A stretch of DNA of 64,000 nt from an uncultured Candidatus Poseidoniales archaeon (GTDB lineage: Archaea; Thermoplasmatota; Poseidoniia; Poseidoniales; Thalassarchaeaceae), in the NCBI GenBank assembly GCA_902573015.1, contig CACGIE010000002.1, forward strand, positions 7,660 through 71,659, read 5' to 3'. Below, piece after piece: positions 1 through 64,000 of this stretch. How positions within the stretch are numbered: the first letter of the stretch is position 1; each line of letters opens with the position of its first letter. The notes beneath the pieces are model-generated. The model was given only the letters and a program-made list of their open reading frames with translations, did no database searches and was not told the origin of the DNA. Made by a program: the position numbers and the translations under genes.

Positions 1-394
1 CAGAAAGACCCGAGAATGGGAGTGCTGCTAGGGTACATCCAGAGTATTTCACGAGATGTACGCCTTTATCATAGGGTCTAGGGAGATCTTCCAATGAGTA
101 TTCGGAGGGCATTGTGAATGCCATAATTGTCGCTTCGCCATCGTTCCACATATTCACGGGAGCAGTCATCGCAATCATCTGCTCCCTGTCGTTCCTTCCG
201 AAGATGTATCCAGCGATCCTCCGAAATCCACCGGTTGACCCCCTCCAATTCTTTCCTTCAGTCCTCACTCTGGCCTGTACCGAGTCAGCGTATCTCCTGA
301 CTTCAAATCCGGGGAATGTCGATATGACAGCGTATTTCGGCTCCTCATACACCCCAGCCATGAGTCTTCGAGCAGGAACGTGGCTTAATCCCAT
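1..394 (-). CDS. SOUL/HBP-family heme-binding protein, partial (C-terminal part lies beyond window start)
   Basis: Minus-strand frame is open from ATG (revcomp of 392-394; alternative ATG at 359-361) down to base 1 with no stop. My hand translation reads MGLSHVPARRLMAGVYEEPKYAVISTFPGFEVRRYADSVQARV...FRRIAGYIFGRNDREQMIAMTAPV...LAALPFSG. This matches SOUL heme-binding family hallmarks (YExPKYxVI, FEVRRY, FRRLxGYIxGxN, IAMTAPV). The supplied ORF track omits it because there is no in-window stop. Confidence 0.6.
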   Translation of the reverse strand, partial: MGLSHVPARRLMAGVYEEPKYAVISTFPGFEVRRYADSVQARVRTEGKNWRGSTGGFRRIAGYIFGRNDREQMIAMTAPVNMWNDGEATIMAFTMPSEYSLEDLPRPYDKGVHLVKYSGCTLAALPFSGLS

Positions 395-447
395 ATGATG
401 GGAGGAGGCACAGTCAAGATAATGCCATAGCGCCCCTTGGGACATTC

Positions 448-2079
448 GTGTCTTCTGCATGGGTGATTGTGGGCGGATACGCCTTAGTGATGGTGATTTT
501 CGCGATATGGGCTCGTCGAGACTTAGGGCGTGGAGATGAGTCTTACTACCTAGCAGGGAGGAGTCTGACGGGACCCATTCTCCTTGTGACCATGGCAGCT
601 ACGAACTTCAGCGCTTTCACGGTATACGGATCAAGTGGGGCATCCTACCGAATCGGGCTGTCTTTCCTACCGATAATGGCATTTGGTACAGGATTCATGG
701 CCGTTTCCATGTACATTCTTGGAAGGAAGATTCGCTCCAGATCGGTTCAGCATGGGGCAATGACGGCTCCAGAGATGGTGATGGGGCAGACCGGATCCCG
801 ATCAGCACAACTGACCATGGCTTCCGTCCTTGTATTGGCCACTATTCCATATCTTGCACTGCAGCCTCGTGCAGCAGGTATTGTTTTCTCGGCACTATTC
901 GGGGGCCCTGATTGGATTGGTGCAGTCCTAGTTACATTACTTGTTGTGGCGTATACTCTTACTGGAGGGCTGAAGGCAGTGGTCAGAACTGATGCCGTCC
1001 AAGGTGCAATTGCACTGGGTCTGTTGTGGTTAGGTCTGGCCATGGTTGTCAATGATGCAGGGGGCATTAGTGCTGCCATGGACGCAATTTCTTCATCGGA
1101 AAATACCGAGGGACTACTAGGTAGAGAGGGGAACTACACTCTGCTTATTTGGGTGAGTACGATGGTTCTCTGGCTCTTCGCTGATCCTATGTTCCCACAA
1201 CTGTATCAGAGACTCTGCGCAGCAGAGAGCGACGCTGCAATAGGGAGAATGGCCACGCTATACCCTGCTGTTGCATGGTTGGCTTTCCTCCCCCCTATAT
1301 TGATTGGGACTATCGGGCATCTCAGTTATCCTGACTTGGACAGAGCCGGTTCAGACAATATCCTCCCTACCATGATTATGGACGTGGGCGGTGAATGGCT
1401 GGGGGGTTTGGTTCTGGTTGCCGGACTAGCTGCGCTGATGTCCACTATGGATTCTCAGCTTCTAGCTACAGGATCGCTGGTGACTAGGGACCTGCTTGAC
1501 AAAGAAAGTCCGGAGGACTGGAGCAGAGAGTCTGTGATCATCTCACTTTCTCTCCTAGGACTAGCCCTATCTGTCTGGTCCGATCTATCCATCCTTGACC
1601 TTGGCCTTCTAGCGTTCTCCATGTATGCTGTAATGTTCCCCTCGGTTCTCGCATCTGCTCACTTCGATGATATTGACGGCAGGGCTGTAGTTGCCTCGAT
1701 CCTCGCTGGTGAGGCTGTCGTGATTCTAGCCGTAATCTCTCCCGGGTCCTTCAATGGATGGTGGGTTGAACCGGTTAGAGGGGCTGTACCCACTGCTGTG
1801 ATTCCATCATTACTCGCAGCGTTAGCGGGACTGGTTGTGACTCAGCACTACTTCAATACGAGAGAAGAGTTCTCTTGGAGATTTGAGATAAATTTCTCGG
1901 ACATAGCCCCATTGACCGGTCTATTGCTGGTTTTTGTAATGGCTCAGGACTTCTGGTGGTGGGGCGAAACCGAAACTTGGGCATTGGGGCTTCCTAGGTG
2001 GATCTGGTGGTCTGCAGCTCTTTCAATTGCTCAGACTGCGATAATGGCTAGATGGGTGGGGAAAGTTTCCTCCCGTTAG
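448..2079 (+). CDS. sodium:solute symporter family (SSF) transporter
   Basis: 543 aa, about 13 TM helices. N-terminal block YYLAGRSLTGPILLVTMAATNFSAFTVYGSSGASYRIGLSF is typical of SSF (PutP/PanF-like). GTG start at 448. Confidence 0.8.
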   Translation: MSSAWVIVGGYALVMVIFAIWARRDLGRGDESYYLAGRSLTGPILLVTMAATNFSAFTVYGSSGASYRIGLSFLPIMAFGTGFMAVSMYILGRKIRSRSVQHGAMTAPEMVMGQTGSRSAQLTMASVLVLATIPYLALQPRAAGIVFSALFGGPDWIGAVLVTLLVVAYTLTGGLKAVVRTDAVQGAIALGLLWLGLAMVVNDAGGISAAMDAISSSENTEGLLGREGNYTLLIWVSTMVLWLFADPMFPQLYQRLCAAESDAAIGRMATLYPAVAWLAFLPPILIGTIGHLSYPDLDRAGSDNILPTMIMDVGGEWLGGLVLVAGLAALMSTMDSQLLATGSLVTRDLLDKESPEDWSRESVIISLSLLGLALSVWSDLSILDLGLLAFSMYAVMFPSVLASAHFDDIDGRAVVASILAGEAVVILAVISPGSFNGWWVEPVRGAVPTAVIPSLLAALAGLVVTQHYFNTREEFSWRFEINFSDIAPLTGLLLVFVMAQDFWWWGETETWALGLPRWIWWSAALSIAQTAIMARWVGKVSSR

Positions 2080-2109
2080 AGTCAAGTTTGGAACCTGTCT
2101 GATGGCGTC

Positions 2110-2316
2110 ATGGGAGTGGGGCGAGCCTTGTTGTTCGGGACTCTGGCGTCCGTGCCAGGGGTATTACTAGCACTGATTGGGTGGGTAATGAGTGGCAGTC
2201 CCGAGGAGTGGGATACGACGCTCTGGCTTTCCTGCTATGTGCCATTCTTCGGTTGCATTGCAGCCGGATTAATAATCGGATGGAGGGATGGCGATAATCC
2301 AGATTTGGAGGCCTGA
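2110..2316 (+). CDS. small two-TM membrane protein (possible accessory subunit of the upstream symporter)
   Basis: 68 aa with two hydrophobic helices. Tightly packed between the symporter and nth. Small membrane proteins commonly accompany SSF transporters. The opposite-strand ORF 2108..2386 is an alternative but looks less protein-like. Confidence 0.35.
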   Translation: MGVGRALLFGTLASVPGVLLALIGWVMSGSPEEWDTTLWLSCYVPFFGCIAAGLIIGWRDGDNPDLEA

Positions 2317-2318
2317 TA

Positions 2319-2966
2319 TTGCGTCGATTGGAGAAAGCGAGTAAGATAGGAGAAATTCTCGATTCTGAGTACCCAGAGACTCCCATCCCCCTAGACCACG
2401 TAGATGCTTACACCCTACTTGTTGCAGTCATGCTCTCCGCACAGTCTACTGACAAGAAGGTGAATGAGATCACTCCGAAGTTGTTCGAGGTTGCTGGGAG
2501 TCCCAAGGAGATGGCTCTTCTGGAAGTCGAGGAGATTCGTCAGATAATCAGAGAAATTGGGCTTGCCCCTACCAAAGCGAAGAACCTTCGCAGAATGGCA
2601 GAGCAGATTCTCGAAGACGGAGGAGTGGTGAGGCCTGATTGGGAGTTCCTAGAGTCATTAGCAGGAGTGGGCCACAAGACAGCAAGCGTGGTAATGAGTC
2701 AAGCATTCGGAGTGCCGGCCTTCCCAGTAGACACCCACATACACAGACTGGCAGCCAGATGGGGGCTTTCTGACGGCAGGAACGTAGTAAAGACGGAGAG
2801 AGACCTGAAGGCTGTCTTCGCCGAAGAAACATGGAATAGAAGGCATTTACAAATCATATATTTCGGAAGAGAGTACTGTCCGGCCTTGAGGCACGATCTT
2901 GCATCGTGCCCGATCTGCTCATGGGCGGCCACTAAGAAGAGAATCAGGGAAGAAATGGGTGGTTGA
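2319..2966 (+). CDS. nth: endonuclease III (DNA glycosylase/AP lyase)
   Basis: HhH-GPD motif LESLAGVGHKTASVVM. N-terminal LLVAVMLSAQSTDKKVN block. C-terminal Cys cluster CPALRHDLASCPICSW for the 4Fe-4S cluster. TTG start abutting the previous stop. Confidence 0.8.
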   Translation: MRRLEKASKIGEILDSEYPETPIPLDHVDAYTLLVAVMLSAQSTDKKVNEITPKLFEVAGSPKEMALLEVEEIRQIIREIGLAPTKAKNLRRMAEQILEDGGVVRPDWEFLESLAGVGHKTASVVMSQAFGVPAFPVDTHIHRLAARWGLSDGRNVVKTERDLKAVFAEETWNRRHLQIIYFGREYCPALRHDLASCPICSWAATKKRIREEMGG

Positions 2967-3531
2967 TTTGGAGATTTTCGCAGGCAGGATTACTTCTACC
3001 GGATTCTCAAGTGGGGACAGGATTGTGATTGGAGACTGGAATGATTCGCCAATTGGTAGTTTCACTAACATAATGTGGGCTAAGCCGGATGGGACCAGGG
3101 TCCTTCTGTCCCCTTCCGAGGAGCACGCGAAATACGTCTCGGAACTATACAACTTCGAGAGTGTGGAGATTACCGATATTACCGTCGATCGGACTCGAAG
3201 AGGGATATCTATCGAAGGAGGGGGCCTTTCCATGGATATCTCTTGGGGGATAGCCCTCCCCATTCCCATCTGGAGGCCACTGTGGTTCATCGCAACTATT
3301 GAGGCATTTTTTGCAAGGGTGCTTTTTGGCACCAAGACACATGGCAGAACCAAGAACAACAGAAGAGAGTGGTACTCGATTAGATCGATATCAAGAGTTC
3401 TGAATGCTGAAGCGAGCTACGATGGTCTTGAGCTCGGGGGATCCGAGAGTTTCACCACTAACGCTTGCTTCGGATTCAGCGAGCCTCCATCTATGCCTGC
3501 TTCGGTATCTCTGAAGAGCTATATCGAGTGA
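2959..3531 (+). CDS. hypothetical protein
   Basis: Long open frame (GTG at 2959) overlapping the nth stop by 8 nt. No recognisable motifs. The frame stays open for 190 codons in roughly 50% GC DNA, which argues for real coding. Confidence 0.45.
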   Translation: MVDLEIFAGRITSTGFSSGDRIVIGDWNDSPIGSFTNIMWAKPDGTRVLLSPSEEHAKYVSELYNFESVEITDITVDRTRRGISIEGGGLSMDISWGIALPIPIWRPLWFIATIEAFFARVLFGTKTHGRTKNNRREWYSIRSISRVLNAEASYDGLELGGSESFTTNACFGFSEPPSMPASVSLKSYIE

Positions 3532-3568
3532 TGGTAGCCTTCATGAGTCGAGTTCGACACGCCGTTGC

Positions 3569-4048
3569 ATGGCAACGGTAGAACTAGCTATTGGAGATGA
3601 GGCCCCGAGCTTCGAGGCCGAAGTAACGGATGGAGGAAAGGTCTCTCTTTCGGAGATACTTTCCACCGGGAGAGGGGTAATTCTGTACTTCTACCCTAGA
3701 GACAACACACCAGGATGTACCACCCAGGCATGTGACTTCAGAGATAACTTCGGGAGATTCGAAGATAGCTCTTGGAAGGTCATTGGAGTATCCACGGATA
3801 GTGCCAAGTCGCATCAGAAGTTCATCGATAAGCACGAGCTCCCATTCGATTTGATCGTAGATGAGGATGCCGCCCTACACGAATCCTATGGCACTTGGAG
3901 GGAGAAGAGCATGTATGGCAAGACATACATGGGAACTCTGCGTTCGACTTTCGCAATAGGCGTAGACGGGAAAATAGCCTGGGTTGGTTACGGGGTGAAA
4001 ACCAAGGGCCATGTTGATTCTCTGATTGAGGAATTAAAGGTAGGATAG
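3569..4048 (+). CDS. bcp: peroxiredoxin, Bcp-type thiol peroxidase
   Basis: YFYPRDNTPGCTTQACDFRD is the canonical Bcp/PrxQ active-site block. 159 aa. Confidence 0.85.
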   Translation: MATVELAIGDEAPSFEAEVTDGGKVSLSEILSTGRGVILYFYPRDNTPGCTTQACDFRDNFGRFEDSSWKVIGVSTDSAKSHQKFIDKHELPFDLIVDEDAALHESYGTWREKSMYGKTYMGTLRSTFAIGVDGKIAWVGYGVKTKGHVDSLIEELKVG

Positions 4049-4049
4049 A

Positions 4050-4253
4050 ATGGGCCTCGAAGAACGACGTTCGCTGGTGGTTTCCTTCCTACGCAAATGC
4101 GTGACATATGCCGATGATTCCATTAGCAGGAAGAGGGATAGAGGAGACTCAGAGGAAGAGATAGAGAAATGGGAGAATTATCGTGACTTCACCGAGCATG
4201 CAGTGATGGAAGTCTCCAATGGCGAACTCGACGAATGGCTGGAAGAGGAATAG
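4050..4253 (+). CDS. small acidic hypothetical protein
   Basis: ATG one nt after the bcp stop, 67 aa, very acidic C-terminus. Positional and coupling evidence only. Confidence 0.35.
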   Translation: MGLEERRSLVVSFLRKCVTYADDSISRKRDRGDSEEEIEKWENYRDFTEHAVMEVSNGELDEWLEEE

Positions 4254-4263
4254 CGGAGGAAAC

Positions 4264-4734
4264 CTAGTTCTCTATCGCTCGGTCCAGCGAGGGTGAGCCG
4301 AGCATGTGCTTGTGCGTGTCAACTCTCATCTTTGCACCTGGGATCATCAATAGGGTATCATCCTCATTCAATGCAAATACATGGAGGTTCGTTCGATCTC
4401 CGAGATCCTGGGCCCTCCTGGAGCATACCGATTGCTGGCTGGGCATATGATTCAGTGAACTGAGGTCCACGATTACCATATCCCCCATGGAGAGATTCCC
4501 CTCCACCCCATCCAATTGAAGTCTGTGAAGGCCGTCGGGCTCCATGTAGATGACTCTCCTTGAGGGCCTCTCTGTTATCCTCTCCGTCCTCTCGGACCAC
4601 CTCGACTCTCCTAGATCGTGGAATCGGTTTCCTGCCTTTGGTCCGGGTTCAGTCGCCCTCAGGCTCCCGCCTTGTGTGGCCTTGGGAGTTGTGTTCGGAT
4701 TGGGCAGACCCAGGAGCCGGAACAGATTGACCAC
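4264..4734 (-). CDS. SepF-like cell-division protein (DUF552 fold), tentative
   Basis: N-terminal amphipathic MVNLFRLLGL resembles the SepF membrane-targeting helix. C-terminal roughly 90 aa (MGDMVIVDLSSLNHMP...LHVFALNEDDTLLMIPGAKMRV) resembles the SepF core. Family assignment is by motif resemblance only. Confidence 0.4.
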   Translation of the reverse strand: MVNLFRLLGLPNPNTTPKATQGGSLRATEPGPKAGNRFHDLGESRWSERTERITERPSRRVIYMEPDGLHRLQLDGVEGNLSMGDMVIVDLSSLNHMPSQQSVCSRRAQDLGDRTNLHVFALNEDDTLLMIPGAKMRVDTHKHMLGSPSLDRAIEN

Positions 4735-4748
4735 AGCCTGGCCGGCGA

Positions 4749-7700
4749 CTACTCCTCAAAGAGGGCTTCGATATCCTCGGGGTCAAGATTGCTGTTTACG
4801 TCGTCAATTCTAGGTGCCGATGGGATTACTGGGGAGTCTTCCTTGGCCAATCCTAACTCGTCCAAAACTTCGTCCAAGTCGTCCAGGATTGCTGTATCTT
4901 CCCGTGGCGATTCCTCCGGCGGTGCGAACATCGCATTGGGATCTATTACAGGAGCCTCCGGTTCATCGAATGCTGCGTCGAAATCGATTTCTGATGCTTT
5001 CTTTTGCTCTTCTTGGTGGCTCTGCCTTGGGTTCCTAATCAATACCCAAGCACCTGCGGAGACTACGATCAAGGTGAAGATTATCGGGACGATATTGGAA
5101 GTCAGTTCATCTGAGAACGTCCTGGGCGCCTCTGCCACTTGGAGATCCATAGTTACAGAATGGCTAGAACTGTCATCTAGGACAGTTAATTTCGCTTTCT
5201 TGGAACCTCCCGAGTCATAGGAGAACTCGATCCACCTGCCGGTATAGTCGACATCGTTAGCGGGATCGCCATCACCGTCCGAGTCTGAGGTGATGTCGAT
5301 GTCCCAGTGGAACTCCAGTGAGTCCATATCTGCTTGAGAGTCCACGGTCCCATTGGCGGAAAGTACGATTGAATCTCCTTCAGTGGGATTTGAGACACTT
5401 GCCGAGGCGAAGGCGGCCGGAGGGGCGTTCACAACGGAGAACGAGAACTCGATTGATGCCGATTCGCCATCATCGTCTGTAACGTGGAAGATGAGGGATT
5501 CTGGGGCAGTAGTCGAGTCTGGCCATGAGTGGACGAGGAAATGCGATTCGACGTCGCAATCGTTTCCAGACTGCCCATCAGAGTCCGAGTCATCGACAGG
5601 GTTCAGGTCGAAGCAGTGAACCAGCCGCTCTGAGTCGGTTCCCGTTTCGATTATCTGCGGGGAAATAGTGAATTCCTCATCCTCTTCAAGCTGTCCCAAG
5701 GTCGTGGTGATTGGAGAAATTACAGGGGCTACGTTCTCCACTTGTATCGGCACTATCAGGACTTCAGTTGACTCACCGTCATCGTCGAATACCTGAAGGG
5801 TTGCAAGGTGCATCCCGGAGGTATTGTACGAAACCCCGGAAATAGTGCTCCTCTCGCCGTAGCTAGAGAAATTCAGATCTGGGAGGTCCTCTGCATCTGG
5901 CCTCCAGACGTGGTTTAGAGATTCGAGGTCGTTTGAGGAGTCGTCGGCCTGGCCCCAGAATGTGATTTCATCACCCTCAAGTACGATGAACACGCCTCTG
6001 CTATCGGGAAAAATCCTAGTCTCACCCAGGTATAGTTCAGCTACCGGATTGGATGGGGCTATGTTGGTCACATGAACGGAGTGCTGGGCCGTCGTGATGG
6101 CTCCGTCATCATCGATCGCCATGACTGAAACGGTCAGGTTCCCCTCGACTGTCGGAGTCAAGGTACACGATTGGCCTACTTGACCCTCCGAGCATCCTGC
6201 ATCCCACAGAATCTCTACTGGTGCAGATGGGTTCAGTGTGTCGATATCGCTGCTGTTAGTCACGAAGAAGGTGATCGGATTGGTCACAATGACTTCATCG
6301 TTGTCGGTTCCGATGGAAATCTCCGGAGGTCGATTGAGTATCGATATCGTGGACTGGGCAGTGGTCTTGTCACTCTCACCATCGGTAATTAATACCTCAA
6401 CTGAGAATGAGCCGTCGTCTGGCCAAGACCATTCCAAGATGCAGTCGTCATCTATGACCTGGAACGTTGAGCCGTCGGCTTTCTGGATGTTGAACTCGCA
6501 TTCTATTTCCCCACCATCGGAATCGTATGAGGAGGTGGCGTCAAGTGTCACCCCCTCATGGGTTTGGACTTCGCTGGGGTGAGATAGGAAGGCAAGAGGC
6601 AGTCCTCCGATATACAGGACGAAGGAGCCTTGGTTGTTGGTCCTGTTCCCATCCTCGGGTATATCCTCCTGGGGGTCAACCTCGAAGTAAAGGTACACGT
6701 TTCCGAATGGCTGGGACTCGGGGACTGTCCAGTTCACGAACACCCTAGATTCCTGCAGGCTCCCCAGAGGAGGAACTGTGCCAGATACTTCCGTACCATC
6801 AGGAGCGCTCACCACGATTGTAGAGTATGGGGACTGAATTAGTCCGCGATTTAACACGGGTACGGAGAAGGTCAGGACGTCTTCCGAGATTGCGGCAAAA
6901 CCGATACTTGAGTCGAGAGTCAGCTGATTCCCAGTGGATGGTCGGAACCTCTGGACGGTAACCGCCGATGACCTAGTGACCAAGTCAATCTCGTGAATCT
7001 CCGAGTCTATCAAAAGAGTCCTAGCTCCGATTATGCTTTCATCGCCAATCCAAGCGATTAATCCATGGCTTCCTAGCTCCCCTGGTCCATCGGTATCATC
7101 AGGATTATCCCCCGAATTGAACACTATGTGGTACGTCCCGTTTTCGTCGGTTGTCACATTCTGAAACTGTTCATCTGATTCATACCTGAATTGTATCTCT
7201 TGTCCAGATACGCCCTGTCCCTGATCAGTTACGTTAATCCAAGCGGATATCTCGATATCAGTGGGTGAGAGGGGGTACTGGACATCGATGGAAACCAACT
7301 TGCCCCTCTGGACTGGCTGATAGCTCACTAGCTCGTGTACTGCGAGGAACCCGAAAGCCTGCTCCATTGTGCTCTTCACCTCTCCTCTTACTGCTGGACA
7401 GAACCAGTTGAATCCGGTCTCCTCCCCGTCAGAGTCGTATGCTGTCACGTTGAACGACTGGTAGCACCCGGGGTAAGCAACACCAGAGTTGCCCTGGCTG
7501 ACTACAGACCAACTGGTTGAGTTGGAGTCGCTCGAGTCATCCGGTATGTCGACGTAATTGCTGGAACCGCTGTAATCAGTGGCTTGTTCGTAATCCATCC
7601 CCCAAGACTCGCCTACTGAGATCGGGAAGTCATAGTTCTCCAATGGGGGCTCATATGTGTTCTCGACGACGAGCTCACCGATATCCTGCCTCAGCCAAGC

Positions 7701-8213
7701 GGCGCATCCGAAGAACAGAGGATCGAAGTATACGTCAATTGTTACTTCCTGGGAATAGGTTGCTAGATCAGAAACTCTGATGATCTCTATTGTCTGCATA
7801 TCCACATAGAGACAACCGCTTGTTCCATCGATTTGTATTACCCCGTCCGACTCGTATTCTCCGACCGATTCCACCTCGTAAACCAGAGTTTCCTTGCCGT
7901 CTATTTCCATTAGGTAGATGTCCTGTACCGTTCGATCTAGTGACCCATCTAGGGTCTCGACATTTGTGGACACCCCTGAGTCTGCAACGAAATCTCCCAC
8001 ATCTAGGAAACCATCGTACATCCAGTTGTCATTCACTCTCCAGATAGGGACATCTGCAGTCCCGGTAGTCGTCATTGCCTGCACATGTGACTCATGGGGG
8101 CTGGAGTCTCTGATGTGATAATCATCGGGTGAAAACGAATAGGAAAATTGTGCAAAGGCAAGAATGGCTACAGCCATTGTCGATAAGCAGGCGGCTCGCA
8201 TGGCATCACGCAA
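4749..8213 (-). CDS. giant secreted, membrane-anchored surface protein with repeated Ig/PKD-like beta domains
   Basis: 1154 aa. N-terminal signal peptide (AVAILAFAQFSYSF). Extremely acidic and rich in T/S/D/G beta-strand repeats. C-terminal TM helix IVPIIFTLIVVSAGAWVLI followed by an acidic cytoplasmic tail ending EDIEALFEE. Confidence 0.85.
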   Translation of the reverse strand: MRDAMRAACLSTMAVAILAFAQFSYSFSPDDYHIRDSSPHESHVQAMTTTGTADVPIWRVNDNWMYDGFLDVGDFVADSGVSTNVETLDGSLDRTVQDIYLMEIDGKETLVYEVESVGEYESDGVIQIDGTSGCLYVDMQTIEIIRVSDLATYSQEVTIDVYFDPLFFGCAAWLRQDIGELVVENTYEPPLENYDFPISVGESWGMDYEQATDYSGSSNYVDIPDDSSDSNSTSWSVVSQGNSGVAYPGCYQSFNVTAYDSDGEETGFNWFCPAVRGEVKSTMEQAFGFLAVHELVSYQPVQRGKLVSIDVQYPLSPTDIEISAWINVTDQGQGVSGQEIQFRYESDEQFQNVTTDENGTYHIVFNSGDNPDDTDGPGELGSHGLIAWIGDESIIGARTLLIDSEIHEIDLVTRSSAVTVQRFRPSTGNQLTLDSSIGFAAISEDVLTFSVPVLNRGLIQSPYSTIVVSAPDGTEVSGTVPPLGSLQESRVFVNWTVPESQPFGNVYLYFEVDPQEDIPEDGNRTNNQGSFVLYIGGLPLAFLSHPSEVQTHEGVTLDATSSYDSDGGEIECEFNIQKADGSTFQVIDDDCILEWSWPDDGSFSVEVLITDGESDKTTAQSTISILNRPPEISIGTDNDEVIVTNPITFFVTNSSDIDTLNPSAPVEILWDAGCSEGQVGQSCTLTPTVEGNLTVSVMAIDDDGAITTAQHSVHVTNIAPSNPVAELYLGETRIFPDSRGVFIVLEGDEITFWGQADDSSNDLESLNHVWRPDAEDLPDLNFSSYGERSTISGVSYNTSGMHLATLQVFDDDGESTEVLIVPIQVENVAPVISPITTTLGQLEEDEEFTISPQIIETGTDSERLVHCFDLNPVDDSDSDGQSGNDCDVESHFLVHSWPDSTTAPESLIFHVTDDDGESASIEFSFSVVNAPPAAFASASVSNPTEGDSIVLSANGTVDSQADMDSLEFHWDIDITSDSDGDGDPANDVDYTGRWIEFSYDSGGSKKAKLTVLDDSSSHSVTMDLQVAEAPRTFSDELTSNIVPIIFTLIVVSAGAWVLIRNPRQSHQEEQKKASEIDFDAAFDEPEAPVIDPNAMFAPPEESPREDTAILDDLDEVLDELGLAKEDSPVIPSAPRIDDVNSNLDPEDIEALFEE

Positions 8214-8243
8214 GCAGGTCTGCCCAATAACGTTGGTTGAAGC

Positions 8244-8960
8244 CTAGAGGAGGTCCGCTAGCTCGTCTTTTATCTGCTCAACTGCCTCAAGAATCTCATC
8301 CTTGTGTCTGGCTCCAGTAATCACCATCTTCCCACTACCGAAAATAAGACACACCACGCGAGGGTAGTCTAGCCTGTAAATCAAGCCTGGGAACTGCTCG
8401 GGCTCGTATTCCACCTTGTCGAATGGAAGGTGGAAGGTCAGGTTGTTCAGATTGAGTTTCCTAGGGAGGGCTGCCAAAGGCTCTCCCTCTAGTATTCCCC
8501 TGATCCTGGGGTCCTCGTTCTCAACTTCCTCGTCGGTTGCTGCTCTGATTCCACCGCCATCTTCGTCGATTACCTTGGTGTTGATGTCGTCCATCTTTGC
8601 GACTTCCCCATAGTCCTCGGGATAGAATAGTGAGTACGTTGCTACCATGTTCTGGACCTCTATCTCAACATCCTTCAGTTCCCAAGTCTCTATTCCGGCA
8701 TTTCTCAGATCTCCGATCATTCTCTCTATGCCTGTCTGGATGTTGTCCTCGTTCTTACCACCAGTACAAACCGCCCTTCCCGATCTGAACATCAGAATCG
8801 CTAACTTTGGATCTACTACCCTGTAGACGACCCCTGGGAACTGCTCTGGCTCGTATTCGCAGTTCAACTGGATTGCTATGTCTGGGAGGTCCAGTTCCTC
8901 CGCTACCCTGGTAGATGCCACCACATTCACTACAGTAAGTCTTTCTTCATCGCTGAGCAT
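8244..8960 (-). CDS. tbp: TATA-box-binding protein
   Basis: Two TBP repeats: ...EYEPEQFPGVVYRV...LMFRSGRAVCTGGK and ...EYEPEQFPGLIYRL...LIFGSGKMVITGAR, plus an acidic tail. An insertion interrupts the second repeat (see findings). Confidence 0.9.
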   Translation of the reverse strand: MLSDEERLTVVNVVASTRVAEELDLPDIAIQLNCEYEPEQFPGVVYRVVDPKLAILMFRSGRAVCTGGKNEDNIQTGIERMIGDLRNAGIETWELKDVEIEVQNMVATYSLFYPEDYGEVAKMDDINTKVIDEDGGGIRAATDEEVENEDPRIRGILEGEPLAALPRKLNLNNLTFHLPFDKVEYEPEQFPGLIYRLDYPRVVCLIFGSGKMVITGARHKDEILEAVEQIKDELADLL

Positions 8961-8980
8961 AGGTTGACGACCGACTTCCC

Positions 8981-9002
8981 TCTTATAAATGGTAATATAA
9001 AG
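8981..9002 (-). promoter_or_regulatory. TATA-like promoter elements upstream of tbp (minus strand reads CTTTATATTA and CATTTATAAG)
   Basis: AT-rich island. The minus-strand TTTATAAG ends about 21 nt before the tbp ATG. That spacing is typical for an archaeal leaderless promoter. Confidence 0.4.
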
Positions 9003-9040
9003 AAGATGAACAAATAGAGCTGGTGTTTTTTCAATTGAAA

Positions 9041-10030
9041 CTACAGAATACTTACTCCTTTTGAGCCTAATTTTGTCTGTAGTGGCCTGCCCCCGGCAAT
9101 CTCGATAGCCTCAGAAACTCTAGCAGGATCCTGGGTGAGTGCCACCATGCACCCCCCTCCGCCGGCACCAGTAAGTTTTGCACCTAGAGAATGGGGCCTT
9201 GCTGCGCTGACCATGCGATCCAACTTATTGGTGCTGACTTCCAACTTCCTGAGACTTTCGTGACAAGCATCCATTGCTATTCCCAAGCCCTCCAGATTTC
9301 CAGCAGAGAGTGCCGTCAATCCCGCTCTCGTAATATTCGCAATTGCCTCCATTTCCTCCATCCTCTGTGGGGACTCAGATATTAGATTCGCTACTTTGGC
9401 TACCATCCTACCAGTTGGAGAGCCTGTACCAGAGTATCCCACTACTAGCCATGCGTCACCAATATCTGCGGGTAGGTCGACGACATTAATCGCCCATTTC
9501 CGCGATCCTTCAGGAGTCTCCAAGCTAGTATCGAAAACGTGTCTAGTTCCTGTAACATGCTCTCCTGAAACCACTACACACCCCCCAAGGGCGCTGGTCG
9601 CTGTATCTGTCGGACTGGCCCTGCCCTTCTGGGCTGTTGCTTCCGCAGAATGAGCCATTTTCGCCAATCTAATCGGATCGAGGGGGATGCGGGGGTTCAG
9701 ATGTGAGTGCAGTGCAGCGCCGAAGGCATTTGATAGAGCAGCGGAAGAGCCCATCCCAGCTGCTGAGAAAAGTGAGCTTTGTACATCAATATCCAGAGGT
9801 TGGCCGTTGTACTGGAAGATATTCTGGATTATATGCGAAATATGCGGGTGCCTGGAGGGCTCGAATGGCTGACCCTCGAGAAGCCATTCATTGGAGTCTT
9901 TCACACTAACTCTTACTCCCTGCTCAATGGCCACGGCTACAGCAGGATGGCCGAAGACTACCGCATGCTCTCCGAAAAGGATACACTTGCCTGGTGCGAA
10001 TGCGCTGGGCATATCTGGTGGCCTGCACAT
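9041..10030 (-). CDS. mvk: mevalonate kinase (GHMP family)
   Basis: APGKCILFGEHAVVFGHPAVAVAI N-terminal motif. GHMP motif FSAAGMGSSAALSNA. Glycine-rich KLTGAGGGGC near the C-terminus. Confidence 0.85.
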   Translation of the reverse strand: MCRPPDMPSAFAPGKCILFGEHAVVFGHPAVAVAIEQGVRVSVKDSNEWLLEGQPFEPSRHPHISHIIQNIFQYNGQPLDIDVQSSLFSAAGMGSSAALSNAFGAALHSHLNPRIPLDPIRLAKMAHSAEATAQKGRASPTDTATSALGGCVVVSGEHVTGTRHVFDTSLETPEGSRKWAINVVDLPADIGDAWLVVGYSGTGSPTGRMVAKVANLISESPQRMEEMEAIANITRAGLTALSAGNLEGLGIAMDACHESLRKLEVSTNKLDRMVSAARPHSLGAKLTGAGGGGCMVALTQDPARVSEAIEIAGGRPLQTKLGSKGVSIL

Positions 10031-10115
10031 TAGGACATGAGTGTTGGCCTCTTTAGCGGTTGTTTCAAGGTCTTGTTTGTAGGCGACAGATTCGGGAAAA
10101 CCCAGGTGAGCACAG

Positions 10116-12104
10116 ATGAAGCACCCCCTCTTGCAGACTTATGGACCATTAGATGGTTGGATGATTCTGCTCCTAATGGGCAGTCTGTCAATAGGATTCT
10201 TCGTCTATCAGGTACAGAAGGCAACGCGTCTAGTGATGATTGGTGCTCCGGACTCGAGATTTGACTCATGGGGACCCAGGGTCAGGGAATTTGTCGTAGG
10301 TTGGTTGGGACAGAAGAAAGTGCTGAGGGATCGTGTTGCAGGGACTATGCACGTTCTGATGTTCTGGGGCTTCCTGATGCTAGCATCGGATATGTTTGAT
10401 CTGGCTACAGCTAATGCTTTCTCTGGAAAGTTGCTGCCGGATGTTCTTGTTGGACCTTGGAACGGGATGGTCGAACTGGGCTATACGATGGCACTTATTG
10501 GATGTGTTTCGGCATTAATTCGTCGTCTGGTATTCACTCCTGAGAAGCTCAAAGGTAAGTCGCAGTTGGAAGGAAACGTAATCCTACTGCTAATTTTCAC
10601 AATCACCACAACGTCATTTATGGTAGAGTCTAAAGAAGACCCCAGTGCCTTCTGGGAGCCCATAGGCTACCAATTCAGCCTCTATGGTCTATCAGATAGT
10701 ACCGTAGTAGCCGCGTATTGGTTGCACATGTTAGCAATATCCGTATTTCTTTTCCTAATCCCTCTTTCAAAGCACATGCACCTGGTGATGGCCGTCCCCA
10801 ACGTATTCTTCCATGATACCGGGCCTGCTGCAAAGATGCGCCCCCTTGCTACCGATGAGCATGGTCTAGCGGTGCCACTGGAGGAATTGGACATAGACTC
10901 TTTCGGGGTTAGCACATACACCCAGTACACTTGGAGGCAACTAATTGACGGATGGTCTTGTACCTCCTGTGCAAGGTGTCAGGACGTTTGTCCAGCATAC
11001 GCTTCAGGCAAGGGCCTGAACCCAATGCAAGTGATTCATGACGTCAGAGATTACGCTAACGAGCACGCTCCAATTCTTCTCTCAGGAGAGACGCCCGATG
11101 AGACGATGATGCAACGGATTACCGATGAGGCGGTTTGGGCGTGCACAACGTGCAATGCTTGTGTTGATGTATGTCCACTTTACATAGAACATGTTCCGAA
11201 ACTAACGGACTTGAGGAGAAACGCAATGATGGAGACTATGGAATATCCAGAGATTCTAAACACGGCGATGGGGAACATAGAATCTGCATCCAATCCGTAT
11301 GGTTTTGGAGAGCATGAGAGGGCAGATTGGGCCTCCGATCTGGATGTCAAGATAGGAGAGCCTGCTGAGTACATCTACTTCGTAGGTTGTGCTGCCAGCT
11401 TCGATGAAAGGAACCAGAAGGTAGCTAGATCCACAATCTCACTTCTGAAGGAAGCTGGACTAGATGTTGGGATACTAGGTATGCAAGAGGGCTGCTCCGG
11501 GGATCCAGCAAGGAGAGCTGGGAACGAATATCTGTTCCAGATGCTAGCAGAGACGAATTTGATGACCTTCCAAGAGTTAGGCGTAAAGCGTATCATTGCC
11601 TCTTGTCCGCATTGCTTCCATACACTTGGAAAAGAGTACGGAGACTATGGCGGAGAAGAGTTGGAGGTATTCCATCATTCGGAGATTCTAGCAAAGCTAC
11701 AGGAGGAGGGGAAGCTCCCCGAGGTTGAGAAGAATGGTCGCAGCATTACTTTCCACGACCCATGCTACCTAGGAAGAATAGGAGGGATAATCGATGAGCC
11801 TAGGAGTGTGATTGGGGGAGTAGATGTCGAGACTGAGAAGAGTGGAAAGGACTCCTTCTGCTGTGGTGCAGGTGGTGCGCAGATGTGGATGGAGGAGGAT
11901 GCTGACAAGCGAGTAAACGAGATCAGGGCCAAGGAGCTCGCAGAGACTGGTTGCGATACAGTAGCTGTAGGCTGTCCTTTCTGCTCGATTATGGTCAAGG
12001 ATGGACTTGACTCAGTTGGAGCTGAGATGGAAGTGATGGACGTTGCAGAACTTCTCTGGGAACAGATTGTGGCCAAGGACAAAGAGATTCATGGCCAGGC
12101 ATAG
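10116..12104 (+). CDS. membrane-bound Fe-S oxidoreductase: NarI-like membrane domain fused to 2x[4Fe-4S] ferredoxin and two CCG (HdrD/GlpC-like) domains
   Basis: Five or six N-terminal TM helices with conserved His. CTSCARCQDVCP and CTTCNACVDVCP ferredoxin motifs. Cys-rich CCG signatures CPHCFHTLG...DPCYLG and FCCGAGGAQMW. Confidence 0.8.
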   Translation: MKHPLLQTYGPLDGWMILLLMGSLSIGFFVYQVQKATRLVMIGAPDSRFDSWGPRVREFVVGWLGQKKVLRDRVAGTMHVLMFWGFLMLASDMFDLATANAFSGKLLPDVLVGPWNGMVELGYTMALIGCVSALIRRLVFTPEKLKGKSQLEGNVILLLIFTITTTSFMVESKEDPSAFWEPIGYQFSLYGLSDSTVVAAYWLHMLAISVFLFLIPLSKHMHLVMAVPNVFFHDTGPAAKMRPLATDEHGLAVPLEELDIDSFGVSTYTQYTWRQLIDGWSCTSCARCQDVCPAYASGKGLNPMQVIHDVRDYANEHAPILLSGETPDETMMQRITDEAVWACTTCNACVDVCPLYIEHVPKLTDLRRNAMMETMEYPEILNTAMGNIESASNPYGFGEHERADWASDLDVKIGEPAEYIYFVGCAASFDERNQKVARSTISLLKEAGLDVGILGMQEGCSGDPARRAGNEYLFQMLAETNLMTFQELGVKRIIASCPHCFHTLGKEYGDYGGEELEVFHHSEILAKLQEEGKLPEVEKNGRSITFHDPCYLGRIGGIIDEPRSVIGGVDVETEKSGKDSFCCGAGGAQMWMEEDADKRVNEIRAKELAETGCDTVAVGCPFCSIMVKDGLDSVGAEMEVMDVAELLWEQIVAKDKEIHGQA

Positions 12105-12173
12105 CTAAATCCTCAGCTCGAATTCAGGCCCTCTAGTCGAGACAATCATTAATCTGAACACTCGCCGAAGTAC

Positions 12174-12578
12174 ATGAGTTCAGAGTTCAGGATGTTCGGG
12201 ATGACCGTTTCCCAGATTGCTATTATGGATGGTGCAATTCTATCCGCATGGGGAGTGATTGCTTATTCTATCCAGAGTGCTGACCCTCCATCGATTACAG
12301 CGATGATTCCTGCCTTCTTCGGATTACCGATGCTCGTTCTTGGATTCCTTTCAGTGAAAAATCCTGCTAATAGGCACCACTACATGCATGCATCCATGGT
12401 TTTTGGGCTTTTGATGGCGTTGGGAGGGGCTAGAATAGCAACAACGTTTGATGGGATGTCCTGGCTTGGAATTGTCTCCCATCTTCTTCTTCTTCTGGTA
12501 GGGATCTCTTTCATGGTCGTGGGAATTATGTCATTCAGAAGTGCCAGACTAGAAAGAGAGTCCTCGGTGATTGGATGA
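12174..12578 (+). CDS. small 4-TM membrane protein, hypothetical
   Basis: 134 aa with four hydrophobic segments. Its stop overlaps the start of the next gene (ATGA). Confidence 0.45.
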   Translation: MSSEFRMFGMTVSQIAIMDGAILSAWGVIAYSIQSADPPSITAMIPAFFGLPMLVLGFLSVKNPANRHHYMHASMVFGLLMALGGARIATTFDGMSWLGIVSHLLLLLVGISFMVVGIMSFRSARLERESSVIG

Positions 12579-13264
12579 AGCCAATCATTGGCATTACCTG
12601 CTTCATGAGGGAAGCCCAATACGGCAATTGGATTAGGCATGCTGCAATCTTGCCTTCGGCTTATGTGTCAATGGTTGACAAAGCTGGAGGTGTACCGATG
12701 ATTATTCCGCCAGCGGGAGATATGACCAGCCTGTTGGATTCGATAGATGGGCTGATAGTTTCTGGGGGTCCGGACATTTCGCCAGCCAGTTACAACGAGG
12801 AGCCCGGTCCGATGACTACAGAATTCTACCCAGAGCAGGACTATTCAGAGATGGGGCTAATCGAAGAGGCTCTTGAGAGAGACTTGCCCCTTCTGGGCAT
12901 TTGTAGAGGAATGCAGATCCTAAGTGTTGCACATGGAGGTAAGATGCATCAACATCTTGACACGACTCCTGGGCATGAGGGTCACGGTGGTTTCAGTGGA
13001 AAATCTACTGAGCACGGAGTAGTCGTGGAAGGGGATTCACTATTGGCAAGCATCATGGGGGAGTCGTTCAAAGTCAACTCTATTCATCATCAGGGAGTAT
13101 CAGATGCTGGGAGCTTGGAAATTTCAGCAAGAGCGGAGCATGATGGCCTAATAGAGGGAGTGGAGCGTAGGGACAAGCAATTCTGCATTGGAGTTCAATG
13201 GCACCCAGAAAGGAAGGGACATGACTTACTATTCTCTGCACTAATTAAAGCAGCGAGGGGTTGA
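12575..13264 (+). CDS. class I glutamine amidotransferase-like hydrolase (peptidase C26, gamma-glutamyl-GABA hydrolase family)
   Basis: GICRGMQIL nucleophile elbow. IHHQGV and WHPE catalytic His/Glu. PuuD-like N-terminal region. Confidence 0.75.
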   Translation: MKPIIGITCFMREAQYGNWIRHAAILPSAYVSMVDKAGGVPMIIPPAGDMTSLLDSIDGLIVSGGPDISPASYNEEPGPMTTEFYPEQDYSEMGLIEEALERDLPLLGICRGMQILSVAHGGKMHQHLDTTPGHEGHGGFSGKSTEHGVVVEGDSLLASIMGESFKVNSIHHQGVSDAGSLEISARAEHDGLIEGVERRDKQFCIGVQWHPERKGHDLLFSALIKAARG

Positions 13265-13290
13265 TGTCTGAAGTGCCATGTCAATAGGTA

Positions 13291-14724
13291 GTGGCAGTCA
13301 GGTTATTCGACACTAGATCTCGGAAAAAGAGAGAATTGGTGACCCTTGAAGAGGGCAAGGTTGGCCTATATGCATGTGGGATTACCCCTTACTCGCCTAG
13401 TCACATTGGTCATGCTAGACAGGCTATTTCATTCGACATCATAGTAAGATGGCTGCGTAAGAGGGGCTTCGAAGTCAGTTATATCACGAATTTCACGGAT
13501 GTTGATGACAAGATCATCTCGGCTGCCAATGAAGAAGGTGTTGACTTCCTAGAAATTTCCAACAGATACATCGACGACTACTTCGAATCTATGGATGCCC
13601 TGAACGTAATTAGAGCGGATGCATACCCAAGAGTAACCGAAACTATTCCAGAAATAATCGAGATGGTTGAGTCACTTATTGAGAAGGGCAATGCGTACCT
13701 AGCCGAGGATGGGGTATACTTCGAAATTGATACTTCACCAGAGAAGTATGGTCAGCTCACGGGCCAAACCTTGGAAATGGTCAGATCCGGGGCCGGTGGG
13801 CGGGTCGACAAAACCGGTTCTGGAAAGAGGGACCATAGGGACTTCGCTCTATGGAAGATGGCGAAGCCTGGAGAGCCTTCGTGGGAGAGCCCGTGGGGAG
13901 AGGGGAGACCGGGTTGGCATATTGAGTGCTCTGCGATGTCACTCAAGCATCTTGGAGAGAGGTTCGACATCCATGGAGGCGGTTCAGATCTCATTTTTCC
14001 ACACCATGAGGCTGAGATTTTCCAGTCAGAATGCTGTCTAGGGCACGATCCAGTGGTGCAGTACTGGATCCATAATGGCATGGTGAACGTAGATGGAGAG
14101 AAAATGAGCAAGTCATTGGATAACTTCTGGACAATATCGGAGGCGTTGGAGAATGTTGACCCCCTTGTATTGAGATACACTCTGATAAACGCCCCTTACC
14201 GTCAGCCAGTAGACTTCAATCAGGTAATGATAGACGACTCGGAGATTCATCACCACAGACTTGTAACGTGCTACGGAGAAGGACTTGCGAAGAAAGGAAG
14301 CGCGGACTGGCGGGGATTCTCTTGGTTGGAAGAAGCTACAAGTAAATTTGAGTCGGGGATGGATGACGACTTCAATACGAGAGTCGCTCTTGTCGAAGTG
14401 CAGTCAGTGGCCAAGAGAATGGGAGTCCTGCTGGACTCCGGAGGGGAGTCTGAAGAGATTGCTGCGGCCATAAGCTGGATTTCTGAATACGCTGGAGATG
14501 TTCTGGGACTTCTTCCCGAGGATTCTGAGGTTCTGGACAAAATAAAGAGCCAGGAGAGTGCGAAGGATGAGATCTCGCAGCATGTCGAGAGTCTTCTTCT
14601 GGAGAGGGATGAAGCGAGGGAATCCAAGGACTGGGCAAGAGCAGATGAAATTCGCGATGAACTAACAGGAATGGGAGTAAAAGTCGAGGATGGCCCCAAC
14701 GGGGCTACTTGGAGAATTGAATAG
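13291..14724 (+). CDS. cysS: cysteine--tRNA ligase
   Basis: HIGHARQAISFDII (HIGH motif). Zinc ligands. KMSKSLDN (KMSKS motif). 477 aa. Confidence 0.95.
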   Translation: MAVRLFDTRSRKKRELVTLEEGKVGLYACGITPYSPSHIGHARQAISFDIIVRWLRKRGFEVSYITNFTDVDDKIISAANEEGVDFLEISNRYIDDYFESMDALNVIRADAYPRVTETIPEIIEMVESLIEKGNAYLAEDGVYFEIDTSPEKYGQLTGQTLEMVRSGAGGRVDKTGSGKRDHRDFALWKMAKPGEPSWESPWGEGRPGWHIECSAMSLKHLGERFDIHGGGSDLIFPHHEAEIFQSECCLGHDPVVQYWIHNGMVNVDGEKMSKSLDNFWTISEALENVDPLVLRYTLINAPYRQPVDFNQVMIDDSEIHHHRLVTCYGEGLAKKGSADWRGFSWLEEATSKFESGMDDDFNTRVALVEVQSVAKRMGVLLDSGGESEEIAAAISWISEYAGDVLGLLPEDSEVLDKIKSQESAKDEISQHVESLLLERDEARESKDWARADEIRDELTGMGVKVEDGPNGATWRIE

Positions 14725-14772
14725 TCATCAATTCTATGAAAGTGCGATATATTACCGTCATCACGGAAGTAC

Positions 14773-16191
14773 GTGCTCTCAATGAGATCGGGTCGAATCA
14801 TAGCATCTCTGGCTTTGGCACTGATGATGCTCTTGCCTGGCTGTCTCGAGGAGGTAACCTCGAGCGAACAGGAGTTCGACTGGAATCGCGACTACGTGCT
14901 AATTGACCCAAGCGGGCACGAGGATCCACGTATGTTCGTAGTAGCCGATCCAGTAGAAAATGAGACTTGGGGGAACGCCACATGGACAGTGTTCGGGAAC
15001 GAGCATGGGGGAAACTGCTGCGAGCATTACCTAGCAGCGACCAAGGAGGGATGGATACTAAACTTTGGCGGGGAATACCCGACATGGTCTGAGGACAGAG
15101 GTCTGACTTGGCAGGAATACAGGCCCACTATTTTCTCCCAATTGGGATGTCTTGAACCCAAGCCCACTGTCCCCGGACAGGAAGGACTAGGGGAAGGAAG
15201 TATAGTTCAGGCAACCAATGGAGATCTTATCTCGATGGGGTGGTTCCCTTACCCTAGTACAAGCGGAGCTGACCAATTCTACGCTTTCTTCTATGACGCT
15301 GAGGACCAGGAGTGGAGTTGGTGCTTCAACAGGACTCCAGAGCCGTTCTATGATAGATCTTGGCAGGTCGAGGTAGTGGGCCCGATAAACGGAGGCCTAT
15401 ATGGCAACGGACCTTGGGCCAGCCTAGTTATTTCCAATTTCTGGCACCAGGTCCAGAATGTTGGAGGTCAGATATCAACTGACGGTCTGAACTACGATTA
15501 TTTCGGGTTCCCAGATAGAGATGAGAGTCTGGACGTTATGGAGGTAGATCTGAGTCCCGAAAGCCTAGGGCCAGAGTGGGACTTCACTAAGCCTCACAAA
15601 GAGATGAGGGCCTTTCCAGTTCCCTCTGGTGGCCTGTACTTTCCGAGCTACTTCATAGATGGAAGTGATGCCTTTTTGGACACTTCACTCAATTGGTGGA
15701 CGGGAGTGACGCTGAATGGTTCCTCGTTGCCGTCACAGTATTGCGCATTTGACTCGTCCACTGCCCTGCACTGCGTAAGCTCGGGACAGACCTCTCTCGT
15801 GCATATGCTCTCATGGGATGGCGGGGAGACGTGGGAAAACCAGACATACAACCTCTCAGAGAGGGCCACTGAGATCGAGGAGTGGGAATTCCACTCTAGC
15901 GGGGTGCATGACCTATTCGTGCTTAACGTTAGGTTCCAGAGCGCAGATGGGCCGGACGTTGATGTTGCCTACCATGTGCGTGAGTTCTCCCAGAGCTTGG
16001 AGCCTGACGTCCTTACCTATCTCGGACAGGGGGATCTTGACTCTACTTCTGGAGCGGGTAATGACATTAGATTCGACTTCGCCAGTATGGGGATACTCCC
16101 GGATGGGGGATCTTTCATTGCATACCATGACTCGACCGATCCCGACCCACTCTTCGGAGTTGAGATGTTGATTCCCGAGCGCTATCTATAG
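14773..16191 (+). CDS. secreted lipoprotein with BNR/Asp-box repeats (sialidase/glycosidase-like)
   Basis: Signal peptide plus lipobox LLPGC. Two S-x-D-x-G-x-T-W Asp-box motifs (SEDRGLTWQE and SWDGGETWEN). Acidic, Trp-rich beta-propeller-like composition. Confidence 0.7.
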   Translation: MLSMRSGRIIASLALALMMLLPGCLEEVTSSEQEFDWNRDYVLIDPSGHEDPRMFVVADPVENETWGNATWTVFGNEHGGNCCEHYLAATKEGWILNFGGEYPTWSEDRGLTWQEYRPTIFSQLGCLEPKPTVPGQEGLGEGSIVQATNGDLISMGWFPYPSTSGADQFYAFFYDAEDQEWSWCFNRTPEPFYDRSWQVEVVGPINGGLYGNGPWASLVISNFWHQVQNVGGQISTDGLNYDYFGFPDRDESLDVMEVDLSPESLGPEWDFTKPHKEMRAFPVPSGGLYFPSYFIDGSDAFLDTSLNWWTGVTLNGSSLPSQYCAFDSSTALHCVSSGQTSLVHMLSWDGGETWENQTYNLSERATEIEEWEFHSSGVHDLFVLNVRFQSADGPDVDVAYHVREFSQSLEPDVLTYLGQGDLDSTSGAGNDIRFDFASMGILPDGGSFIAYHDSTDPDPLFGVEMLIPERYL

Positions 16192-16199
16192 TCAAAATT

Positions 16200-19100
16200 T
16201 CAACGAATTTGGAAGTGAACAATAGTCCCATCGACCTCGAATCTGTCGGATTCTTCTGAGGGTTCACCTTCGTTCAGTGAGGACTCTCCAGCTCTAGTCT
16301 CCGATGTAATATGCTGCCAATCCCTATCATCTAATTCCATTCCTTCAATCCAAACCGACAGTACTATCGAAGACTCTACCTGCAAGTCAAGCTCCTTTCT
16401 TTTGGCTTGGATCCTTCTTGTAATATCCCTGGCTAGTCCCTTCGATAGGAGGTCTGAGTCGGTGTGCATATCCAGGACAATGGATACGTCGCCCTCTTCA
16501 AAAGGTAGAGTCTGCGCGGCGAAACCCTCTCTTTCGACCCTCCTTATCTCAATGTCGGACATGGTGATCTCGTATCCTGCCAGTGCGGCAATTCCAGCTT
16601 CTATCTCGAGAAGTAGTTCTTCGGGGTCAGCCATGTCTAGCTGGGCCAGAACGTCTGGGAGATCGGAACGGCACTTGGCCCCGAGTACCTTCCTATTTGG
16701 CTCAAGGACTATTCTCTGGAAGGCATCGAGGTCCCTCTCTGTGGAAAGTACCTCTACATTGAGCTCCTCTGCTAGTATCTCGCTGAAGCGTGAAATATCT
16801 GGACCTCCGACTATCCATCCTGTCCTGCAAGGAAGCCTCTGCCTCCTGTTCGAATCAACTCTGATTCGTCTACCTGCCTCTGCTAGGGACCTCACTAGAG
16901 CCATCTCCTGCTCAAGCCCGAAGTCCCTTTTGGGTAGTGATCTGTCAACTATCTCCGAGCCGACCGGCCAGTCGGCAAGATGGACTGAGGAGCCGGTCAG
17001 GCTCCTGTGGATGTGATCTGGTGTGAAGGGGGATACCGGTGCCATGAGTCTGCAAACCACTAGTAGAACCTCATGCAAGGTGTGCTGGCACGCTCTCTTG
17101 TCGTTGCTATCTGCCTCATCCCATAGCCTCCTTCTTGATCTACGGACGTACCAATTTGAGAGATCGTTGACGACGAAGTCCTCCAACCCCCTTCCTGCCT
17201 TGTGGAAGTCCCATGAGACGAAGTTCGAGTGATAGTCATCGGCCATCTCGGTGACCTTGGAGAGTATCCAGCGATCCAATGGACTCCTTTCACTGACTGG
17301 AACGAAGCCTGAGTCTTCATCGGGATCGAAACCATCCAGAGCCGCATAATCGGCATGGAACCTGTAGACGTTCCAGAGGGTGAGGAACATCTTTGCGTAC
17401 GACTCCCGAACTCCATTGGAATCAAAATTGGTAGGGGACCATGGTGCGCTTTGTGTGGTCATGTACCACCTGATGGAATCGGCTCCCTCCTTGTTGAAGT
17501 GGTCCCAGGGGTTCACAACGTTTCCTCTCGATTTGCTCATCTTCTTTCCGTCCTTGTCCAGTATATGCCCCAAGGATAGGCATCTTCGGAAGCTAGGCTC
17601 ATCGAACACTGTGGTTGCAACCGCGAGTAACGAGTAGAACCAGCCTCTAGTCTGGTCTACGGCCTCGCAGATGTAGTCTACTGGGAACGATCCTTCGAAC
17701 AATTCTTCGTTCTCGAATGGATAGTGCCACTGTGCGAACGAAGCACACCCAGAATCGAACCAGCAATCCATGACATAGGGCTCCCTGACCATCTCGCCTG
17801 AGCATTCTTTGTTCGTACACACTAATTTCACGTCGTCGACATATGGCCTGTGTAGTTCCTGTGGAGTAGGGGAGTCTTCGGTACTCATCGAATTCATCTC
17901 CTCTATGCTTCCGACGCAGTGCTCGGCCCCGCAATCGGGGCAGATCCATACTGGAATGGGAGTCCCCCAGTACCTCTCCCTGCTGATGGCCCAGTCCTTG
18001 ATGTTGGATAGCCACTCGCCCATCCTCTTTGTCCCAGTCCATTCAGGGGCCCATTCGACGCTAGAGTTGTGAGAAAGAATCTGGTCCCTGACAGCCGTCA
18101 TCCTGACGAACCAGCTGTCCATTGCATAGTATAGAAGAGGGTGGTCTGTCCTCCAGCAATGGGGATAGTCGTGAGTGTAATCATGCTCCCTGTACAAAAG
18201 TCCCCGGGCATCCAGTAGGCTGATGATCTCGTCATCGCAGTCCTTCACGTATCGTCCATCTAGATTCTCATGGACTCCGGAAACGAAAGACCCGTCCATA
18301 CCAACTGTGTGCTGTGCCGGGAAACCGACCTCCATCCCTAACCTGTAGTCGTCCTCACCGTACATCACAGCAGTATGTACCACCCCTGTTCCATCGGTGG
18401 TGGTGACGAAGTCCGCAGAGACTATGGTCCAAGCTGAATCAGATGATCCCCTGTCAATTGCACCTGGGAATAGGGGCGAGTATGACTTTCCGACAAGAGC
18501 CGAGCCCGGGAATTCCTCTATCACGTCGGCATGATTTCTCATTACGTTCCCAATAAGGTCCTTGGCCAATATCAGTTCCTCGCCAACTTCGCCCCCTCCG
18601 CGTCCTTCCCATGACTCTGAAGCCGGCTCAGTGATTCTCACTCTGCAGTATGTCACATCTGGTCCAACGGCCAATCCCACGTTTCCAGGGAGAGTCCACG
18701 GAGTGGTAGTCCATGCAAGAACGGAAGCATCGTCATCTTCTAGTCTGAACTTAACGAACACTGCGGGTTCCGTGACTTCCTTGTATCCCTGTGAGACCTC
18801 GTGAGTTGAGTAACTCGTTCCAGTCTGAGGGCAGTAAGGAAGCACCTTGTGTCCACGGAACAATAGTCCCTTCTGGAACATCTGCTTAAGTGACCACCAT
18901 GCCGATTCAATGTAGTCATCATGCAGAGTGACGTATGGGTCCTCCATGTCTACCCAGAAGCCCATCCTCTCTGTCATCTCCCTCCATGCCTCTTCGTAGG
19001 TCCAAACGCTCTCCTTGCATTTCTTGTTGAATTCCTCCATACCGAACTCCTCAATGGCCTCGTTCGACATCAGATCTAGCTGCTTCTGAACCTCTATCTC

Positions 19101-19382
19101 TACAGGGAGCCCGTGCGTATCCCATCCGCCCTTTCTCTCCACCAAGTGTCCCTCCATAGATTTCCATCTACATACCATGTCCTTGAATAGCCTGGATAGG
19201 ACGTGATGAATTCCTGGTCTGCCGTTGGCGGTTGGTGGCCCTTCCAGGAATGTGAATGGCGAGTCCTTTTCCCTCCTGGATTCTATTGATTCGGAGAATG
19301 TTGACTCCTTCTCCCAGGTCTCCATGAGGGAACTCTCCAGTGAAACTGGATCGAGTTCTCCGGGGGATGAGGGGACTGTCAT
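16200..19382 (-). CDS. ileS: isoleucine--tRNA ligase
   Basis: 1060 aa. PPTANGRPGIHHVL (HIGH-type). KMSKSRGN. Editing domain and zinc-binding C-terminal region present. Confidence 0.95.
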   Translation of the reverse strand: MTVPSSPGELDPVSLESSLMETWEKESTFSESIESRREKDSPFTFLEGPPTANGRPGIHHVLSRLFKDMVCRWKSMEGHLVERKGGWDTHGLPVEIEVQKQLDLMSNEAIEEFGMEEFNKKCKESVWTYEEAWREMTERMGFWVDMEDPYVTLHDDYIESAWWSLKQMFQKGLLFRGHKVLPYCPQTGTSYSTHEVSQGYKEVTEPAVFVKFRLEDDDASVLAWTTTPWTLPGNVGLAVGPDVTYCRVRITEPASESWEGRGGGEVGEELILAKDLIGNVMRNHADVIEEFPGSALVGKSYSPLFPGAIDRGSSDSAWTIVSADFVTTTDGTGVVHTAVMYGEDDYRLGMEVGFPAQHTVGMDGSFVSGVHENLDGRYVKDCDDEIISLLDARGLLYREHDYTHDYPHCWRTDHPLLYYAMDSWFVRMTAVRDQILSHNSSVEWAPEWTGTKRMGEWLSNIKDWAISRERYWGTPIPVWICPDCGAEHCVGSIEEMNSMSTEDSPTPQELHRPYVDDVKLVCTNKECSGEMVREPYVMDCWFDSGCASFAQWHYPFENEELFEGSFPVDYICEAVDQTRGWFYSLLAVATTVFDEPSFRRCLSLGHILDKDGKKMSKSRGNVVNPWDHFNKEGADSIRWYMTTQSAPWSPTNFDSNGVRESYAKMFLTLWNVYRFHADYAALDGFDPDEDSGFVPVSERSPLDRWILSKVTEMADDYHSNFVSWDFHKAGRGLEDFVVNDLSNWYVRRSRRRLWDEADSNDKRACQHTLHEVLLVVCRLMAPVSPFTPDHIHRSLTGSSVHLADWPVGSEIVDRSLPKRDFGLEQEMALVRSLAEAGRRIRVDSNRRQRLPCRTGWIVGGPDISRFSEILAEELNVEVLSTERDLDAFQRIVLEPNRKVLGAKCRSDLPDVLAQLDMADPEELLLEIEAGIAALAGYEITMSDIEIRRVEREGFAAQTLPFEEGDVSIVLDMHTDSDLLSKGLARDITRRIQAKRKELDLQVESSIVLSVWIEGMELDDRDWQHITSETRAGESSLNEGEPSEESDRFEVDGTIVHFQIR

Positions 19383-19464
19383 CGACCATTCGGACCTGTG
19401 AGTTCGTCTTGAACTTGAGGGGGAGCTAGTCGGAGAGGAAAGGTCGTTAATTGCAAGACTTCAA

Positions 19465-20130
19465 ATGCCCAATGCGCTGGTAATTATCATGGCAGAGACT
19501 GTTCGACTAGATGTCGGAGGGATGACCTGCGATGGCTGCTCAAACAGGGTTAAGGAATCTCTAGAGGCGTTATCCGGAGTGGTCTCGGCGGACGTTAGTC
19601 ACGAGGACGGAGTTGCTGAAATTAGTCACTCGGGAGTTTCCAGAGACGATCTAAGTACCGCCGTGAGATCAGTGGGATATACCGTTGATGGTCAAGGAGA
19701 AGACTTCCACTGGAGGGATTCGGCTGTCTGGTGGCAGTCTGCTAACAACACGAAGTGGTGCCTGATCGGATGTAGTATCGGTGACTTCGGAACAATAGCG
19801 GCTTTCCAGTTCGTATTCACAGATTCTGGGTGGAGTGCGATGATGATTATGGCACTGGCGATGTTCAACGGGATAATGACTTCAATAGCTCTAGAGACCT
19901 TCATCCTTCTAAGCCAGATGCCTCTTTATGAGGCATTTAGGGTGGCAATTGGAATGTCGCTTATTTCGATGATATCAATGGAGGCAGCGATGAATGTGAC
20001 TGATTTCGTGCTCACAGGTGGTGCTAAGTTGACATGGTGGGTGATTTTACCTATGCTCATCGCGGGTTTTCTCACACCTTGGCCTTACAATTACTGGAGA
20101 CTGAAGAAATTCGGAGTTGCCTGTCACTGA
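19465..20130 (+). CDS. heavy-metal-associated (HMA) domain fused to a 4-TM membrane domain
   Basis: GMTCDGCSNRVKESL is the canonical HMA metal-binding motif. It is followed by four TM helices with CLIGCS and a terminal Cys-His. The true start is probably the internal ATG (MAETVRLDVGG). Confidence 0.65.
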   Translation: MPNALVIIMAETVRLDVGGMTCDGCSNRVKESLEALSGVVSADVSHEDGVAEISHSGVSRDDLSTAVRSVGYTVDGQGEDFHWRDSAVWWQSANNTKWCLIGCSIGDFGTIAAFQFVFTDSGWSAMMIMALAMFNGIMTSIALETFILLSQMPLYEAFRVAIGMSLISMISMEAAMNVTDFVLTGGAKLTWWVILPMLIAGFLTPWPYNYWRLKKFGVACH

Positions 20131-20139
20131 GGTTTCAGC

Positions 20140-20916
20140 ATGGTGGACTGGGGTAAAGTTGCCAATGACATTTCAGATTGGATATCCGACTACGTCCATA
20201 GAAATAGTTTGGAAACGCTAGTTGTAGGAGTTTCTGGGGGGATAGATTCCGCAGTCACATCTACACTCTCTGCAATGACGGGAATAAGGACAATAGTAGT
20301 CAATATGCCCATCCACCAGGATGAGGGCCAGTATGATCTCTCAAACCTCCATATTGATTGGTTAGTGTCAAAATGGGGAAATGTGGAAAGATCGAAAATA
20401 GATCTATCGAACACTTATGACGAGTTGCGTTCTGATTTGGATAGTCAGAAAGTAACCGAATTATCCCTGGCTAACTCTAGAGCAAGGCTGCGAATGACCG
20501 CTCTGTTTGCTGTTTCGGGTTCCAATAATGGGATAGTAGTAGGGACTGGAAACAAGGTAGAAGACTTCGGAATCGGCTTCTATACTAAATATGGAGATGG
20601 AGGAGTAGATATCTCACCAATTGCTGATTTGTACAAATCTGATGTTTACGCGATAGGAGAAGAACTGGGAGTAATCAGGGAGGTTCTGGAAGCTGCTCCT
20701 ACAGACGGCCTGTGGAACGACGGGAGGACTGACGAAGACCAGATAGGAGCAACTTACGAGGAGATTGAGTGGGCAATGAAAGAGTCTGCCAGCCCGAAGA
20801 GAGCGGATTTATCTGAGCGTGAAAGGAAGGTGTTGGATATCTACCAGAGGCTGAATAAATCAAATTCGCACAAAATGGATCCGATTCCGGTTTTCAAATT
20901 GTATCCGGACGAATGA
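20140..20916 (+). CDS. nadE: NH3-dependent NAD+ synthetase
   Basis: VVGVSGGIDSAV PP-loop. 258 aa, NadE-type layout. Confidence 0.9.
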   Translation: MVDWGKVANDISDWISDYVHRNSLETLVVGVSGGIDSAVTSTLSAMTGIRTIVVNMPIHQDEGQYDLSNLHIDWLVSKWGNVERSKIDLSNTYDELRSDLDSQKVTELSLANSRARLRMTALFAVSGSNNGIVVGTGNKVEDFGIGFYTKYGDGGVDISPIADLYKSDVYAIGEELGVIREVLEAAPTDGLWNDGRTDEDQIGATYEEIEWAMKESASPKRADLSERERKVLDIYQRLNKSNSHKMDPIPVFKLYPDE

Positions 20917-21082
20917 GGCTAGGTTATGGAGGAAGAAGAGTTTTCTCCGGTCTACGTGAGAAAGGCTCGAAAGCCCTACAGCGGCATGGTTCTAGATTCG
21001 ATATTCGGACTCCTCATCAGGTCAGTAGGGGCAATTGTGATCGTGGGGGTACTTCTGATGCTCGTTCCTCTGCTGCTATGAG

Positions 21083-21946
21083 TCATTTCCCTCTTCTGTC
21101 TTCCACCTTTTTCTTGTATGCAGCATCTGAGTCTTCGGACTTCCAACCCTCCAGATACAATCCACCCGACTTGTGGACGCCACCGATTACATTTCCCTTC
21201 CTGGGCTTCCTAAAGAGATCCTTCCTCTCGGAATGTCTGCTGAATGCCTTTGGCATGCCATCATCTCCCCTCTCCTGGCCAGAAAGGGAGTATGCCCGCC
21301 ATTCGGCGGTTGGTCCGCTTCTCTTCTTTTTTACTGGTTCTTCCGACTGATCAGGAAGGGCTATTGCGAGCATTATCGCGAGTAAAAACAACAGTAAACC
21401 CCCACAAATCAGGGAGGTGCCGGAAACTAGCCCGTCTCTGAACCAACTGGCAATTGAGGACAATATGGAAACGTCTGGTTTTTCGAACTCTTGGGAGATT
21501 CGGACGAATCGGCTTGACTCCATAGAGTAGTTGCCGTCACTACATCTAGGGGAGGAAGAGTTGTTTGGATCGAAGCAAAACTGACCTATGTATATCATAT
21601 CGGTGACATCTTCCCTTTGAGTGGAAACTTCACAAGCTGGGTAATGGAAGTCCTCACCCGATTCATTCAGAAGTGAAATCTCGAGTGAAAAGCAATCGTC
21701 CCAAAGACCATCCCCATCCGAGTCATTGTATGACCCATAGCTGTAAACGGCCCATCCATTGTTGGATTCGGAGTCGGTTTGCTCGAATGATAGGTTTGTC
21801 TGTGTTCCAGAGAAGGAGAACTGTACCTCCGGATCATCATCAGTCGAGTCTAGAAGGGGAATTGGGGTTCCGGTACCGAAGAAGAGGATTCCAATGAATA
21901 GTAGAGATCCTGAGATTGCAAAGGTTGCATTGGTTGCTGGATGCAT
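21083..21946 (-). CDS. membrane-anchored acidic extracellular protein, hypothetical
   Basis: Signal peptide. Acidic, Cys-containing ectodomain. A single TM (LICGGLLLFLLAIMLAIAL). Basic cytoplasmic tail. Confidence 0.5.
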   Translation of the reverse strand: MHPATNATFAISGSLLFIGILFFGTGTPIPLLDSTDDDPEVQFSFSGTQTNLSFEQTDSESNNGWAVYSYGSYNDSDGDGLWDDCFSLEISLLNESGEDFHYPACEVSTQREDVTDMIYIGQFCFDPNNSSSPRCSDGNYSMESSRFVRISQEFEKPDVSILSSIASWFRDGLVSGTSLICGGLLLFLLAIMLAIALPDQSEEPVKKKRSGPTAEWRAYSLSGQERGDDGMPKAFSRHSERKDLFRKPRKGNVIGGVHKSGGLYLEGWKSEDSDAAYKKKVEDRRGK

Positions 21947-21978
21947 GGTGATTACCAGTCTCCGGAGTACTTAGGCAC

Positions 21979-22368
21979 TCAAGTCAGTTGTGTCGCAAGG
22001 AGGAAGGATAGTAGCCAAATTCTTGCCATACGCTTCCGCCTCCTAGGGGCTTTTCGGGAAAAGGATACTTTGAACAAACAGAGGAATGAGGTGATTCCGA
22101 AGCCTCCTGTCACAAGAAATGCCGATTCTCCTAGTGCCCATGAGGTATTCTCCAAAGATCCTGAACTGGGAGATTTTCCAGCATGCATCATTGCCAATGT
22201 TACCAAGCTTGTCAACTGCCCAACAATCAGTATTGATGCAGAAGCGTCTACGAATGGCTCGACCCATTTACTCATTCTAGGCCTAATTCCTGATTTGGTT
22301 CCTGATCTCTGCTCCTTGTATGATGACTCATCGCGATTTGACCACCTAGATCGGGGCGATATTCCCAT
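21979..22368 (-). CDS. small membrane protein, hypothetical
   Basis: Two or three hydrophobic helices. Its start abuts a roughly 75-nt AT-rich divergent promoter-like region (22369-22446). The competing plus-strand ORF 21941..22408 lacks protein-like character. Confidence 0.3.
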   Translation of the reverse strand: MGISPRSRWSNRDESSYKEQRSGTKSGIRPRMSKWVEPFVDASASILIVGQLTSLVTLAMMHAGKSPSSGSLENTSWALGESAFLVTGGFGITSFLCLFKVSFSRKAPRRRKRMARIWLLSFLLATQLT

Positions 22369-22446
22369 AAATGCCCATAATAGTGCAATATATTGGCTTG
22401 TTGATTAATCATAACATACTCAAACCACCTCTGATCGGGACTTAAT

Positions 22447-22779
22447 GTGGAATATCTAGAGTTGGTCGAGACTGCCTCACTGAGTCTTTGTGGCCTTGCC
22501 ACCTTTCTATGGATGGCCATAGGATCTCTATCGAAGACAACTAGAAGCGAGATATTGGCTCAGAGGCTGATTTCTGTGATTTGTCTTTCTTCAGCTGCAC
22601 TTCTTTTCGCATTGCACTATTCTGGAGGAGAGATATGGGGATCTAAGAACATTGCAAGGCCATTTGCGGTGATTGCGGTAACGATGGCAGTTGCATCTGT
22701 CATGAACATAAAGGGAAAAGATGTCCAAGGAGAGGCGAATCCTCACAATATCATGAAGGGACGAAGGGACGAAGATTAG
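22447..22779 (+). CDS. small 3-TM membrane protein, hypothetical
   Basis: 110 aa with three hydrophobic segments. It starts right after the AT-rich divergent region. Confidence 0.4.
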   Translation: MEYLELVETASLSLCGLATFLWMAIGSLSKTTRSEILAQRLISVICLSSAALLFALHYSGGEIWGSKNIARPFAVIAVTMAVASVMNIKGKDVQGEANPHNIMKGRRDED

Positions 22780-23055
22780 TCACTCTGAATTTAGTTTGTC
22801 GTTAATGAAAGAACGCATGTAGTCTGGAAGTTCTCCGTTAACGAAAACTACGTCCTGAACCTGATCTAGTTTCATAAGAGAGTAGAAAATCTGCATGGCA
22901 GTCATCGGAGTAGCACTGCAACCGGTACATCCGCCCTCCAATGAGATCATTATCACTCCATCAGTGGTATCTACTACGTTTACCACTCCATCATGGGCGT
23001 CTAGAACCGCCTGGACAGGCCCGACGGAGTCAAGGATGAGTTGTTTGTCGACCAT
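22780..23055 (-). CDS. NifU-like (Nfu) Fe-S cluster scaffold domain protein
   Basis: LEGGCTGCSAT matches the Nfu GGxCxGC motif. 91 aa. Confidence 0.65.
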   Translation of the reverse strand: MVDKQLILDSVGPVQAVLDAHDGVVNVVDTTDGVIMISLEGGCTGCSATPMTAMQIFYSLMKLDQVQDVVFVNGELPDYMRSFINDKLNSE

Positions 23056-23237
23056 GTTGTTAGGTCTGAGGGGCGGGGGTCTTTCAAAGAATTGCCTCCT
23101 CGGAGTGTCGTGAACAGAGTTACGCGAGTCATCCTAATCGACCTCCTTGTCGAAAGATCGGAGTTTGGTCATGGCGGCAATCAAGAGGTGATTCAGCCTA
23201 TTGCGGAGAGAGGTGCGGTGGAGGTCCTCCTATTGAC

Positions 23238-24015
23238 GCCGCAAATGCAGTCCGAGGAAGCCGGTTTACGAGCTCAAAAGGAAGGTCTAATCGGGATCTC
23301 AGAGAATGACGTACCTAATTGGGACTATGAGTATCCATTCTGGGAAGAGTGCAGCATGGAGATGCATGGGAATGAGGTGGCGTTCAGAAGGATAGCAATG
23401 CCATTGCATGGAGACGATGAAATGACTCGAGATTGGATTCGGGCCATTGGGCCGGATGCGGTAGTCTGCAGCGGCTCCAGAAGAAACGTGACAATGTGGG
23501 AAGAGTGGATGAGTGGCGGTGGGTCGCTGATGAGGTGCTCATCGAGAATGGGCATTCCCACGCTCGGAATCTGCTTCGGTCACCAACTACTATGCCACGC
23601 CCTTGGGGCTAGTGTAGAAAGAGCAGAGTCAATGTCCAGCGGAGTCTGGGAGCTTGCACTCAATTCGCATGGCTCCTCTGACGAATTGTTTGCCGGCAGA
23701 GGAAGTGGGAAGAGAGGGGCCCCCGTAGCGTTATATTCCCACCAGGATCATGTGACGAACGTGCCAGAGAGTTGCTTGCTACTTGGCTCGGCCGAACACA
23801 ACAGAGTTACCGCGGTCCGGGTAATGGACGATAATGGCAGGGAGCTTCCTGCATGGGGGGTTCAGTTTCACCCCGAAGCGGCCAAAGCAAGAGTGGAAAG
23901 AGCGTTCGGTTGGGGTCACATTTCTGAGGAAGAAATGGTTGCATTTCAACGTGAACACGACGGAGCTGGGGTTCTGAATTCGTTTGCCTCGGTCGTTCAT
24001 GCAAATATTGACTAA
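23238..24015 (+). CDS. class I glutamine amidotransferase domain protein
   Basis: GICFGHQLL nucleophile elbow. His/Glu near VQFHPE. The frame is open from TTG 23041, which overlaps the divergent nfu start, so the ATG at about 23238 (MQSEEAG) is taken as the more likely start. Confidence 0.6.
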
Positions 24016-24092
24016 ACAGCAGAGGCAGTTTTACGATTGGATTTGGATTAAATAGAGCACTCGATTCGGCGAGCCGAACTGATGGTGTAACT

Positions 24093-26171
24093 ATGGATGG
24101 AGAACAACTAGGAATAATAGGAATTGCAGCGGGTCTTTTCGGACTTGTAGTTGCATTTTTCCTCTATAACAAGGTGAATTCAATAAAGATCGAAAACGAG
24201 ACAGTAGCGAAGATTACTGGGCGAATCTATGACGGTGCGATGGCATTCCTGTGGGCGGAATACAGGTTGTTATCAGGATTCATTGTAATCGTAGCAATAG
24301 CCCTTCTCCTAGGGGGAGAAGAAAACGGTCTCGGGTTTGAGACCATGATCGCATTCATCATTGGGGCGGTATGCAGCGTAGCCGCAGGATTCTCCGGAAT
24401 GCGATCTGCGACTAGTGCGAATGGTCGTACTGCACAGGCTGCAGCCGATGGTGGCCAATCAGCCGCACTGACCACGTCATACAACGGAGGCGCAGTGATG
24501 GGTCTGGCAGTAGGAGGACTTGGTCTAGCCGGTATCTCCCTGATGTACTACCTTACTCAAACCGAGTTCCTAACGGTGGAAAATATTGCAGGATTCGGCA
24601 TGGGGGCCTCTTCGATAGCACTATTCGCAAGAGTTGGAGGTGGCATCTACACCAAGGCAGCAGACGTTGGTGCGGACCTTGTTGGAAAGGTTGAGGCGGG
24701 AATTCCCGAGGACGACCCCAGAAACCCTGGGGTGATTGCAGACAACGTCGGAGACAACGTCGGAGATGTTGCGGGAATGGGCGCCGATATCTTCGAGTCA
24801 TTCGTTGGTAGCATTATCGCAGCAATGGTGATTGCAGCAGCGAGTGAGGACCTTCTAGGCCCTGACTACGTTATGATTCCAATCGTTCTGGCAGTAGTTG
24901 GTTACATTGCTTCCATCATCGGAGTATTCTCCATTACTGCAATGCAGAACATGGATCCGGGAGCAGCACTGAGGAATACGACTTTCATAGCCGCTGGACT
25001 TTTCATCGTAGGCGGATACTTAGCCCTGGACTATCTTGAGTTGCCCACCAAGGTAATCCAAGCTGTGGCAATAGGTTCTCTGGTCGGGATTCTAATAGGG
25101 CTGGTTACTGAGTACTACACCGGAATAGAAGATGTATTCTTCTTCAAGGTACAGGCAATCCCCTACATCGGGGAAGCAAGCAAAACCGGGAGCGCGACCA
25201 ACGCCATCGCAGGACTAGCAGTAGGGATGCAGTCGGTATTCATTCCAGTCCTACTGATGGCCGCAGGAATCTTCGGAGCAAACCATGTGATGGATGGCGG
25301 GGATCCAGGGCTGTATGGGATAGCAATGGCGGCTATGGGTATGCTAGGCACGGTTGGCGTTACCATGACAGTGGATGCCTATGGCCCTGTAGCAGACAAC
25401 GCCGGCGGAATTGCAGAAATGTCTGGTCTAGGCGATGATGTCAGGGAGATCACAGATGGGCTCGACTCAATTGGGAACACAACCGCAGCAATCGGCAAGG
25501 GATTCGCAATTGGAAGTGCTGCTTTGACTGCCCTAGCTCTTTTCGCCGCATTCAAGACCAGTGCTAATCTTGAGGCGGCAGATCTGAGCCTGACCGAGCC
25601 AATGGTTGTTATCGGACTCCTAATCGGGGCTGCACTACCTTTCGTTGTTGCAGCTATGACAATGAAGTCAGTTGGGAGAGCAGCCGAGGACATGATAACA
25701 GAGATTAGGAGACAGTTCAAGGAAATTGACGGACTTCTAGAGGGTCGCGAGGGAGTTGAGCCAGACAGTGCAACTTGCGTGGACATCTCCACCAAGGCGG
25801 CCCTAAGGGAGATGGTGATGCCGGGCGTAGTCGCCGTATCGAGTCCTGTAGTCATTGGTTTGCTACTAGGTAGTGCAGCTCTGGGAGGAACTCTGGCAGG
25901 GGCTACTGCTAGCGGCGTCCTGATGGCGCTTTTCATGGCAAACGCTGGAGGAGCATGGGACAACGCCAAGAAGGCAATAGAGCAAGGGCATATTGAGGGC
26001 GCTGCAAAGGGCGACGAAGCCCACAGTGCTGCAGTAGTGGGAGATACCATCGGAGACCCATTCAAGGATACTAGCGGTCCATCTCTGAACATACTGATCA
26101 AGCTGATGAGCATTGTCAGCGTTGTAATCGCTGGAATGCTGACAAAGGGTGGGGAACTAGGGACTCTTTGA
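24093..26171 (+). CDS. hppA: membrane-bound proton/sodium-translocating pyrophosphatase
   Basis: 692 aa, about 16 TM helices. [19 protein letters not shown] and [20 protein letters not shown] are signature H+-PPase motifs. Confidence 0.95.
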
Positions 26172-26201
26172 GACGAATCTAAAGAGCGTCAGACTCTTGA
26201 C

Positions 26202-27182
26202 ATGTTGGCCCTACCGTCGGGCATGGGTCCGTATCGCGTGTTAGCAGTGACCGTGGTTATTCTGTCGTTCTCCCTTGCCGGATGCACTGGGGGGTCCTCA
26301 GGGGTAGGTAGCACTGGATCCGACAAGATTGAGGTGCCCACATGGGAGACGGGAGACTGGTGGCTGTACACATTTTCAACTCCGGACTACAGCGACGATA
26401 CTGCAAGGCTAGTTGTAGCAAGTACCAGCGAAGAAGACGGGACTGCGTACATGTTAGCGATTTCTAGCCTCACTGAAGCAAGGAGGCATGCCGTACTGAA
26501 CCACAACCCTTTCCTTGGCAGAATTACCCACTCCGATCTAGGTGCTTTCGAAAACGGAGCCCCCCAGCAAGTGCTCAGTTTCCCAATGGAGCAGGGGGAC
26601 TCATGGTCATTCACCCTTTTCTCAATGGAGTGGAGTGCTTTCGTTTCCGATATATCAGGAAGTACTGCGGTAGTAATCGCCAACTCTGATGATGGTTCTA
26701 GGCTGGATTACGTTTTCGACCACGAAATTGGATTCTTCCAGTCGTTCACCTGGAATGATGCTTCGGGAACCTCGAACCTTAGGATGATGTTGTCGGACTC
26801 GGGTTCTGGGCACACTGGTGACGTCTACTTCGTCAGAGGGGGTGACCTCTTCAGCGAAACATGGGAAGACCCGGGTAATGACATTGAGTTTAGGGACACT
26901 TTCCTCGTCAACGATCATCCTAGTGATGGAGAATGGGATGAGATGATCTACTTCATGGACGCAGAATGTGGTTCTGGTTCATCCATTTCCTTTACGCTGA
27001 GAGACCATATGTCAATCTCAGTACTTGAGAGGATTTGGGGGCCGGGAGCTAGTGAGATGGGCACCCTGGGCACCATTCCCTATCCTTCTGGCGAATACAC
27101 CCTAACTGCGACATTCACAGGTGGATCGACGTTCTTGAGAGTCAGAATTGCCGGTGGGATCACACAGTCCTGGACACTCTAG
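26202..27182 (+). CDS. secreted lipoprotein, hypothetical
   Basis: Signal peptide with lipobox SLAGC. Acidic beta-rich body. No enzymatic motifs recognised. Confidence 0.6.
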   Translation: MLALPSGMGPYRVLAVTVVILSFSLAGCTGGSSGVGSTGSDKIEVPTWETGDWWLYTFSTPDYSDDTARLVVASTSEEDGTAYMLAISSLTEARRHAVLNHNPFLGRITHSDLGAFENGAPQQVLSFPMEQGDSWSFTLFSMEWSAFVSDISGSTAVVIANSDDGSRLDYVFDHEIGFFQSFTWNDASGTSNLRMMLSDSGSGHTGDVYFVRGGDLFSETWEDPGNDIEFRDTFLVNDHPSDGEWDEMIYFMDAECGSGSSISFTLRDHMSISVLERIWGPGASEMGTLGTIPYPSGEYTLTATFTGGSTFLRVRIAGGITQSWTL

Positions 27183-27424
27183 AGGTATTCCAGAAGGTTG
27201 TCTGACCCTCCCACGAATATGGGGGCGCCTCCTCGCATATCGAAAACCACAGGGACCGTTCTATGACCGGTCTCCATCACGACTTCCTTTCGAAGGCCTT
27301 CGAAGTTATCCAGATTCACTTCGGAGTAGGTTAGTCCCTTGGAATCTAAGGTTCTGAAAGCCCGAGTGCAGTATGGACATATTGTCTGTGTGAAGACCAG
27401 GAAGTCTTCATTCGTACCTTCCAT
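27179..27424 (-). CDS. glutaredoxin
   Basis: CPYC active site, TVPVVF, GG motif. The start is taken at the internal ATG (MEGTNEDF), giving an 81-aa Grx and avoiding overlap with the upstream gene. The track ORF extends to 27469. Confidence 0.8.
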   Translation of the reverse strand: MEGTNEDFLVFTQTICPYCTRAFRTLDSKGLTYSEVNLDNFEGLRKEVVMETGHRTVPVVFDMRGGAPIFVGGSDNLLEYL

Positions 27425-27428
27425 TATT

Positions 27429-30400
27429 TCATGCACTTGCGACAGGCTGCTCGCCCCCTTCTTCAGCATCCCACCATGGAGATTCCCCTAGGTCATCTAA
27501 TTCATCGTCACCGTCCCATCTACCTTCGAGCACGCGATCAGTCTCATTCTCGTCTATGAAGAGTAGGAAGAAGGTGGTGACGAGGGTCAGAGCAGCGCCT
27601 ATGTAGATTGCAGATGTGTAGTTGAAGACGGATATCATCCTCTCTGTCAGTGTGTATGCGAAAACGACCGAGGTATTCAGGATGGACATGTATGCTGTGA
27701 ACTGTGTGCCTCCTACCTTGCTCCATGTTAGCCTCATACACAGAGAAATAATGCAAATAAGAGCTATTCCAGCAACGAAGTACTGGCCAATCAGATATAT
27801 TGTCATGACCAAGGTGTTCCCCCACATGGGCTCCAGGAAAGCAAAGGTGGCATTCGCTAGGGCCAGTACCAAGAAGGAGACCATCGCTACTCTGCGAATC
27901 CCAAACTTGTCTCCGAGGATGCCGCCGATTATCTGCCCTGAAACTGAGCCGAGCAAGGCGATACCGCCGACTATGCCATTGTACTTCTGTTGGGACCAGC
28001 CTGCCTCATTGATGAAGATGTCAACGTAAATCGGGCTGGTGAAGTAATACAGCTCACCGAGTAGACCTGCTATAACCAGCAGGAAGGCGGACCTGACTGA
28101 GAAGGCCTTGGTCAGATAGAATGATGTTCTTGCTACTGTTTTACTGACAGACTCTGGATCGAAACGGCCGTTTCCGGGCATATAGTTGGATATTGCGCCA
28201 ATTGGAGCAAGAATCAGCAATATCGGGTTTGGTAAGGCATCCTCGGATTGTGGTGAAATGAGCCTTGATTTCCCCGTCGAAATGACCGAAAGAAGAATCA
28301 GCGCGAGGCTGATCCTATTCGTCCCAGACCACGGCCTGAGATCAAATCCGAGGATTTGTTTTGCCTCTAGGGCCGGGAATCCTATTCTGACGTTCTTACC
28401 GAAGCCCCAGTCTACCGTGAAGACATCCATCACGAAGCCGAATAGCCAGATACAGGCTCCAGAAACTGCGAGGAAGGAGGAGATTGATACTCGCTTGTTG
28501 GCAATACTGTAGCCGACTATTCTTGCTACTCGGAACTCTTCCTCTTCCTCCCATGGAGCCTCTTCTGAGTCATCCACCACCTCTGCGATCAATGCCCCTG
28601 AGTCTGTCCTTGATTTGGGCGAGTCTGTCACATCCGTAGTTCTTGACCATGGGAACAATTGGACGCCTGGTTTCTCAACCATGAGAAGTGGCACCATTAT
28701 GATGAATGCGAGCATCACTAATTGCGCGGCTATTACTCCAGAGATTCCTATCTTGGTAATTAACACCCCCAGGACCGCCCCTCCGAAGATGATTCCAACC
28801 CTCTTTGCGGCGAACATGAGGCCGTTCACCCTAGCTACCTCATCGGGCTCGAGGACCTCAACTGCGAGAGCATCGGTTGCCACATCCTGCAGGGACGAGA
28901 ATATATTGTGGACGAATAGGATTCGGGCAACTAGGTCAATCTGCCCGTTCAAGTCCGGAACCAGAAGCAAGGAGCCGAGGGTCAGTGCCATTCCAGTTTG
29001 GGCGAATACGATCCATTGCCTTCGGGGACCGTACTTCTCGATGTAAATGGAGTCAACCAGAGGCCCCCATATCCACTTGAAGGTCCATGGGAGGGAGACT
29101 GTTGCGAACAGAATCGCTATCTCGGGAACTGAAACCCCATTTGCCACGAGATATGCTGCAAAGGTTACGCTTGCGAAACCCTGTGGCAAACCTTGGGCGA
29201 AGTAGAGTAGGCAAAGGGTTAGTACTCTCTTAATGGGGTTCTCGGTTATCGCCCCTCCCTTGCCTAGCTCAGAGATGTTTTTCGACATCCTCTCAGACCA
29301 AGACAAGGTTTCCTCTGGCTCTAGAGAAGACGCTGAATCTTCGTGATTTTCGTCGCTTTCGGAAGTCGTGGTTTGGAGCCATTCTTCCCTCCTACCGACG
29401 AACAAAACTAGGGCTATTGCTAGTAGGAAGGGTACGAAGAAGGCTATTGGACCTAGGTTGGTCAATCCCGATGAAGACGATGAGCCAGAAAATTGGACAT
29501 CGAGCAGAATAACCCTCCTAGCGTCGACTGGAGAAATGCTATCATCCGAAACTACCAGCCTTGCATAAATCGTCGAGTTTCCGGATTTTTCATGAGGGTC
29601 TAATTTTATGCTCCAAGATGACCAGTCCCCGTCCTTGGATAGATCGGCGGCTCCCGACCAAAGGCCTCCGCCTATCTTAACCTCGACCAAGCCGGTGCCT
29701 GGGGCTGCTCCACTGGAGGTTCCGGTGACATAGCTCTCGTTCCCTATTTCTTGAAGTGTGGAGACTTCCATTGAGACATTCAGGGATCTATCTATGCTCC
29801 CAGCCGCCTCGACGAAGGCAGTTGGGTCTGCCTGGCCGAAACCGAACTCGTTGTCAGGACGAGTTTCTAGTACGCTGCAGTCGTTGAATCCGGGGTCATT
29901 CAAGAGTTGGATGTCTCTCTCGATAGAGTGAGCGGAGATGATGTCCTTGAACTCTGTCGGAGTCAAATCGGGGTTCGCTTGAACCATCAGTGCAGCGATT
30001 CCAGCCATAAGTGGCGTGGCCATGCTAGTTCCTGACTTGCTCGTGTACCCATCCTGAGTCGCTGCATCGGGAGCCATGATGCTGGAACCTATCGTAGCGA
30101 CATCCGGCTTGACTCGGAAGTCCGAGGTGTACCCTCGACTACTGTAAATCGCGAGACCTAGGTCCTTGTCTAGGCTGGCCACAGTGACTGGTAGCTCTGC
30201 GTCACCTGGGCTGTCGATTGTGTTACACCCAGCAAGGGTCGCTCCACCGAATTCGTTACCCGCCGAGAGAGTAGTAATGATTCCGGCCTCAACGACCATA
30301 TCCATCTGACGGCTCCACGCGGAACTCCCGTCATTGTCGATGTGAACCTCGAACTGCTGTTCTCCCAAGGAGGAGGTGACTATGTCGATACCGTACTTGT

Positions 30401-31355
30401 CCCTGTTGTCTATGGCCCACTGGGCACCTTGCATCACATCCTCGATATCGCCATCGCAACAACCTAGGATGTTGATCAGGTAGGCTCCGGGAGCTGCACC
30501 GACATATCGTAAACCGGTTCCAGGATCTGTCTGCCCACCACCGGAACCAGCGGCAATTCCTGCGACGTGGGTACCGTGGGTGCCCGAATCATATGACGTA
30601 GAAGGGTCTTGTTCTTCATCGGTGAAAACTGCATCAAAGAAAGCGATAATCTTCGGATCGCAGTCGGAGGGGATTGGCTGTGGCTCTGGGTCCAGAGGAT
30701 CTGGCTCGGGAGGGTCATCGATACAGGTAAAGGGATCATCGTCCATATCGTTAAGGCCCTCATGGTCGCCACGAACTCCTGTATCTAGGATTGCGATTAC
30801 AGATCCAGTTCCGTCTAGTCCGAAGTCATTCCAGACTGTGTCAACAGCCATGTTGGGGACGGCTTCATGCATGTTTGTCTCAGCCAGTCCAAGATCCTCA
30901 ATCATCACAACCCCACTGAGTGATCTGATCCCATTTTCATCCAATATTGAGGACACTGGTGAGGTGGCCGAGACAGTATTGAGGTATCCGAACCTGAAAG
31001 TAACTTCGACCCCTAGTGACTCTAAGGCAGAGATATCGGCATCAGTTGGGTGGTGGTCGTAGTCTACGAAGATCCTTGCATGTTCTTCCGGAGCCCTCCT
31101 CCACCAATCCCTCTTGACTTCCTCCGGTTGCTCAATTAGCCATTCTAGTCTGTCGTCAATGGAGTTGGAATCCTTGTCTCTGCTCCAATGTGTCCACCAT
31201 TTCCAATGTATGTCTGACTCCACTGATGGGGCCCACTTTCCTTCGGCATCAAAACCGCCGTTAGGTACTTCTTCTACCCAAATAGAGGAAGACGCCATGG
31301 GAGCTATTAGGACCAATAGAGCCAGGGGCAAGAACATCGAGCGGCGTCCGGCCAT
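27429..31355 (-). CDS. fusion protein: secreted subtilisin-like S8 protease (with propeptide) + single TM + AmpG/PAT-like MFS permease
   Basis: One uninterrupted 1308-codon frame. Signal peptide. S8 catalytic triad blocks AILDTGV (Asp), HGTHVAG (His), GTSMATP (Ser). Then a TM anchor (FFVPFLLAIALVLFV), an acidic linker, and a 12-14 TM MFS with LYFAQGLPQGF...PWTFKWIWGPLVD (AmpG-like). Confidence 0.85.
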   Translation of the reverse strand: MAGRRSMFLPLALLVLIAPMASSSIWVEEVPNGGFDAEGKWAPSVESDIHWKWWTHWSRDKDSNSIDDRLEWLIEQPEEVKRDWWRRAPEEHARIFVDYDHHPTDADISALESLGVEVTFRFGYLNTVSATSPVSSILDENGIRSLSGVVMIEDLGLAETNMHEAVPNMAVDTVWNDFGLDGTGSVIAILDTGVRGDHEGLNDMDDDPFTCIDDPPEPDPLDPEPQPIPSDCDPKIIAFFDAVFTDEEQDPSTSYDSGTHGTHVAGIAAGSGGGQTDPGTGLRYVGAAPGAYLINILGCCDGDIEDVMQGAQWAIDNRDKYGIDIVTSSLGEQQFEVHIDNDGSSAWSRQMDMVVEAGIITTLSAGNEFGGATLAGCNTIDSPGDAELPVTVASLDKDLGLAIYSSRGYTSDFRVKPDVATIGSSIMAPDAATQDGYTSKSGTSMATPLMAGIAALMVQANPDLTPTEFKDIISAHSIERDIQLLNDPGFNDCSVLETRPDNEFGFGQADPTAFVEAAGSIDRSLNVSMEVSTLQEIGNESYVTGTSSGAAPGTGLVEVKIGGGLWSGAADLSKDGDWSSWSIKLDPHEKSGNSTIYARLVVSDDSISPVDARRVILLDVQFSGSSSSSGLTNLGPIAFFVPFLLAIALVLFVGRREEWLQTTTSESDENHEDSASSLEPEETLSWSERMSKNISELGKGGAITENPIKRVLTLCLLYFAQGLPQGFASVTFAAYLVANGVSVPEIAILFATVSLPWTFKWIWGPLVDSIYIEKYGPRRQWIVFAQTGMALTLGSLLLVPDLNGQIDLVARILFVHNIFSSLQDVATDALAVEVLEPDEVARVNGLMFAAKRVGIIFGGAVLGVLITKIGISGVIAAQLVMLAFIIMVPLLMVEKPGVQLFPWSRTTDVTDSPKSRTDSGALIAEVVDDSEEAPWEEEEEFRVARIVGYSIANKRVSISSFLAVSGACIWLFGFVMDVFTVDWGFGKNVRIGFPALEAKQILGFDLRPWSGTNRISLALILLSVISTGKSRLISPQSEDALPNPILLILAPIGAISNYMPGNGRFDPESVSKTVARTSFYLTKAFSVRSAFLLVIAGLLGELYYFTSPIYVDIFINEAGWSQQKYNGIVGGIALLGSVSGQIIGGILGDKFGIRRVAMVSFLVLALANATFAFLEPMWGNTLVMTIYLIGQYFVAGIALICIISLCMRLTWSKVGGTQFTAYMSILNTSVVFAYTLTERMISVFNYTSAIYIGAALTLVTTFFLLFIDENETDRVLEGRWDGDDELDDLGESPWWDAEEGGEQPVASA

Positions 31356-31401
31356 AGTTCCGCGGACAAATGGTCATGTTTGAGATTTAGGACTACAATA
31401 T

Positions 31402-32301
31402 TCATCCAATAACCTGTACTCCTTGCTCGTCGAAGTCCCAATCCAGAATTTGCCAACCCTCGTCCTCGATGTACTGAGTGGCATATTCCTTGCCAGAAGG
31501 TGAGCAAAGCAAAGCTGAGCACCCCCCTCCCCCGGCCCCTAGCGCCTTCCAAGCTACGATCGATCCTGACTCAATCAGAGGCATGACGACAGCTCGAAAC
31601 GGATCGTGAATAGTGGGGTCGATCATATCGACTCCCTCGCAGACTCCCCTCAATGAAGAAACTACCAAATCTCTCCTATCCTGTTGCAAACCTTTTGCCA
31701 TCTCTCTCGCGGAACTCCTTATCTTGTGCAAACCTTGGATTACTCCCTCGTCCCCATTTGAGTAACTGGACCATACCGATTCCTGGATTTCCCCTGAATT
31801 CCTGCTGCTTCCTGAGTAAGCAATTACCAGGTGCTTCTTCAGCCAATTCAATGAGGACTTCATCGGCTCGAAAGGCATTCTCTCTACCGAGTCTCCAATA
31901 AACAGAAGGTGATTGAAGCCGCCAACTGCAGAGGCCCAATGATCTTGCCTTCCACAGCGATTCTCTTTTGACTCTGAAAGGAATGCCTGCTCGGCTATTT
32001 CATCGAGGTTCTCTAATTGGCTTGACGAAGTTAGCGCTGCCAGTGCAACATTCATCGCTGAACTGGTTCCCAGACCGGAACCACGAGGAACTGGGAAGTC
32101 GAATTCTAAATCAGAATCTTCCACTTCCTCACGTTTCCTTACCCTAACTCTATGATTTATTGCGAAATTTACTACCTCTCCACCAAAATCTGTAGGATAG
32201 GGGGGAACATCGGTCCATCCTCCCGCCAAATCCACCCTTAATGGGGCCGAAGATTCTGTGGAGCCGCTCATAGGACAATGCGAGGGGTTCGAAGACATCA
32301 C
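31402..32301 (-). CDS. GHMP-family sugar kinase (HddA/fucokinase-like)
   Basis: LRVDLAGGWTDVPPYPTDFGGEVVNFAI matches the xRIxFxGGGTDxxxYxxxxGGxVxNxAI N-terminal signature of COG2605 kinases. GHMP ATP motif PRGSGLGTSSAMNVA. Confidence 0.6.
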   Translation of the reverse strand: MMSSNPSHCPMSGSTESSAPLRVDLAGGWTDVPPYPTDFGGEVVNFAINHRVRVRKREEVEDSDLEFDFPVPRGSGLGTSSAMNVALAALTSSSQLENLDEIAEQAFLSESKENRCGRQDHWASAVGGFNHLLFIGDSVERMPFEPMKSSLNWLKKHLVIAYSGSSRNSGEIQESVWSSYSNGDEGVIQGLHKIRSSAREMAKGLQQDRRDLVVSSLRGVCEGVDMIDPTIHDPFRAVVMPLIESGSIVAWKALGAGGGGCSALLCSPSGKEYATQYIEDEGWQILDWDFDEQGVQVIG

Positions 32302-32330
32302 TTTTTCTAGACCGAAAATGTCGGGTATCT

Positions 32331-33062
32331 ATGGCCTCTCCGCGAGACATGGATGATGAGGTAGGGAGGGCGATATCTGCCTTCAAGTCTGGAAGACCCG
32401 TGATGATTTACGATTCAGACTATCGAGAGATGGAAACTGATCTGCTTTGGCATGCAGCAGCAGCGACACCAGAAGTGATTAGAAGGCTCAGAAACGACTG
32501 TGGTGGCCTCCTATTCCTTGCCATAGGTGATGAAATTGGAGAAATGTTCGGCCTTCCTTGGTTACAAGACATTCACTCTCACAAGTCTTTGGTGGAAGAG
32601 AATCCTGTTCTAGGACATCTAGTAACAAATGATCTCCAGTATGACTCAAGATCGGCGTTCACCCTTTCTCTTAACCATAGGGAGACGTTCACGGGAATTA
32701 CAGATAGAGACAGGTCCCTAACAACGAGAAGATTTGGAGAATTATCCGGAGAACTGATAGAAAAAGATGAAAATGGAGCTAGGGCGAAGGAAAGGCTTGG
32801 GAAGGAATTCAGAACTCCTGGCCATATCCCAGTATGCAGAGAGTCCCCTGGGGGTCTAAAGACGCGTCAGGGCCATACCGAACTTGCCGTTTCAATTGCG
32901 AGATTGGCGGGGTTGACAGCTTGTACGATAGGTGCGGAGATGCTAGAACCAGAGGGAGATGGCGCCTTGTCTTTGGAAGGTGCTAGGGCATACGCAAACA
33001 AGCACGGGATTCCAATGATTACCGGAGAGCAGGTTTCAGCAATTTTCAATGAAAAAGATTAG
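32331..33062 (+). CDS. ribB: 3,4-dihydroxy-2-butanone 4-phosphate synthase
   Basis: SGRPVMIYDSDYREMETDLLWHAAAATPEVI parallels the RibB VxVxDDEDRENEGDLxxAAExxT block. 243 aa. Confidence 0.8.
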   Translation: MASPRDMDDEVGRAISAFKSGRPVMIYDSDYREMETDLLWHAAAATPEVIRRLRNDCGGLLFLAIGDEIGEMFGLPWLQDIHSHKSLVEENPVLGHLVTNDLQYDSRSAFTLSLNHRETFTGITDRDRSLTTRRFGELSGELIEKDENGARAKERLGKEFRTPGHIPVCRESPGGLKTRQGHTELAVSIARLAGLTACTIGAEMLEPEGDGALSLEGARAYANKHGIPMITGEQVSAIFNEKD

Positions 33063-33084
33063 GCGAGGCATCTGAGGAGGCTGG

Positions 33085-33546
33085 ATGATGACTAGGGTGA
33101 TGGCAGTTGGGATCTTCGATCTGCTACATGCCGGCCATCTGCACTATGTTGAGCAAGCCAAATCACTTGGTGAGGAGCTAGTTGTTGTAATCGCGCATGA
33201 TGAAACAGTGAGAAAGCAGAAGCACGAGCCAGTGACAGGGCAGGACTTGAGAAGAAGGATGGTTGAAGGACTGAAACCAGTGGATCAGGCAATAATTGGT
33301 AACCCTCCCGGAGTTCCCATATTCGAGATTCTCGGACAGATAAGGCCAGATTTAATCGCACTGGGCTATGATCAGAAGCACTCTATCGATGCAATTAGGA
33401 AAGGATTGGATCAACATGGTTTCGAAGATGTAGAAGTGACACGTGTAGAAGGACTATCTGACGATCTAGACGGAACTAGGAAGATTATCGCAAGAATCCT
33501 TGACCTATGGCCAGGAACAGAGGGCGGACCTTACGAGGAAGATTGA
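33085..33546 (+). CDS. ribL: FAD synthetase, archaeal RibL-type nucleotidyltransferase
   Basis: 153 aa. VMAVGIFDLLHAGHLHYVEQA is the (H/T)xGH cytidylyltransferase-like motif characteristic of RibL. Confidence 0.75.
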   Translation: MMTRVMAVGIFDLLHAGHLHYVEQAKSLGEELVVVIAHDETVRKQKHEPVTGQDLRRRMVEGLKPVDQAIIGNPPGVPIFEILGQIRPDLIALGYDQKHSIDAIRKGLDQHGFEDVEVTRVEGLSDDLDGTRKIIARILDLWPGTEGGPYEED

Positions 33547-33548
33547 GA

Positions 33549-34151
33549 ATGTTTACCGGAATTGTTGCAGGAACTGCCCCCATAGTGGATATCGGTGGTG
33601 ATGATTCAGTACGTACATTTTCTGTGGATCTAAAGGGATTCGATAGTGATCTCGAAATAGGTGCAAGCGTATCATTGGACGGAGTTTGTATGACAGTGGT
33701 GAATTTAGATAACGGGATAGTCTCCTTTGATGCGATTTCTGAGACATTGGAAAGAACTACCCTTTCCAACAGCATGGTAGGGGACTTGCTAAATGTAGAA
33801 AGATCTCTACGCCTTGGAGATGAGTTGGGCGGCCACATCCTCTCTGGACACATTATTGGTACGGCAGAGATTCTGAAAAGAGAAGAGGTTGGGGACGGGG
33901 TTGATTTCCTGATCTCCATTCCAAATGGCTGTAACCAATTCATTCTAGAAAAGGGCTACATCGCAGTTGATGGCATGTCTCTGACAGTAGGAAAATGCGA
34001 CGAAGATTCTTTCTTCCTGCACATTATACCTGAGACGCTAAGGATAACGAGCATTGGAAATAAGTCTGAGGGAGATTTGGTGAATATAGAGATAGACTCC
34101 AGGACTCAGGCAGTGGTGGAGGCAATGATGAGGATGGGTGTTGAATCTTGA
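33549..34151 (+). CDS. ribE: riboflavin synthase, bacterial-type two-repeat alpha subunit
   Basis: Starts MFTGIVAGTAPIV (the canonical MFTGII/V N-terminus). Second repeat begins GHIISGHIIGTAEI. About 200 aa. Confidence 0.8.
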   Translation: MFTGIVAGTAPIVDIGGDDSVRTFSVDLKGFDSDLEIGASVSLDGVCMTVVNLDNGIVSFDAISETLERTTLSNSMVGDLLNVERSLRLGDELGGHILSGHIIGTAEILKREEVGDGVDFLISIPNGCNQFILEKGYIAVDGMSLTVGKCDEDSFFLHIIPETLRITSIGNKSEGDLVNIEIDSRTQAVVEAMMRMGVES

Positions 34152-34540
34152 ATCTGGGTATTGTCTGCGGATCTTTCCACAGGGAACAAGTTGAGAGGAT
34201 GCTGAAATTTGCTATTGATGAGGCTAGTTCGAAAAATTGGGAAGTTTCTGAAGTTGTATGGGTTCCCGGATCGATGGAAGCCCCCCTGGCAATAGATAGG
34301 ATGCTACAGAGTGCCGAAATACAAGGGGCAGTAGTGTTGGGAATTATCGAGAAAGGGCAGACCGATCACGGCCTAGTGATGGGGCAGTCGGTCACTAAGT
34401 CCGTGATTGAACTTCAAATCAAGCATAACAAGCCCATAGGTTTGGGAATCATAGGGCCGGGAGCGGAGCCTGAGCATATCGAGCCCAGACTTGAGCCGCA
34501 TGCCAGATCAGCGGTTGGCGCAGTAGCGGCAATGTCTTAG
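34148..34540 (+). CDS. ribH: 6,7-dimethyl-8-ribityllumazine synthase
   Basis: VVWVPGSMEAPLAIDRML (like VxVPGAFELP) and GAVVLGIIEKGQTDH (like DAVIALGxVIRGxTxH). 130 aa. Start overlaps the ribE stop. Confidence 0.7.
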   Translation: MNLGIVCGSFHREQVERMLKFAIDEASSKNWEVSEVVWVPGSMEAPLAIDRMLQSAEIQGAVVLGIIEKGQTDHGLVMGQSVTKSVIELQIKHNKPIGLGIIGPGAEPEHIEPRLEPHARSAVGAVAAMS

Positions 34541-34552
34541 TGAGAGAAGGTT

Positions 34553-34873
34553 TCACTCGCCGGGAAGGCTCATAGAAGGCAATTCAGTCGAAATGGCTTC
34601 GTCCATATCCTCTACTGTGATAAGAGGTGTCAGCTTTCCATTGAAAACTCCAGATGCTCCAACGTGAAGAGAGAACTTCACGGCCGTTGCCTGTGGGATA
34701 TCGGCAATCATCACGAAATCCATCTCGCCGAACGACCAGTAGTAGGCTTCTAGTGACCCCCCCATGGCTTCAACTATCCTCATCGCTTCTTCCTTCCTTG
34801 CCTTGCCCCCATCTTTTAGTAGGCCAGCGGCACCTTCCTTAGTGTAGTTTCCAGAATACATGTATTTTGGCAT
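34553..34873 (-). CDS. GYD domain protein
   Basis: 106 aa. YWSFGEMDFVMIADIPQATAVKFSL matches the GYD-family core. Confidence 0.7.
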   Translation of the reverse strand: MPKYMYSGNYTKEGAAGLLKDGGKARKEEAMRIVEAMGGSLEAYYWSFGEMDFVMIADIPQATAVKFSLHVGASGVFNGKLTPLITVEDMDEAISTELPSMSLPGE

Positions 34874-34894
34874 GAATTGGCCGCATGATGGTTG

Positions 34895-34902
34895 TTATAT
34901 TA
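34895..34902 (-). promoter_or_regulatory. TATA box (minus strand TAATATAA) for the GYD gene, leaderless spacing
   Basis: The TATA-like octamer ends 21 nt upstream of the GYD ATG, within a T-rich divergent intergenic region shared with trxB. Confidence 0.4.
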
Positions 34903-34984
34903 CGATTTCTTTCTCTATTTTTTCAAAATCGAGCAGGATTTCTGACTGTCAAGATTCAAGGGATGCCTTACACCTCGGTAGCTT

Positions 34985-35914
34985 ATGGGAGAAGATGTCA
35001 GGAGCGTAATCATTGTTGGTTCTGGCCCTGCAGGATACACTGCAGGCCTATATACGGCTAGAGCCCTGCTGGATCCATTGATGTTCGCAGGTTACATGTC
35101 CGGAGGTCAACTAATGTTAACATCAGATGTTGAGAACTTTCCCGGATACCCCAAGGGAATAGGCGGGCCCGAAATGATGATCGATATGAGGGAGCAAGCC
35201 GAAAGGTTCGGTTTGGAGGTTCATGACAAGAATGTCGAAAGAGTCGATCTTTCCGAACGACCCTTTCGGGTTTGGGTCGAAGGAGAGGAGTTCAGGGCTC
35301 ATTCACTGATTATTTGTACAGGTGCAGAAGCAATTTGGCTTGGAGCAGAAGGTGAGGAGGAGCAGAAAGGGCGCGGTATTTCCACATGTGCCACATGTGA
35401 TGGTGCTTTCTTCCGAGACGAAGAGATCATTGTTGTTGGAGGGGGTGATTCAGCGATGGAAGAGGCTACTTTCCTGACTAGGTTTGCGAGAAAGGTTACT
35501 GTCATCCACCGGAGAGATGTGTTCAAGGCGTCAAAGGTCATGTACGAAAGAGCAGAGAAGCATCCTAAAATAGAAATCAAGACATTTAGGCAAGTGAAAA
35601 AATGGATTGCAGGTGAACAAGGCCTTACTGGAGCGATACTAGAGGATCCTCGAGATGGATCGGAGGAGGAGATTAGTTGCGCTGGTGCATTTATTGCGAT
35701 AGGTCACAAACCAATTACTCAATTCTTAGGTGAACAGATTGAGACTGATTCGGAGGGATACATCGTCCACAAGGAGAATACTATGACTGAGGTTCCTGGA
35801 GTTTTCGCTGCAGGGGATGTTGTCGACAAAAGGTATCGTCAAGCGATTACAGCTGCTGGCATGGGGTGCCAAGCTGCGATTGATGCAGAAAAATGGTTGG
35901 AAGAGCAAGATTGA
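34985..35914 (+). CDS. trxB: thioredoxin-disulfide reductase
   Basis: VGSGPAGYTAGLYTARA FAD motif. CATCDG redox-active disulfide. VVGGGDSAMEEA NADPH motif. Confidence 0.9.
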   Translation: MGEDVRSVIIVGSGPAGYTAGLYTARALLDPLMFAGYMSGGQLMLTSDVENFPGYPKGIGGPEMMIDMREQAERFGLEVHDKNVERVDLSERPFRVWVEGEEFRAHSLIICTGAEAIWLGAEGEEEQKGRGISTCATCDGAFFRDEEIIVVGGGDSAMEEATFLTRFARKVTVIHRRDVFKASKVMYERAEKHPKIEIKTFRQVKKWIAGEQGLTGAILEDPRDGSEEEISCAGAFIAIGHKPITQFLGEQIETDSEGYIVHKENTMTEVPGVFAAGDVVDKRYRQAITAAGMGCQAAIDAEKWLEEQD

Positions 35915-35955
35915 CGACCGAAGGTACCTTGATTGGACCCCCTTTCACGGTGACA

Positions 35956-37059
35956 ATGTCAGGCCACCTAAGTCCGGAGCAGAGGGATAGATATGCACGA
36001 CACCTGGTCCTTCCAGGGGTTGGTTCTGAGGGGCAGGAGAAATTGCTGAAATCATCAGTTCTTGTGATAGGAGCAGGGGGCCTTGGGTCTCCAGCATTGA
36101 TGTATTTGGCCGCTGCTGGAGTGGGCAGAATAGGGATTGTTGACAATGATAAAGTCAGTTCATCGAATTTGCAGAGACAGATAATTCACAGTACTTCTTC
36201 TATCGGAAGTGCGAAAGTTAAGTCCGCATCAAATTGGATTTCTGAGTTAAATCCAGATATAGAGATAGAAGAAATTGAAGAGAAGCTAACTAGTGAAAAT
36301 TCGATTCAGATTATTTCTAAATATGACGTAGTTATTGACGGTACAGACAATTTCGAGTCACGATATCTGATTGGTGACTCATGTGAGATTCTAGGTAAAC
36401 CGTGGATTTTTGGTAGTATTCACAGATTTGAGGGGCAGGTGTCATCATTCAATTTCAAGGACGGCCCCAACTATAGGGATTTGTTTCCATCACCTCCGCC
36501 GCCAGAATTAGCGCCTAATTGCTCGGAGGCGGGAGTTCTTGGAATTCTTCCCGGAATTGTCGGAACCATCCAAGCTACTGAGGCGATCAAGATCATTCTT
36601 GGCGTTGGAAACTGTCTGTCCGGAGAATTGCTAGTAATCGATGCCTTGACCATGGATTTCAGGAAACTTGAGTTTTCTTTGAACACCGAACGAGAGAAGG
36701 TAACTTCACTCTCAAAAAAGCAAGAGAAGGGGTTTTCTGAGATAGGTGCTAAGGAATTCTCCGAAAGGAGAAATGAGGGGTGGGCCCCATTCCTACTCGA
36801 TGTTAGAAGATCCGATGAAGAGCAAATTTCCTCTATTGGGGGCACTGATTCTAGAATAATGCATCTAGAAATACCTTCCAGATTGGAAGAGTTGCCCTCG
36901 CAGGGGGATATTGTGGTTTATTGCAGAAGTGGACAGAGGTCTGATGCCGTAGCCAGGTTCATTGTGAATTCCGGATTGTGCAATGGCATAATCTACAACC
37001 TATTAGGGGGGATTAATGCCTGGTCGGACGAGGTAGATCCTACTGTTGTTAAATATTAA
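35956..37059 (+). CDS. moeB: MoeB/ThiF-type adenylyltransferase with C-terminal rhodanese domain
   Basis: LSPEQRDRYARHLVLPGVGSEGQEKL...VIGAGGLGSP is the E1-like nucleotide-binding fold. The C-terminal roughly 100 aa contains the rhodanese active-site Cys (IVVYCRSGQRS). Confidence 0.85.
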   Translation: MSGHLSPEQRDRYARHLVLPGVGSEGQEKLLKSSVLVIGAGGLGSPALMYLAAAGVGRIGIVDNDKVSSSNLQRQIIHSTSSIGSAKVKSASNWISELNPDIEIEEIEEKLTSENSIQIISKYDVVIDGTDNFESRYLIGDSCEILGKPWIFGSIHRFEGQVSSFNFKDGPNYRDLFPSPPPPELAPNCSEAGVLGILPGIVGTIQATEAIKIILGVGNCLSGELLVIDALTMDFRKLEFSLNTEREKVTSLSKKQEKGFSEIGAKEFSERRNEGWAPFLLDVRRSDEEQISSIGGTDSRIMHLEIPSRLEELPSQGDIVVYCRSGQRSDAVARFIVNSGLCNGIIYNLLGGINAWSDEVDPTVVKY

Positions 37060-37232
37060 TGTGGTATATATTATCACAATATGTCTTTTTATTGTGGTAA
37101 TTAATCATAAATATGGTTTAATTTTTTATTTTTTCAATATATGTGGTAAATATAAACTTAATATATCTTTTAATTGTGGTAAAAGTTCTACTCATAATTG
37201 TTTAATACCACATAATATAACTAATTGTGGTA
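37059..37232. repeat. AT-rich (about 20% GC) intergenic array of TGTGGTA(A) iteron-like repeats
   Basis: Direct copies of the core TGTGGTA at 37060, 37093, 37142, 37175 and 37225, plus an inverted copy TACCACA at 37205. Spacings alternate 33 and 49-50 bp, giving a pair period of about 82 bp. The last pair forms TACCACA-N13-TGTGGTA. Confidence 0.7.
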
Positions 37233-37289
37233 AAATGTGAAAATCTTGGCCAATATTGTTGTACTAGGCTCATTCGTGATTCAAACAAT

Positions 37290-40154
37290 ATGGCGAGAGT
37301 TGGAATTTGGAAGTGTCCAGAATGCCAACTTCACCAAACCTGGAAGACTAGGTCAGATAAGTCAAACAAATTGGATCGTAAGTGTACAGGATGTGGGAAA
37401 AGGGTTCGAACGACCCTAGATAGGTCTGTCTCAGGGAAGGGCAGAGTGCGGAACGTCGAAATTTGGGAAAGGAGTTCTAAGGATTGGGAATCTCTGGAAG
37501 AAGAGGTTCAGAGAAGGAATAGGGGGTCTTTTGCAGATCCCATCGCATCAGTTAGTGGGAATGAAAATGAGGAACTGCAGTCTAATATTCCAAAAATTTG
37601 GGGCGTAGGGTGGATTCCTCCGGATGCATTGATTTTTCCATCAAAGCTGAAGTCAAAAAGAGCCAAGAAGAGTTTGCTAGAATTTGTAGCAGAAAGACAC
37701 GATGGTCATCTAAATTCTATTTCAGAATGTTGGGATTCAATGAAATGTAAAGATAAAATGACGGGTGAAGAGTTTCATGAATTCTCTCAGGAATTGATGA
37801 GAGTAATCGAGGAAAGATACCTAGAAAGGACGTTGGGTCCCGATCTATCTGGGCTTGCAAAATCAGAAATCATACCGATGAGAAGGGGTGAAGTATTCCT
37901 AAAGAGGAGATTGGACAGGCTACTAATTGATCTGACACTTTGCATGAGAAGAATTGCACATTATGCTTCGATTACTGTGGAAAATAGAATAGAATGGCAG
38001 AGGAGAATGATTCGTACAAGATTAGTGGATGAGGAGTTGAAGGACCTCTTTACGAATGGATTGCCTACCCCAGATGGAGGTAGTTTTGGTGGAAAGGGTT
38101 TCAGATCAACCTGGCAGGAAGGGGTGGTTGCCTGCGCTACTGCTATGACACGCGCAGTTGATTTGCCGGAAGAAAACCGTCACAATGCAGACATTGTAGC
38201 CCCAATGATCAGAGATATGGGCCTAGCACTTGCAATGGGGCAGACCCCGATCGAGGTTTTTTCTGCCCAAATGGGCAAGGCAGAGTCCTACATGGACGGT
38301 GGAATTCAAGGAAGTGGCGGTAGGGATTTGCATATAGGGAACTGGGAGAAGGGAATCCTGCCTCCTACTGCACCATTGCCTATTGCAAGTGCAACAACCA
38401 CTGGAGTAGCACTGGCTGCAAGTAGGCTAGGAATTAGTAGATTCCACTTAGCCCCTGTGGGAGAGGGTTGTAGCAGTAGCGGAGAGTTCTGGGAGGCGAT
38501 GAATTTCGCTGGAGTTCGTGGTTTGCCGATTTGCTTCATGATTCAGAATAATCAGATAGCACTTGATACACTAAATTCTGCTCAATCAGGAGCAGAGACT
38601 TTCGGTGACAAGGGGCATGCAATGGGAATCCCCGCCTGGACTATAGATGGATCTGATCCAGCGTTATTCTATGTATCCACTGCGGTTGCTAAGGAGTTCG
38701 CCAAGGATGGATGCGGAGCAACGCTAATCCACGTGGAAACAATGAGGGGTTGTGGGCACGCTCATCATCATGATGATTTGTACCTTGGAGCATCAAGCGG
38801 AAACCCTCCAGGTTATGTTGATCGGGAGTTACTGCGATACTGGTCCGAGAAAGATCCTCTGCCAAACCATAGAGAGTTATTGATTAAACTCGGAGTGGGC
38901 GAACAAAAACTCAACCGCATTCAGCTGGAAGAAGAAGGCAATGTGGAGTCAGCCAGGAGTCAATTGGAAAAAATGGAGTGGCCGGAGGGGAATTCGGTTG
39001 TCAAAGGAGTTACATCAATCTCGGACGCTACAAGTCACGAGAAGCAACTACGGAGAATTGACGAGGCAGGGGATATTACGAGTACCGGTCTAGGTTCAGG
39101 GGAGCTCTCAATAGAGTTCTCCGATGCTCCAAATTCTTGGAGTTACAGTAGAGCAATTCAGAATGGCATGGCAGCACTTGCAGACCAATTCGGCGATCAG
39201 ATGGTGTTCATGGGCGAAGATATGGAAGTAGCAGGGGCATTCGGAATGAATCTAGGGCTCAAGGCTAAGGGTCATCAATCAAAACTTCTCGATATGCCAC
39301 TATCTGAGGCCATCATAATCCATTCAGCGACAGGCGCAGCCCTAGGAGGGATGAGGCCACTGGCAGAGATACAGTTCGGAGGATTTGCAGCACTAGCAAT
39401 GAACCCCCTGGTCAACAATGCGGCTCAATTGAGATGGAGATGGGGCGCAGAGGTACCGATGACAGTACGAATTCCCCTAGGAGCTAAGACCAGGAGTGGG
39501 CCATTTCACGCTAACATGATTGAATCATGGCTAACAAACGATCCAGGATTGATCATTGTAACTCCAAGTAATCCTCAGGATGCTTATGATCTGCTTATTG
39601 AGTCACACCATCTACCAGATCCTGTTGTCTACTTAGAGCATATTGGGCTGTACGGACTTAGAGGGGGCATAACTGGCTGGGGTAAATCAATCAATCAAAT
39701 AGTGGATACAGAGGCTGTAATGAATAGACTAGGAAATGGAGATAGTTCAATTGGCAGAGCCAGAGTAGTCAGAGGAGGCGAGGATCTCACAATTGTCACC
39801 TGGGGTGCCATGGTACACGTTGCGCTTGATGCAGCAGAGAATGTGTCGAATAGGGGGGTTGAAGTCGAAGTTGTGGATCTGAGAACTCTCGTTCCCTTTG
39901 ACTCTGGGACATGTATCAACTCGGTTCTCAAGACTGGAAGACTAATCGTTCTACAAGAGTCGCAGTGGACTGGTGGTTTTGGCCATACAGTCTCGAGCAG
40001 AATTATCGAAGAGTCGTTCTGGAAGTTAGAAACTCCTCCCGTAGTGATTGGAGCGTTGGATACACCTGTTCCTTTCTCTCCAACACTTGAGGACCATACT
40101 ATTCCAAGTGTCGAAGTGGTTTCCAGGCATATCGAAAGAGCATGTGCAAAATGA
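37290..40154 (+). CDS. fused 2-oxoacid dehydrogenase E1 component (alpha+beta, TPP-dependent) with an unusual N-terminal C4 zinc-ribbon extension
   Basis: Frame is open from GTG 37226, with the first ATG at 37290 (MARVGIWKCPECQ...CTGCGKR). After about 230 aa comes E1-alpha (TPP motif GEGCSSSGEFWEAMNFA). Then E1-beta (transketolase-like Pyr and C-terminal domains) runs to 40154. Confidence 0.85.
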   Translation: MARVGIWKCPECQLHQTWKTRSDKSNKLDRKCTGCGKRVRTTLDRSVSGKGRVRNVEIWERSSKDWESLEEEVQRRNRGSFADPIASVSGNENEELQSNIPKIWGVGWIPPDALIFPSKLKSKRAKKSLLEFVAERHDGHLNSISECWDSMKCKDKMTGEEFHEFSQELMRVIEERYLERTLGPDLSGLAKSEIIPMRRGEVFLKRRLDRLLIDLTLCMRRIAHYASITVENRIEWQRRMIRTRLVDEELKDLFTNGLPTPDGGSFGGKGFRSTWQEGVVACATAMTRAVDLPEENRHNADIVAPMIRDMGLALAMGQTPIEVFSAQMGKAESYMDGGIQGSGGRDLHIGNWEKGILPPTAPLPIASATTTGVALAASRLGISRFHLAPVGEGCSSSGEFWEAMNFAGVRGLPICFMIQNNQIALDTLNSAQSGAETFGDKGHAMGIPAWTIDGSDPALFYVSTAVAKEFAKDGCGATLIHVETMRGCGHAHHHDDLYLGASSGNPPGYVDRELLRYWSEKDPLPNHRELLIKLGVGEQKLNRIQLEEEGNVESARSQLEKMEWPEGNSVVKGVTSISDATSHEKQLRRIDEAGDITSTGLGSGELSIEFSDAPNSWSYSRAIQNGMAALADQFGDQMVFMGEDMEVAGAFGMNLGLKAKGHQSKLLDMPLSEAIIIHSATGAALGGMRPLAEIQFGGFAALAMNPLVNNAAQLRWRWGAEVPMTVRIPLGAKTRSGPFHANMIESWLTNDPGLIIVTPSNPQDAYDLLIESHHLPDPVVYLEHIGLYGLRGGITGWGKSINQIVDTEAVMNRLGNGDSSIGRARVVRGGEDLTIVTWGAMVHVALDAAENVSNRGVEVEVVDLRTLVPFDSGTCINSVLKTGRLIVLQESQWTGGFGHTVSSRIIEESFWKLETPPVVIGALDTPVPFSPTLEDHTIPSVEVVSRHIERACAK

Positions 40155-40209
40155 AATCCAACGAAATGTCTGGAAAAGAGTAAATTGTGAAATGTCTCAG
40201 GAGTAGAAT

Positions 40210-41169
40210 ATGGATGAGACTGTGGTGGACGTAGTTTTCGTCCTTATCGGGTTTGCTTTGCTAATGTTCGGGGGAGAGGCTCTGGTTCAAGGAGCTACTA
40301 GGATATCCCAGAGTCTCAGCATATCGCCTCTAGTAGTGGGATTCACAGTCGTAGCAATCGGAACATCACTGCCCGAACTGGCTGTTGCGATTGAGGCTAT
40401 TGAAACTGACGTACCAAATATTGCAGTTGGAGGGGTCCTAGGTTCTAATGTCGCAAACGTGATGTTGGTCTTGGGAGCGGCAGCCGTCTTAGGGGCTAAA
40501 TCTGATACAGAGAAAGGGGTAAACAGGGATGCGATGGCAGTAGTGGTAGCCACTCTGTTCATGGCAATATTCGTTTATTTTGGAGAAGTTCCCCTTCTAG
40601 GAGGCGTCGTGATGTTGACATGTCTGATTGGTTACTACTACTACACCTACTCAGTTGCAATCTCGGATGAAGATGAGTATGAGTTCGAAGACTCATGGCT
40701 ACCAAACAAAATGTCCCTTGCTATCCCCTTCTGTGTTATGGGTGGTGGGATGATATGGTTTGGTGCTGAATTACTTGTATCTGGATCAACTGGTATTGCT
40801 GAGACTTTCGGAGTCTCGGAGGCCGTTATTGGTCTGACGGTGGTAGCACTGGGGACTTCATTGCCCGAACTGGCTGTTACACTAGTAGCTGGCATTAGAG
40901 GGCAAGGAGGCGTTGCCGTAGGAAACGTACTAGGTTCCAATGTGATGAACATCATGGGGATAATTGGTATAGCGAGTATTGTTGGGAGTGGGATTCCTGT
41001 AGATGTAGAGTTTCAGAGAGACATCATAGTGGTGATAGCAACATCGGGATTAGTAGTATGGATGCTCATATCTGGAAAGGAGTTCACCAAAAATATTGGA
41101 ACTATGATGATCATATCTTACCTATTCTACATGACATATCTCGGTGGTTTCCTAGACGGATTATTTTAG
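40210..41169 (+). CDS. Ca2+/cation antiporter (CaCA family, YrbG-like)
   Basis: Two alpha-repeat signatures: GTSLPELAVAIEA and GTSLPELAVTLVAG. About 10 TM helices with an acidic central loop. Confidence 0.85.
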   Translation: MDETVVDVVFVLIGFALLMFGGEALVQGATRISQSLSISPLVVGFTVVAIGTSLPELAVAIEAIETDVPNIAVGGVLGSNVANVMLVLGAAAVLGAKSDTEKGVNRDAMAVVVATLFMAIFVYFGEVPLLGGVVMLTCLIGYYYYTYSVAISDEDEYEFEDSWLPNKMSLAIPFCVMGGGMIWFGAELLVSGSTGIAETFGVSEAVIGLTVVALGTSLPELAVTLVAGIRGQGGVAVGNVLGSNVMNIMGIIGIASIVGSGIPVDVEFQRDIIVVIATSGLVVWMLISGKEFTKNIGTMMIISYLFYMTYLGGFLDGLF

Positions 41170-41203
41170 CGAGAGAGCTAGTTAGGTTTTTGGGAGCGAT
41201 AGT

Positions 41204-41773
41204 GTGGAATGCGTAATTCTTGCGGCTGGTTCAAGCAGTAGGCTTGGAATGGATAAGGCATTGGTTGATGTCGGTTCTCAGACGCTCATCAGTTGGATTT
41301 CACGAAGATTATCGAGTCATGTGGCTAATATCACCATAGTTGCAAATGAGTCAAATTTTACAGAAATTTCCAAAATGGTGAGTAATGTGAATGTAATACT
41401 AAACCGAAATCCGCACAAAGGTAGAACAGGCTCTCTTAAATTGGGAATTGACAGTATTGATTCCTCGGGAGTGGAGGATTACAGATTGCTTGTTGTTCCC
41501 GTAGATCGGCCAGGATTCTCAGATTCGACTCTGGATCGACTAATTTCTTCAGAAGAGACCTGCTGTCCTATGAAGGAAGGCAGAGGGGGACACCCCCTGG
41601 TGCTGACCTTCGAAGATGTCGACAAGGTAAGGAAAAGTTCAGCAAATTCGCCATTGAGAGAAGTGATCGAGGCAAGTAGATTCGAGGTTCTAGATAGATT
41701 TCTAGATCTAAACATAGATACCCCAGAGGATATAATCAATCTACAACATAAACTAAGATCGGTAAATGAATAG
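41204..41773 (+). CDS. MobA/MocA-like molybdenum cofactor nucleotidyltransferase
   Basis: CVILAAGSSSRLGMDKALV is the MobA-family N-terminal motif. 189 aa, GTG start. Confidence 0.7.
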   Translation: MECVILAAGSSSRLGMDKALVDVGSQTLISWISRRLSSHVANITIVANESNFTEISKMVSNVNVILNRNPHKGRTGSLKLGIDSIDSSGVEDYRLLVVPVDRPGFSDSTLDRLISSEETCCPMKEGRGGHPLVLTFEDVDKVRKSSANSPLREVIEASRFEVLDRFLDLNIDTPEDIINLQHKLRSVNE

Positions 41774-41875
41774 AATAGAAATTATCCATTTTAATTCTGG
41801 GTTCTGAACTAATTGAGTTTGATGAGTGCTATTTCAGAATCGAGAAAATAGAGTATCAGATTCCTTCGTGCTAAG

Positions 41876-43123
41876 ATGTCAAATGATTTATACAAACTTG
41901 GAGTGGAATGTGTAATGCCAACCTCTGCTGATGTAATCGAAGTGGTAGTTGTGAGCATGCGAGATGCATTTCTAGCCGTGACCGTATTTGTTGCTTCGAT
42001 GGTTCTACTGTTCAGTTGGTTACAGTACATTACCGCTGGAAGGTTCGTAGACGTGATTCGATCCAAAAGACGATGGCAGCCCGTAATCGGCGCCATTATG
42101 GGCATCACTCCTGGTTGTGGCGGAGCCATTGTAATCATGCCAATGTATACTAGGGGTTTCGTGAGCTATGGAACCGTAATAGCCACTCTGATCGCGACCC
42201 TCGGGGATGCTGCGTTCGTCTTGATTGGTGCTGCTCTCACTGACTCCTCTTTCGTGGCTCCCGCAGTAGCGGTGCATATCATCTCCTTCGTGACAGGAGT
42301 TACGTGGGGCTACCTCATTGATGGATTGAGCATCACACCACAGAGTCCTTTGGGCGGATTAATACTTAGATCCGAGTCCACGAAGGAACAGAAAATCATC
42401 AAATTAGACGATTTGGAAGATACGAAAACAGTCTTTGATGATCTTGGAAGAGAAGATGAAACTGGCCCGGGTTATTTCCTTCTTCACCAAGGCTATACCC
42501 TGTGGTGGATAGTTACCTCAATTGGATTAGTATTCGCAGTAATGTTACTTGTTTGGAATTCTCAGGATGCTGATTTTGAACTTTCAATAGAATATAATCC
42601 ATTTACGTTACATGGTTTCATAACTTGGATTGGTTTGATAGGTACGACTTTGTCAATAATCCTGTATCTATCTCAGAAAAGCTGGATTCGTGACGATACA
42701 GAAGCTTCTATTGGAGACAAGCTCTATTCGATGAGAGAGACATTGATACACTCTGCAAGTGAAACTGCATTTGTCACTTTTTGGGTCATGGCTGCTTACC
42801 TAATTTTCGAGTTTACCATGTTATTCTCGGGGGCTAACGAAGCAGACTTAGCCGAGTATGGTGATGGAATTTTTGCAGTTGTAGTCGCTTCTTTCGTTGG
42901 ATTAATACCTGGTTGCGGACCTCAAATTATCGCCATTACCGCCTATACAAAGGATCTGATATCGTTCCCGGCTTTGGCTGCGAATGCGATTAGTCAAGAC
43001 GGAGACGCTCTTTTTCCACTTTTGGTTAGGCATAGGGTAGCTAGCCTTTGGGCTACGCTACATACAACTATTCCTGCCCTAATTTTGGGAGTCGCGCTTT
43101 TGATTCTGGACGTATCTTTCTAA
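41876..43123 (+). CDS. two-repeat integral membrane permease of unknown family (PGCG motif in each repeat)
   Basis: 415 aa, about 10 TM helices. Internal duplication with GITPGCGGAIVIMPMY (repeat 1) and GLIPGCGPQIIAITAY (repeat 2). The repeats are separated by an acidic hydrophilic loop. Confidence 0.7.
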   Translation: MSNDLYKLGVECVMPTSADVIEVVVVSMRDAFLAVTVFVASMVLLFSWLQYITAGRFVDVIRSKRRWQPVIGAIMGITPGCGGAIVIMPMYTRGFVSYGTVIATLIATLGDAAFVLIGAALTDSSFVAPAVAVHIISFVTGVTWGYLIDGLSITPQSPLGGLILRSESTKEQKIIKLDDLEDTKTVFDDLGREDETGPGYFLLHQGYTLWWIVTSIGLVFAVMLLVWNSQDADFELSIEYNPFTLHGFITWIGLIGTTLSIILYLSQKSWIRDDTEASIGDKLYSMRETLIHSASETAFVTFWVMAAYLIFEFTMLFSGANEADLAEYGDGIFAVVVASFVGLIPGCGPQIIAITAYTKDLISFPALAANAISQDGDALFPLLVRHRVASLWATLHTTIPALILGVALLILDVSF

Positions 43124-43171
43124 ATCTGAGTGATACGCAGAAGTATCTGATCATCTACACAACTCCAAAGG

Positions 43172-44032
43172 TTGGCACCCCGACGGACCTTTGTGACTGT
43201 GGCAGTCCTAAACTGGGCCATCAATAGAGTAGAGGCTGGAGAAAGAGTCGCCATTGCATCTGTGGTTCAGGCCAGCGGGAGCGTTCCTGGGAAACCAGGA
43301 GCAAGGCTAGCAATCAGCTCCTCGGGGGAAAAGTTCGGGACTATCGGTGGTGCAGGATTGGAGTTAACGGTGGAAAAGGAGCTTCAAGAAATTCTTTTGC
43401 GAGATCTGTCTGACCTAAGAAAAAAAGGAGGTAAAGTTGAGTTATTCCTGCTAAACAGAGATGGCAAAGGAAAAGAGGTATCTGCCCTCGACAGTCTATG
43501 CGGGGGACGGGTGACAGTAGCTATGGAAGTGATTACTCCACGACCTCACATCTTGATTGCGGGAGGGGGGCACGTTGGTCTTTCAATCGCAAAGGTGTGT
43601 GATTCTGTGGAATGGTCGTATAGCGTATTCGATATAAGAGAGGAGTATTGTAACCAACAGCGTTATCCAAACGCTGAGAGGAATTTCTGCTCGTCTGTCG
43701 AGGAATTTCTCAAGAGCGAAAGTAAGGATTCTCTGGCTCGTTTTTCAGATATTCTACTGTTGAGTCATGATTGGTCGGTTGATGAAGAGATGCTAATCGG
43801 GTTACTGCAATTATGCAGAGAAGGAAGTAGGCCTCGGATTGGGGCTATAGGATCGAAGAAGAAATGGTCTGCTTTCAGGAAGAAGGCTATTGGAAGTGGG
43901 GTTGAGGAGCGGCTGATAGACTCCGTCAGATGCCCTATTGGCCTAGACATAGGGGCGGATACTCCGGAAGAAATTGCAATTGCGGTTTGTGCAGAAGTTC
44001 TATCTCTTGAAAGGAAGAACGTGGCTACCTAA
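43172..44032 (+). CDS. XdhC/CoxI-family molybdoenzyme maturation factor
   Basis: N-terminal XdhC_CoxI-like block VAIASVVQASGSVPGKPGARLAI...GTIGGAGLE. C-terminal Rossmann-like ILIAGGGHVGLSIAKV. Confidence 0.7.
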   Translation: MAPRRTFVTVAVLNWAINRVEAGERVAIASVVQASGSVPGKPGARLAISSSGEKFGTIGGAGLELTVEKELQEILLRDLSDLRKKGGKVELFLLNRDGKGKEVSALDSLCGGRVTVAMEVITPRPHILIAGGGHVGLSIAKVCDSVEWSYSVFDIREEYCNQQRYPNAERNFCSSVEEFLKSESKDSLARFSDILLLSHDWSVDEEMLIGLLQLCREGSRPRIGAIGSKKKWSAFRKKAIGSGVEERLIDSVRCPIGLDIGADTPEEIAIAVCAEVLSLERKNVAT

Positions 44033-44063
44033 GTATCAAATTAGGTGTTAAATTCGGGAAGTC

Positions 44064-45278
44064 ATGAAGGTTCTGTCGACCCTGACTTCCATACTGGTAA
44101 TTTCTGCAAGCTTAGTCGGATGTATGGGAGAGAGTGAGGAGAAGGAAGATATCCCCGTAGTAGACGGCTATTTCGGAGCTTTCAGTGTCGTAGCCCCAAT
44201 CGATACTGGGATTAACGTATATCATAATCACTTCTCTATGAACGAGTCTTACCCGCAGTGGCTGCTTGATCAACTGGGAGTAAACAAGGTTTGTGAAATT
44301 AGTAAAAACGGAACTTGGGAAGAGCGCTACGAAGCGGATAGGGAAGATTGCTGGGACGTGATTGGTTCCGACGACATTGTATGGTTCAAGGGTTCGAGAA
44401 TAATTGGCACTACTCCCGATGATAATACGGACATACCAATCCTCGACGACCCTAATGACGGGCATGGGACCGCAGTAACTGGTGCGGTAATTGACGCGAA
44501 CCCGGACGCGGTGATTTTCTTCGTCGAGGGATTCAGTGATGCGGCTGTTCTGGCTGCTGCGAACCAACCTTTGGTGGATTTGATTACAACTAGCTTCGGA
44601 CCCATACTTTCGGTTCCGGTCCCTGGCATTGAGGATGCAACCAAAGTCGCAGTTGTTGAAGAAAAGAAGATTCACACTGGAGCTGCGGATAACTCCCCTT
44701 CTCCTGCCATTCAAGACTCAACGGCTGGACCTCCGTGGAGTATTGGAGTTTCGGGATATGCTGAAGAGGATGACGATCAGAAAGAGACCATGAGCGGTTC
44801 TTACCCCGACATAGCTGCAGACTGGACTCAAATGCTCCCCAACCATGACGACATTGACGGATATCATCAGACCTCGGGAACCTCGTTTGCAACACCAAGG
44901 ACCGCTGGATTGCTCTCCAAAGTGCTAGTCTCTCTAAGAACGGAATTCGGGGATTTTTCCTCCGGTGCCGATCCTGTAGATAGGATGGGGCTAATGGTGA
45001 ACGGATCGAATTTCACACTCACCAACGATGACATCAGAGATGCTTTGAACCTCTCAGCATGGTATCCATCATTTTCCAGTTGGGACCCTCTTTCGGGAAC
45101 AACTCCAATTTCGCCTGTGGCGCCGTGCACACAAGTGGGATGGGGAGTAGTGAACGAAAGCAATGTCCTTCCTATCATTGAGCACCTGAATGGGAGTAGC
45201 TCGATGAGCCAGAGGCCCTTCGATGTGGAACTCTGTATGGAGTCCAATCAGGAGATTAGAGAAGCATATTGGAACTAG
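44064..45278 (+). CDS. subtilisin-like S8 serine protease lipoprotein
   Basis: Lipobox SLVGC. Catalytic Asp (APIDTGINVYH), His (DGHGTAVTGAV) and Ser (TSGTSFATPR) blocks. Confidence 0.8.
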   Translation: MKVLSTLTSILVISASLVGCMGESEEKEDIPVVDGYFGAFSVVAPIDTGINVYHNHFSMNESYPQWLLDQLGVNKVCEISKNGTWEERYEADREDCWDVIGSDDIVWFKGSRIIGTTPDDNTDIPILDDPNDGHGTAVTGAVIDANPDAVIFFVEGFSDAAVLAAANQPLVDLITTSFGPILSVPVPGIEDATKVAVVEEKKIHTGAADNSPSPAIQDSTAGPPWSIGVSGYAEEDDDQKETMSGSYPDIAADWTQMLPNHDDIDGYHQTSGTSFATPRTAGLLSKVLVSLRTEFGDFSSGADPVDRMGLMVNGSNFTLTNDDIRDALNLSAWYPSFSSWDPLSGTTPISPVAPCTQVGWGVVNESNVLPIIEHLNGSSSMSQRPFDVELCMESNQEIREAYWN

Positions 45279-45314
45279 GGTGTTCTCTAAATAACAAGAA
45301 GAGAGTCCAAGATT

Positions 45315-45959
45315 ATGAGGAAGGTACTCCTTAGATGGAAGGTTTCCTCTCTTTCCGGAATAGATGAGATCGACAAACTGATGGAGATTTGTCACAGGAT
45401 AGAGGTTCTTGGACACCTTTCTACTGATTCTGGAGGGGTTACCCAACTGGTAGAATTGGGGATTAACAAAGGACGGTATCTATCTGAAATCTCGGATTTG
45501 GAGAGTTTTGATGTTATTGAAACACATGAAGAGGACGGGAGCGGCGTGTTGGTTAGCATTCGTTGCACTCATCCTCTAGCACTTTCTGCGTTAGAGTTGT
45601 CGAATATCTATGTCTACCCCCCATACGGAATCGATTCCAAGAGCGGCCTGGAGTTCAGAATCTTTGGGATTTCAAGATCCATACGGAGTTTCTTGGAGTT
45701 TGTTAGAGAAGTGATGCCACCGGACACAATTAGTGTACAGACAATAAAAAACGGATCTTCTAAGGAGCTCGATTTCCTGACAGAAAAGCAGAGAGAAGTG
45801 CTTGAACTGGCTGTGAACAGAGGTTACTACGAAGATGGAGCGGAGATAACATTGAAGCAACTCGCTGAAGAGCTAGGAATAGCAAGAAGCACCACAGGAG
45901 AGCATCTGAAGAGGGCCGAGTCTGAAGTTCTAAAAAGAGCCATCAATGATTTCCAATAG
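45315..45959 (+). CDS. HTH_10 (bacterio-opsin activator-type) transcriptional regulator
   Basis: C-terminal LTEKQREVLELAVNRGYYEDGAEITLKQLAEELGIARSTTGEHLKRAESEVL is the archaeal HTH_10 signature. Located immediately upstream of the molybdoenzyme operon. Confidence 0.7.
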   Translation: MRKVLLRWKVSSLSGIDEIDKLMEICHRIEVLGHLSTDSGGVTQLVELGINKGRYLSEISDLESFDVIETHEEDGSGVLVSIRCTHPLALSALELSNIYVYPPYGIDSKSGLEFRIFGISRSIRSFLEFVREVMPPDTISVQTIKNGSSKELDFLTEKQREVLELAVNRGYYEDGAEITLKQLAEELGIARSTTGEHLKRAESEVLKRAINDFQ

Positions 45960-45987
45960 ACATCAAGGGGAACCGAATGCTCAAAGG

Positions 45988-46578
45988 ATGGGCTCGATTG
46001 GTCGTAATGTGGTGCAGTTCCGGCTACCTATGCTACCCCCTTCCGATGCGATTGAGTGGAACGCCAAGGTAAATGACGAAGAAGTATCCATATTTATTGA
46101 GAGCAATGCGATTCTTCTTGACGTGCTTAGGGACCGTGTCGGGAGTCTGGGAACCAAGCGTGGATGCGATATGGGCACCTGTGGATGCTGTTCTGTACTA
46201 ATTGACGGGGAGCCGAGGTTGTCTTGTCTTACTCTAGCTGTAGATACTGAACAAGCCGATATCACAACAGTAGAAGGATTAGCTGATGGACACCATCTGC
46301 ACCCGATACAGCAGACCTTCGCGGAGTGTGGAGGCAGTCAATGCGGATTCTGCACCCCTGGTTTCTTGGTGGTAATTTCTGCATTACTATCTGAAAATAC
46401 CAAACCTGACGACCAAGAGATAAAACAAGCAATAGAGGGCAACCTATGTCGTTGTACTGGATTCCAGCAGATAGTTGACTCAGTCAAAGCCGCTTCAGAT
46501 ATCCTAGTCTCGGGGGAAGCGGTTAGCGACTCGACCCTATCAAAGAGTGATCCTCATCCAGGATTTGGTGGAGATTAG
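45988..46578 (+). CDS. xanthine dehydrogenase-family [2Fe-2S] small subunit (CoxS/XdhA-like)
   Basis: GCDMGTCGCCSVLIDGEPRLSC (plant-type 2Fe-2S). CGFCTPGF...CRCTGF (second 2Fe-2S). Confidence 0.85.
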   Translation: MGSIGRNVVQFRLPMLPPSDAIEWNAKVNDEEVSIFIESNAILLDVLRDRVGSLGTKRGCDMGTCGCCSVLIDGEPRLSCLTLAVDTEQADITTVEGLADGHHLHPIQQTFAECGGSQCGFCTPGFLVVISALLSENTKPDDQEIKQAIEGNLCRCTGFQQIVDSVKAASDILVSGEAVSDSTLSKSDPHPGFGGD

Positions 46579-46579
46579 T

Positions 46580-49369
46580 ATGTCTGAAAAAGAGGATGCT
46601 CCGAAGGAGATAGTGGGGTATAGGCAACAACCCGGAAAACTACCCTTTTCCAGACCTGGGTCAGGGGGTAAAGGAAAATTCTCAGAGTCTACTGATCAAG
46701 AAATGATTCCTGAGTCCCAGGGGGGGAAGCTTGCTCAGGAATGGGGACCTCATAGGCACGATGAACTCATTAGTGGTAGAGTGATTGGCAAATCTACTGC
46801 GCTTGTGGATAGTTCTTGGAAGGTAACAGGGCAAGCGCATTACGGAGACGATGTCAGGCTACCGGGAGAACTGATTGGACGGATTGTTCGTTCACCTCAT
46901 CACTATGCCAGAGTTCTATCTATTGATTGTACAAAGGCCCTAGAGTTGCCTGGTGTAGTCGCAGTTGCAACTGGTGATGATGCGAAGAATAGGTTCGGAG
47001 TTCTACCGGTGACTAAGGACGAGCACGCGATGGCTGTAGAGAAGGTTCGGCATGCAGGCGATCTTGTTGCATGTGTTGCAGCGATTGATGAGGCTACGGC
47101 TAGGGAGGCGGAAAGACTAATCCAAGTGGAGTATGAATTGATCGATCCGATTCATGATATGAGGGAAGGGCTCGAAGACAGTGGAGAACCAATACATGAC
47201 AGAGGGGACTACCACATAGGAGAGTCAAACATCCAGAAGAGGGTTTTCCAAGAATTCGGAGACATAGAGGGAATGATAGAAAATTCTGTTGCTAGCCACA
47301 AAAAGAATTGGATTTTCGCTGGAGTTAACCACGCATTCACTGAGCCACACGCAGTAGTGGCACACTGGGAACCAACTGGAAGGCTTACGCTCTATACTCC
47401 GCAGCAGGTTCCACACTACGTTCACAGGGCGCTAGCCGATGTATTGGAGATTCCAATGCATCAAATCAATGTGCATAGGACCTTTGTCGGAGGAGGTTTC
47501 GGTGGGAAGTCGGACCCATTCCCCCACGAAATGTGCGCTGCGATTCTCGCAAGAAAGTCTGGAAAACCTGTTCGTATAACTTTCGATAGAGAAGAGGTTT
47601 ACTGGGTAAACAGAGGTCGACATCCTTCGCGAATTGAGATGAACCTACATGCTGATGACGAAGGGAGAATATGTGGGATCGAGACTGATGCTCTGATAGA
47701 TGGCGGGGCATTCGCCTCTTTCGGGCACGTGACAACATACTACAACGGGGTTCTCCATACTGCTCCCTACGAGATTGGTGCTTTCCACTACACAGGGGCT
47801 AGGGTTTGGACGAACAAACCTGCCAGTGGAGCTATGCGTGGCCATGGAGCGGTGAATTCTAGATGCGCTGTAGAAGTAGGCCTGGATGACTTAGCAGAGA
47901 AGTTGAGTGTAGACCCGATATCATTGCGTTTAGCGAATCTCCTCCCACCACACTCGGCTACAATTACCGGATTCAGAGTAACAAGCATAGGGATGAGGGA
48001 GTGTCTAGAGAGAGTCAGAGAAGAAAGTGGCTGGGATAAAAAATTCCGTAAGCTTCCTCTTGGGAAGGGAATCGGCATTGGATGTGGTTTCTTCATTTCA
48101 GGGAGCGGCCTACCCATCCACTGGGATCCGAATAAGTTCCCACATGCAACCGTTCATCTGAAGATCGATATGGATGGCGGAGTCACGATCCACACAGGGG
48201 CCGCAGACATAGGGCAAGGTTCTGATACAGTCGTAGCCCAATCTGTGGCAGAGGTACTCGGACTTCCCCTAGATATGATCAGAGTGAAATCGAGAGATTC
48301 CGATACTTCTCCAGTAGACTTGGGTTCATACTCCTCCAGAGTGACCTTCATGAACGCTAACGCGGCTATTTCGGCAGCCATGCAAATCAGGGAGGAGTTG
48401 CTAGATGCTACTGTTGAAATCACAGGAGCGGAAAGAAGCGGTTTGATTATTGGAGATAGGAGAATCTTCCTAAAAAAGGATCCAGCGGTTGGAGTCTCCT
48501 ACCTCGAAGCTCTTCACAAATCACAAGAAGATAGGGGGGCCTTAGTTGCCTCTGGGGCATATAGGACCCCTCCTATGGGGAAGATGCACAAGGGAGCAGC
48601 TGCTGGACTAGCTCCAGCATACTCTTTCTCTGCTTATGTTACAGAAGTTTCTATCGATGTGGAAACTGGTCAAATCAAAGTAGACAAGGTTTGGGCAGCT
48701 CACGACTGTGGAAAGGCTCTGAACCCATTGGCTGTAGAGGGGCAGATAATCGGATCTTGCCATATGGGCATGGGGCAAGTTCTATCCGAAGAAATGAGGT
48801 ATGGGAGAAGTGGCAATCTGATGAATCCCGATCTCCTAGATTACAAGATCCCAAGTATTCACGAAATGCCGGAAGTAATTCCCATAATAGTGGAGTCGAA
48901 CGATCCAGAGGGCCCATTCGGAGCCAAAGAGGCGGGAGAGGGGCCCCTTCTTCCAATTCTACCTTCTGTTTGCAACGCCGTTTACGATGCAATAGGGATC
49001 AGGACCTCCGAGTTACCGATGTCTCCGGAGAAGGTGCACAAAATGATCGAGAAGCGTTGCAGAGAGGAAGGGGTATCGGATCCGAATAATCTCACAAGCC
49101 CATCCCTTCAACACTCGTCTCTACAAGGAGTTCTAGAAAACAGAGCGAATGAGCATGGGATAAGGGACAAGGATAGGAGACTGGATGAGGGCAGGTCGGA
49201 TTATCACAATGGTGCATTATTCGGTCTGGACCCCACAATCCCTCCGGACGAAGTTGACCCTAGGTGGTCAGTGAGGGTTACTCCCGAGGAGGAATATCTG
49301 GAGTCTCCTAGACTCGCTGGTAGTGCCTGGAAGCATACAGAAAGAAGACATTCGGAGGGTCAAAAATGA
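46580..49369 (+). CDS. xanthine dehydrogenase-family molybdopterin-binding large subunit (aldehyde oxidase/xanthine DH-like, not form-I CODH)
   Basis: About 930 aa. Ald_Xan_dh N-terminal hammerhead. GAMRGHGAVNS and the C-terminal Mo-cofactor domain present. No AYRCSFR CODH loop seen. N- and C-terminal extensions relative to typical large subunits. Confidence 0.9.
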   Translation: MSEKEDAPKEIVGYRQQPGKLPFSRPGSGGKGKFSESTDQEMIPESQGGKLAQEWGPHRHDELISGRVIGKSTALVDSSWKVTGQAHYGDDVRLPGELIGRIVRSPHHYARVLSIDCTKALELPGVVAVATGDDAKNRFGVLPVTKDEHAMAVEKVRHAGDLVACVAAIDEATAREAERLIQVEYELIDPIHDMREGLEDSGEPIHDRGDYHIGESNIQKRVFQEFGDIEGMIENSVASHKKNWIFAGVNHAFTEPHAVVAHWEPTGRLTLYTPQQVPHYVHRALADVLEIPMHQINVHRTFVGGGFGGKSDPFPHEMCAAILARKSGKPVRITFDREEVYWVNRGRHPSRIEMNLHADDEGRICGIETDALIDGGAFASFGHVTTYYNGVLHTAPYEIGAFHYTGARVWTNKPASGAMRGHGAVNSRCAVEVGLDDLAEKLSVDPISLRLANLLPPHSATITGFRVTSIGMRECLERVREESGWDKKFRKLPLGKGIGIGCGFFISGSGLPIHWDPNKFPHATVHLKIDMDGGVTIHTGAADIGQGSDTVVAQSVAEVLGLPLDMIRVKSRDSDTSPVDLGSYSSRVTFMNANAAISAAMQIREELLDATVEITGAERSGLIIGDRRIFLKKDPAVGVSYLEALHKSQEDRGALVASGAYRTPPMGKMHKGAAAGLAPAYSFSAYVTEVSIDVETGQIKVDKVWAAHDCGKALNPLAVEGQIIGSCHMGMGQVLSEEMRYGRSGNLMNPDLLDYKIPSIHEMPEVIPIIVESNDPEGPFGAKEAGEGPLLPILPSVCNAVYDAIGIRTSELPMSPEKVHKMIEKRCREEGVSDPNNLTSPSLQHSSLQGVLENRANEHGIRDKDRRLDEGRSDYHNGALFGLDPTIPPDEVDPRWSVRVTPEEEYLESPRLAGSAWKHTERRHSEGQK

Positions 49370-50349
49370 GGATGCCCCCCTTCCGTGTTCTTTCTCCGAA
49401 GAGTTTGGATGAGGCACTAACAATGTCTAGAGAACTTTCAGAATCTGGAGAGGAGTTCGACTGGATAGCCGGGGGAACGGACTTACTTCCAAATTACAAA
49501 TGGCACATCAATGTGAAGGGGCACGTTATCTCGCTTTCTTCTATAGCCGAGTTGCGAGAAATAAGCGAGGAAAGTATTGGCGCTATGGTCAGCATCAATG
49601 AGTTAGCCGAGCATGAGTCTACCCACCCTGTGTTAGCCAAGGCAGCAGACTCAATTGCAAGTGTGATGATCAGAAGGTCAGGTACAGTTGGCGGAAATAT
49701 TTGCCTGGATACTAGGTGCTACTGGATTAATCAGTCTGAAACATGGAGGGAGTCGATTGACTGGTGTCACAAATGTGATTGTGGCACCGGGGCCGATTGT
49801 AGAGTAATTCCGAACCAAAACACGCTATGCGTTGCGACCTATCAAGCTGATTTGGCCCCTGTACTGATGTGTCTGGATGCCACAATCCACCTAGCATCAC
49901 CCAAAGGAAAGCGATCCATGCCACTGTGTGATTTCTTCGAGTTAGACGGAATGACTAGGAATGTACTCGAACCCGGAGAAATGGTCACCCATATCACTCT
50001 CCCTGAAGATGCAGCAGATTGGAGAGGAGACTATCAGAAGTTGAGGCAACGTGAGTCCTGGGACTTCCCTGAAGCGGGCGTAGCTGTTCTCTGGAAAGGA
50101 GATGTGGGGGATGGGCCATCAAGTCTGAGAGTGGCAACCACTGGCCTAGAGTCTATTCCTAGCTTGCATTCAGAAGAAGCGGAGGAAGCACTAGAGAATT
50201 GGAGCGGAGTCGAGACCGTAGAAATTCTATCAGAGTCGATCAGAAAGGCAGTAAAGCCTGTCCAGAACACCTGGTTCTCCCCGTCATATAGAAGGAAGAT
50301 GGTGAAGGTCTTAACGAAAAGGGCGTGTAGGAAGTTACTGGTGAGTTGA
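49366..50349 (+). CDS. xanthine dehydrogenase-family FAD-binding medium subunit (CoxM-like)
   Basis: FAD-binding-5 N-terminus (IAGGTDLLP), CO-dehydrogenase-flavoprotein C-terminal domain. ATGA overlap with the large subunit. Confidence 0.8.
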   Translation: MRMPPFRVLSPKSLDEALTMSRELSESGEEFDWIAGGTDLLPNYKWHINVKGHVISLSSIAELREISEESIGAMVSINELAEHESTHPVLAKAADSIASVMIRRSGTVGGNICLDTRCYWINQSETWRESIDWCHKCDCGTGADCRVIPNQNTLCVATYQADLAPVLMCLDATIHLASPKGKRSMPLCDFFELDGMTRNVLEPGEMVTHITLPEDAADWRGDYQKLRQRESWDFPEAGVAVLWKGDVGDGPSSLRVATTGLESIPSLHSEEAEEALENWSGVETVEILSESIRKAVKPVQNTWFSPSYRRKMVKVLTKRACRKLLVS

Positions 50350-51287
50350 TGGGTTCGAGAGTTTGCTCTTTGATTATTGGGGCCATTCTCGCTGTATCTC
50401 TTGTGGCAGTTCCCCCTGCATCGGGACAGGACTTAGAGTCCTGGGAGTTGGGAATAAAATATCCTGGAGAGGACTCCACCAATTCTTTCGTCTTATCTTA
50501 TGATGGTTCGATCAAAGTCGAGTTCTTCGTTGAAAATTCAGGACTTACTGAGATAACGGTTCAGTTTGAGTACAATATCCCATTCGGAGGAAGTCATGAC
50601 GGCCCTGAGGAAGAGTCCATTTCTTCCGGTTCGAATGAGACATTTGATCTGAAGATTAGCGGAATAGATGTACTATCCCAAGACGCGGAGAAGAAAGAGA
50701 AATTTTCAATCACTGCTACGATAACCTCCAGACAGGGCATCCCTGATCCTCTCTCTTCTTCTCAGAACAGAGAGGGAGATTTGGAGATACCCTCGATATT
50801 TGATTTAGTCGTAGATATTTCTGAGCCATTCGGACCGATGAATGCAGGCTCTGACACCATACTAACCGTGACAGTAAGAAATAACGGAAACGCACAGGAC
50901 GGAGTGGCCGAAGTGGATGTCAGGGATGATTGCCCGCTCTTGACAACTGATAGTGGACTAGATGCACTTCTAAGCGGCAATATAGAATCCGGTAGAGCCA
51001 AGGATGCAGATCTCAAGGTTACTGCATCAGAAAGCCACCCTAAGAGGCACTGTGACATCACGGTATCTGTGACATCGAATAGGAATGGAGCATCCGGTGC
51101 ATCGGAAGACGAAGTTAGGGTTACAGTAGAACCCCCTCCAACGGGAGATTCCGGCTCTGGAGGGCAGGATGACGATATCAGCGAAGTTGGGGACTCGATA
51201 GAGTCCAACCTATCTGCACCGGGTTTAGGAGTACTAACTATTGGACTACTTGCAGCATTGGCCTATGCCAACAGGGTTGAAAATTAA
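50346..51287 (+). CDS. secreted surface protein with C-terminal PGF-CTERM-like anchor
   Basis: Signal peptide. Acidic beta-rich CARDB/Ig-like body. C-terminus APGLGVLTIGLLAALAYANRVEN is a Pro-Gly-hydrophobic helix-basic tail resembling archaeosortase PGF-CTERM signals. ATGA overlap with the preceding FAD-subunit gene. Confidence 0.65.
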   Translation: MMGSRVCSLIIGAILAVSLVAVPPASGQDLESWELGIKYPGEDSTNSFVLSYDGSIKVEFFVENSGLTEITVQFEYNIPFGGSHDGPEEESISSGSNETFDLKISGIDVLSQDAEKKEKFSITATITSRQGIPDPLSSSQNREGDLEIPSIFDLVVDISEPFGPMNAGSDTILTVTVRNNGNAQDGVAEVDVRDDCPLLTTDSGLDALLSGNIESGRAKDADLKVTASESHPKRHCDITVSVTSNRNGASGASEDEVRVTVEPPPTGDSGSGGQDDDISEVGDSIESNLSAPGLGVLTIGLLAALAYANRVEN

Positions 51288-51408
51288 GTCGTGCAATCTT
51301 CACTTCCAACACGATTTGCGAACTACGCTCAGCAACATATAACCGTGAATTAATTGTCGGACGGATGTTGCTTGGGCCTACGGCCCAACTAAAAGGGGGT
51401 TAGAAACC

Positions 51409-53019
51409 ATGGCAATTGACATGGATAGCGAAGCGAGATTCAACAGGAACGTTCTGTATTCCCTAGTAATTACTTCAATATTATTGCTAGTAATGCCAAT
51501 GTTCTTCGTAGTCGGAAAATCGTCAAATTATTCTGCTTACGATACAGATGGCTTGGGACAGTTATCCGATATGAGAGAGAGTTTCGAAGGAGAGTATGTC
51601 GAGAATAGAGACTCTGGTTACTACGTTGCGAATACTATGTCCACACCAATGCTAGTCAATGATTGGAAGGACCCTCATCGTACGCTACTGACCATCATTG
51701 CTCCTGAAAAACCGATTGATCAGACCGAGGCAGATGAAATTTTCAGATTCGTCACTGAGAAAGGCGGCAAGGTAATCGTTGCCGCTGACAATACTCAGGC
51801 GCACAATCTGGCAATACTGTTCGGAGTCAGATACATGGACGCACCCCTGCTGGATGATAAGCAGCATTGGGTATACACGCAACAGGGGCAACAGGAAGTC
51901 GACTGGGGCAATGTTTGGAGCGCATCTCCGGTCAATCAGAACATCGGAGATATGTCCCCAGGAGCACTGATGCAAGGTTGTACTGCATTCCAAATTCAGA
52001 ATCCGGACGGTCTGAACGACTGCAGACTTCCTGTAATGTATAGAGGTCCGACGGGAATGATGTTCGAACCCACGGACAAAGACATCGAAGATCCAAATCA
52101 TAGGAGCATAATGACACTGGGTACCGCTTCTCCTTCTGCATTCATTGATAGGGCCGGAGATGGCGACCCTACCAATCCAGCCAACCCTGCCACTGGTGAT
52201 CTGAGGCTAATGATGAGGTTTGATTATCCCGGGATAAAAGTCCTTGACAAAGTGGCTGATGAGGGAAGAGGGGCGTTTTCAGCTGGAGTAGGAGAGTTGG
52301 AGGTCACCGGAAGTATTGTGTTCGTAGCAGATGACGAAGCTTTCTCGAATATGCTTTGGGAACTAGCGGTCGCAAAGGATCAAGGCCTCAGCCAAGACTG
52401 TTCCGCGATTGGAGATTACACTCGGAATAATTGCTGGACCCAAGAGATCCTCAACAACAATGAGTGGGATGGGAATGAGAGATACTTCAGACTACTAGTG
52501 TATGATATGATGGAGTTCGATAATGTAGATCTTAATGCCCCTATTCGAAGCGATCCTTCTAACTTCCAAGTCGTTTTCGATGAGAGTAGACACGTAACCG
52601 GAGTCGTTTCTGAGCCATTCGTGCAGACTATGGGGACTGTAGTCCTACTTACTTCGAATCAATTCCTAAAGTGGCTGGTGGTTCTGAATGTCACCCTTCT
52701 GCTCCTCGTTGCTATGATGGTGGTACCTGAAAAGGAGAACTGGAGGCACGTCTTTGATCTGACCAAATTCAATCAGCGTCCGGAGAAACTCGATCCTGCC
52801 ACGTATAGAGACAGGGTCAGAAAATCGCTTCTAACGAAGGTTAGGATACACCATGACCTTACCAGAGATGAGATGGCGATGACTCCTCCACCTGAAGTTC
52901 AGGCGATGATTGGGGATCCGCGTCTTGTGGAATTGGCTTATAGCCAAAGCCGGACGTACACGCCACAAGAGTTGCGCAAGTTGATGCAAGCTATTCGCCG
53001 ATGGGGAAAAAATAACTAA
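51409..53019 (+). CDS. membrane-anchored protein, first gene of the MoxR/DUF58 module (DUF4350-like partner, tentative)
   Basis: N-terminal TM, large hydrophilic domain, C-terminal TM (VVLLTSNQFLKWLVVLNVTLLLLVAMMVV). The family call rests only on context with moxR-DUF58. Confidence 0.6.
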   Translation: MAIDMDSEARFNRNVLYSLVITSILLLVMPMFFVVGKSSNYSAYDTDGLGQLSDMRESFEGEYVENRDSGYYVANTMSTPMLVNDWKDPHRTLLTIIAPEKPIDQTEADEIFRFVTEKGGKVIVAADNTQAHNLAILFGVRYMDAPLLDDKQHWVYTQQGQQEVDWGNVWSASPVNQNIGDMSPGALMQGCTAFQIQNPDGLNDCRLPVMYRGPTGMMFEPTDKDIEDPNHRSIMTLGTASPSAFIDRAGDGDPTNPANPATGDLRLMMRFDYPGIKVLDKVADEGRGAFSAGVGELEVTGSIVFVADDEAFSNMLWELAVAKDQGLSQDCSAIGDYTRNNCWTQEILNNNEWDGNERYFRLLVYDMMEFDNVDLNAPIRSDPSNFQVVFDESRHVTGVVSEPFVQTMGTVVLLTSNQFLKWLVVLNVTLLLLVAMMVVPEKENWRHVFDLTKFNQRPEKLDPATYRDRVRKSLLTKVRIHHDLTRDEMAMTPPPEVQAMIGDPRLVELAYSQSRTYTPQELRKLMQAIRRWGKNN

Positions 53020-53037
53020 TAAAATGGAGTGAAAAAA

Positions 53038-54102
53038 ATGAGTGAAACAGGACCACCAAAAGGGATGCAAACGCCAAATACTGGCACACAGGACGCGGCT
53101 TTGGCTAAGAAAGCGCAAGAAGCTCGTGGATCGAGCAAGGTCGATGAGGTTTTGGCTGCAACTGGTGCTATGGGGCAAGCAATCAGTACTGAGGTACAGA
53201 AGGTAATCATAGGAAAGTCGCACGTTATTGACAATGTAATGGTGGACATTCTTTCTAATGGAAACCTACTGTTCGAGGATTTTCCTGGATTGGCAAAGAC
53301 GCTGATGACAAATACGTTCGCTGATGCTCTGGGGTGCGACTTCAAGAGAGTCCAATTTACTCCAGATCTTCTTCCAGCGGACATAACTGGAACAAATATT
53401 TACGATGCGAAGAAGGGAGAGTTCACCTTCAAGCCTGGTCCCATTTTCTGTAATCTACTCCTTTCTGACGAGATAAACAGGGCGCCGCCGAAGACACAGG
53501 CTGCTCTTCTAGAAGCGATGCAGGAGAAGCAGGTCACGATTGGCGTAGTTACACACAAGCTACCCTCCCCTTTCCTAACCATGGCAACCCAGAACCCAGT
53601 GGAGCAGGAGGGGACTTACCCGCTTCCAGAGGCACAGCTTGATCGTTTCATGATGAAGATGATGGTAGGATACCCCGACAGAGCAGACGAGAACGAAATC
53701 CTACAGAGGAGGATTAACAGAAAGACTGACGAGGTCGAAGTAAACAGCATCACCGACCCAAGTATTGTGGTCAAGATGCAGAAGTCATGCGAGGAAGTCT
53801 ACGTTGACAGATCGGTCAGAGAGTATATGGTGGATATCGTAGCAAGGACGAGGGAAGACCCGAGAGTTCTCGTGGGTTCATCCCCTAGAGGTTCTCAAGC
53901 CCTCCTGAAGACGAGTAGGGCGGTTGCGGCCATGCGAGGAAGGGACTTCGTGACGCCAGACGACGTGAAGTCGATTGCAGAGCTAGCAGTGGCTCACAGA
54001 ATTATTCTGAAGCCAGAGCACCAGATTAAGGGACTCGAGACCGGCGAGGTCATTCGAGATATTCTACATGGAAAGAATGCCGCGAATGTACCCACGGTCT
54101 GA
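53038..54102 (+). CDS. MoxR-family AAA+ ATPase
   Basis: Walker A region FEDFPGLAKTLMTNTFADALGCDF...QFTPDLLPADITG. Walker B LLSDEINRAPPKTQAALLEAMQEKQVTI. C-terminal lid. ATG at 53038 (GTG 53029 also possible). Confidence 0.9.
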   Translation: MSETGPPKGMQTPNTGTQDAALAKKAQEARGSSKVDEVLAATGAMGQAISTEVQKVIIGKSHVIDNVMVDILSNGNLLFEDFPGLAKTLMTNTFADALGCDFKRVQFTPDLLPADITGTNIYDAKKGEFTFKPGPIFCNLLLSDEINRAPPKTQAALLEAMQEKQVTIGVVTHKLPSPFLTMATQNPVEQEGTYPLPEAQLDRFMMKMMVGYPDRADENEILQRRINRKTDEVEVNSITDPSIVVKMQKSCEEVYVDRSVREYMVDIVARTREDPRVLVGSSPRGSQALLKTSRAVAAMRGRDFVTPDDVKSIAELAVAHRIILKPEHQIKGLETGEVIRDILHGKNAANVPTV

Positions 54103-54118
54103 TTTTTGAGGTGTAAAG

Positions 54119-55438
54119 GTGGCCTGGAGCCGAAAGTCTGCGATGTTCGCATCTCTTTCGGTTGCGATGTACCTGCTAGGACTAGTGCTTCGAAACCAGC
54201 AGCTAGTGACTGTAGCAGTAGTTCTTCTTTCATTCCTAACTTGGGCGGCTCTCAGGACTGCGCACGGGGATGTCGCCTCCTCTGGTAGGAGGCTCGAGGA
54301 AGCAGTGCTGGACGAGGGCATCCAGCTCCAGAGTATTGTAGCTATGAGGAAGACCTCGACATCCAGAGTTTTCGAGGATGGGGAGATAGACGTCACCCTC
54401 AGAATTCAGAATAGATCTGCAATTGCAAAGGTCTTGGAAGTCAGGGATAGGGTGCCCGAGGTCATGAGAATCAAAAAAGGTGCCAATTACGTACTAATGG
54501 AAATAGGACCAAAAAGAGAGACTGAGATTTCCTACACAATAGAGACCCCGCTGAGAGGTTTCTACACCATAGGTCCGGTTTGTATTAGAGTTCAAGATGA
54601 GTTGGGACTCTTTCACAATGAGAAAGAGGTGCAACTGTACGACGATTTCCTTGTTTTCCCAAAGATGGAGGACATCAAAGATGCAATGATCAAGAGTAGG
54701 GTTCCTAAGATTTTCACTGGAGCAGTGAATATCAGAAATCCCGGTGAGGGTTCGAACTTCTACAATCTTAGAGAGTACTTGCCAGGTGACCCGATAAGGA
54801 AAGTAAACTGGAAAGCGACTGCCAGACAGGATGGCAAGATGATGGTTAACGAATTTGAGAGGGACGCTGTGAGCGATGTCATAATCCTAGTTGACAGTAG
54901 GGCAGTGAGTGAAACTGGACCAGTGAGTAGAAACTCTCTGGTTTACAGTACTAGAGCAGCAGCGAGTCTAACCCAGCACTTCCTATCCAGGCGTGACTCG
55001 GTAGGGCTCGTGGTTTATGGGGACGAGATTGTTTCCGTAGACAGGGATACAGGGAAGAAGCAGTTGTATGTGATATTGACAAAACTTGCGGGCGCTATGG
55101 CGAAAGGGAACACTCCTCTGAGGATTGTGACTACCCGAATCATGCCCCACATTCATAGAGGCAGCCCCATCATCATCCTGTCACCGTTGGAGGACGATCC
55201 GACAATAGTCGATGCTGTCAGAGACCTTAGGGCTAGGAACTTCGAGGTCACAGTACTTTCACCGAGCAGCTTGGAGTTCGAATTCGATGCGAGGAGAATA
55301 GACAGAACCGGCTACGAGGTACTGAAAACTGAGAGAGACATTCTGATGACCGAGCTTAGAGGCCTAGGAGCATATGTAATGGACTGGGAGCCGGACATGT
55401 TACTATTCACAGCCCTAGCCGGGGCACGGGGATTCTGA
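54119..55438 (+). CDS. DUF58 family protein (VWA-like partner of MoxR)
   Basis: Two N-terminal TM helices, beta-rich middle region, and a C-terminal VWA-like block (VIILVDSRAV...GLVVYGDE). This is the characteristic architecture and position next to MoxR. Confidence 0.75.
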   Translation: MAWSRKSAMFASLSVAMYLLGLVLRNQQLVTVAVVLLSFLTWAALRTAHGDVASSGRRLEEAVLDEGIQLQSIVAMRKTSTSRVFEDGEIDVTLRIQNRSAIAKVLEVRDRVPEVMRIKKGANYVLMEIGPKRETEISYTIETPLRGFYTIGPVCIRVQDELGLFHNEKEVQLYDDFLVFPKMEDIKDAMIKSRVPKIFTGAVNIRNPGEGSNFYNLREYLPGDPIRKVNWKATARQDGKMMVNEFERDAVSDVIILVDSRAVSETGPVSRNSLVYSTRAAASLTQHFLSRRDSVGLVVYGDEIVSVDRDTGKKQLYVILTKLAGAMAKGNTPLRIVTTRIMPHIHRGSPIIILSPLEDDPTIVDAVRDLRARNFEVTVLSPSSLEFEFDARRIDRTGYEVLKTERDILMTELRGLGAYVMDWEPDMLLFTALAGARGF

Positions 55439-55447
55439 GGTGTAATT

Positions 55448-56374
55448 ATGGAAGAAGGCAAGGGCCCAGTAGACACATCTCATCTGTATGAGGGGAAGGT
55501 GGTACGCTCATCGGCCCCTAGTAGGAAAAGAGCCGCTGGAACACTGAAGGCAGACAGCGGGATACCCGATGATGCGGTTCCAGATGTCGCCATCCCAAGT
55601 TGGATAGATGCGATCTTCGGAGGTCCGATTCTGGTCAATAGAGAGTTCGTATCACCTAACAAAATGGTTCTGAATCTTCAGATGGGGGCAATAGGCTCGC
55701 TCTTGGTCCTCGGATTCCTTACTTTCATGCTCACTCCAGTATCCGGAACTGCATGGTTCGCGTTATCAAATATGATTGGCCTTGGCTTCCTAGGGCTATG
55801 GCTCCATCTACTGATGATTATTATCGGACTGATATCTGGTTTCTGGGGAGTTTGGCAGAGAGACCAAAGGGCCATACTCCTATCTTACGTCATGCTAATT
55901 CTGGTCACTATCAGGTTCGCTGGGAGCAAGGTTGAGTTTGGATTGAGCTTTTTGCCGGAGAACGAAATAATGCAGAAGTTGCTGCTGATATTGTACGCAG
56001 TCTTCCTAGTCGTATACATCGAGGTCTCTAGTGCAGTAATCCGTTTCTCTATGCTCGATACCTCGATAAGAACCGGTGAGGTCTACGTGATGAACGTCAA
56101 GAGCATCACGGACAGGTACAACAGGGCACTTGGCTACACCCCTGCTGTTGCAGCATTGGTAGCAACACTGACCCTATTCATCAATTTCTTCGTTCCACTA
56201 TTCGTGGGAATCTTCGACTCAGTTGCTGCAAACCGTCTAGAGGAGAGCGTGGAGTTGACTAGCGTTTACGGCGTTGCATTGGGAACTATCCTGGTATTCA
56301 TCGTGATAGCGGGAATGTTCGCAATCAACCTCCCTCTCAGGATTCAGCAGTATCTAGAAAGTCAATCCGGCTAG
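55448..56374 (+). CDS. polytopic membrane protein, last gene of the MoxR module, hypothetical
   Basis: About 7 TM helices, no motifs recognised. Its stop overlaps the convergent aroC stop. Confidence 0.55.
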   Translation: MEEGKGPVDTSHLYEGKVVRSSAPSRKRAAGTLKADSGIPDDAVPDVAIPSWIDAIFGGPILVNREFVSPNKMVLNLQMGAIGSLLVLGFLTFMLTPVSGTAWFALSNMIGLGFLGLWLHLLMIIIGLISGFWGVWQRDQRAILLSYVMLILVTIRFAGSKVEFGLSFLPENEIMQKLLLILYAVFLVVYIEVSSAVIRFSMLDTSIRTGEVYVMNVKSITDRYNRALGYTPAVAALVATLTLFINFFVPLFVGIFDSVAANRLEESVELTSVYGVALGTILVFIVIAGMFAINLPLRIQQYLESQSG

Positions 56375-57468
56375 AGGAATCCACCGGCAATTCCCAGATC
56401 CGCGACGACCAGCATTGCCACCGCCTCGACAACAGGTGCTGCTCTAGGGCCTATCACCGGATCGTGCCTTCCGCCGACCTTCAGTGACTGTTTCTTGTTA
56501 CTAGGGAGATGTAGTGTGAATTGCTCTCTGGGTAGGCTGCTTGGTGGTTTGAAATGCACCAATACCCGTAATGGGGCCCCCGTCGATCTGCCTCCAAGGG
56601 CTCCGTCCGCATCTCCAGTCTTGGCTCCTTCCAACTCGGGAACATCATCACCTGGTACCCACATGTCATTATTCTCTGAGCCCCTCATCCTTGATGCCTC
56701 GGTCCCATTAGAGAACTCTATTGCCCTAGCTCCAGGAATTGCCATGAGTGCTCTCGCAAGAGACGGCTCCAGTCCATCGAACCATGGTTCTCCGACACCA
56801 ATGGGGAGTCCGAGAATCAATAACTCTACCACCGAGCCAATTGAGTCCTTCTCTCTTCGGATTTTTCTTATCGATTCCCCCATTATTACTGCTGCATCGG
56901 GATCTCTGCAGTTTAACCTAGACATCTCCGTTCCCTCTTCAAGAGCCTGCGAAGTATCTAGATGAATCAGTGGCCTGGCGGAGATGTCACCCACTCTGCT
57001 TAGATGGGCGTGACATGTCCACCCTGCTTCATCTAGCATCTTCCTGACCTGGCTTCCTGCTGCCACTAATCCAAGAGTTAGCCTAGCAGACTGCGACCCC
57101 CCTCCTCGGGGATCGTTGGATCCACTGGATCTGATTTCCTCAACCATGTCAGCATGACCTGGACGTGGATGATCGGGTAGGAAACTATAGTCAGATGACC
57201 GCGCATCTGAGTTTCGAGCAATCATTAGTAATGGCCAACCTGTTGCCTTACCCTCATGCACTCCTGACAGAATCTCGCATTCGTCAGTCTCCAATCTGGC
57301 TGACATTCCTCTTCTTCCGGGTTTTCTTAGAGATAAGTCGTTCACAAGAGCATCCAAGTCAATTTCTGTCCCTGGAGGAATTCCCTCGAATAGCGCGCCT
57401 ACACACTTCCCGTGGCTTTCCCCGAATAGCGTGACTTTCAGATGCTCTCCAAGTCCCATGCCCATCAT
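56371..57468 (-). CDS. aroC: chorismate synthase
   Basis: N-terminal LKVTLFGESHGKCVGALFEGIPPG and downstream flavin-binding blocks. 365 aa. Confidence 0.9.
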   Translation of the reverse strand: MMGMGLGEHLKVTLFGESHGKCVGALFEGIPPGTEIDLDALVNDLSLRKPGRRGMSARLETDECEILSGVHEGKATGWPLLMIARNSDARSSDYSFLPDHPRPGHADMVEEIRSSGSNDPRGGGSQSARLTLGLVAAGSQVRKMLDEAGWTCHAHLSRVGDISARPLIHLDTSQALEEGTEMSRLNCRDPDAAVIMGESIRKIRREKDSIGSVVELLILGLPIGVGEPWFDGLEPSLARALMAIPGARAIEFSNGTEASRMRGSENNDMWVPGDDVPELEGAKTGDADGALGGRSTGAPLRVLVHFKPPSSLPREQFTLHLPSNKKQSLKVGGRHDPVIGPRAAPVVEAVAMLVVADLGIAGGFL

Positions 57469-58319
57469 TGCACCTCGGAAATCTCATCTTTCAGATAAAT
57501 GCCTGTTGAAATAACCTCGAATCCAGATTCGGAAAATAGCTTTGAAAGAGATTTCGAATCTTCCTGGAAGCATACGATTGCAATTGATGGTCCGGACCCA
57601 CTAATTCCAGCTGCAATGGCTCCTGATGCGATGCTCAAATTGCAAATTCTCAGGGCCTCTTGATCATCAGTTGCTGCAGCAACAGCCATTCCATTCGATG
57701 ACAATGCATCTAGAATTGATCCTCTCATTATGGAAGCCAGTGACCTCTCGAATATCTGCTCCTGATGCGAAAAGGCCTCAGGTGAAATCTCCACTGATCT
57801 TTTTCCCCTTAGTACTACAAGTATCGAAAGCCTAGGATCAATATCCCCTTGGAGGATTATTGACTCAGATGCAGATAGAGTTGGGTCTACTAGTTTCCAG
57901 CCCGGTTCCAACGACGCCCAATTATCGTCCATGCTACCTGTCTTGGCACAATTAGAGATAAGATGCGAGTTAGCCGCGATATCTGCAATCTCAAAGTTAG
58001 AAAGACCGGCCCATGCACATGAGTTGAGAGCCCTGAGAGCTGCACATGACAATGCTGAGCTTGACTTGAGACCCTGTCCAATAGGAATTGAGCTGTCCAC
58101 CTTCCATCCAAATTGATCAGGGATTGGGAGACCCCTATCCCTCCAGCATTTCTCCACTGCAGCGAGAAGTCCGTGCCTGTCATCTTCATTTTCAACCGCT
58201 TCATCTACTATCTGGACCTTGGTTGTTAGTTGGATGCCGATAGAGCAGCCCCTGCCCAATCCCAGAGCGTGTAGGATGGATATGGCCCCGTTCGATTCCC
58301 CTTCCCCTAGAACATTCAC
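57465..58319 (-). CDS. aroK: shikimate kinase, archaeal GHMP-type
   Basis: 284 aa GHMP fold with SNGAISILHALGLGRGCSIGIQL N-terminal block (archaeal SK pattern) and a Gly/Ser-rich ATP loop AAGISGSGPS. Lies between aroC and the DHQ-pathway genes. Confidence 0.65.
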   Translation of the reverse strand: MNVLGEGESNGAISILHALGLGRGCSIGIQLTTKVQIVDEAVENEDDRHGLLAAVEKCWRDRGLPIPDQFGWKVDSSIPIGQGLKSSSALSCAALRALNSCAWAGLSNFEIADIAANSHLISNCAKTGSMDDNWASLEPGWKLVDPTLSASESIILQGDIDPRLSILVVLRGKRSVEISPEAFSHQEQIFERSLASIMRGSILDALSSNGMAVAAATDDQEALRICNLSIASGAIAAGISGSGPSIAIVCFQEDSKSLSKLFSESGFEVISTGIYLKDEISEVQ

Positions 58320-59254
58320 TTCTCTACCATCTCCCCATCAAGTGCGATTCCAATGTGCCTTACTCGATCGTCTGCCAATACCGTTATCTTGTCTCCGGGC
58401 TTTGCATCTGTTACTGAAACGGATGTCCCCTTTGGAGAAACAAATCTAACTGTCTCTGCTTGCTGGACGACTACCTGTCCCTCTTCTCCAGACATATCGA
58501 ATCTGATTACGAGAAGAGGGCGCATTTCGATCTTCAACCTTCCTACAACGGCAGTTTCGATATGTCCGGACGAAGACAGGATTGCTATTTCGTCACCAGT
58601 TTCTAATTCGCTCATGTACTTCGTTCTTCCATCTGCCATTAGGATGTAAGAGTGAATCGCTCCAGCATTTATCCTGAATGGCCTATTGGGGACATATTCT
58701 GAGGAAATAGTTTCACCATGTATCAGACACAATTTTCCAGAAATAGAGCCAGTCGCTGCTCCTTGTCCTTCGTTTATCCTTCTTGTCAGATCTATGCATA
58801 CTCTCTCACCAACTCCAGCACTCTCCATAGATAGGATTCTTGCCTCTGTGAGGTTGATTTGTCTATTCTCGATAGGCTCTTCCTTCGTCCATCTGTCTCC
58901 CAAAAAATTGATCGCGTCGTCCACCATGTCTCCTGGGATCAGGATAGCATCGACACCCCCTCCAAGTGCAAATGCTGCTCCAGAAATCTCTATTTCTCTA
59001 TCAATTGCTGCAGCAATTCTTGTCTGAGTCCCTCTGGAACATGCGATTAGATTCTCCAGGGGTATCATCGTCCAATCCGAGCATCTGACCAATATCCACG
59101 GCACAAGTCCAATGAGAGAAATTGCCTCATCCTGATCAGAGGGAACGTCAATTGAAACTTCTGCCACATCATGAGAAGAACCGGTCCACAAGCGGGAGAT
59201 GAAATTTTGATTCGGGTCCGAGTTCACTTCATTCTCTACCCATATCTGCATCAT
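58316..59254 (-). CDS. 3-dehydroquinate synthase II (archaeal AroB'), tentative
   Basis: Size (about 312 aa) and operon position between the ADH synthase and shikimate kinase. No decisive motif recognised by eye. Confidence 0.5.
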   Translation of the reverse strand: MMQIWVENEVNSDPNQNFISRLWTGSSHDVAEVSIDVPSDQDEAISLIGLVPWILVRCSDWTMIPLENLIACSRGTQTRIAAAIDREIEISGAAFALGGGVDAILIPGDMVDDAINFLGDRWTKEEPIENRQINLTEARILSMESAGVGERVCIDLTRRINEGQGAATGSISGKLCLIHGETISSEYVPNRPFRINAGAIHSYILMADGRTKYMSELETGDEIAILSSSGHIETAVVGRLKIEMRPLLVIRFDMSGEEGQVVVQQAETVRFVSPKGTSVSVTDAKPGDKITVLADDRVRHIGIALDGEMVEK

Positions 59255-59255
59255 C

Positions 59256-60050
59256 TCACCTCAGATGCCTAGAAGCCTCTTCTGCATTGGCTCCGTCATG
59301 AACAATGGCCCTCAATGCTCTGATTCGGGAAGCTGGATGCTCAGAGGAGAATACGTTCCTCCCCATACAAACCCCGGACCCCCCTGCATTGATTGACTTC
59401 TCAACTAATTCCAGAACTTTACCGAAGTCATCGTCCTTGGGACCTCCAGAAACCAGTACTGGAATCGGGACAGAGGAGGTTACTATCTCGAATGACTCCT
59501 CTGATCCAGTCCAAGGAACCTTGACGACGTTGCATCCCAATTCCCAAGCAAGTCTAGCCGCATGAGCGACCCCTGAAGTTGAGTCTGAATCATCCAAGTT
59601 CAGGTTGTCCCCCCTGGGATAGAACATCCCCAATACCGGGATTGATTTCTCATGAGAATCCGTGGTTACCCTAGCCATCCTCTGTATCATCTCCGGCTCT
59701 GCCGGATCACCGAGATTGACTTGTGCCGACATTGCAATTGCCCCCCTATCAAGGCCCTCGGAAGGAGTAGCAACAAGGACCTTGTCTTGAGAACGGTCGC
59801 CTCCATGGATGGTGGACAAGGATGCGTGGCAGACGAAGCGCCCCCATGACGTCCTGGCGAAGTGGTGGGAGATAGGTCCCTTCTGCATTACTATTGCATC
59901 TGCCCCTCCTTCAATGACTGCATCTACAGCTTTATCGGAGTCTAACAAACCCTGTTCCGGGAAGGAAGATGCACTATGGTCCATTGGGACCCAAACCCCT
60001 CTTCCGTTCGGCAGAATCGTTTCCAAGCGGCTTGCAAGGACGTCTGTCAT
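59256..60050 (-). CDS. 2-amino-3,7-dideoxy-D-threo-hept-6-ulosonate synthase (AroA', class I aldolase DhnA family), tentative
   Basis: RGVWVPMDHSASSFPEQGLLD...VIEGGADAIVMQKG matches the DhnA-type aldolase/ADHS core. Operon context argues for the ADHS function over FBP aldolase. Confidence 0.55.
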   Translation of the reverse strand: MTDVLASRLETILPNGRGVWVPMDHSASSFPEQGLLDSDKAVDAVIEGGADAIVMQKGPISHHFARTSWGRFVCHASLSTIHGGDRSQDKVLVATPSEGLDRGAIAMSAQVNLGDPAEPEMIQRMARVTTDSHEKSIPVLGMFYPRGDNLNLDDSDSTSGVAHAARLAWELGCNVVKVPWTGSEESFEIVTSSVPIPVLVSGGPKDDDFGKVLELVEKSINAGGSGVCMGRNVFSSEHPASRIRALRAIVHDGANAEEASRHLR

Positions 60051-60104
60051 GATTTATCGCCTATGTTCCCCTCTCTTGAAGGGTACCATTTGCTTCTTTC
60101 CTAG

Positions 60105-60113
60105 ACAAAAAAC
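60105..60113 (-). terminator. T-rich tract (TTTTTT on the minus strand) 12 nt downstream of the xth stop
   Basis: Archaeal intrinsic terminators are oligo-T runs. This single T6 run sits in the 73-nt gap before the next operon. Confidence 0.3.
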
Positions 60114-60123
60114 AGAATTGGAG

Positions 60124-60906
60124 TCACATCTCCAAGTCCACAATAACAGGGGCATGGTCGGAAACGACAAGTCCGCCCTCCCTCATTATCTCTACAGATT
60201 TCATCAGGGGCCTTGCGGCCTTGTTTGCTAGGATGTAGTCAATCCTCCAACCCCTATCCCTCTCCCTTGCCCGACGGAAGTTAGACCACCAAGAATAGGG
60301 GCCCTTGACCTCTCCCACGTGAATACGTAGGAGGTCCGACCAACCAGATGCAAGCATTCTATCGAACCACTCCCTCTCATGCTCCAAGAAACCAGAGGTG
60401 CGCTTATTTCCGGCTGGATCCCAAATATCATCCTCCGTGTGCGCGATATTCAGATCGCCGCAGAGAAGAGCGGGTTCATCAGAGTCCAGAAATTGCTTAC
60501 TCCAGACTAGCATATCTTCGAGCCACTGATCCTTGTAGTCCTGACGCTCTTGTCTTGCTGAGCCATTTGGAAGATACATGTTGACGCAACTCAGATTACC
60601 ATGTTTCGTTACTAGTACCCTGCCTTCGGGGTCTCTAGTCTCATCAAGATCCGTATCTATGCCCCTCCCAATCTCAACCATCCCGACTCTTGAGCATGAC
60701 ATTACGCCAGAGTAACCCTTCTTCTGGGCCGGATGCCAAATCACCTCGTATCCCTCCGGCTCAGACCAATCCTTGGGCATCTGCTCGGGTAGAGCTCTAA
60801 CTTCTTGGAATAGCATTACGTCGGCATCGATTCTCTCAATGAAATCATCAAGCCCCTTTCTATGGGCTGCTCGGATACCATTCAGATTCCAAGTTACGAC
60901 TCGCAT
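60124..60906 (-). CDS. xth: exodeoxyribonuclease III / AP endonuclease
   Basis: MRVVTWNLNGIRAAHRKG...LFQEV N-terminal motif. Catalytic residues conserved through the C-terminal SDHAPV. Confidence 0.9.
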   Translation of the reverse strand: MRVVTWNLNGIRAAHRKGLDDFIERIDADVMLFQEVRALPEQMPKDWSEPEGYEVIWHPAQKKGYSGVMSCSRVGMVEIGRGIDTDLDETRDPEGRVLVTKHGNLSCVNMYLPNGSARQERQDYKDQWLEDMLVWSKQFLDSDEPALLCGDLNIAHTEDDIWDPAGNKRTSGFLEHEREWFDRMLASGWSDLLRIHVGEVKGPYSWWSNFRRARERDRGWRIDYILANKAARPLMKSVEIMREGGLVVSDHAPVIVDLEM

Positions 60907-60915
60907 GTACGTGCG

Positions 60916-63378
60916 CTACTGCGATAGGTCTTTGACCTTCTCGACTAGATTCATCTTTCTGATCCTCCTCATGCCATATGGGGTCAGGATGACAGAGATG
61001 AACACAACAATCCCAATTAGTTGCATTGCTACTGCCGGATCTGCTGATACGGTCATGTAAAATGACCATTGTACGAAAGACGATACCATTGCTTGAGTTC
61101 CAACCAAAGTGAACGCGAACGCCAAAACACCTCCAATCAGGCCTATTGCCAAGTGCTCGCCGAACATCATCCAGCCAAGTCTGTTCATTGGGGCTCCCAG
61201 AACCCTTAGCGTTGCAATTTCCCTATCTCTTTCTGAGAGGTTGATTATCAGGGTATTGAATAGTACCACTATTGCAATCAGGATTCCGAGAAACAGGATG
61301 GAGCCCAAAAAGCCCTGCTGCTGCTCTAGAACTGACTCGTATGAAGAGATCAGGTCCTCCTTTTCTATTACTACTAGTGAGACGTTACCAAGGTCACTAT
61401 CTGCAACCGCTCCATCTGGAAGGTCTATCAGAACTGCTGTTGCTTCCACCCCCACTATCTCTGCAAGGTCTGATCTGTGGAAGTAGACGGTTCTACTCAT
61501 TTCCCCCTGAGTAATTCCAACAATCTCAACAGGCGCGGGAGTAGACCCGAACATGAGAGTCTGGATTTCTCCTGTCTCCCATCCTAGGAAAAAGTTCAGA
61601 CCTTCGTCAATTAGAATCTGATTTGTCTGAAGACCTGCTTCCGGAAGTTTGCCTTCCTTTAGATCTAGTTGGACTAATGCGCTGCTTTCCGTGGATAAGA
61701 CTTCCATTCCATTGGCCGAAATTACTCGTGAGTCATTGACTGGATTTGCTGGGAAAGTAATGATTCTCTCATGATAGCCACCCTTGTCGTCCACCCATTG
61801 GATTACTTCATCCTCACCTCCGAACAACACATTGGCCTGGATGTCCCAGTTCTGATCATCTTCGACCGATCCCACGGTCATTTCTTCCATTGATGACATC
61901 ATTAGAGTCGTGCTTCCGAACAGCAACATGGAGAGTCCTACTGCTAGGAATGTGAAGGTCAATCTTGCTGGTTTCCTGATGCTCGATCTGATGGTCAAGC
62001 CCGCAGTTGCGGGAAGTCTGGAAGTGATCTTCTGTATCTTCCTGGAGGAAATTCTGATCTCATGCTCTCCCCTCATTACCTCTAGAGGCTGGAGCCTAGA
62101 TGCTTGAATGGCTGGAAGTATTCCCGAGAAAAGTACGACGGCTGTTGTAACCACTACGATCTGCAATACAATTTGTCCGAGTTCCGCTGGTTGGAGAATA
62201 GGTATGCCCATAAAGTCCTCATAAAACGTCAACATGGCGGGTGTGCCCACATAAACACCCAGAATCGCTCCGAGCAAAGATCCAGCGATTCCAATTCCTA
62301 GTGGCATAATGACATAGGATGGCATGATTGCCCATCTTGGGACGCCGAGTGTTCTCAAAATCGCTATCTCCCGTGACTGAGACTGGACTAGTCTCTGAAG
62401 GCTAAGGAATAGGGTGATTCCAGCGATAGCAGCTATCATCCCTGTAATCGGGATGTAAAACAGCATAGCTCCTTCAGCGTCAGCACGTAATATTTCCACT
62501 GAGAAAACTTGTGAGCGGTCGTAAATTAGAGAAGGAGAGTCTACTGAGTTTGAAATCATCTCATCCATTGCTTTAGTGATTAGGGTGAGTTCGGGACCAT
62601 CGTCCTCATCTGTGGACGGGAGATTGTAATCAGGGGTGCCCAAGATATCAATCAGGAGTAGATTCGAAGAGCCGCTGCTCATGTTAGCCAATATCTCCAG
62701 ACCCTCTGATGAGAGGTACCCTGTAGCAAAGTTACCTGGCTCAGCCGGGAATAGATCTCCGTCTTGTGCGTAGTAAAGATGGTTTGAGTGGAGTCCAATC
62801 CCCACGACTGTGAAGTTCATTCTACCGTTTCCCGCACCTATGGTCACGGAATCACCCAAGGATATCTCCATCCCGGTTGCGACGCGGGCATCGATGACTA
62901 TCTCAGATTCCATTGTGGCCAACCTCCCGGAACAGCAATGGTGGCTAGGCATCCATACGCGGTCTACGGACCCCTCATCGATTCCGTGCCAGACGGCTGG
63001 GACGAGTTTCTCTATCTGTTCCCCCGCCTCTGTCGTTTCGTAGAACATTGTACCATCTAGCCTCAATCTGGGCTCGCATTCGTTGAGGACCAAATCGGAT
63101 TCTGGCCAATTATTGGTGATATCCTCGCAAAGAGAGGCTGAGGTTTCTCCGTCCCAAGTGCCACTTGGATTCTCTACCCACAAATCTGGAAGATTAACTG
63201 CGTTCTCGGAGTCCTCGTAGATTTCGTCATACATCCCAGAAACTGTATGTGCATAAGCTGCGAATGATACCCCAGCAAATACTGCCACTACTACCATGGC
63301 TACCACGGCAACGAGTCTAATCTTTGACCTCATCATGCTCCTTGCCAGACGCTTGTTCAGTAGAATGAGCATTGGCAA
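60916..63378 (-). CDS. ABC transporter permease with two FtsX-like domains and large extracytoplasmic domains (MacB/DevC-like)
   Basis: 820 aa. N-terminal TM, a roughly 250-aa periplasmic-type domain, then a 3-TM FtsX block. A second extracytoplasmic domain and a second FtsX block follow. Confidence 0.85.
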   Translation of the reverse strand: MPMLILLNKRLARSMMRSKIRLVAVVAMVVVAVFAGVSFAAYAHTVSGMYDEIYEDSENAVNLPDLWVENPSGTWDGETSASLCEDITNNWPESDLVLNECEPRLRLDGTMFYETTEAGEQIEKLVPAVWHGIDEGSVDRVWMPSHHCCSGRLATMESEIVIDARVATGMEISLGDSVTIGAGNGRMNFTVVGIGLHSNHLYYAQDGDLFPAEPGNFATGYLSSEGLEILANMSSGSSNLLLIDILGTPDYNLPSTDEDDGPELTLITKAMDEMISNSVDSPSLIYDRSQVFSVEILRADAEGAMLFYIPITGMIAAIAGITLFLSLQRLVQSQSREIAILRTLGVPRWAIMPSYVIMPLGIGIAGSLLGAILGVYVGTPAMLTFYEDFMGIPILQPAELGQIVLQIVVVTTAVVLFSGILPAIQASRLQPLEVMRGEHEIRISSRKIQKITSRLPATAGLTIRSSIRKPARLTFTFLAVGLSMLLFGSTTLMMSSMEEMTVGSVEDDQNWDIQANVLFGGEDEVIQWVDDKGGYHERIITFPANPVNDSRVISANGMEVLSTESSALVQLDLKEGKLPEAGLQTNQILIDEGLNFFLGWETGEIQTLMFGSTPAPVEIVGITQGEMSRTVYFHRSDLAEIVGVEATAVLIDLPDGAVADSDLGNVSLVVIEKEDLISSYESVLEQQQGFLGSILFLGILIAIVVLFNTLIINLSERDREIATLRVLGAPMNRLGWMMFGEHLAIGLIGGVLAFAFTLVGTQAMVSSFVQWSFYMTVSADPAVAMQLIGIVVFISVILTPYGMRRIRKMNLVEKVKDLSQ

Positions 63379-63380
63379 AC

Positions 63381-64000
63381 CTATCCTACAATGTGAACTG
63401 GGGTTGATGGGGGGGCATGCCCACCGCCGCTTTCATCGGAGATGATTTTGCCACTATCGATCCTAATGACTCTCGTAGCATATTGAACAAGAGACTCGTC
63501 ATGAGTAACGAAAACACATGTGATTCCCTCCGAGTCGCACGCCTTGACTAGGACTTCCATTACAACAGATGATGTCCATGAGTCTAGATTCCCCGTCAAC
63601 TCGTCTCCGAGAAGAAGCCTTGGCCTCTTTGCTAGGCTTCTAGCAATGGCTACTCTCTGCTGCTGGCCACCACTAATCTCTGCAGGAAAGCGATCGACCT
63701 CGCCTTCTAGTCCTACAAGTGCTAGTAGATTACGAGCCCTATCTTCGTCCCTGCCCCCTGCCAACTCCTGAATTAGCAGCAGATTTTCCAAAACAGTGAG
63801 GTCCTGTAGCAAATTAAAGAATTGGAAAACGTATCCAATGTTCTCTCTTCTGAATGTAGTCATGGCCTCTGATTCGTTCTTTGGGACCTTTTTGCCCGAG
63901 AATTGGTATTCTCCGGATGTTGGGCTGTCCAATGCAGATAAGCAGTTCAGAAGTGTGGTCTTTCCGGAACCAGATGGCCCCAGAAGTATGATTCTTTCAC
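63381..64000 (-). CDS. ABC transporter ATP-binding protein (MacB/LolD-like), N-terminal part; gene start lies beyond window end
   Basis: Frame continues past the track start to the window edge. Revcomp of the last 60 nt encodes ...IILLGPSGSGKTTLLNC (Walker A). ABC signature LSGGQQQRVAIARSL, Walker B LLLGDELTGNLD, H-loop VFVTHD. Confidence 0.85.
   Translation of the reverse strand, partial: ERIILLGPSGSGKTTLLNCLSALDSPTSGEYQFSGKKVPKNESEAMTTFRRENIGYVFQFFNLLQDLTVLENLLLIQELAGGRDEDRARNLLALVGLEGEVDRFPAEISGGQQQRVAIARSLAKRPRLLLGDELTGNLDSWTSSVVMEVLVKACDSEGITCVFVTHDESLVQYATRVIRIDSGKIISDESGGGHAPPSTPVHIVG

Follow-up and report, generated by a model that had tools for sequence, protein, structure and literature searches.

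A conserved gene of marine Poseidoniia encodes a predicted extracellular subtilase fused to an AmpG-like MFS permease

One gene for a subtilase and a permease

The Candidatus Poseidoniales DNA studied here contains an uninterrupted gene that encodes an S8 subtilase and an MFS permease as one polypeptide. The gene occupies positions 27429–31355 on the minus strand of the window, by which we mean the entire analyzed stretch of 64,000 nucleotides. It is a single ORF of 1308 amino acids plus a stop codon (27429–27431) with no internal stop, just as its preliminary description had it. From the N-terminus, the predicted product consists of a signal peptide, a pro-region, the S8 subtilase, a beta-sandwich, a Ser/Gly stalk, and a single TM helix (TM0). 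From there an acidic linker, predicted to be cytoplasmic, leads to a 14-TM AmpG/PAT-like MFS that ends in an acidic tail. As judged from alignments, both halves retain catalytic or transport residues. An AlphaFold model and hydropathy give a TM count of 1 + 14 with the N-terminus outside and the C-terminus inside, and the predicted topology, with the protease outside and both MFS ends in the cytoplasm, agrees with the one first proposed. Coordinates below refer to the window, and every feature lies on its minus strand.

The fused state across Marine Groups II and III

The gene is conserved across Marine Group II (MGII) and is found in Marine Group III (MGIII) too; these archaea are very abundant members of the ocean plankton. 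A search of other sequence sets for the same architecture, as the preliminary description had suggested, recovered S8 + MFS in all 120 listed clusters (60–96% identity, 1223–1317 aa), and 61 ORFs at genome loci carry both motifs in one frame. The supporting clusters, more than 120 in total, were drawn from ENA, JGI, NCBI, Tara, and Logan. Among the best 150 of 1.84 billion representatives, the architecture occurred in MGII and MGIII (class Poseidoniia) only. A "subtilase" has been counted among highly transcribed MGII genes (PMC9723583), which may be a different gene from this fusion. Automatic annotation of homologues reads "subtilisin family serine protease/MFS family permease."

A missed stop, a frameshift, or a chimeric assembly joining two adjacent genes is a vanishingly improbable source of this ORF, and we rejected it because the same single ORF appears in independent assemblies and sequencing approaches. 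Besides the more than 120 clusters, the whole fusion is present in two single-cell genomes (L001, at 98% identity, and L006) and in a long-read MAG (L064), where it lies on a 1.6-Mb contig. A cluster 96% identical to our sequence (P0001) is encoded by 13 contigs as one identical protein of 1308 aa, and the three of these contigs displayed come from three different samples. At one locus (L062, UBA8684) there are two overlapping ORFs, with the break inside the protease domain and away from the junction.

The junction itself consists of TM0 and the linker. TM0 (residues 636–656, 29388–29450) is a predicted single out-to-in helix that ends in RR; it is the top hydropathy peak of the protein (2.62) and an AlphaFold helix over the same residues. 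The acidic linker that follows (residues 657–706, 29238–29387) has 3 K/R and 13 D/E and a modeled amphipathic cytoplasmic helix at residues 686–698. Its identity among orthologues is 18%, with 37% gaps, and its length varies over a range of up to 58 residues. The spacing between S444 and the MFS motif takes 20 distinct values (241–299 residues), yet the frame is always kept: about 60 complete or junction-spanning loci, counted at species level, and the 120 listed clusters are all in frame, with no stop or frameshift between the halves. No conserved internal Met was found in the linker among homologues. A linker so little conserved and so variable in length, yet never out of frame, points to selection on the fused state, as does the lack of a conserved internal Met.

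The protease half

The predicted signal peptide (residues 1–24, MAGRRSMFLPLALLVLIAPMASSS; 31284–31355) coincides with a hydropathy peak at residues 7–25. Its n-region has a conserved RR, and the homologue consensus is MxGRR...APLASSS. The N-terminal pro-region (residues 25–181, 30813–31283), delimited with AlphaFold and Foldseek, is probably a subtilase propeptide together with a Trp-rich leader (HWKWWTHWSRDKD), with 73–86% column identity to homologues. It had been described as I9-like. A Pfam I9 search of the fusion protein gave no match at E ≤ 1; residues ~92–152, however, are predicted to form a beta-alpha-beta-beta-alpha-beta pattern (pLDDT 70–87). The best Foldseek match of the low-confidence ectodomain model (pLDDT 43 for the protease half) is pro-Tk-SP (ProN-Tk-SP, 3AFG), followed by unprocessed pro-subtilisin E.

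The catalytic domain is complete, as previously noted. Residues 182–507 (29835–30812) match Pfam PF00082 (Peptidase_S8) with an E-value of 7.4e-43 and a score of 147 bits (cut-off 21.8). The catalytic codons are D191 (30783–30785), H260 (30576–30578), and S444 (30024–30026), with the oxyanion N367 at 30255–30257, and all four motifs are present in 120 of 120 listed homologues. This domain is the best-conserved segment of the protein (column identity 86–96%), and at residues 207–235 it carries an insert that is rich in Pro and Asp and contains two Cys. Its best solved relative by sequence is Tk-SP (3AFG, E 3.8e-38). In NCBIfam the protease half scores best with mycosin (58 bits; cut-off 279), and PatA/G and CspBA are among the families ranked after it, also far under cut-off.

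Between the catalytic domain and the membrane, AlphaFold and Foldseek delimit a beta-sandwich (Ig-like) domain (residues 508–620, 29496–29834). Its strands are modeled at residues 526–617 with pLDDT 76–88, and its Foldseek matches are Ig-like, filamin, PKD, and CopC-type sandwiches. The Ser/Gly stalk (residues 621–635, QFSGSSSSSGLTNLG; 29451–29495) appears from its sequence to be a short membrane tether; it has zero charged residues, and its length differs between homologues.

The permease half

The assignment of the second half to a 12–14 TM AmpG/PAT-type MFS is borne out by transporter HMMs and by a model of residues 630–1308 (pLDDT 70, pTM 0.69). Its N-lobe (TM1–6, residues 707–891, 28683–29237) contains both previously reported motifs, LYFAQGLPQGF at position 717 and PWTFKWIWGP..D at position 756. 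Pfam MFS_1 (E 2.5e-25) matches in two stretches, the second of them in the C-lobe, with further matches to Acatn (residues 713–793) and BT1 (721–888). The best NCBIfam family is AmpG (TIGR00901, residues 709–1265) at 115.6 bits, far under its 350-bit cut-off, and RhtX/FptX come next. Among solved sequences, SLC33A1 (1.8e-11) and AmpG (3.8e-10) rank highest, and four AmpG cryo-EM structures are the top Foldseek matches of the model; 14-TM efflux pumps (EfpA and an Rv1410 homologue) are also among these matches. By sequence and predicted fold, then, the permease is most closely related to two PAT-family proteins, AmpG (TCDB 2.A.1.25) and SLC33A1.

The N-lobe has an AmpG-type motif A (G776-P-R778-R779) together with K760, D768, D824, and D828. 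In HMMER alignments to AmpG and SLC33A1, these positions correspond to AmpG K62, D70, R80/81, D125, and D129, and the counterparts are invariant in our alignment A1. For AmpG E326 and R365, in the C-lobe, no like residues were matched in the fusion, where the alignment is very weak.

In the model, the central region (residues 892–1087, 28095–28682) comprises an acidic loop that is disordered and cytoplasmic, an additional pair of TM helices (958–980 and 1008–1032), and cytoplasmic helices. It is poorly conserved (24–39%) and is absent in the M28/cupredoxin paralogue clade described below. The C-lobe (TM7–12, residues 1088–1264, 27564–28094), defined by AlphaFold and MFS_1, is modeled with pLDDT 83–92 and has E1101 in TM7. 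The acidic cytoplasmic tail (residues 1265–1308, 27432–27563; 2 K/R, 16 D/E) opens with a conserved juxtamembrane motif, FID-x-x-E-T-D-R-V-L-E-G-R, and the form ID[PE]..T[RD]R.L also occurs in M28, cupredoxin, and plain relatives.

Relatives with other ectodomains and the gene neighborhood

The TM0-MFS core recurs with an M28 aminopeptidase, a Cys-rich beta domain, or a cupredoxin as its ectodomain, and the TM0 motif G..FF[IV]P[FW]F is common to all of these relatives. The family is thus a modular one, an exchangeable ectodomain followed by TM0 and an AmpG-like MFS, and S8 and M28 are the two enzymatic versions met in it, as assigned from their sequences. At least 57 clusters have an intact-looking M28 aminopeptidase joined to this MFS family through the same motif. 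In 12–13 MGIIb species, the ectodomain of the syntenic gene is a Cys-rich, non-enzymatic one of ~210 aa in place of S8, and a rough NJ tree places this short-variant clade inside the S8 clade. An MGIIa paralogue at another locus has a cupredoxin ectodomain and sits among beta-oxidation genes. Some plain relatives of the MFS core bear C-terminal DUF1080 or FG-GAP fusions. On the protease side, a 73%-identical S8 homologue has a single-TM anchor without an MFS, and a 47%-identical one (P0157) also has a one-TM anchor. Since a Cys-rich domain replaces S8 in some MGIIb, a paralogue carries a cupredoxin instead, and an S8 homologue without an MFS exists, neither half strictly requires the other.

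The conserved neighbors of the fusion are riboflavin genes, a GHMP kinase, a glutaredoxin, and an H+-PPase, with no pointer to peptide catabolism among them. Directly downstream is a glutaredoxin-like gene (27179–27469; Pfam Glutaredoxin, E 5e-14), which overlaps the end of the fusion if it starts at 27469 and begins 5 nt past the fusion's stop if it starts at M16. Of 65 S8 loci, 56 have this gene beside the fusion, and all 12 short-variant loci have it too. The glutaredoxin gene also adjoins the M28-MFS gene, whose downstream neighbors in another lineage (Grx, a 320-aa protein, H+-PPase, GATase, NifU) are as for S8-MFS. Directly upstream, across a 46-nt gap, is a GHMP-type sugar-kinase-like gene (31402–32301; Pfam GHMP_kinases_N) with weak NCBIfam matches to HddA and fucokinase. 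This kinase gene is present at 48 of the 65 S8 loci and at 11 of the 12 loci with the short variant.

A protease that may feed its own importer

The preliminary description had raised the possibility of a digest-and-import machine. Drawing on sequence, structural models, and analogy, we give about even chances to a form of this idea in which the tethered ectoprotease supplies its own importer with fragments. After Sec export and removal of the signal peptide, the subtilase would fold with its propeptide and autoprocess. It would remain tethered on the ~15-residue stalk, a few nanometers from the external side of the permease to which it is fused, and there, at the cell surface, would cut proteins that are dissolved or particulate. 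The permease, coupled to protons as AmpG is, would then import the peptides so produced, or fragments that contain peptides, before diffusion carries them off. If true, the fusion would counter fragment loss, which is what makes extracellular enzymes most costly to free-living cells in dilute seawater.

Several observations speak for this proposal: the recurrence of the fusion in one frame, the retained residues of both halves, the consistent topology, the single TM that suffices to anchor an S8 homologue, and the published precedents described below. The presence of a second, unrelated peptidase, M28, on the same TM0-MFS family is an independent parallel. The closest MFS families of the permease (AmpG, RhtX/FptX, and BT1) are importers, and an importing role for the fused permease would be in keeping with them. 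We know of no characterized AmpG/PAT member that carries plain peptides, and the low AmpG family score, the unmatched C-lobe residues, and the gene neighborhood likewise count against the proposal. The Cys-rich replacement, the cupredoxin paralogue, and the MFS-free S8 homologue weaken the proposal, and the position of the cupredoxin paralogue among beta-oxidation genes is easier to reconcile with an MFS acting as a general platform than with peptide uptake.

In that second reading, which we regard as rather unlikely while giving it real weight, the TM0-MFS would transport a substrate unrelated to proteolysis and display assorted ectodomains, and fusion would bring co-expression and surface retention with no channelling. 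One TM0 motif is common to every version, and therefore ectodomains would have been swapped onto a fixed core; these are heterogeneous and include non-hydrolases, S8 has been lost or replaced at the same locus while the MFS was retained, and the C-terminal fusions of plain relatives point the same way. Yet one TM suffices to hold both the 73%-identical S8 and P0157, and anchoring alone therefore leaves a 14-TM partner unexplained. Two unrelated peptidase families among the few ectodomains met also tell against it, as does the persistence of the fused state in both MGII and MGIII while the linker has drifted freely.

Export in place of import is improbable in our judgment: the MFS would release a precursor (a peptide, lipopeptide, or surface component) for the tethered S8 to mature outside, like LanP-type or PatA/G-type subtilases or mycosin at type VII secretion. 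Export is common among MFS transporters, 14-TM efflux pumps are among the structural matches, and the best family match of the protease half, mycosin, is itself a TM-anchored S8 on a transport machine, but it and PatA/G and CspBA all score far under cut-off. No precursor, modification, or ESX genes were found in the strongly conserved neighborhood, the MFS families closest by sequence import, and the M28 version is a typical nutritional exopeptidase. We give similarly little credence to a fused gene yielding separate proteins, cut in the stalk or linker after insertion by the subtilase itself or another protease, with fusion securing 1:1 synthesis and Sec targeting. Subtilases do autoprocess, and the stalk and disordered linker are exposed and unconserved; the linker, however, is beyond reach of the ectoprotease because it is cytoplasmic, a stalk cut would shed the enzyme into seawater, wastefully for a planktonic cell, and stand-alone homologues retain their TM anchor.

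Comparison with known systems

The ectodomain resembles Tk-SP of Thermococcus kodakarensis (3AFG), also archaeal, in its N-terminal propeptide, S8 domain, and C-terminal beta domain. Tk-SP is soluble and secreted, whereas in the fusion the beta domain is followed by a stalk, a TM helix, and the 14-TM permease, and the two-Cys insert of the catalytic domain is unlike Tk-SP. Mycosin (MycP, mycobacterial ESX type VII) likewise holds an S8 domain outside on a C-terminal TM helix attached to a membrane transport machine, but that attachment is non-covalent, the machine exports proteins, and ESX genes are absent at the fusion locus. SLC33A1 (the AT-1 acetyl-CoA transporter; 9M0S, 9MUN), the solved protein closest in sequence to the permease, aligns over the N-lobe only and is a eukaryotic ER-membrane carrier without an ectodomain.

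AmpG (E. coli/Yokenella; 9C3F, 8ZGZ, 9J9Z), the best family by HMM and fold, imports a peptide-bearing substrate by proton coupling, and the residue roles used here come from its study (PMC12214514). Both proteins have motif A, counterparts of N-lobe K62, D70, D125, and D129, and 14 TM helices, whereas the fusion scores one third of the family cut-off and shows no evident conservation of C-lobe E326 and R365. The extra helix pair is central in the fusion (6 + 2 + 6) and C-terminal in AmpG (6 + 6 + 2). Unlike AmpG, the fusion has an N-terminal TM0 and ectodomain and an archaeal host. To our knowledge, a murein sacculus is not expected in that host.

The preliminary description knew of no equivalent, and as far as full-text searches reach we found no published account of a covalent S8-MFS fusion; non-covalent equivalents have been published. 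Mammalian PepT1/PepT2, MFS importers with an added extracellular domain, bind trypsin through Ig-like domains proposed to cluster proteolysis at the site of peptide uptake (Structure 2015, PMC4597091). They belong to the POT family, bind transiently with micromolar affinity, and carry the domain between TM9 and TM10, not N-terminally via an extra TM. This domain is removable without loss of transport, and the short variant suggests likewise for the S8 domain. In Acinetobacter baumannii, the periplasmic domain of AmpG1 binds the lytic transglycosylase Slt (J Biol Chem 2026, PMC13507758), so that an extracytoplasmic domain of an AmpG-family importer keeps a polymer-cleaving enzyme at the transporter mouth and couples cleavage to import. 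There the enzyme cleaves glycan of the cell's own wall, whereas the fusion carries a protease in the same polypeptide, with coupling that we infer. The nearest precedents for joining an enzyme to an importer, AmpG1-Slt and PepT-trypsin, are thus non-covalent.

An unbroken frame joins a subtilase to a permease

The fusion gene lies on the minus strand at window positions 27429-31355 and consists of a single ORF of 1308 codons and a stop, with no internal stop on translation. The preliminary description had read it as an S8 protease and an MFS permease in one ORF, and this was borne out by Pfam domains in both halves of the unbroken frame. Peptidase_S8 (PF00082) was complete at residues 182-507 (E 7.4e-43; 147.3 bits against a cutoff of 21.8), covering profile positions 1-288 of 288. 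The C-terminal half matched MFS_1 (PF07690; E 2.5e-25, in two stretches; 89.6 bits against a cutoff of 33.4), Acatn, and BT1, so both halves cleared the Pfam cutoffs in the profile search that had been proposed for them.

We modeled residues 630-1308 with AlphaFold from 38 homologues (pLDDT 70, pTM 0.69). In the model, residues 636-656 form a helix (TM0) and residues 686-698 a cytoplasmic helix. TM1-6 (707-891) are followed by an acidic, disordered loop, then by two additional TM helices (958-980 and 1008-1032), TM7-12 (1088-1264), and an acidic tail that is likewise disordered. A hydropathy peak at residues 7-25 corresponds to the signal peptide. The ectodomain is strongly acidic (34 K/R vs. 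103 D/E), TM0 terminates in RR, and the linker is acidic. Taken together, the signal peptide, the TM helices, and the charge pattern place the protease outside, with TM0 running out-to-in and both MFS ends inside, which agrees with the topology first suggested (protease outside, one TM helix, cytoplasmic MFS N-terminus). The S8 domain is thus held at the MFS by a 15-residue stalk and TM0, with the enzyme itself as the extracytoplasmic domain. The n-region of the signal peptide carries a conserved Arg-Arg (GRR, residues 3-5, window 31341-31349); the resulting MxGRR and hydrophobic run bear a loose likeness to a twin-arginine motif.

The AlphaFold model of the ectodomain was poor (pLDDT 43.5) because the alignment was too shallow, and only two parts are usable: a beta-alpha-beta-beta-alpha-beta pro-region (pLDDT 70-87) and a beta-sandwich at approximately 526-617.

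The fused frame is conserved across Poseidoniia

Searching 5.8 billion proteins gave at least 120 clusters of homologues from ENA, JGI, NCBI, Tara, and Logan, with lengths of 1223-1317 aa and identities of 60-96%. Every one of the 120 clusters listed contained both S8 and MFS domains, so the same architecture that was to be sought in metagenomes recurs; the JGI pipeline had already labeled some homologues “subtilisin family serine protease/MFS family permease.” When one genome per species was scanned, 79 loci were obtained, nearly all titled Poseidoniales, Marine Group II (MGII), or Thalassarchaeaceae, including two single-cell genomes and one 1.6-Mb long-read contig. In 61 locus ORFs, the serine motif of S8 and the MFS motif shared a frame, and truncations coincided with contig ends. 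No exact record of the window protein was found; P0001, which is 96% identical to it, was used in its place and occurs as one and the same 1308-aa product on 13 contigs.

A missed stop or frameshift between the protease and the MFS had been named as the main concern. None was found in independent assemblies, where the 61 ORFs remained in frame. The possibility that adjacent genes were wrongly joined in assembly is therefore extremely remote: the same ORF recurs in independent clusters, single-cell genomes, the long-read contig, and the 13 P0001 contigs, which rules out an artefact. One locus, L062 (UBA8684, positions 5782-9884), was the only one with the fusion split into two overlapping ORFs. 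The break falls inside the protease domain (query residues ~377-396), away from the S8/MFS junction, and represents either a pseudogene or an assembly error.

Conservation is lowest in the linker (18% identity, 37% gaps). Between the catalytic Ser and the MFS motif, 20 different spacings occurred, from 241 to 299 residues, all of them in frame. A linker that drifts in length while preserving its frame gives direct evidence that selection maintains one polypeptide. Among the homologues, the linker showed no conserved internal Met.

Taxonomic range was assessed with an exhaustive HMMER pass of query residues 170-1308 over 1.84 billion representative proteins. Among the best 150 representatives, both domains occurred in only two 50%-identity clusters, P0011 from MGII and P0122, whose members are named Marine Group III euryarchaeote or Ca. 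Poseidoniia archaeon. A 24-kb contig (L042, NZWI01000049.1) that carries the archaeal fusion, together with the genes that usually lie upstream of it, is assigned to a MAG titled Candidatus Neomarinimicrobiota bacterium and was probably mis-binned. Elsewhere in the 64-kb window, we found no MFS or S8 paralogues, and the window held no tRNAs.

Both halves retain functional residues

The protease half has D191 (DTG), H260 (HGTH), the oxyanion-hole N367 (SAGNE), and S444 (GTSMA), with the triad in the order Asp-His-Ser. All four motifs were kept in 120 out of 120 homologues, and conservation in the fusion protein peaks in the protease domain, at 86-96% column identity. Judged by these residues, the protease half looks functional.

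An N-terminal I9-type propeptide is plausible on the basis of the modeled pro-region fold and its structural matches; no Pfam I9 match was obtained at E≤1. The top Foldseek matches of the ectodomain model (mean pLDDT 43) were pro-forms, namely pro-Tk-SP (3AFG) and unprocessed pro-subtilisin E (3WHI), and the closest solved relative by sequence was also Tk-SP (E 3.8e-38). More specialized subtilase roles were considered and rejected. The type VII secretion mycosin model (TIGR03921) scored 58.3 bits vs. 278.75, and ESX genes were absent from the neighbourhood; lanthipeptide- or cyanobactin-type maturation proteases scored far under cutoff and lacked such neighbours.

For the C-terminal half, the top NCBIfam model was the AmpG family TIGR00901 (PAT family, TCDB 2.A.1.25), at residues 709-1265 (115.6 bits against a cutoff of 350). 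The runner-up, RhtX/FptX siderophore importers, was likewise far under its curated cutoff, and AmpG equivalog models reached 45-62 bits against cutoffs of 656-756. The fold is an MFS 6+6 TM core with motif A between TM2 and TM3, in which G-P-L-V-D768...G-P-R778-R779 is invariant. Foldseek matched the permease model to 272 PDB MFS chains at E≤1e-3. AmpG structures took ranks 1-4 (9J9Z, 8ZBB, 8ZGZ, and 9C3F; E 7e-12 to 2e-8), followed by 14-TM efflux pumps, SV2A, and SLC33A1, and the nearest solved proteins by sequence were SLC33A1 (1.8e-11) and AmpG (3.8e-10). These profile, sequence, and fold matches place the permease in the AmpG/Acatn (PAT) neighbourhood of the MFS, though it scores under the AmpG family threshold.

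A cryo-EM study of AmpG assigned substrate or proton roles to K62, D125, and D129, motif A roles to D70 and R79-81, and further roles to the C-lobe residues D238, E326, and R365 (PMC12214514). In our HMMER alignment, K62 corresponds to K760, D70 to D768, R80/81 to R778/779, D125 to D824, and D129 to D828, and each of these fusion residues is invariant in the 38-sequence alignment. In the C-lobe, where the alignment is very weak (1.9 bits), D238 pairs with the invariant E1101, and E326 and R365 pair with unlike residues. The permease half, too, looks functional from its conserved residues. Muropeptides are an unlikely cargo in an archaeon: the host belongs to Poseidoniales, and no murein-recycling genes were found among the conserved neighbours of the fusion.

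Related permeases carry exchanged ectodomains

The next-ranked relatives among the best 150 representatives have the same permease type and the same TM0 with other N-terminal ectodomains. These are a Cys-rich beta domain of ~200 aa (P0121, P0124, and P0131), an M28 peptidase (P0129), an ectodomain without a named domain (P0130, from a Thermoplasmatota archaeon), and a plastocyanin-type cupredoxin (P0133). Next come approximately 100 plain MFS proteins of 420-470 aa at 32-40% identity, some named PAT family/AmpG and one from a Pirellulales bacterium. The different ectodomain versions have in common a motif spanning the pre-TM0 region and TM0, G..FF[IV]P[FW]F, followed by basic and acidic residues, and therefore share a TM0-MFS core on which ectodomains have been exchanged.

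The Cys-rich domain replaces the protease at the same syntenic position in 12-13 MGIIb species. This short variant of ~885 aa occurs at L071 (5383-8037), L075 (5386-8046), L066, L068, L069, L072-L074, and L076-L079. It comprises a signal peptide, a Cys-rich beta-type ectodomain of ~210 aa (FWG..CW..F...GYGEI) with no Pfam match, and then the same TM0, linker, and MFS as in the S8 fusion; the same ectodomain type is found on two further MFS clades (P0124 and P0131). In a profile comparison with hhalign, its homology to the S8 ectodomain was confined to residues 598-659, comprising the final strand, the stalk, and TM0, which rules out that it is simply the beta domain left over after a deletion. 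In a rough neighbor-joining tree (distance-based and unbootstrapped, so that branching is provisional), the short-variant clade is nested in the S8 clade, beside the subclade of the query. By these sequence comparisons, the short variant is a secondary replacement of the protease, and the permease would therefore work without it. Two genomes labeled MGIIb-O1 differ in this respect: L064 (LRMED-022) has the full S8 fusion vs. the protease-less variant in L071 (ALOHA_A2.0_21). The L064 fusion has a different TM0 and a very short linker, and the MFS tree does not group it with L071, hinting at recombination or loose genus labels.

The M28 version forms at least 57 clusters of 844-960 aa, named Euryarchaeota or Thermoplasmatota archaeon, and the usual M28 metal-ligand motifs were present on inspection. 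M28 fusions were noted at L083 8001-10610 (P0129) and also as P0428 and P0430. A second M28 group (~860-908 aa, named M28 peptidase of Thalassarchaeaceae) has a divergent AmpG-like membrane domain with the motif FFLRPLWAQPV...GKRRSW and no Pfam MFS match on record. The cupredoxin version (plastocyanin/halocyanin-type; P0542 at L085/L086 9001-10968, and the P0133 family) comprises at least 120 clusters and is widespread in Ca. Poseidoniaceae (MGIIa). Its genome position differs from that of the S8 fusion: it is flanked by genes for acyl-CoA dehydrogenase and 3-hydroxyacyl-CoA dehydrogenase, and an OPT oligopeptide transporter is encoded at a distance of ~7 kb.

The protease also exists in unfused form. 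P0123 (L087 1437-3455) is a 672-aa S8-beta-stalk-TM protein, 73% identical to the ectodomain, which stops just past its single TM helix with the C-terminus RSRKNRISREK. It occurs on nine Tara contigs at another locus, where no MFS was found nearby; the gene upstream, considered as a displaced MFS, is not one. P0157 (47% identical) has the same build. P0123 is either of the ancestral, unfused type or a half that was duplicated. The fusion likely arose when a TM-anchored subtilase was joined to a permease with a cytoplasmic N-terminus; no more than a linker is required for this. Outside the ectodomain-bearing clade, the plain AmpG-like MFS proteins P0159 and P0204 carry C-terminal extracytoplasmic-type domains (3-keto-disaccharide hydrolase/DUF1080 and FG-GAP repeats), so this MFS neighbourhood seems prone to surface-domain fusion.

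Conserved neighbours are housekeeping genes

S8 and short-variant loci share ribE-ribL-ribB, a GHMP-like kinase, a glutaredoxin, a lipoprotein-like protein of 320 aa, and an H+-PPase. The GHMP-family kinase-like gene (31402-32301, minus strand), a conserved neighbour with weak similarity to heptose-7-phosphate kinase and fucokinase, lies 46 nt upstream of the fusion on the same strand. Past it is an equally conserved divergent cluster of ribB, a RibL-like cytidylyltransferase, and riboflavin synthase. Between the glutaredoxin and membrane pyrophosphatase genes, positions 26202-27182 (plus strand) encode a 326-aa protein with a lipoprotein-like N-terminus (LAGCTGG) and no Pfam or NCBIfam match, which is kept in 54 of 65 S8 loci and 11 of 12 short-variant loci. 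Downstream of the M28 version, as at S8 loci, are the Grx, the 320-aa protein, the H+-PPase, GATase, and NifU, and its downstream set also includes an alpha/beta hydrolase. The H+-PPase of the M28 locus is 87-89% identical to those of S8 loci, and the lipoprotein-like neighbour at most 60%. These neighbours are housekeeping genes and are uninformative on the role of the fusion.

The glutaredoxin-like gene (CPYC; 27179-27469, minus strand) directly follows the fusion in almost every locus, and it also adjoins both the short-variant and the M28 genes. As annotated, it begins within the fusion, overlapping its last 41 nt; an alternative start, M16, lies 5 nt past the stop. In one solved structure (9MUN), SLC33A1 is complexed with oxidized glutathione. 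A tie between the glutaredoxin and import of disulfide-containing or glutathione-like peptides would be pure speculation.

Coupled digestion and import, and its alternatives

We give about even chances to a digest-and-import machine in which the two halves act coupled. The tethered subtilase would cut proteins at the cell surface, and the fused permease, putatively proton-coupled, would capture the fragments, limiting diffusive loss in seawater. Four points speak for coupling: the same core also bears a second, unrelated peptidase (M28), a bare TM helix is enough for anchoring (P0123 and P0157), the nearest MFS families of the permease are importers, and non-covalent parallels have been published (AmpG1-Slt and PepT1/2-trypsin). 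On the other side, cupredoxin and non-enzymatic ectodomain versions exist, the protease was lost in one clade, and the conserved neighbours are uninformative. We know of no AmpG relative that transports peptides. The recurrence of M28 on the same core is the one indirect indication that the products of the enzyme may be the substrates of the transporter.

The same evidence bears on the alternatives. The TM0-MFS core could be a carrier for assorted ectodomains, as the cupredoxin and Cys-rich versions might suggest and the repeated use of peptidases might not; we regard this reading as rather doubtful. It is improbable that the permease exports a substrate which the protease then processes, given that its closest families are importers, even with 14-TM efflux pumps among its structural matches. 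Separation of the halves after translation would leave two independent proteins; we consider this scenario unlikely as well. Returning to coupled digestion and import, a broader version is tentative and somewhat less probable than not: a covalently coupled “cut-and-import” family in Poseidoniia (MGII and MGIII), in which an S8 endopeptidase or an M28 aminopeptidase is attached via TM0 to an AmpG-like, proton-coupled permease and the same molecule captures the products. It would be a principal route for the uptake of carbon and nitrogen from proteins by these abundant planktonic archaea, and the first fusion of an extracellular protease to a secondary transporter, with the swappable ectodomain setting the permease's feed. 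If true, it would also give the PAT/AmpG clade its first non-muropeptide, non-acetyl-CoA role, in archaea. The relatives offer natural controls: the same core with M28, a non-enzymatic domain, or cupredoxin, and the same protease with a bare TM anchor.

Comparison with known systems

In the surface ocean, MGII rank with the most abundant archaea; they have yet to be cultured, and a diet of proteins and lipids has long been inferred for them. Published accounts give their “extracellular S8 peptidases” and “transporters” as separate items (PMC6864105, PMC4660358, PMC9723583); an “unclassified archaea subtilisin” (PMC4660358) and a highly transcribed “subtilase” (PMC9723583) are noted, and the permease is unmentioned in these three accounts. 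In the gene described here, the conserved S8 and a transporter are physically one molecule. The fusion is thus a tangible candidate, accessible to cloning, for the way in which free-living cells in dilute water keep the products of their exo-enzymes.

The preliminary description knew of no equivalent, and within the reach of full-text literature searches, which found no description of an S8-MFS fusion, this holds for the covalent form. Both component families and the idea of enzyme-transporter coupling are already known; what appears to be undescribed is the covalent form, its confinement to Poseidoniia among the relatives found, and the family with swappable ectodomains. Non-covalent parallels have been published for AmpG1-Slt (PMC13507758) and for PepT1/2-trypsin, where docking was proposed (PMC4597091). 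As in the fusion, an extracytoplasmic domain of these systems keeps a degradative enzyme at an MFS transporter, but in the fusion that domain is the enzyme itself. The covalent fusion takes to its limit a principle that is emerging for AmpG through Slt docking and has been proposed for PepT through trypsin docking.

Follow-up and report, generated by a model that had tools for sequence, protein, structure and literature searches.

Paired GTGG boxes upstream of a zinc-ribbon–E1 dehydrogenase fusion gene of Marine Group IIb archaea: a candidate operator array of a putatively self-regulating enzyme

Introduction

Phased arrays of binding sites are known for regulators of the Lrp/AsnC type, both in bacteria (E. 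coli Lrp at ilvIH and pap) and in archaea (Ss-LrpB and FL11). The Lrp sites are imperfect palindromes of 13–15 bp bound by dimers, 33 bp (three helical turns) is a typical spacing in Lrp-type wrapping, and one regulator of this type, Pseudomonas putida BkdR, acts at the branched-chain keto-acid dehydrogenase operon. Early promoters of archaeal viruses and plasmids can contain repeats bound by the small regulators that are expressed from them, as exemplified by SSV1 F55 and its tandem direct repeats, and the Ptr2 sites located upstream of the BRE/TATA in Methanocaldococcus are archaeal upstream activating sequences. Finally, fusions of a regulator to an enzyme are an established class, archaea included: such trigger enzymes comprise PutA (RHH and proline dehydrogenase), BirA, NadR and the archaeal RbkR (wHTH and riboflavin kinase) (PMC5397151).

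Here we analyse an intergenic repeat array in a 64,000-nucleotide stretch of DNA (hereafter ‘the window’) from the chromosome of a member of the Thalassarchaeaceae (Marine Group IIb). Marine Group II archaea rank among the most abundant planktonic archaea; we know of no cultured member, and a full-text literature search returned no paper on promoters or transcription factors of the Poseidoniales. An earlier note, made from the sequence of the window, had drawn attention to the array and attributed it to a dimeric regulator of the Lrp/AsnC or TrmB kind, an origin or partition site, or an integration scar. We argue, with a probability of about one half and on the strength of comparative sequence analysis, that the zinc ribbon fused to the E1 enzyme encoded downstream would bind the array as its operator, a module that would have been captured from a mobile element and would make E1 a self-regulating trigger enzyme.

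Results

The array occupies the gap between two genes on the + strand. The upstream gene (35893..37059) encodes, as judged by a domain scan, a MoeB/ThiF-type adenylyltransferase with a rhodanese domain, and the array starts right behind its stop codon; looked up by exact match, this MoeB protein had no record in public assemblies. The downstream gene (37290..40154), the candidate regulated gene, encodes a 954-aa protein consisting of a zinc ribbon, a linker and fused alpha and beta parts of a 2-oxoacid dehydrogenase E1; the product matches Pfam E1_dh, Transket_pyr and Transketolase_C, and its matches to NCBIfam PDH E1 alpha and beta score below the curated cut-offs. The gap measures 230 bp, not 170 bp as originally described. 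The AT-rich island with its periodic repeats is itself real: 173 bp of ~20% GC contain six TGTGGTA boxes, five of them direct and one inverted, with + strand starts at 37060, 37093, 37142, 37175 and 37226 and the − strand copy at 37206–37212. The start-to-start distances are 33, 49, 33 and 51 bp, with a pair periodicity of 82–84 bp. GC content over the array is 0.16–0.22 in 100-nt windows as compared to ~0.45–0.5 nearby, and the gap is the sole AT island among the intergenic gaps of the window (GC 0.23 vs 0.32–0.57). The repeat had been given as TGTGGTA(A); the core TGTGGTA is indeed shared by all five direct copies, while the 9-mer TTGTGGTAA is exact at three sites only. In none of 20,000 shuffles of the 230-bp gap that preserved dinucleotide composition did any 7-mer with three or more G/C exceed four copies, against the six observed for TGTGGTA.

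Repeat finding resolves the boxes into 42-nt modules composed of a box, N11, an AATAT/AGTAT centre, a T-run and a second box. Unit A (37059..37100, + strand) and unit B (37141..37182, + strand) are 83% identical. Below we give box positions as offsets from TTGTTGTA, a conserved anchor further downstream. The left box of unit A (37060..37066, +) begins one base past the moeB stop and, in lineages with two units, has an offset of −196 to −209; its right box (37093..37099, +) follows 33 bp later, with CTTTTTAT directly 5′. The left box of unit B (37142..37148, +) has an offset of −114 here and −125 in most lineages, and its right box (37175..37181, +), again 33 bp further on, is at −81 here and −92 in most lineages. 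A T-rich stretch, TTTTAAT, is found just 5′ of the right box in both units. The promoter-proximal box, TAAT-TGTGGTA-AAA (37226..37232, +), constitutes the left half of a third unit, C, the right half of which is TGTTGTA (37257–37263, +), a box with one mismatch located 31–33 bp past the proximal one. All but one of the six boxes point the same way; within a unit the repeats are always direct, and the core is asymmetric.

The remaining box, TACCACA on the + strand (37206..37212, − strand), is positioned at −50/−51 and is found in a subset of lineages only. Together with the proximal box it forms TACCACA-N13-TGTGGTA, exactly as the earlier note had it, and such a pair could in principle fold into a hairpin. 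The repeats might act in RNA, with UGUGGUA sites for an RNA-binding protein (possibly the zinc ribbon) in a long 5′ leader of the E1 mRNA or at the 3′ end of the moeB mRNA, or as part of a small RNA. Zinc ribbons are often RNA binders, and the nearest weak structural matches of this one in a fold search are ribosomal protein eS27 and aRF1. However, compensatory changes are absent across lineages: changes in one arm are not accompanied by changes in the other, and the pair is therefore conserved as sequence rather than as a hairpin, besides being missing in many lineages. Rfam has no match, whether at the gathering score or with E relaxed to 1, the several T5–T6 runs in the gap would stop archaeal RNA polymerase, and spacing conserved by helical turns is a property of DNA. 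We thus regard action in RNA as very improbable.

Comparison of 30 lineages places the start of E1 at ATG 37290 (M-x-R-x-G-I-W-K-C-P) rather than at GTG 37227, the start assigned by the mechanical ORF call. It is because of this mis-called GTG that the 3′ box had been taken to overlap the translation start; the last box is in fact located 58–64 nt upstream of the ATG. The best-conserved block of the gap is the near-invariant CCAATA-TTGTTGTA-CTA (37250..37266, +), a putative BRE/TATA-like core promoter, and a CGAATA-TTGTTGTA element is present 28–35 nt before the ATG in all lineages. The sequence of this element is not a canonical TATA; its placement fits a leaderless or short-leader mRNA, and we infer from sequence and position that it serves as the core promoter of the E1 gene. 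Our promoter and terminator scan used bacterial models and was uninformative for an archaeal host. Further upstream, oligo-T runs are spread over 37086..37134 on the + strand (T5 at 37086–37090, T6 at 37122–37127 and 37129–37134); archaeal RNA polymerase uses oligo-T as a terminator, and the runs are likely to be terminators of moeB transcription and barriers to read-through.

The overlap of unit C with the promoter-like element raises the question of whether the units could be tandem duplicates of a (virus-type) promoter, the boxes being read by TBP/TFB or a dedicated paralogue and providing several starts or a strong promoter without a dedicated regulator. The third unit does end in the promoter-like TTGTTGTA, itself a one-mismatch box, the TTTTAAT stretches 5′ of the right boxes of units A and B are TATA-like, and a TATA-like AT-rich stretch also follows immediately downstream of the box pair in the mobile-element-like contigs described below. 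Yet boxes bearing GTGG are poor TBP sites, and GTGG is retained across all lineages in the right boxes of units A and B, as GTTG is at the promoter position, indicating that the two are under different constraints. Neither a gene nor a conserved sequence follows units A and B, the spacers of which vary freely; transcripts begun there would be terminated at the oligo-T runs; and TGTGGTA was not found at the other promoters of the 64-kb window. Taken together, this makes a tandem promoter an improbable account of the array.

Positional conservation gives strong support to regulatory sites in front of E1. In 50 related Thalassarchaeaceae loci, representing 50 species, the box positions are fixed relative to the TTGTTGTA anchor (−32, −92, −125, −175 and −208; −30, −81, −114, −163 and −196 in the subclade of the window), while the spacer sequence is free to diverge. 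The 33-bp spacing within units is kept in the 50 loci examined, and spacer indels measure 11–13 bp, approximately one helical turn. This footprint spans genomes of 36–58% GC and E1 identities down to 65%, with a higher-GC clade retaining the same spacing with the variant boxes AGTGGTG and TGTGGTT. The proximal box is found −30 to −32 from the anchor in 47/51 sequences under the pattern used, the remaining four carrying the relaxed versions TAAGGTA, TAGGGTA and TGTGGCA, and unit B is retained in all lineages, including those with one unit. The same architecture survives in ~50 independent MAG/SAG assemblies and in 76 metagenome contigs, which rules out an artefact of assembly. An AT-rich region and an apparently foreign zinc-ribbon module could have suggested a neutral leftover of an insertion, a low-complexity artefact or chance, but this reading is already refuted by the conservation data, boxes being conserved where spacers have diverged. 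The tRNA scan detected no tRNA that could have been an integration target. Of the proposed integration scar, what stands is that the array and the zinc-ribbon segment look like a mobile-element module; they are maintained by selection and do not constitute a scar.

The motif is also specific to this locus. The window contains eight copies of TGTGGTA, six in the array and two stray. A 14-base two-box pattern was overwhelmed by chance matches in viral contigs, and we therefore used a stricter pattern for the metagenome scan, in which 76 of 120 matches to the two-box unit were the moeB–E1 locus and the other 44 came from unrelated organisms or satellites. The frequency check suggested in the earlier note thus found a unit unique to the moeB–E1 locus across the window and metagenome scans, and not a genome-wide one. 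Two non-E1 loci with four boxes in an AT island, L207 (next to an M16 peptidase and a sugar kinase) and L230 (next to an AraC-type regulator), were rejected on account of their bacterial-type neighbours. A text search of the literature for the motif retrieved primer lists alone.

Short boxes repeated in an AT-rich island could also be expected of a replication origin, a partition site or plasmid-type iterons. This reading is close to refuted: the array is flanked by moeB and E1, none of the genes scanned is an orc1/cdc6, rep or par gene, and GC skew tracks gene orientation without a switch at 37 kb, its cumulative curve climbing monotonically across 32–56 kb. Moreover, the distance between the array and the E1 start codon is always fixed, and the array is lacking in sister MGIIb and MGIIa lineages that have the same gene neighbourhood. 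Chance, an artefact, an origin and a dispersed regulon motif can all be dismissed; very probably, the array is a protein-binding regulatory array of the E1 promoter.

Which protein binds it? The array is found in every lineage with a zinc-ribbon E1 and is absent from 28/28 MGIIb and MGIIa loci without the zinc ribbon, where E1 begins ‘M.Q..LP.IWG’. A zinc-ribbon vestige was suspected in lineages without the domain and was not confirmed on checking. The zinc-ribbon/array clade is monophyletic within Marine Group II, and the association consequently amounts to one evolutionary event there. The coding region of the N-terminal Cys4 zinc ribbon, the proposed box-binding domain (37290..37529, + strand; residues 1–80, CPEC...CTGC), is in a single open frame with E1. 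The fusion is conserved in 52 loci, and the domain in all array-bearing lineages. The domain is strongly basic and the linker connecting it to E1 is acidic and variable. An AlphaFold model of the zinc ribbon has five strands and a helix (pLDDT 72), Pfam and PHROGs return generic, sub-threshold zinc-ribbon matches for both the domain and its homologues, and a word-indexed protein search retrieved fragments of the same E1 alone.

The main rival to binding by the zinc ribbon is an unlinked host factor of the Lrp/AsnC, TrmB, HTH_10 or response-regulator type, for which the array would be an operator or upstream activating region; the zinc ribbon would in that case have some other role, for example in binding RNA, docking to proteins or assembling the dehydrogenase complex. 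That the boxes are conserved and phased shows that a protein binds but not which one, the three-turn spacing resembles Lrp-type wrapping, the fold searches did not mark the zinc ribbon out as DNA-binding, and its link to the array inside Marine Group II goes back to a single shared origin. However, the boxes are asymmetric direct repeats as opposed to the palindromes of Lrp or TrmB dimers, and in 50 genomes the 5 kb on either side of the array contain no syntenic regulator gene. The earlier note's idea of phased regulatory sites upstream of E1 is strongly supported, its assignment of them to an Lrp/AsnC- or TrmB-like factor less so; none of the 27 window proteins scanned has an Lrp/AsnC domain. 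Its specific candidate, the HTH_10 protein (45315–45959), is encoded 8 kb from the array and overlaps the start of a xanthine-dehydrogenase-like operon, which is therefore its natural target; the other genes scanned, from ~2.5 kb upstream to 7 kb downstream, encode GYD, thioredoxin-reductase-like, Na/Ca exchanger, MobA-like and XdhC proteins. Since the unit occurs at no other site in the window or the metagenome matches, an unlinked factor would have a single target. Finally, such a factor leaves unexplained why the same type of box precedes stand-alone zinc-ribbon genes in unrelated contigs, and we consider it unlikely, although the most serious of the alternatives.

These stand-alone homologues of the zinc ribbon, recovered by an exhaustive profile search, are proteins of 86–176 aa that share 36–44% identity over ~75 aa in most pairwise comparisons. 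They are encoded in ORFan-dense, methylase-bearing contigs that are virus- or mobile-element-like; the elements match no described virus, a tblastn of the domain and a homologue against GenBank phages having given no match, and a scan of IMG/VR none either. A pair of GAAT[AT][GA]TGG[GCT]G boxes 36–39 bp apart is found in 4/7 non-redundant elements and is degenerate in the other 3/7, the pattern used for this count having been set after two of the elements had been seen. The pair is located at approximately −80 and −43 from the ATG in L323, L331 and L333, and, relative to the called start, at −194/−158 in L326; it directly precedes the zinc-ribbon gene itself in two elements. In all three regions given to the repeat finder (L326, L331 and L333) it emerged independently as the top direct repeat, and the density of AAT[AT][GA]TGG is 5.5 per kb in the upstream regions of the elements vs 0.10 per kb over the remainder of the contigs. 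The protein family and the box motif therefore co-occur in two unrelated genomic settings. As the array always accompanies the zinc ribbon fused to E1, it probably serves the enzyme as a control switch of its own, of viral origin, and we lean, by a narrow balance, towards the zinc ribbon as the protein that binds the boxes.

Discussion

We propose that the gap is the transcriptional control region of E1, organised as three tandem ~40-bp modules, each of which would present two (A/T)GTGGTA boxes 33 bp, or about three helical turns, apart, with the downstream half-site of the last module, TGTTGTA, lying within the BRE/TATA-like core promoter. The boxes would serve as operators for the basic Cys4 zinc ribbon that a flexible acidic linker joins to the N-terminus of E1; being operators of its own zinc ribbon, they would let the enzyme control its own gene, making E1 a trigger enzyme after the manner of PutA or RbkR. 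Repression appears the likelier direction of regulation given that the unit nearest to the core promoter overlaps it; the units further upstream may contribute cooperativity, and any metabolite control of the switch is putative. The zinc ribbon and an operator pair probably came in one acquisition from a virus- or mobile-element-like source, in which they would form a self-regulated operon, and the operator unit would have been duplicated after acquisition. Two observations speak against this reading: a two-fold symmetric E1 dimer would not usually be expected to bind direct repeats, and the box offsets from the ATG differ between the E1 locus (−63/−30) and most elements (−80/−43). The complete scenario is more tentative than its parts: a Marine Group IIb clade may have domesticated an autoregulatory zinc ribbon and its paired operator from a mobile element, fused the former to E1 and amplified the latter, which would yield the first E1 trigger enzyme and a new family of zinc-ribbon proteins with sequence-specific DNA binding, recognising AAT(A/T)GTGG boxes three to four helical turns apart.

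The locus offers a well-defined and testable protein–DNA pair (a 95-residue domain and a 230-bp fragment) and a candidate core promoter for Marine Group II. If the zinc ribbon binds the boxes, an enzyme of central carbon metabolism or amino-acid catabolism joins the known enzyme–regulator fusions, a so far uncharacterised family of zinc ribbons can be defined as DNA-binding, and a mobile-element regulatory module has been captured by a core metabolic gene and kept across a radiation of 36–58% GC. If it does not, the array still ranks with the clearest phylogenetic footprints that this lineage offers of a regulator dedicated to a single gene.

How does the array compare with the known systems? 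Direct repeats in an AT-rich island are shared with plasmid iterons and the ORB elements of archaeal oriC. However, the array has no initiator gene, its 7–11-bp boxes are 33–51 bp apart in contrast to contiguous repeats of 17–22 bp, it is chromosomal, fixed to a start codon and absent in sister lineages, and its boxes are co-oriented in five of six cases, unlike the inverted elements that flank the AT-rich unwinding element in the ORB layout of oriC. As with the Ptr2 sites, the boxes are located just upstream of a BRE/TATA-like element of a gene that is probably leaderless; the coincidence of the last half-site with the TATA-like element, which favours repression, and the much greater length of the array (170 bp, 5–7 sites) set the locus apart. 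Lrp/AsnC arrays share with it sites approximately three helical turns apart in an AT-rich region before a 2-oxoacid dehydrogenase gene, a geometry that implies cooperative, face-of-helix-dependent binding, but here the repeats are asymmetric, direct and 7–11 bp long, and what co-occurs with them is a zinc-ribbon domain and no linked Lrp gene. The stand-alone homologues resemble SSV1 F55-type regulators in being small and basic and in having a direct-repeat pair just upstream of their own operon; they differ in fold (zinc ribbon vs RHH) and in belonging to elements that match no described virus, and the module of the window differs further in being chromosomal and fused to a host enzyme. As for the trigger enzymes, the domain is a Cys4 zinc ribbon without a Pfam family instead of an RHH or wHTH, the operators are direct repeats 33 bp apart instead of adjacent palindromes, and the enzyme is a TPP-dependent E1 of a 2-oxoacid dehydrogenase, for which, to our knowledge, no regulator fusion of this kind has been described. 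What the locus has in common with them is a small domain of a nucleic-acid-binding type, here a putative DNA binder, placed N-terminally to a metabolic enzyme, and candidate operators before the enzyme's own gene, with tandem sites that suggest cooperative binding.

A phased TGTGGTA array in the AT-rich gap upstream of the E1 gene

Between the stop codon of the MoeB/ThiF-rhodanese gene (moeB, 35893-37059) and the start codon of its downstream neighbour lies a 230-bp gap with a GC content of 16-22%, as compared to ~47% in the surroundings; it is the sole AT island among the intergenic gaps of the window. A motif search located TGTGGTA boxes at 37060, 37093, 37142, 37175 and 37226 on the + strand, with spacings of 33, 49, 33 and 51 bp, and an inverted box at 37206 on the - strand, so that the gap holds six of the eight copies in the entire 64 kb. 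The 42-nt unit at 37059-37100 is repeated at 37141-37182 with 83% identity, and when the gap was shuffled 20,000 times with dinucleotides preserved, no G/C-containing 7-mer was seen more than four times, as compared to the six observed for TGTGGTA. The GC profile, motif positions and shuffles bear out the description in the earlier note of an AT-rich island with five direct boxes and one inverted box, although the full 9-mer it proposed as the repeat is exact in three copies only. A one-mismatch inverted box, TTATCACAAT, is located at 37071-37080; its near-palindrome with the right box of the 42-nt unit at 37059-37100 (unit A), ATTATCACAATA-N8-TATTGTGGTAAT, is confined to close relatives of the window.

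The downstream gene (37290-40154, + strand) encodes a protein with E1_dh, Transket_pyr and Transketolase_C domains from residue 298 onward, which shares 92-97% identity with proteins from Candidatus Poseidoniales (Marine Group II) assemblies, among them ones from the Red Sea; the relatives named in the records are Thalassarchaeaceae (MGIIb). By its sequence, the gene encodes a fused alpha/beta E1 component of a 2-oxoacid dehydrogenase, and it scores below every NCBIfam cut-off for pyruvate dehydrogenase E1. The longest ORF begins at GTG 37227, within the last box, while the conserved N-terminus M-x-R-x-G-I-W-K-C-P begins at ATG 37290. Judging from this conservation, the GTG start is an artefact and ATG 37290 is the real one; the overlap of a box with the translation start suggested earlier is therefore wrong, and automated annotation may over-extend the gene by 21 codons (37227-37289).

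Box geometry is fixed in lineages with the zinc ribbon

Among 80 syntenic loci, sampled from one genome per species, the array is present in 52 and absent in 28, a comparison that the earlier note had suggested. In the 52 loci E1 aligns from residue 1-3, thus including the basic Cys4 zinc ribbon (residues 1-80), and a GC-poor island with TGTGGTA-type boxes precedes it; in the 28 loci the E1 alignment begins at residue 58 or beyond (mostly ~97), and island and boxes are both missing. The near-invariant octamer TTGTTGTA (37256-37263) served as the anchor for the window and 50 of the box-bearing loci. Relative to this anchor the box offsets are fixed: -30 to -32 for the proximal box, -50/-51 for the inverted box (in a subset of loci only), -92/-125 for one pair (-81/-114 in the window's subclade) and, in two-unit lineages, -175/-208 for the second pair (-163/-196 in the subclade). 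Paired boxes are 33 bp apart except in isolated cases (32 or 34 bp), and the subclade length differences of 11-13 bp amount to about one helical turn. The unit consensus is TAAT-TGTGGTA-N11-(A/T)AGTAT-N4-TTTTAAT-TGTGGTA; in an alignment of 21 two-unit sequences the boxes and the central and T-rich elements are conserved, and the spacers are variable in sequence and constant in length. A higher-GC clade (loci L039, L046, L068 and L075) keeps the geometry with the box variants AGTGGTG and TGTGGTT, and the GC content of box-bearing genomes ranges from 36 to 58%, their E1 identity falling to as low as 65%. Sequence patterns of this kind are characteristic of DNA that binds protein under stereospecific constraint.

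In Marine Group II lineages without the zinc ribbon, a gene for a ~330-aa receiver-domain-like protein separates moeB and E1 (L052 3141-4927; L063 3973-4950; L071 3107-4941); in L052 and L071, but not L063, it is followed by a gene for a ~250-aa DedA/SNARE-associated-like membrane protein. Both genes are missing from the 64-kb window. Nine loci (L049, L051, L054-L056, L058, L061, L062 and L064) carry a conserved stretch, A-R-R-x-x-P-V-S-F-V-C-x-T-x-V-E-x-F-G-G, in frame with E1 ~90 nt upstream of its ATG and itself lacking an ATG. This stretch could serve as a conserved leader, non-canonical start or regulatory element; no vestige of the zinc ribbon was detectable in it.

The unit is dedicated to a single candidate promoter

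The best-conserved block of the gap, (C/G)CGAATA-TTGTTGTA-CTA (37250-37266), starts 28 nt upstream of the ATG in most lineages and 34-35 nt upstream of it in the window's subclade. The stretch from the block to the ATG is poorly conserved and its indels do not come in triplets, so it is non-coding. The position of the block fits a putative BRE/TATA-like core promoter serving an mRNA with a short leader or none. A one-mismatch box, TGTTGTA, lies 31-33 bp past the proximal box, making the promoter region itself a third unit. Neither TTGTTGTA nor TGTGGTA is a feature of other promoters in the window. Separately, GAATATTGTAGTCCTA (31388-31403, - strand), 33-48 nt 5' of the ATG of a 1308-aa ORF (27429-31355; judged by eye, it looks like a protease fused to a portion akin to transporters), resembles the E1 core element CAATATTGTTGTACTA, and thus ATATTGT(T/A)GT may be a promoter type of this organism.

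A metagenome scan with TGTGGTA-N20-TTTWWW-TGTGGTA returned at least 120 matches. Among the 120 listed, 76 are the MGIIb moeB-E1 locus; the remaining 44 belong to unrelated groups, namely 33-bp satellites, loci from organisms of 29% GC, further repeat families and two contigs whose neighbouring genes are of bacterial type. The unit is therefore dedicated to the E1 promoter rather than dispersed as a regulon motif, and its recurrence in many independent assemblies excludes the assembly artefact that the earlier note had allowed for. The satellites, tandem repeats with TTTTAATGTGGTA in the unrelated contigs L203, L258, L279 and L282, explain part of the non-E1 matches. The metagenome contigs L230 (1740-1810) and L207 (4260-4370), which are not Marine Group II, each have four TGTGGTA boxes in a local AT island with bacterial-type neighbours, ~70-130 nt upstream of a gene with an AraC-like product (by sequence) in L230; these clusters may reflect convergence or chance.

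Four other readings of the array (tandem copies of a promoter, an RNA element, an origin or partition site, a neutral scar or artefact) each run against particular findings. The window contains no tRNA and no Rfam family, and its GC skew merely tracks gene orientation, giving no footing to the suggested origin.

Similar boxes accompany stand-alone zinc-ribbon genes

An exhaustive HMMER profile search with the zinc ribbon over 1.84 billion representatives retrieved 50 proteins, ~20 of which are stand-alone (86-176 aa), share the whole domain and are mostly 36-44% identical to the window's domain over ~75 aa. Their contigs, with dense small genes lacking family matches, conserved local synteny, DNA methylases and one tail-protein match, look by gene content like unclassified viruses or mobile elements; neither GenBank phages nor IMG/VR yielded a match. 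Of seven non-redundant elements, four have two GAAT[AT][GA]TGG[GCT]G boxes, 36-39 bp apart, upstream of the operon; in L331 and L333 the pair is followed directly by the zinc-ribbon gene itself. Box positions relative to the ATG are about -80 and -43 in L323, L331 and L333, whereas in L326 they are -194/-158, counted from the called start; the remaining three elements have degenerate versions. In all three regions submitted to a repeat finder (L326, L331 and L333) the pair ranked first among direct repeats, and the density of AAT[AT][GA]TGG is 5.5 per kb in upstream regions versus 0.10 per kb elsewhere in the contigs, for a pattern defined after two elements had been seen and in a small sample. 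The core common to element and E1 boxes is TAAT-TGTGG-TA, the last two positions varying along with the protein.

It is mainly this recurrence in a second, unrelated setting that links the boxes to the zinc ribbon and not to another factor, with the caveat that physical adjacency alone can make a promoter and the gene beside it move together. The main alternative, an unlinked host regulator acting at the array, accounts for the phasing; it does not account for the asymmetric direct repeats, the single target or the boxes beside stand-alone zinc-ribbon genes, and no linked regulator was found for the array. The nearby HTH_10 protein (45315-45959), put forward earlier as a candidate, is encoded after the MobA-like gene (41204-41773) and XdhC (43172-44032) and overlaps the start of a [2Fe-2S] subunit gene (45946-46578); its likely target is this xanthine- or CO-dehydrogenase-like operon, not the array.

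Two further observations concern the coding side. In L326 an uncalled mini-ORF of ~45 codons with two CxxC pairs (~1667-1800) begins 24 nt past the second box, before the stand-alone zinc-ribbon gene. In a few assemblies (L017 5288-5375; L047 ~5312-5344; P0010) the frame is broken between zinc ribbon and E1, either by misassembly or because split or pseudogene variants occur naturally; real breaks would yield a free zinc-ribbon protein.

A proposed model of autoregulation and its relation to known systems

We propose that the zinc-ribbon-E1 protein binds the boxes via its tethered basic domains. At a distance of 33 bp, two boxes face nearly the same side of the helix, and the left boxes of successive units are ~8 turns apart. 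The proximal unit has the TATA-like element as its right half-site, so its occupancy would interfere with TBP/TFB and result in negative autoregulation, with the upstream units raising local occupancy; activation of the E1 gene is less likely than repression. As in the enzyme-regulators PutA, BirA, NadR and archaeal RbkR (PMC5397151), metabolites could by analogy exert control via the E1 domain. In a metatranscriptome study, transcripts of Poseidoniales pyruvate dehydrogenase subunits changed in dark incubations (PMC9723583), which shows only that such genes are regulated, not how.

The array departs from the Lrp, TrmB, oriC and iteron classes in defining features that were tested, which weakens the earlier readings as a target of an Lrp/AsnC- or TrmB-like factor or as an origin or iteron site. 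Functionally, the closest known systems are trigger enzymes and Lrp-type phased operator arrays: the protein has the enzyme-domain fusion of a trigger enzyme, with the zinc ribbon as its putative DNA-binding part.

Follow-up and report, generated by a model that had tools for sequence, protein, structure and literature searches.

A second, single-chain E1 of 2-oxoacid dehydrogenase in a Poseidoniales archaeon, with a zinc ribbon through which it may also control its own expression

Poseidoniales, i.e. Marine Group II (MGII), are uncultured, and few archaeal groups are as abundant in surface seawater; to our knowledge, almost nothing is known of their gene regulation. In a 64,000-nucleotide stretch of DNA from such an archaeon (the whole of which is hereafter called the window), one gene raises a double question: what is the role of an E1 oxoacid dehydrogenase, alpha and beta fused, that has no E2 or E3 gene beside it, and why does this enzyme begin, directly behind an array of repeated boxes, with a zinc ribbon? 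The best explanation is that this is the gene of a second 2-oxoacid dehydrogenase E1, made as a single chain in which alpha and beta are fused, and, by analogy with known enzymes, the protein may also control its own expression. Overall, our analysis confirmed the observation made in a preliminary description of this locus, and supported part of the interpretation given there.

The reading frame is uninterrupted from 37227 (rather than 37226, as first given) to 40154, with no internal stop codon in the ORF list. It is indeed open into the repeat array, as had been described: an in-frame TAA at 37218-37220 is followed by GTG 37227. Both this GTG and ATG 37290 had been proposed as starts, and only the latter holds. 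Indeed, 52 orthologous loci have their nearest upstream ATG 6-10 codons ahead of the first Cys, but farther upstream the length of the open frame differs between orthologues, from 3 to 50 codons. Thus, ATG 37290 is the real start, and GTG 37227 lies within the proximal TGTGGTAA box. The coding sequence (37290..40154, plus strand, as are all features below) comprises 954 aa and a stop codon, and the stretch ahead of it (37227..37289) is open but non-coding, being conserved in orthologous loci at the DNA level and not at the protein level. A transcription start for the fused E1 gene was not found in the Red Sea mdRNA-Seq supplement. Orthologues of approximately 955 aa align with the window protein from end to end, and since dozens of species have the protein, extension included, at 66-97% identity, the feature is not due to chance.

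Three Pfam domains are found on the one chain, all far above their gathering cut-offs: E1_dh at residues 298-559 (118.8 bits versus 22), Transket_pyr at 618-786 (68.0 versus 27) and Transketolase_C at 822-942 (115.9 versus 25.9), so that the fusion of E1 alpha with E1 beta is well established. The alpha, TPP-binding part (residues 236-600; 37995..39089), delimited by E1_dh and by comparison with 1w85_A and 1um9_A, has diverged strongly (85 bits to PDB). It includes the TPP/Mg motif GEG-x26-NN (residues 391-421; 38460..38552), which is invariant in 16 orthologues, aligns with the GDG...NN of 1w85_A and fits the pattern G-[DE]-G-x(24-27)-NN for TPP/Mg2+. The beta part (Transket_pyr and Transketolase_C; residues 601-954; 39090..40151) is similar to PDB 1ik6_A and 1w85_B at E values of approximately 1e-51. 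The segments GHAHHHDD, FHANMIES and DMPLSEA are invariant in the same number of orthologues, and the alpha-loop GCGH aligns with the GPH of 1w85_A. Each of the two loops, that of alpha and the ‘H-S-Q-S’ loop of beta, has its catalytic His, and the TPP-activating beta Glu is present as well, the beta equivalence being read from the motif. Across orthologues, the three E1 domains are intact and invariant, as are the TPP motif and the motifs with the catalytic His. None of the NCBIfam equivalogs was reached, even the best scores falling far short (PDH E1 beta subfamily: 193 versus a cut-off of 321; PDH E1 alpha: 132 versus 411), and no curated equivalog model decides between PDH, BCKDH and acetoin as the class of substrate; the substrate of the fused E1 is not assignable from its sequence.

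Downstream, the next gene (40210..41169) is the Ca/cation antiporter already reported (Na_Ca_ex). The earlier statement that the 64 kb hold no E2 or E3 was reproduced, as searches of the window by tblastn (E. coli AceF, E. coli Lpd and a Thermus lipoyl protein) and of ten neighbouring ORFs by Pfam agree in detecting neither. In 85 related Poseidoniales loci, the same queries returned weak Lpd matches only (E 3e-6 to 9e-4), which in the loci checked sit at a thioredoxin reductase gene, and in approximately 80 species neither E2 nor E3 was found within 10 kb of the fused E1. However, the label ‘orphan’ is valid locally only. Indeed, in SIMO Bin 19-2, an MGIIb MAG of the Thalassarchaeaceae, genes 137-142 are lipB, lpdA, E2 (K09699), E1b, E1a and lipA, and gene 1141 is an orthologue of the fused E1 (assigned to K11381 by the authors of the MAG), followed by a Na/Ca exchanger (PMC9723583, supplementary file 4). 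The partners that the preliminary description proposed to look for elsewhere in the genome thus exist, as a canonical lipB-E3-E2-E1b-E1a-lipA cluster, in a MAG that also carries the fused enzyme. The literature on MGII oxoacid dehydrogenases was otherwise mostly empty, the E2/E3 data coming from the supplement of this one paper.

From these observations, the fused E1 would form a dimer equivalent to alpha2beta2, decarboxylate a 2-oxoacid and hand the acyl group to lipoyl-E2/E3. As with other ‘extra’ E1s, E2 and E3 would come from a distant locus of the genome, the canonical lipA-E1a-E1b-E2-E3-lipB cluster, their use being deduced here from a genus different from that of the window species.

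Ahead of the E1 domains, some 230 extra residues had been described. Their zinc ribbon was recovered, but they do not form a single unit: the N-terminus is bipartite, with a ribbon module (residues 1-96: ribbon, helix and acidic linker) preceding a helical region (residues 97-235) that is present in every family member. The basic C4 zinc ribbon itself (residues 1-62; 37290..37475), recognized by Cys conservation, dN/dS, AF2 and pI, holds C9, C12, C32 and C35 and a GKGRVR tract; its motif is CPEC-x19-CTGC, the spacing of x17 given earlier being a miscount. In residues 63-96 (37476..37577), AF2 places a helix (66-80, EEExxRRN) and an acidic disordered linker. The family-wide helical region (37578..37994) begins where the short forms of the protein begin, with M.Q.ELP.IWG, and its end already matches the N-terminal helix of a canonical E1 alpha, residue 235 being aligned with residue 48 of the G. 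stearothermophilus protein (1w85_A). AF2 models the ribbon as five strands (block pLDDT 76-91), gives pLDDT values below 50 for residues 83-96 and predicts family-wide helices at 122-136, 141-150, 159-181 and 200-227.

The four Cys are found in 14 of 14 aligned full N-termini and at all 50 long-form loci with unambiguous sequence, and, together with approximately 20 other positions, they are invariant at 44-77% N-terminal identity. Calculated on the three closest full-length orthologues only (92-95%: L013, L014, L015; a fourth, L021 at 97%, was aligned over the N-terminus only), dN/dS is 0.05-0.18 for ribbon codons 1-62, where third codon positions dominate the substitutions, approximately 0.6-1.8 for helix and linker (63-96), 0.14-0.25 for the helical region (97-235) and 0.04-0.09 in the enzyme core; synonymous sites are saturated at approximately 86% identity or less (dS = -1 for L020 and the 79% group). 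The extension is thus genuine coding sequence under purifying selection.

The profile check suggested for this extension returned no significant match in Pfam, NCBIfam or PHROGs, nor did stand-alone homologues of the ribbon find one. Against described zinc-ribbon families, the best E values were 0.058 in Pfam (DUF4379), 0.15 in NCBIfam and 0.02 in PHROGs; residues 1-240 retrieved just SUMO among PDB sequences (phmmer, E 1.1), and the helical region matched nothing in Pfam or PDB. Foldseek searches of PDB with both AF2 models gave weak, generic zinc-ribbon neighbours only (E at least 0.26), those of the ribbon being ribosomal eS27, MCM zinc ribbons and the aRF1 insert. With a pI of 10.4 and 16 K+R versus 6 D+E (net charge +10), the ribbon looks like a nucleic-acid binder, as far as its charge, the basic tract of its stand-alone homologues and the weak eS27/MCM neighbours of its model can suggest. 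Other zinc ribbons, however, serve in contacts between proteins or with RNA.

These homologues, the only relatives of the ribbon, are small proteins encoded on circular elements of approximately 4.6 kb, and sequence comparison shows the ribbon module to be homologous to them (HMMER E down to 1e-13). They share with the E1 ribbon the CxxC...CxxC arrangement, D29, R38, R40, R45, G51 and the helix motif E..xRN (E72, R76 and N77 of the E1 helix), but differ in being free-standing (80-180 aa) and in having an RGRP-type basic tract and an ERPSYMP motif; their genes adjoin DNA methylase genes. Apart from them, an exhaustive profile search found neither ribbon nor helical region outside the fused-E1 family. 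Foldseek against BFVD retrieved the viral proteins A0A345N471 and A0A345N4I4 (E 3e-5 and 2e-4, respectively; TM 0.69-0.73). Among the other circular-element proteins, PHROGs matched a Dam methylase only; nothing significant was obtained by tblastn of the ribbon and P0169 against 50,697 phage records, nor any match by IMG/VR scans with P0214 and P0169. Box-like repeats precede the ribbon genes of the circular elements (AATAGTGGGGT twice and TTGTGTACT in L010; CATGGTA twice, ATTGTGG and AATTGTTG in L007), a suggestive finding, but in both cases they are too few to separate from chance.

Whether the extension is conserved or lineage-specific had been left as a question, and two parts of it give two answers. 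The fused-E1 family is confined to Poseidoniales, and the helical N-terminal region is always present in it. The ribbon, on the other hand, is lineage-specific: it was detected at approximately 52 of 75 scorable species loci, and the remaining 23 proteins start exactly at residue 97. Its carriers are one Thalassarchaeaceae sub-clade with an extra 96-residue module, nested among ribbon-less forms. Ribbon and upstream box array coincide in the 52 loci; the 23 others have neither.

This AT-rich array of TGTGGTA-type boxes (37059..37268) lies between a ThiF/rhodanese gene and the E1 gene, and in the ribbon clade such arrays of TGTGGTAA boxes take the place of genes that, in other lineages, lie between ThiF and E1. 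The boxes start near 37060, 37093, 37142, 37175, 37226 and 37258 (spacing approximately 33/49/33/51/32 nt), and the array as a whole holds five TGTGGTA boxes, one inverted copy (37205-37213) and the variant TTGTTGTAC, near 37258. TGTGGTAA occurs four times in the 64 kb, always within the array, and clusters of at least four boxes were found at this position only in 1.42 Mb. The array is conserved across species in orthologous loci, with a consensus that differs by genus (TGTGGTAA, TAGTGGTTAA, TATGGTAT), and the number of boxes per 250 nt upstream is 3.3 for the 52 ribbon loci versus 0.39 for the 23 ribbon-less ones and a background of approximately 0.3; one ribbon locus, L042, has no box fitting the search pattern. 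The best-conserved upstream element is CAATATTGTTGTACTA (37251..37266, positions -39 to -24 relative to the ATG), with columns that do not vary among 18 loci; it is probably the core promoter. An inverted pair, ACCACA-N14-TGTGGT, is conserved beside it. A sigma-70 promoter and terminator scan was uninformative, this model not being applicable to an archaeon.

The preliminary description had likened the gene to trigger enzymes such as PutA, and several features recall that pattern: a basic zinc ribbon in the chain, a candidate DNA-binding domain albeit with no significant match to characterized DNA-binding domains; repeated candidate operators in the gene's own control region; and a domain that is lineage-specific, absent from some forms of the enzyme and gained or lost together with these operators. 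However, ribbon and array share one origin, in a single clade, so that their co-occurrence represents one evolutionary event and not 52, and could be simple co-inheritance. On this basis, we consider it plausible, with chances that fall somewhat short of even, that the second E1 borrows its E2 and E3 and is equipped with a PutA-like, self-regulating ribbon: the two ribbons of the dimer would bind the direct and inverted TGTGGTA boxes flanking and overlapping the core promoter, and in this way the enzyme would tune how strongly its own gene is transcribed. The fuller scenario of an archaeal trigger enzyme, in which a DNA-binding zinc-ribbon module would have passed from a small circular mobile element to an E1, and this E1 would regulate its own promoter through the phased TGTGGTAA array according to its catalytic or cofactor state, appears possible but rather doubtful.

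Comparably doubtful, yet deserving attention, is the view that the ribbon is a protein-protein or assembly module, docking for example the extra E1 onto the E2 core or another partner, and that the array is unrelated to it, consisting of tandem core promoters or of operators for a separate factor. Short-form loci carry, at the same distance, an element related to CAATATTGTTGTACTA, namely CCGWATNNTTTGTATG; a copy of CAATATTGTTGTACTA with two mismatches lies upstream of the minus-strand gene starting at 31355; and the upstream boxes of the array resemble the promoter-proximal element. It follows that the array could have arisen by amplification of promoter sequence, or could consist of sites for a separate factor. 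Zinc ribbons are, moreover, generic interaction modules, the fold searches were weak and generic, and in homodimeric E1s such as E. coli E1p and E1o, N-terminal segments recruit E1 to E2. Nevertheless, in 23 species the enzyme does without the ribbon, which is thus not needed for assembly as such; its extreme positive charge and its relatives on small mobile elements fit nucleic-acid binding better, and the box clusters are unique to the promoter of the fused E1.

An enzyme that works independently of E2, as a decarboxylase, a carboligase or an oxidoreductase of the acetoin:acceptor type, seems unlikely. The lack of E2 and E3 near the gene in all species covered, scores far under every PDH/BCKDH equivalog cut-off, the divergence of the alpha part and the presence of acoA-annotated genes (32% identity) among the best plasmid homologues would all be in keeping with it. 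Against this, neither of the two His motifs that serve in reductive acylation of lipoyl varies, the C-terminal domain of beta is complete, and MGII genomes encode E2, E3, LipA and LipB at another locus (PMC9723583).

That the ribbon would bind RNA, either its own leader or another transcript, and act post-transcriptionally is more improbable still. Its basic tract and its closest structural neighbours, of which eS27 and the aRF1 insert contact RNA, would agree with such a function, but the region 36900-37500 yielded no Rfam family and no obvious structured leader, the inferred leader is short, and the conserved upstream features are short repeated boxes, typical of DNA sites. Lastly, gene callers shortened some orthologues to 889-902 aa, as expected if the extension were an annotation artefact, i.e. 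untranslated open sequence; we reject this reading as next to impossible, since it is already refuted by the substitution pattern over codons 1-62, along with the invariant positions, the conserved position of the ATG and the confident AF2 fold.

Returning to the preferred reading, if the ribbon binds the array, the two would make a compact and testable regulator-operator pair for Poseidoniales, with ribbon-bearing and ribbon-less orthologues providing a natural experiment; and if the enzyme is a trigger enzyme, this kind of regulator would be seen for the first time in an E1 and for the first time with a zinc ribbon as its basis. In any case, the presence in MGII genomes of two E1s for one E2/E3 set bears on which 2-oxoacids, peptide- or sugar-derived, are oxidized, and the ribbon defines an undescribed protein family linking a chromosomal enzyme to uncharacterized circular elements of approximately 4.6 kb.

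Several known systems resemble this one in part. With K11381 (bkdA; ‘dehydrogenase E1 component subunit alpha/beta’ at NCBI), the window E1 has in common the order E1_dh, Transket_pyr, Transketolase_C, alpha first and beta second in one polypeptide, and a plasmid homologue in Fuscovulum is likewise fused. Bacterial fused E1s are, however, just approximately 30% identical to the window E1 and have neither its Poseidoniales-specific helical N-terminus nor the zinc ribbon of one clade. A four-gene E1a-E1b-E2-E3 operon reportedly encodes an archaeal complex in Thermoplasma acidophilum; the same E1 chemistry is expected here, and MGII genomes contain an operon of this type, with lipA and lipB at its two ends, whereas the fused E1 is a separate paralogue at another locus with no E2 or E3 nearby. 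A precedent for sharing E2 is human DHTKD1, described as using DLST/DLD: this is also a second E1 encoded away from the genes of the complex and, in our case, presumed to borrow E2 and E3, but DHTKD1 is a homodimeric E1o-type enzyme, whereas the window E1 is an alpha/beta fusion that would share its partners by inference. Finally, PutA-type trigger enzymes are said to bear an N-terminal ribbon-helix-helix domain on a catabolic enzyme and to have several operators of their own. Like them, the fused E1 combines a small basic N-terminal domain, present in some lineages and absent from others, with a large catabolic enzyme, and has repeated sites upstream of its own gene only where this domain is present; unlike them, it would rely on a C4 zinc ribbon as a putative DNA binder in place of the ribbon-helix-helix, in an archaeal host, and the enzyme is an E1.

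The gene at 37290..40154 (+) encodes an E1 of the 2-oxoacid dehydrogenase type with alpha and beta joined in a single chain, since one open reading frame (37227..40154) contains three Pfam E1 domains, all far above the gathering threshold: E1_dh (residues 298-559, counted from ATG 37290), Transket_pyr (residues 618-786) and Transketolase_C (residues 822-942). The alpha/beta fusion proposed in the preliminary description thus holds. Relatives in the PDB are the E1 beta of Pyrobaculum and Geobacillus for the beta part (E approx. 1e-51) and the E1 alpha of Geobacillus and Thermus for the alpha part (E approx. 3e-23). The TPP motif GEG-x26-NN and the alpha-loop His are visible in the alignment with 1w85_A and 1um9_A; 16 orthologues keep both without change, as well as GHAHHHDD, DMPLSEA and FHANMIES, and the E1 core is intact. 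No substrate class is assignable from the NCBIfam curated models, because the best scores lie far under the cut-offs (PDH E1 beta: 193 bits versus 321; PDH E1 alpha: 132 bits versus 411). The homologues carry the source names Candidatus Poseidoniales or Thalassarchaeaceae (Marine Group II archaea), which assigns the window to this group. The best plasmid homologues, on Thermus thermophilus plasmid pAA2-2b (L094:5998-8185), encode E1 alpha and E1 beta separately; behind them come an 82-aa free-standing biotin/lipoyl protein and then a TRAP transporter, without a full E2, an unusual and minimal arrangement.

ATG 37290 is the start codon of the protein, which is 954 residues long. Indeed, across 52 orthologous loci, the closest ATG on the 5' side stands 6-10 codons ahead of the first Cys, the open frame beyond it varies in length from 3 to 50 codons, and the DNA 5' of the ATG is kept as DNA motifs, not codons. 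The GTG formerly considered as a start (37227) belongs to the proximal box aatTGTGGTAAaat of the upstream repeat array, with a TAA stop at 37218-37220, and is discarded. At the N-terminus lies a basic C4 zinc ribbon, in which CPEC and CTGC had been read correctly, the spacer being x19 rather than x17. AlphaFold2 models of the N-terminal alignment (mean pLDDT 75) and of the first 96 residues with 36 homologues (mean pLDDT 78) predict five short strands (residues 4-61) on which the four Cys lie, then a helix (66-80), an acidic disordered linker (83-103) and further helices (122-136, 141-150, 159-181 and 200-227). As EWQRRMIRTRLVDEEL at residue 235 pairs with residue 48 of Geobacillus E1 alpha, the last helix is already part of canonical E1 alpha; among the approximately 230 extra residues initially described, the ribbon extension stands and this helix does not.

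Compared with the three closest full-length orthologues (L013, L014 and L015, 92-95% identical), dN/dS is 0.05-0.18 in the zinc ribbon (residues 1-62), 0.6-1.8 in the helix and linker (63-96), 0.14-0.25 in the helical region (97-235) and 0.04-0.09 in E1 alpha/E1 beta (236-954). The ribbon is thus translated, under constraint nearly as tight as that of the catalytic core, and an untranslated artefact is excluded. The ribbon counts 16 K+R versus 6 D+E (pI 10.4). Three database proteins carry the ribbon or the helical region fused to unrelated sequence, namely an endonuclease-like tail, an unknown tail and an MFS C-terminus (P0150, 215 aa; P0155, 181 aa; P0160, 422 aa); they probably reflect frameshifts or chimeric assembly, not true alternative architectures.

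An exhaustive HMMER search with the N-terminal profile against 1.84 billion representative proteins gave 117 matches, in two groups: E1-family fragments and about 20 free-standing proteins of 80-180 aa covering profile positions 5-90. The latter have in common with the window ribbon the Cys pairs, D29, R38, R40, R45, G51 and E72-x3-R76-N77, and possess an RGRP-type basic tract and an ERPSYMP motif of their own. Neither these proteins nor the window module match a family in Pfam, NCBIfam or PHROGs. The free-standing genes lie on contigs of 4.6-4.8 kb (L006-L012, e.g. L007:1-4769, L010:1-4621 and L011:1-4711), whose circularly permuted gene order across samples and k-mer end overlaps (141, 127, 55 and 30 nt) point to circles of about 4.59-4.66 kb. 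Their GC ranges from 36% to 60%, they also encode Dam and sometimes a C5 DNA methylase, and their six conserved ORFs (approx. 110, 141, 233, 50-57, 141 and 127-177 aa) have no match in Pfam or PHROGs; they are an uncharacterised plasmid or virus family. Upstream of the ribbon gene, one circle carries AATAGTGGGGT twice, 36 nt apart, and TTGTGTACT (L010:1604-1650), and another carries CATGGTA twice, ATTGTGG and AATTGTTG (L007:1871-1958), repeats that recall the MGII boxes in instances too few to tell from chance. Among predicted viral structures (BFVD), Foldseek significantly matched the ribbon-plus-helix model to A0A345N471 (134 aa) and A0A345N4I4 (124 aa) with probability 1.00 (E 3e-5 and 2e-4; TM 0.69-0.73); no counterpart of either was found in phage or IMG/VR collections.

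Scanning one genome per GTDB species returned at least 502 relatives, the best 80 of which all belong to Poseidoniales. The ribbon is encoded in about 52 of the 75 loci with a scorable N-terminus. In the other 23 the product is a short form (867-870 aa) beginning M-x-Q-x-E-L-P-x-I-W-G; its start coincides precisely with residue 97 of the window protein, and a stop codon precedes it by a few codons. Short forms occur in Poseidoniaceae (MGIIa) and several Thalassarchaeaceae, and ribbon-bearing proteins form one clade nested among them in a rough NJ tree of the catalytic part with midpoint rooting. The extension is thus lineage-specific, one of the two options envisaged in the preliminary description, and a single gain is the simplest reading. 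The gene order TrxR - ThiF/rhodanese - E1 - MobA-like is common to both forms; a Na/Ca exchanger was detected beside E1 in every long-form locus examined and, among the 23 short-form loci, in 12. Between ThiF and E1, short forms have 1-3 kb of other genes and the long form an AT-rich spacer of 100-260 nt. The ribbon-less gap (L090:7272-9919, L069:7875-9908 and L067 upstream of 10001) encodes a long acidic protein, receiver-like (response regulator) in its N-terminal part as judged by eye, then an MFS or other membrane protein; ribbon-bearing loci are without these genes.

The long-form spacer holds an array of TGTGGTA-type boxes. In the 64 kb, TGTGGTAA occurs four times, always within 37093-37233; with near copies, boxes start at approximately 37060, 37093, 37142, 37175 and 37226, followed by the variant TTGTTGTAC at 37258, and positions 37205-37213 hold a copy in inverted orientation. 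The boxes are spaced by about 33/49/33/51/32 nt, which corresponds to three box pairs with an 82-nt period, a design kept in orthologous loci while the consensus drifts (TAGTGGTTAA, ATATGGTAA, TTTGTGGT). In the 250 nt before the ATG, RTGGTWW boxes average 3.3 in long-form and 0.39 in short-form loci (background approx. 0.3), and clusters of at least four boxes were found solely at the E1 position in 1.42 Mb of Poseidoniales sequence. A conserved inverted pair, ACCACA-N14-TGTGGT, adjoins the promoter. Judged from these patterns, the array is conserved, unique to the E1 promoter and present solely together with the ribbon. Ribbon-bearing L042:9700-10010 (Ca. Thalassarchaeum betae) has zero RTGGTWW boxes in these 250 nt, being either an exception to this rule or a case of strongly drifted box sequence. 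The most conserved upstream element, CAATATTGTTGTACTA (-39 to -24 from the ATG), we infer to be a core BRE/TATA-type promoter; a recognisably related element, CCGWATNNTTTGTATG, is found equally far from the ATG in short-form loci. A 2-mismatch copy, GAATATTGTAGTCCTA (31388-31403, - strand), lies 33-48 nt upstream of a 1308-aa gene (27429..31355, - strand), so the two genes may have a promoter or regulatory motif in common.

Neighbouring ORFs encode, according to Pfam, TrxR, ThiF-rhodanese, MobA-like, ArsP_2, XdhC, subtilase and a Na/Ca exchanger, the last agreeing with the antiporter first noticed beside E1. Riboflavin genes lie upstream (approx. 32331-34540). Downstream (43172-50349) come a MobA-like NTP transferase and XdhC, after which synteny with L001 and L004 indicates a molybdoenzyme set of xanthine-dehydrogenase type (Fer2, MoCoBD, FAD_binding_5); the surroundings of E1 abound in cofactor-related genes. 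Searched by tblastn with E. coli AceF, E. coli Lpd and a Thermus lipoyl protein, neither the window nor 85 related loci showed an E2, an E3 or a lipoyl domain. The enzyme is thus an orphan locally, as the preliminary description had it, but not genome-wide. Indeed, SIMO Bin 19-2, a Thalassarchaeaceae genus O1 MAG (Damashek et al. 2021, PMC9723583, supplementary file 4), has lipB, dihydrolipoyl dehydrogenase, E2 (K09699), E1 beta, E1 alpha and lipA as genes 137-142 and, on a different contig, gene 1141, a 'dehydrogenase, E1 component' (COG1071 + COG0022, K11381) followed by a Na/Ca antiporter. Gene 1141 is the orthologue of the window gene, which, judged from this other genome, makes the fused protein a second E1. 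The best eggNOG hits (MG2_0836-0839 and MG2_0557) are proteins from the MG-II reference genome of the eggNOG set (taxon 274854) and suggest that it also has both sets (PMC9723583).

In the reading that we tentatively prefer, at a probability somewhat short of even, the fused chain would dimerise into an alpha2beta2 equivalent that feeds the canonical E2/E3, and the dimer's two ribbons would bind paired boxes and thereby modulate the promoter. An extra E1 sharing E2/E3 has a precedent in DHTKD1, which is reported to work with DLST/DLD. The main rival, that the ribbon makes another contact and the array consists of amplified promoter sequence or is the target of another factor, appears only somewhat less probable. 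Upstream units cAGTATAnCGtTTtAATTGTGGTAA resemble CAATATTGTTGTACTA, and the boxes may be either candidate operators or amplified promoter-like sequence. E2-independent activity of the fused E1 is a separate, orthogonal uncertainty, which we consider unlikely. Foldseek against solved structures returned weak generic neighbours only (eS27, aRF1 and MCM zinc ribbons; E at least 0.26). RNA binding by the ribbon seems very improbable.

The fused E1 locus is a well-supported and conserved peculiarity, open to testing, in a group of major ecological importance; its regulatory reading is the part that we infer. Within the libraries and papers searched, the Poseidoniales-specific N-terminal region, the zinc-ribbon module with its family, and the coupling of ribbon to upstream array all appear undescribed. 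Fused E1 alpha/beta (K11381) was already known, and the Poseidoniales E1 adds to it the N-terminal region and, in one clade, the zinc-ribbon module. In bacteria whose PutA has an N-terminal domain, this domain modulates a promoter, and the role proposed here for the ribbon at its own promoter would be the same.
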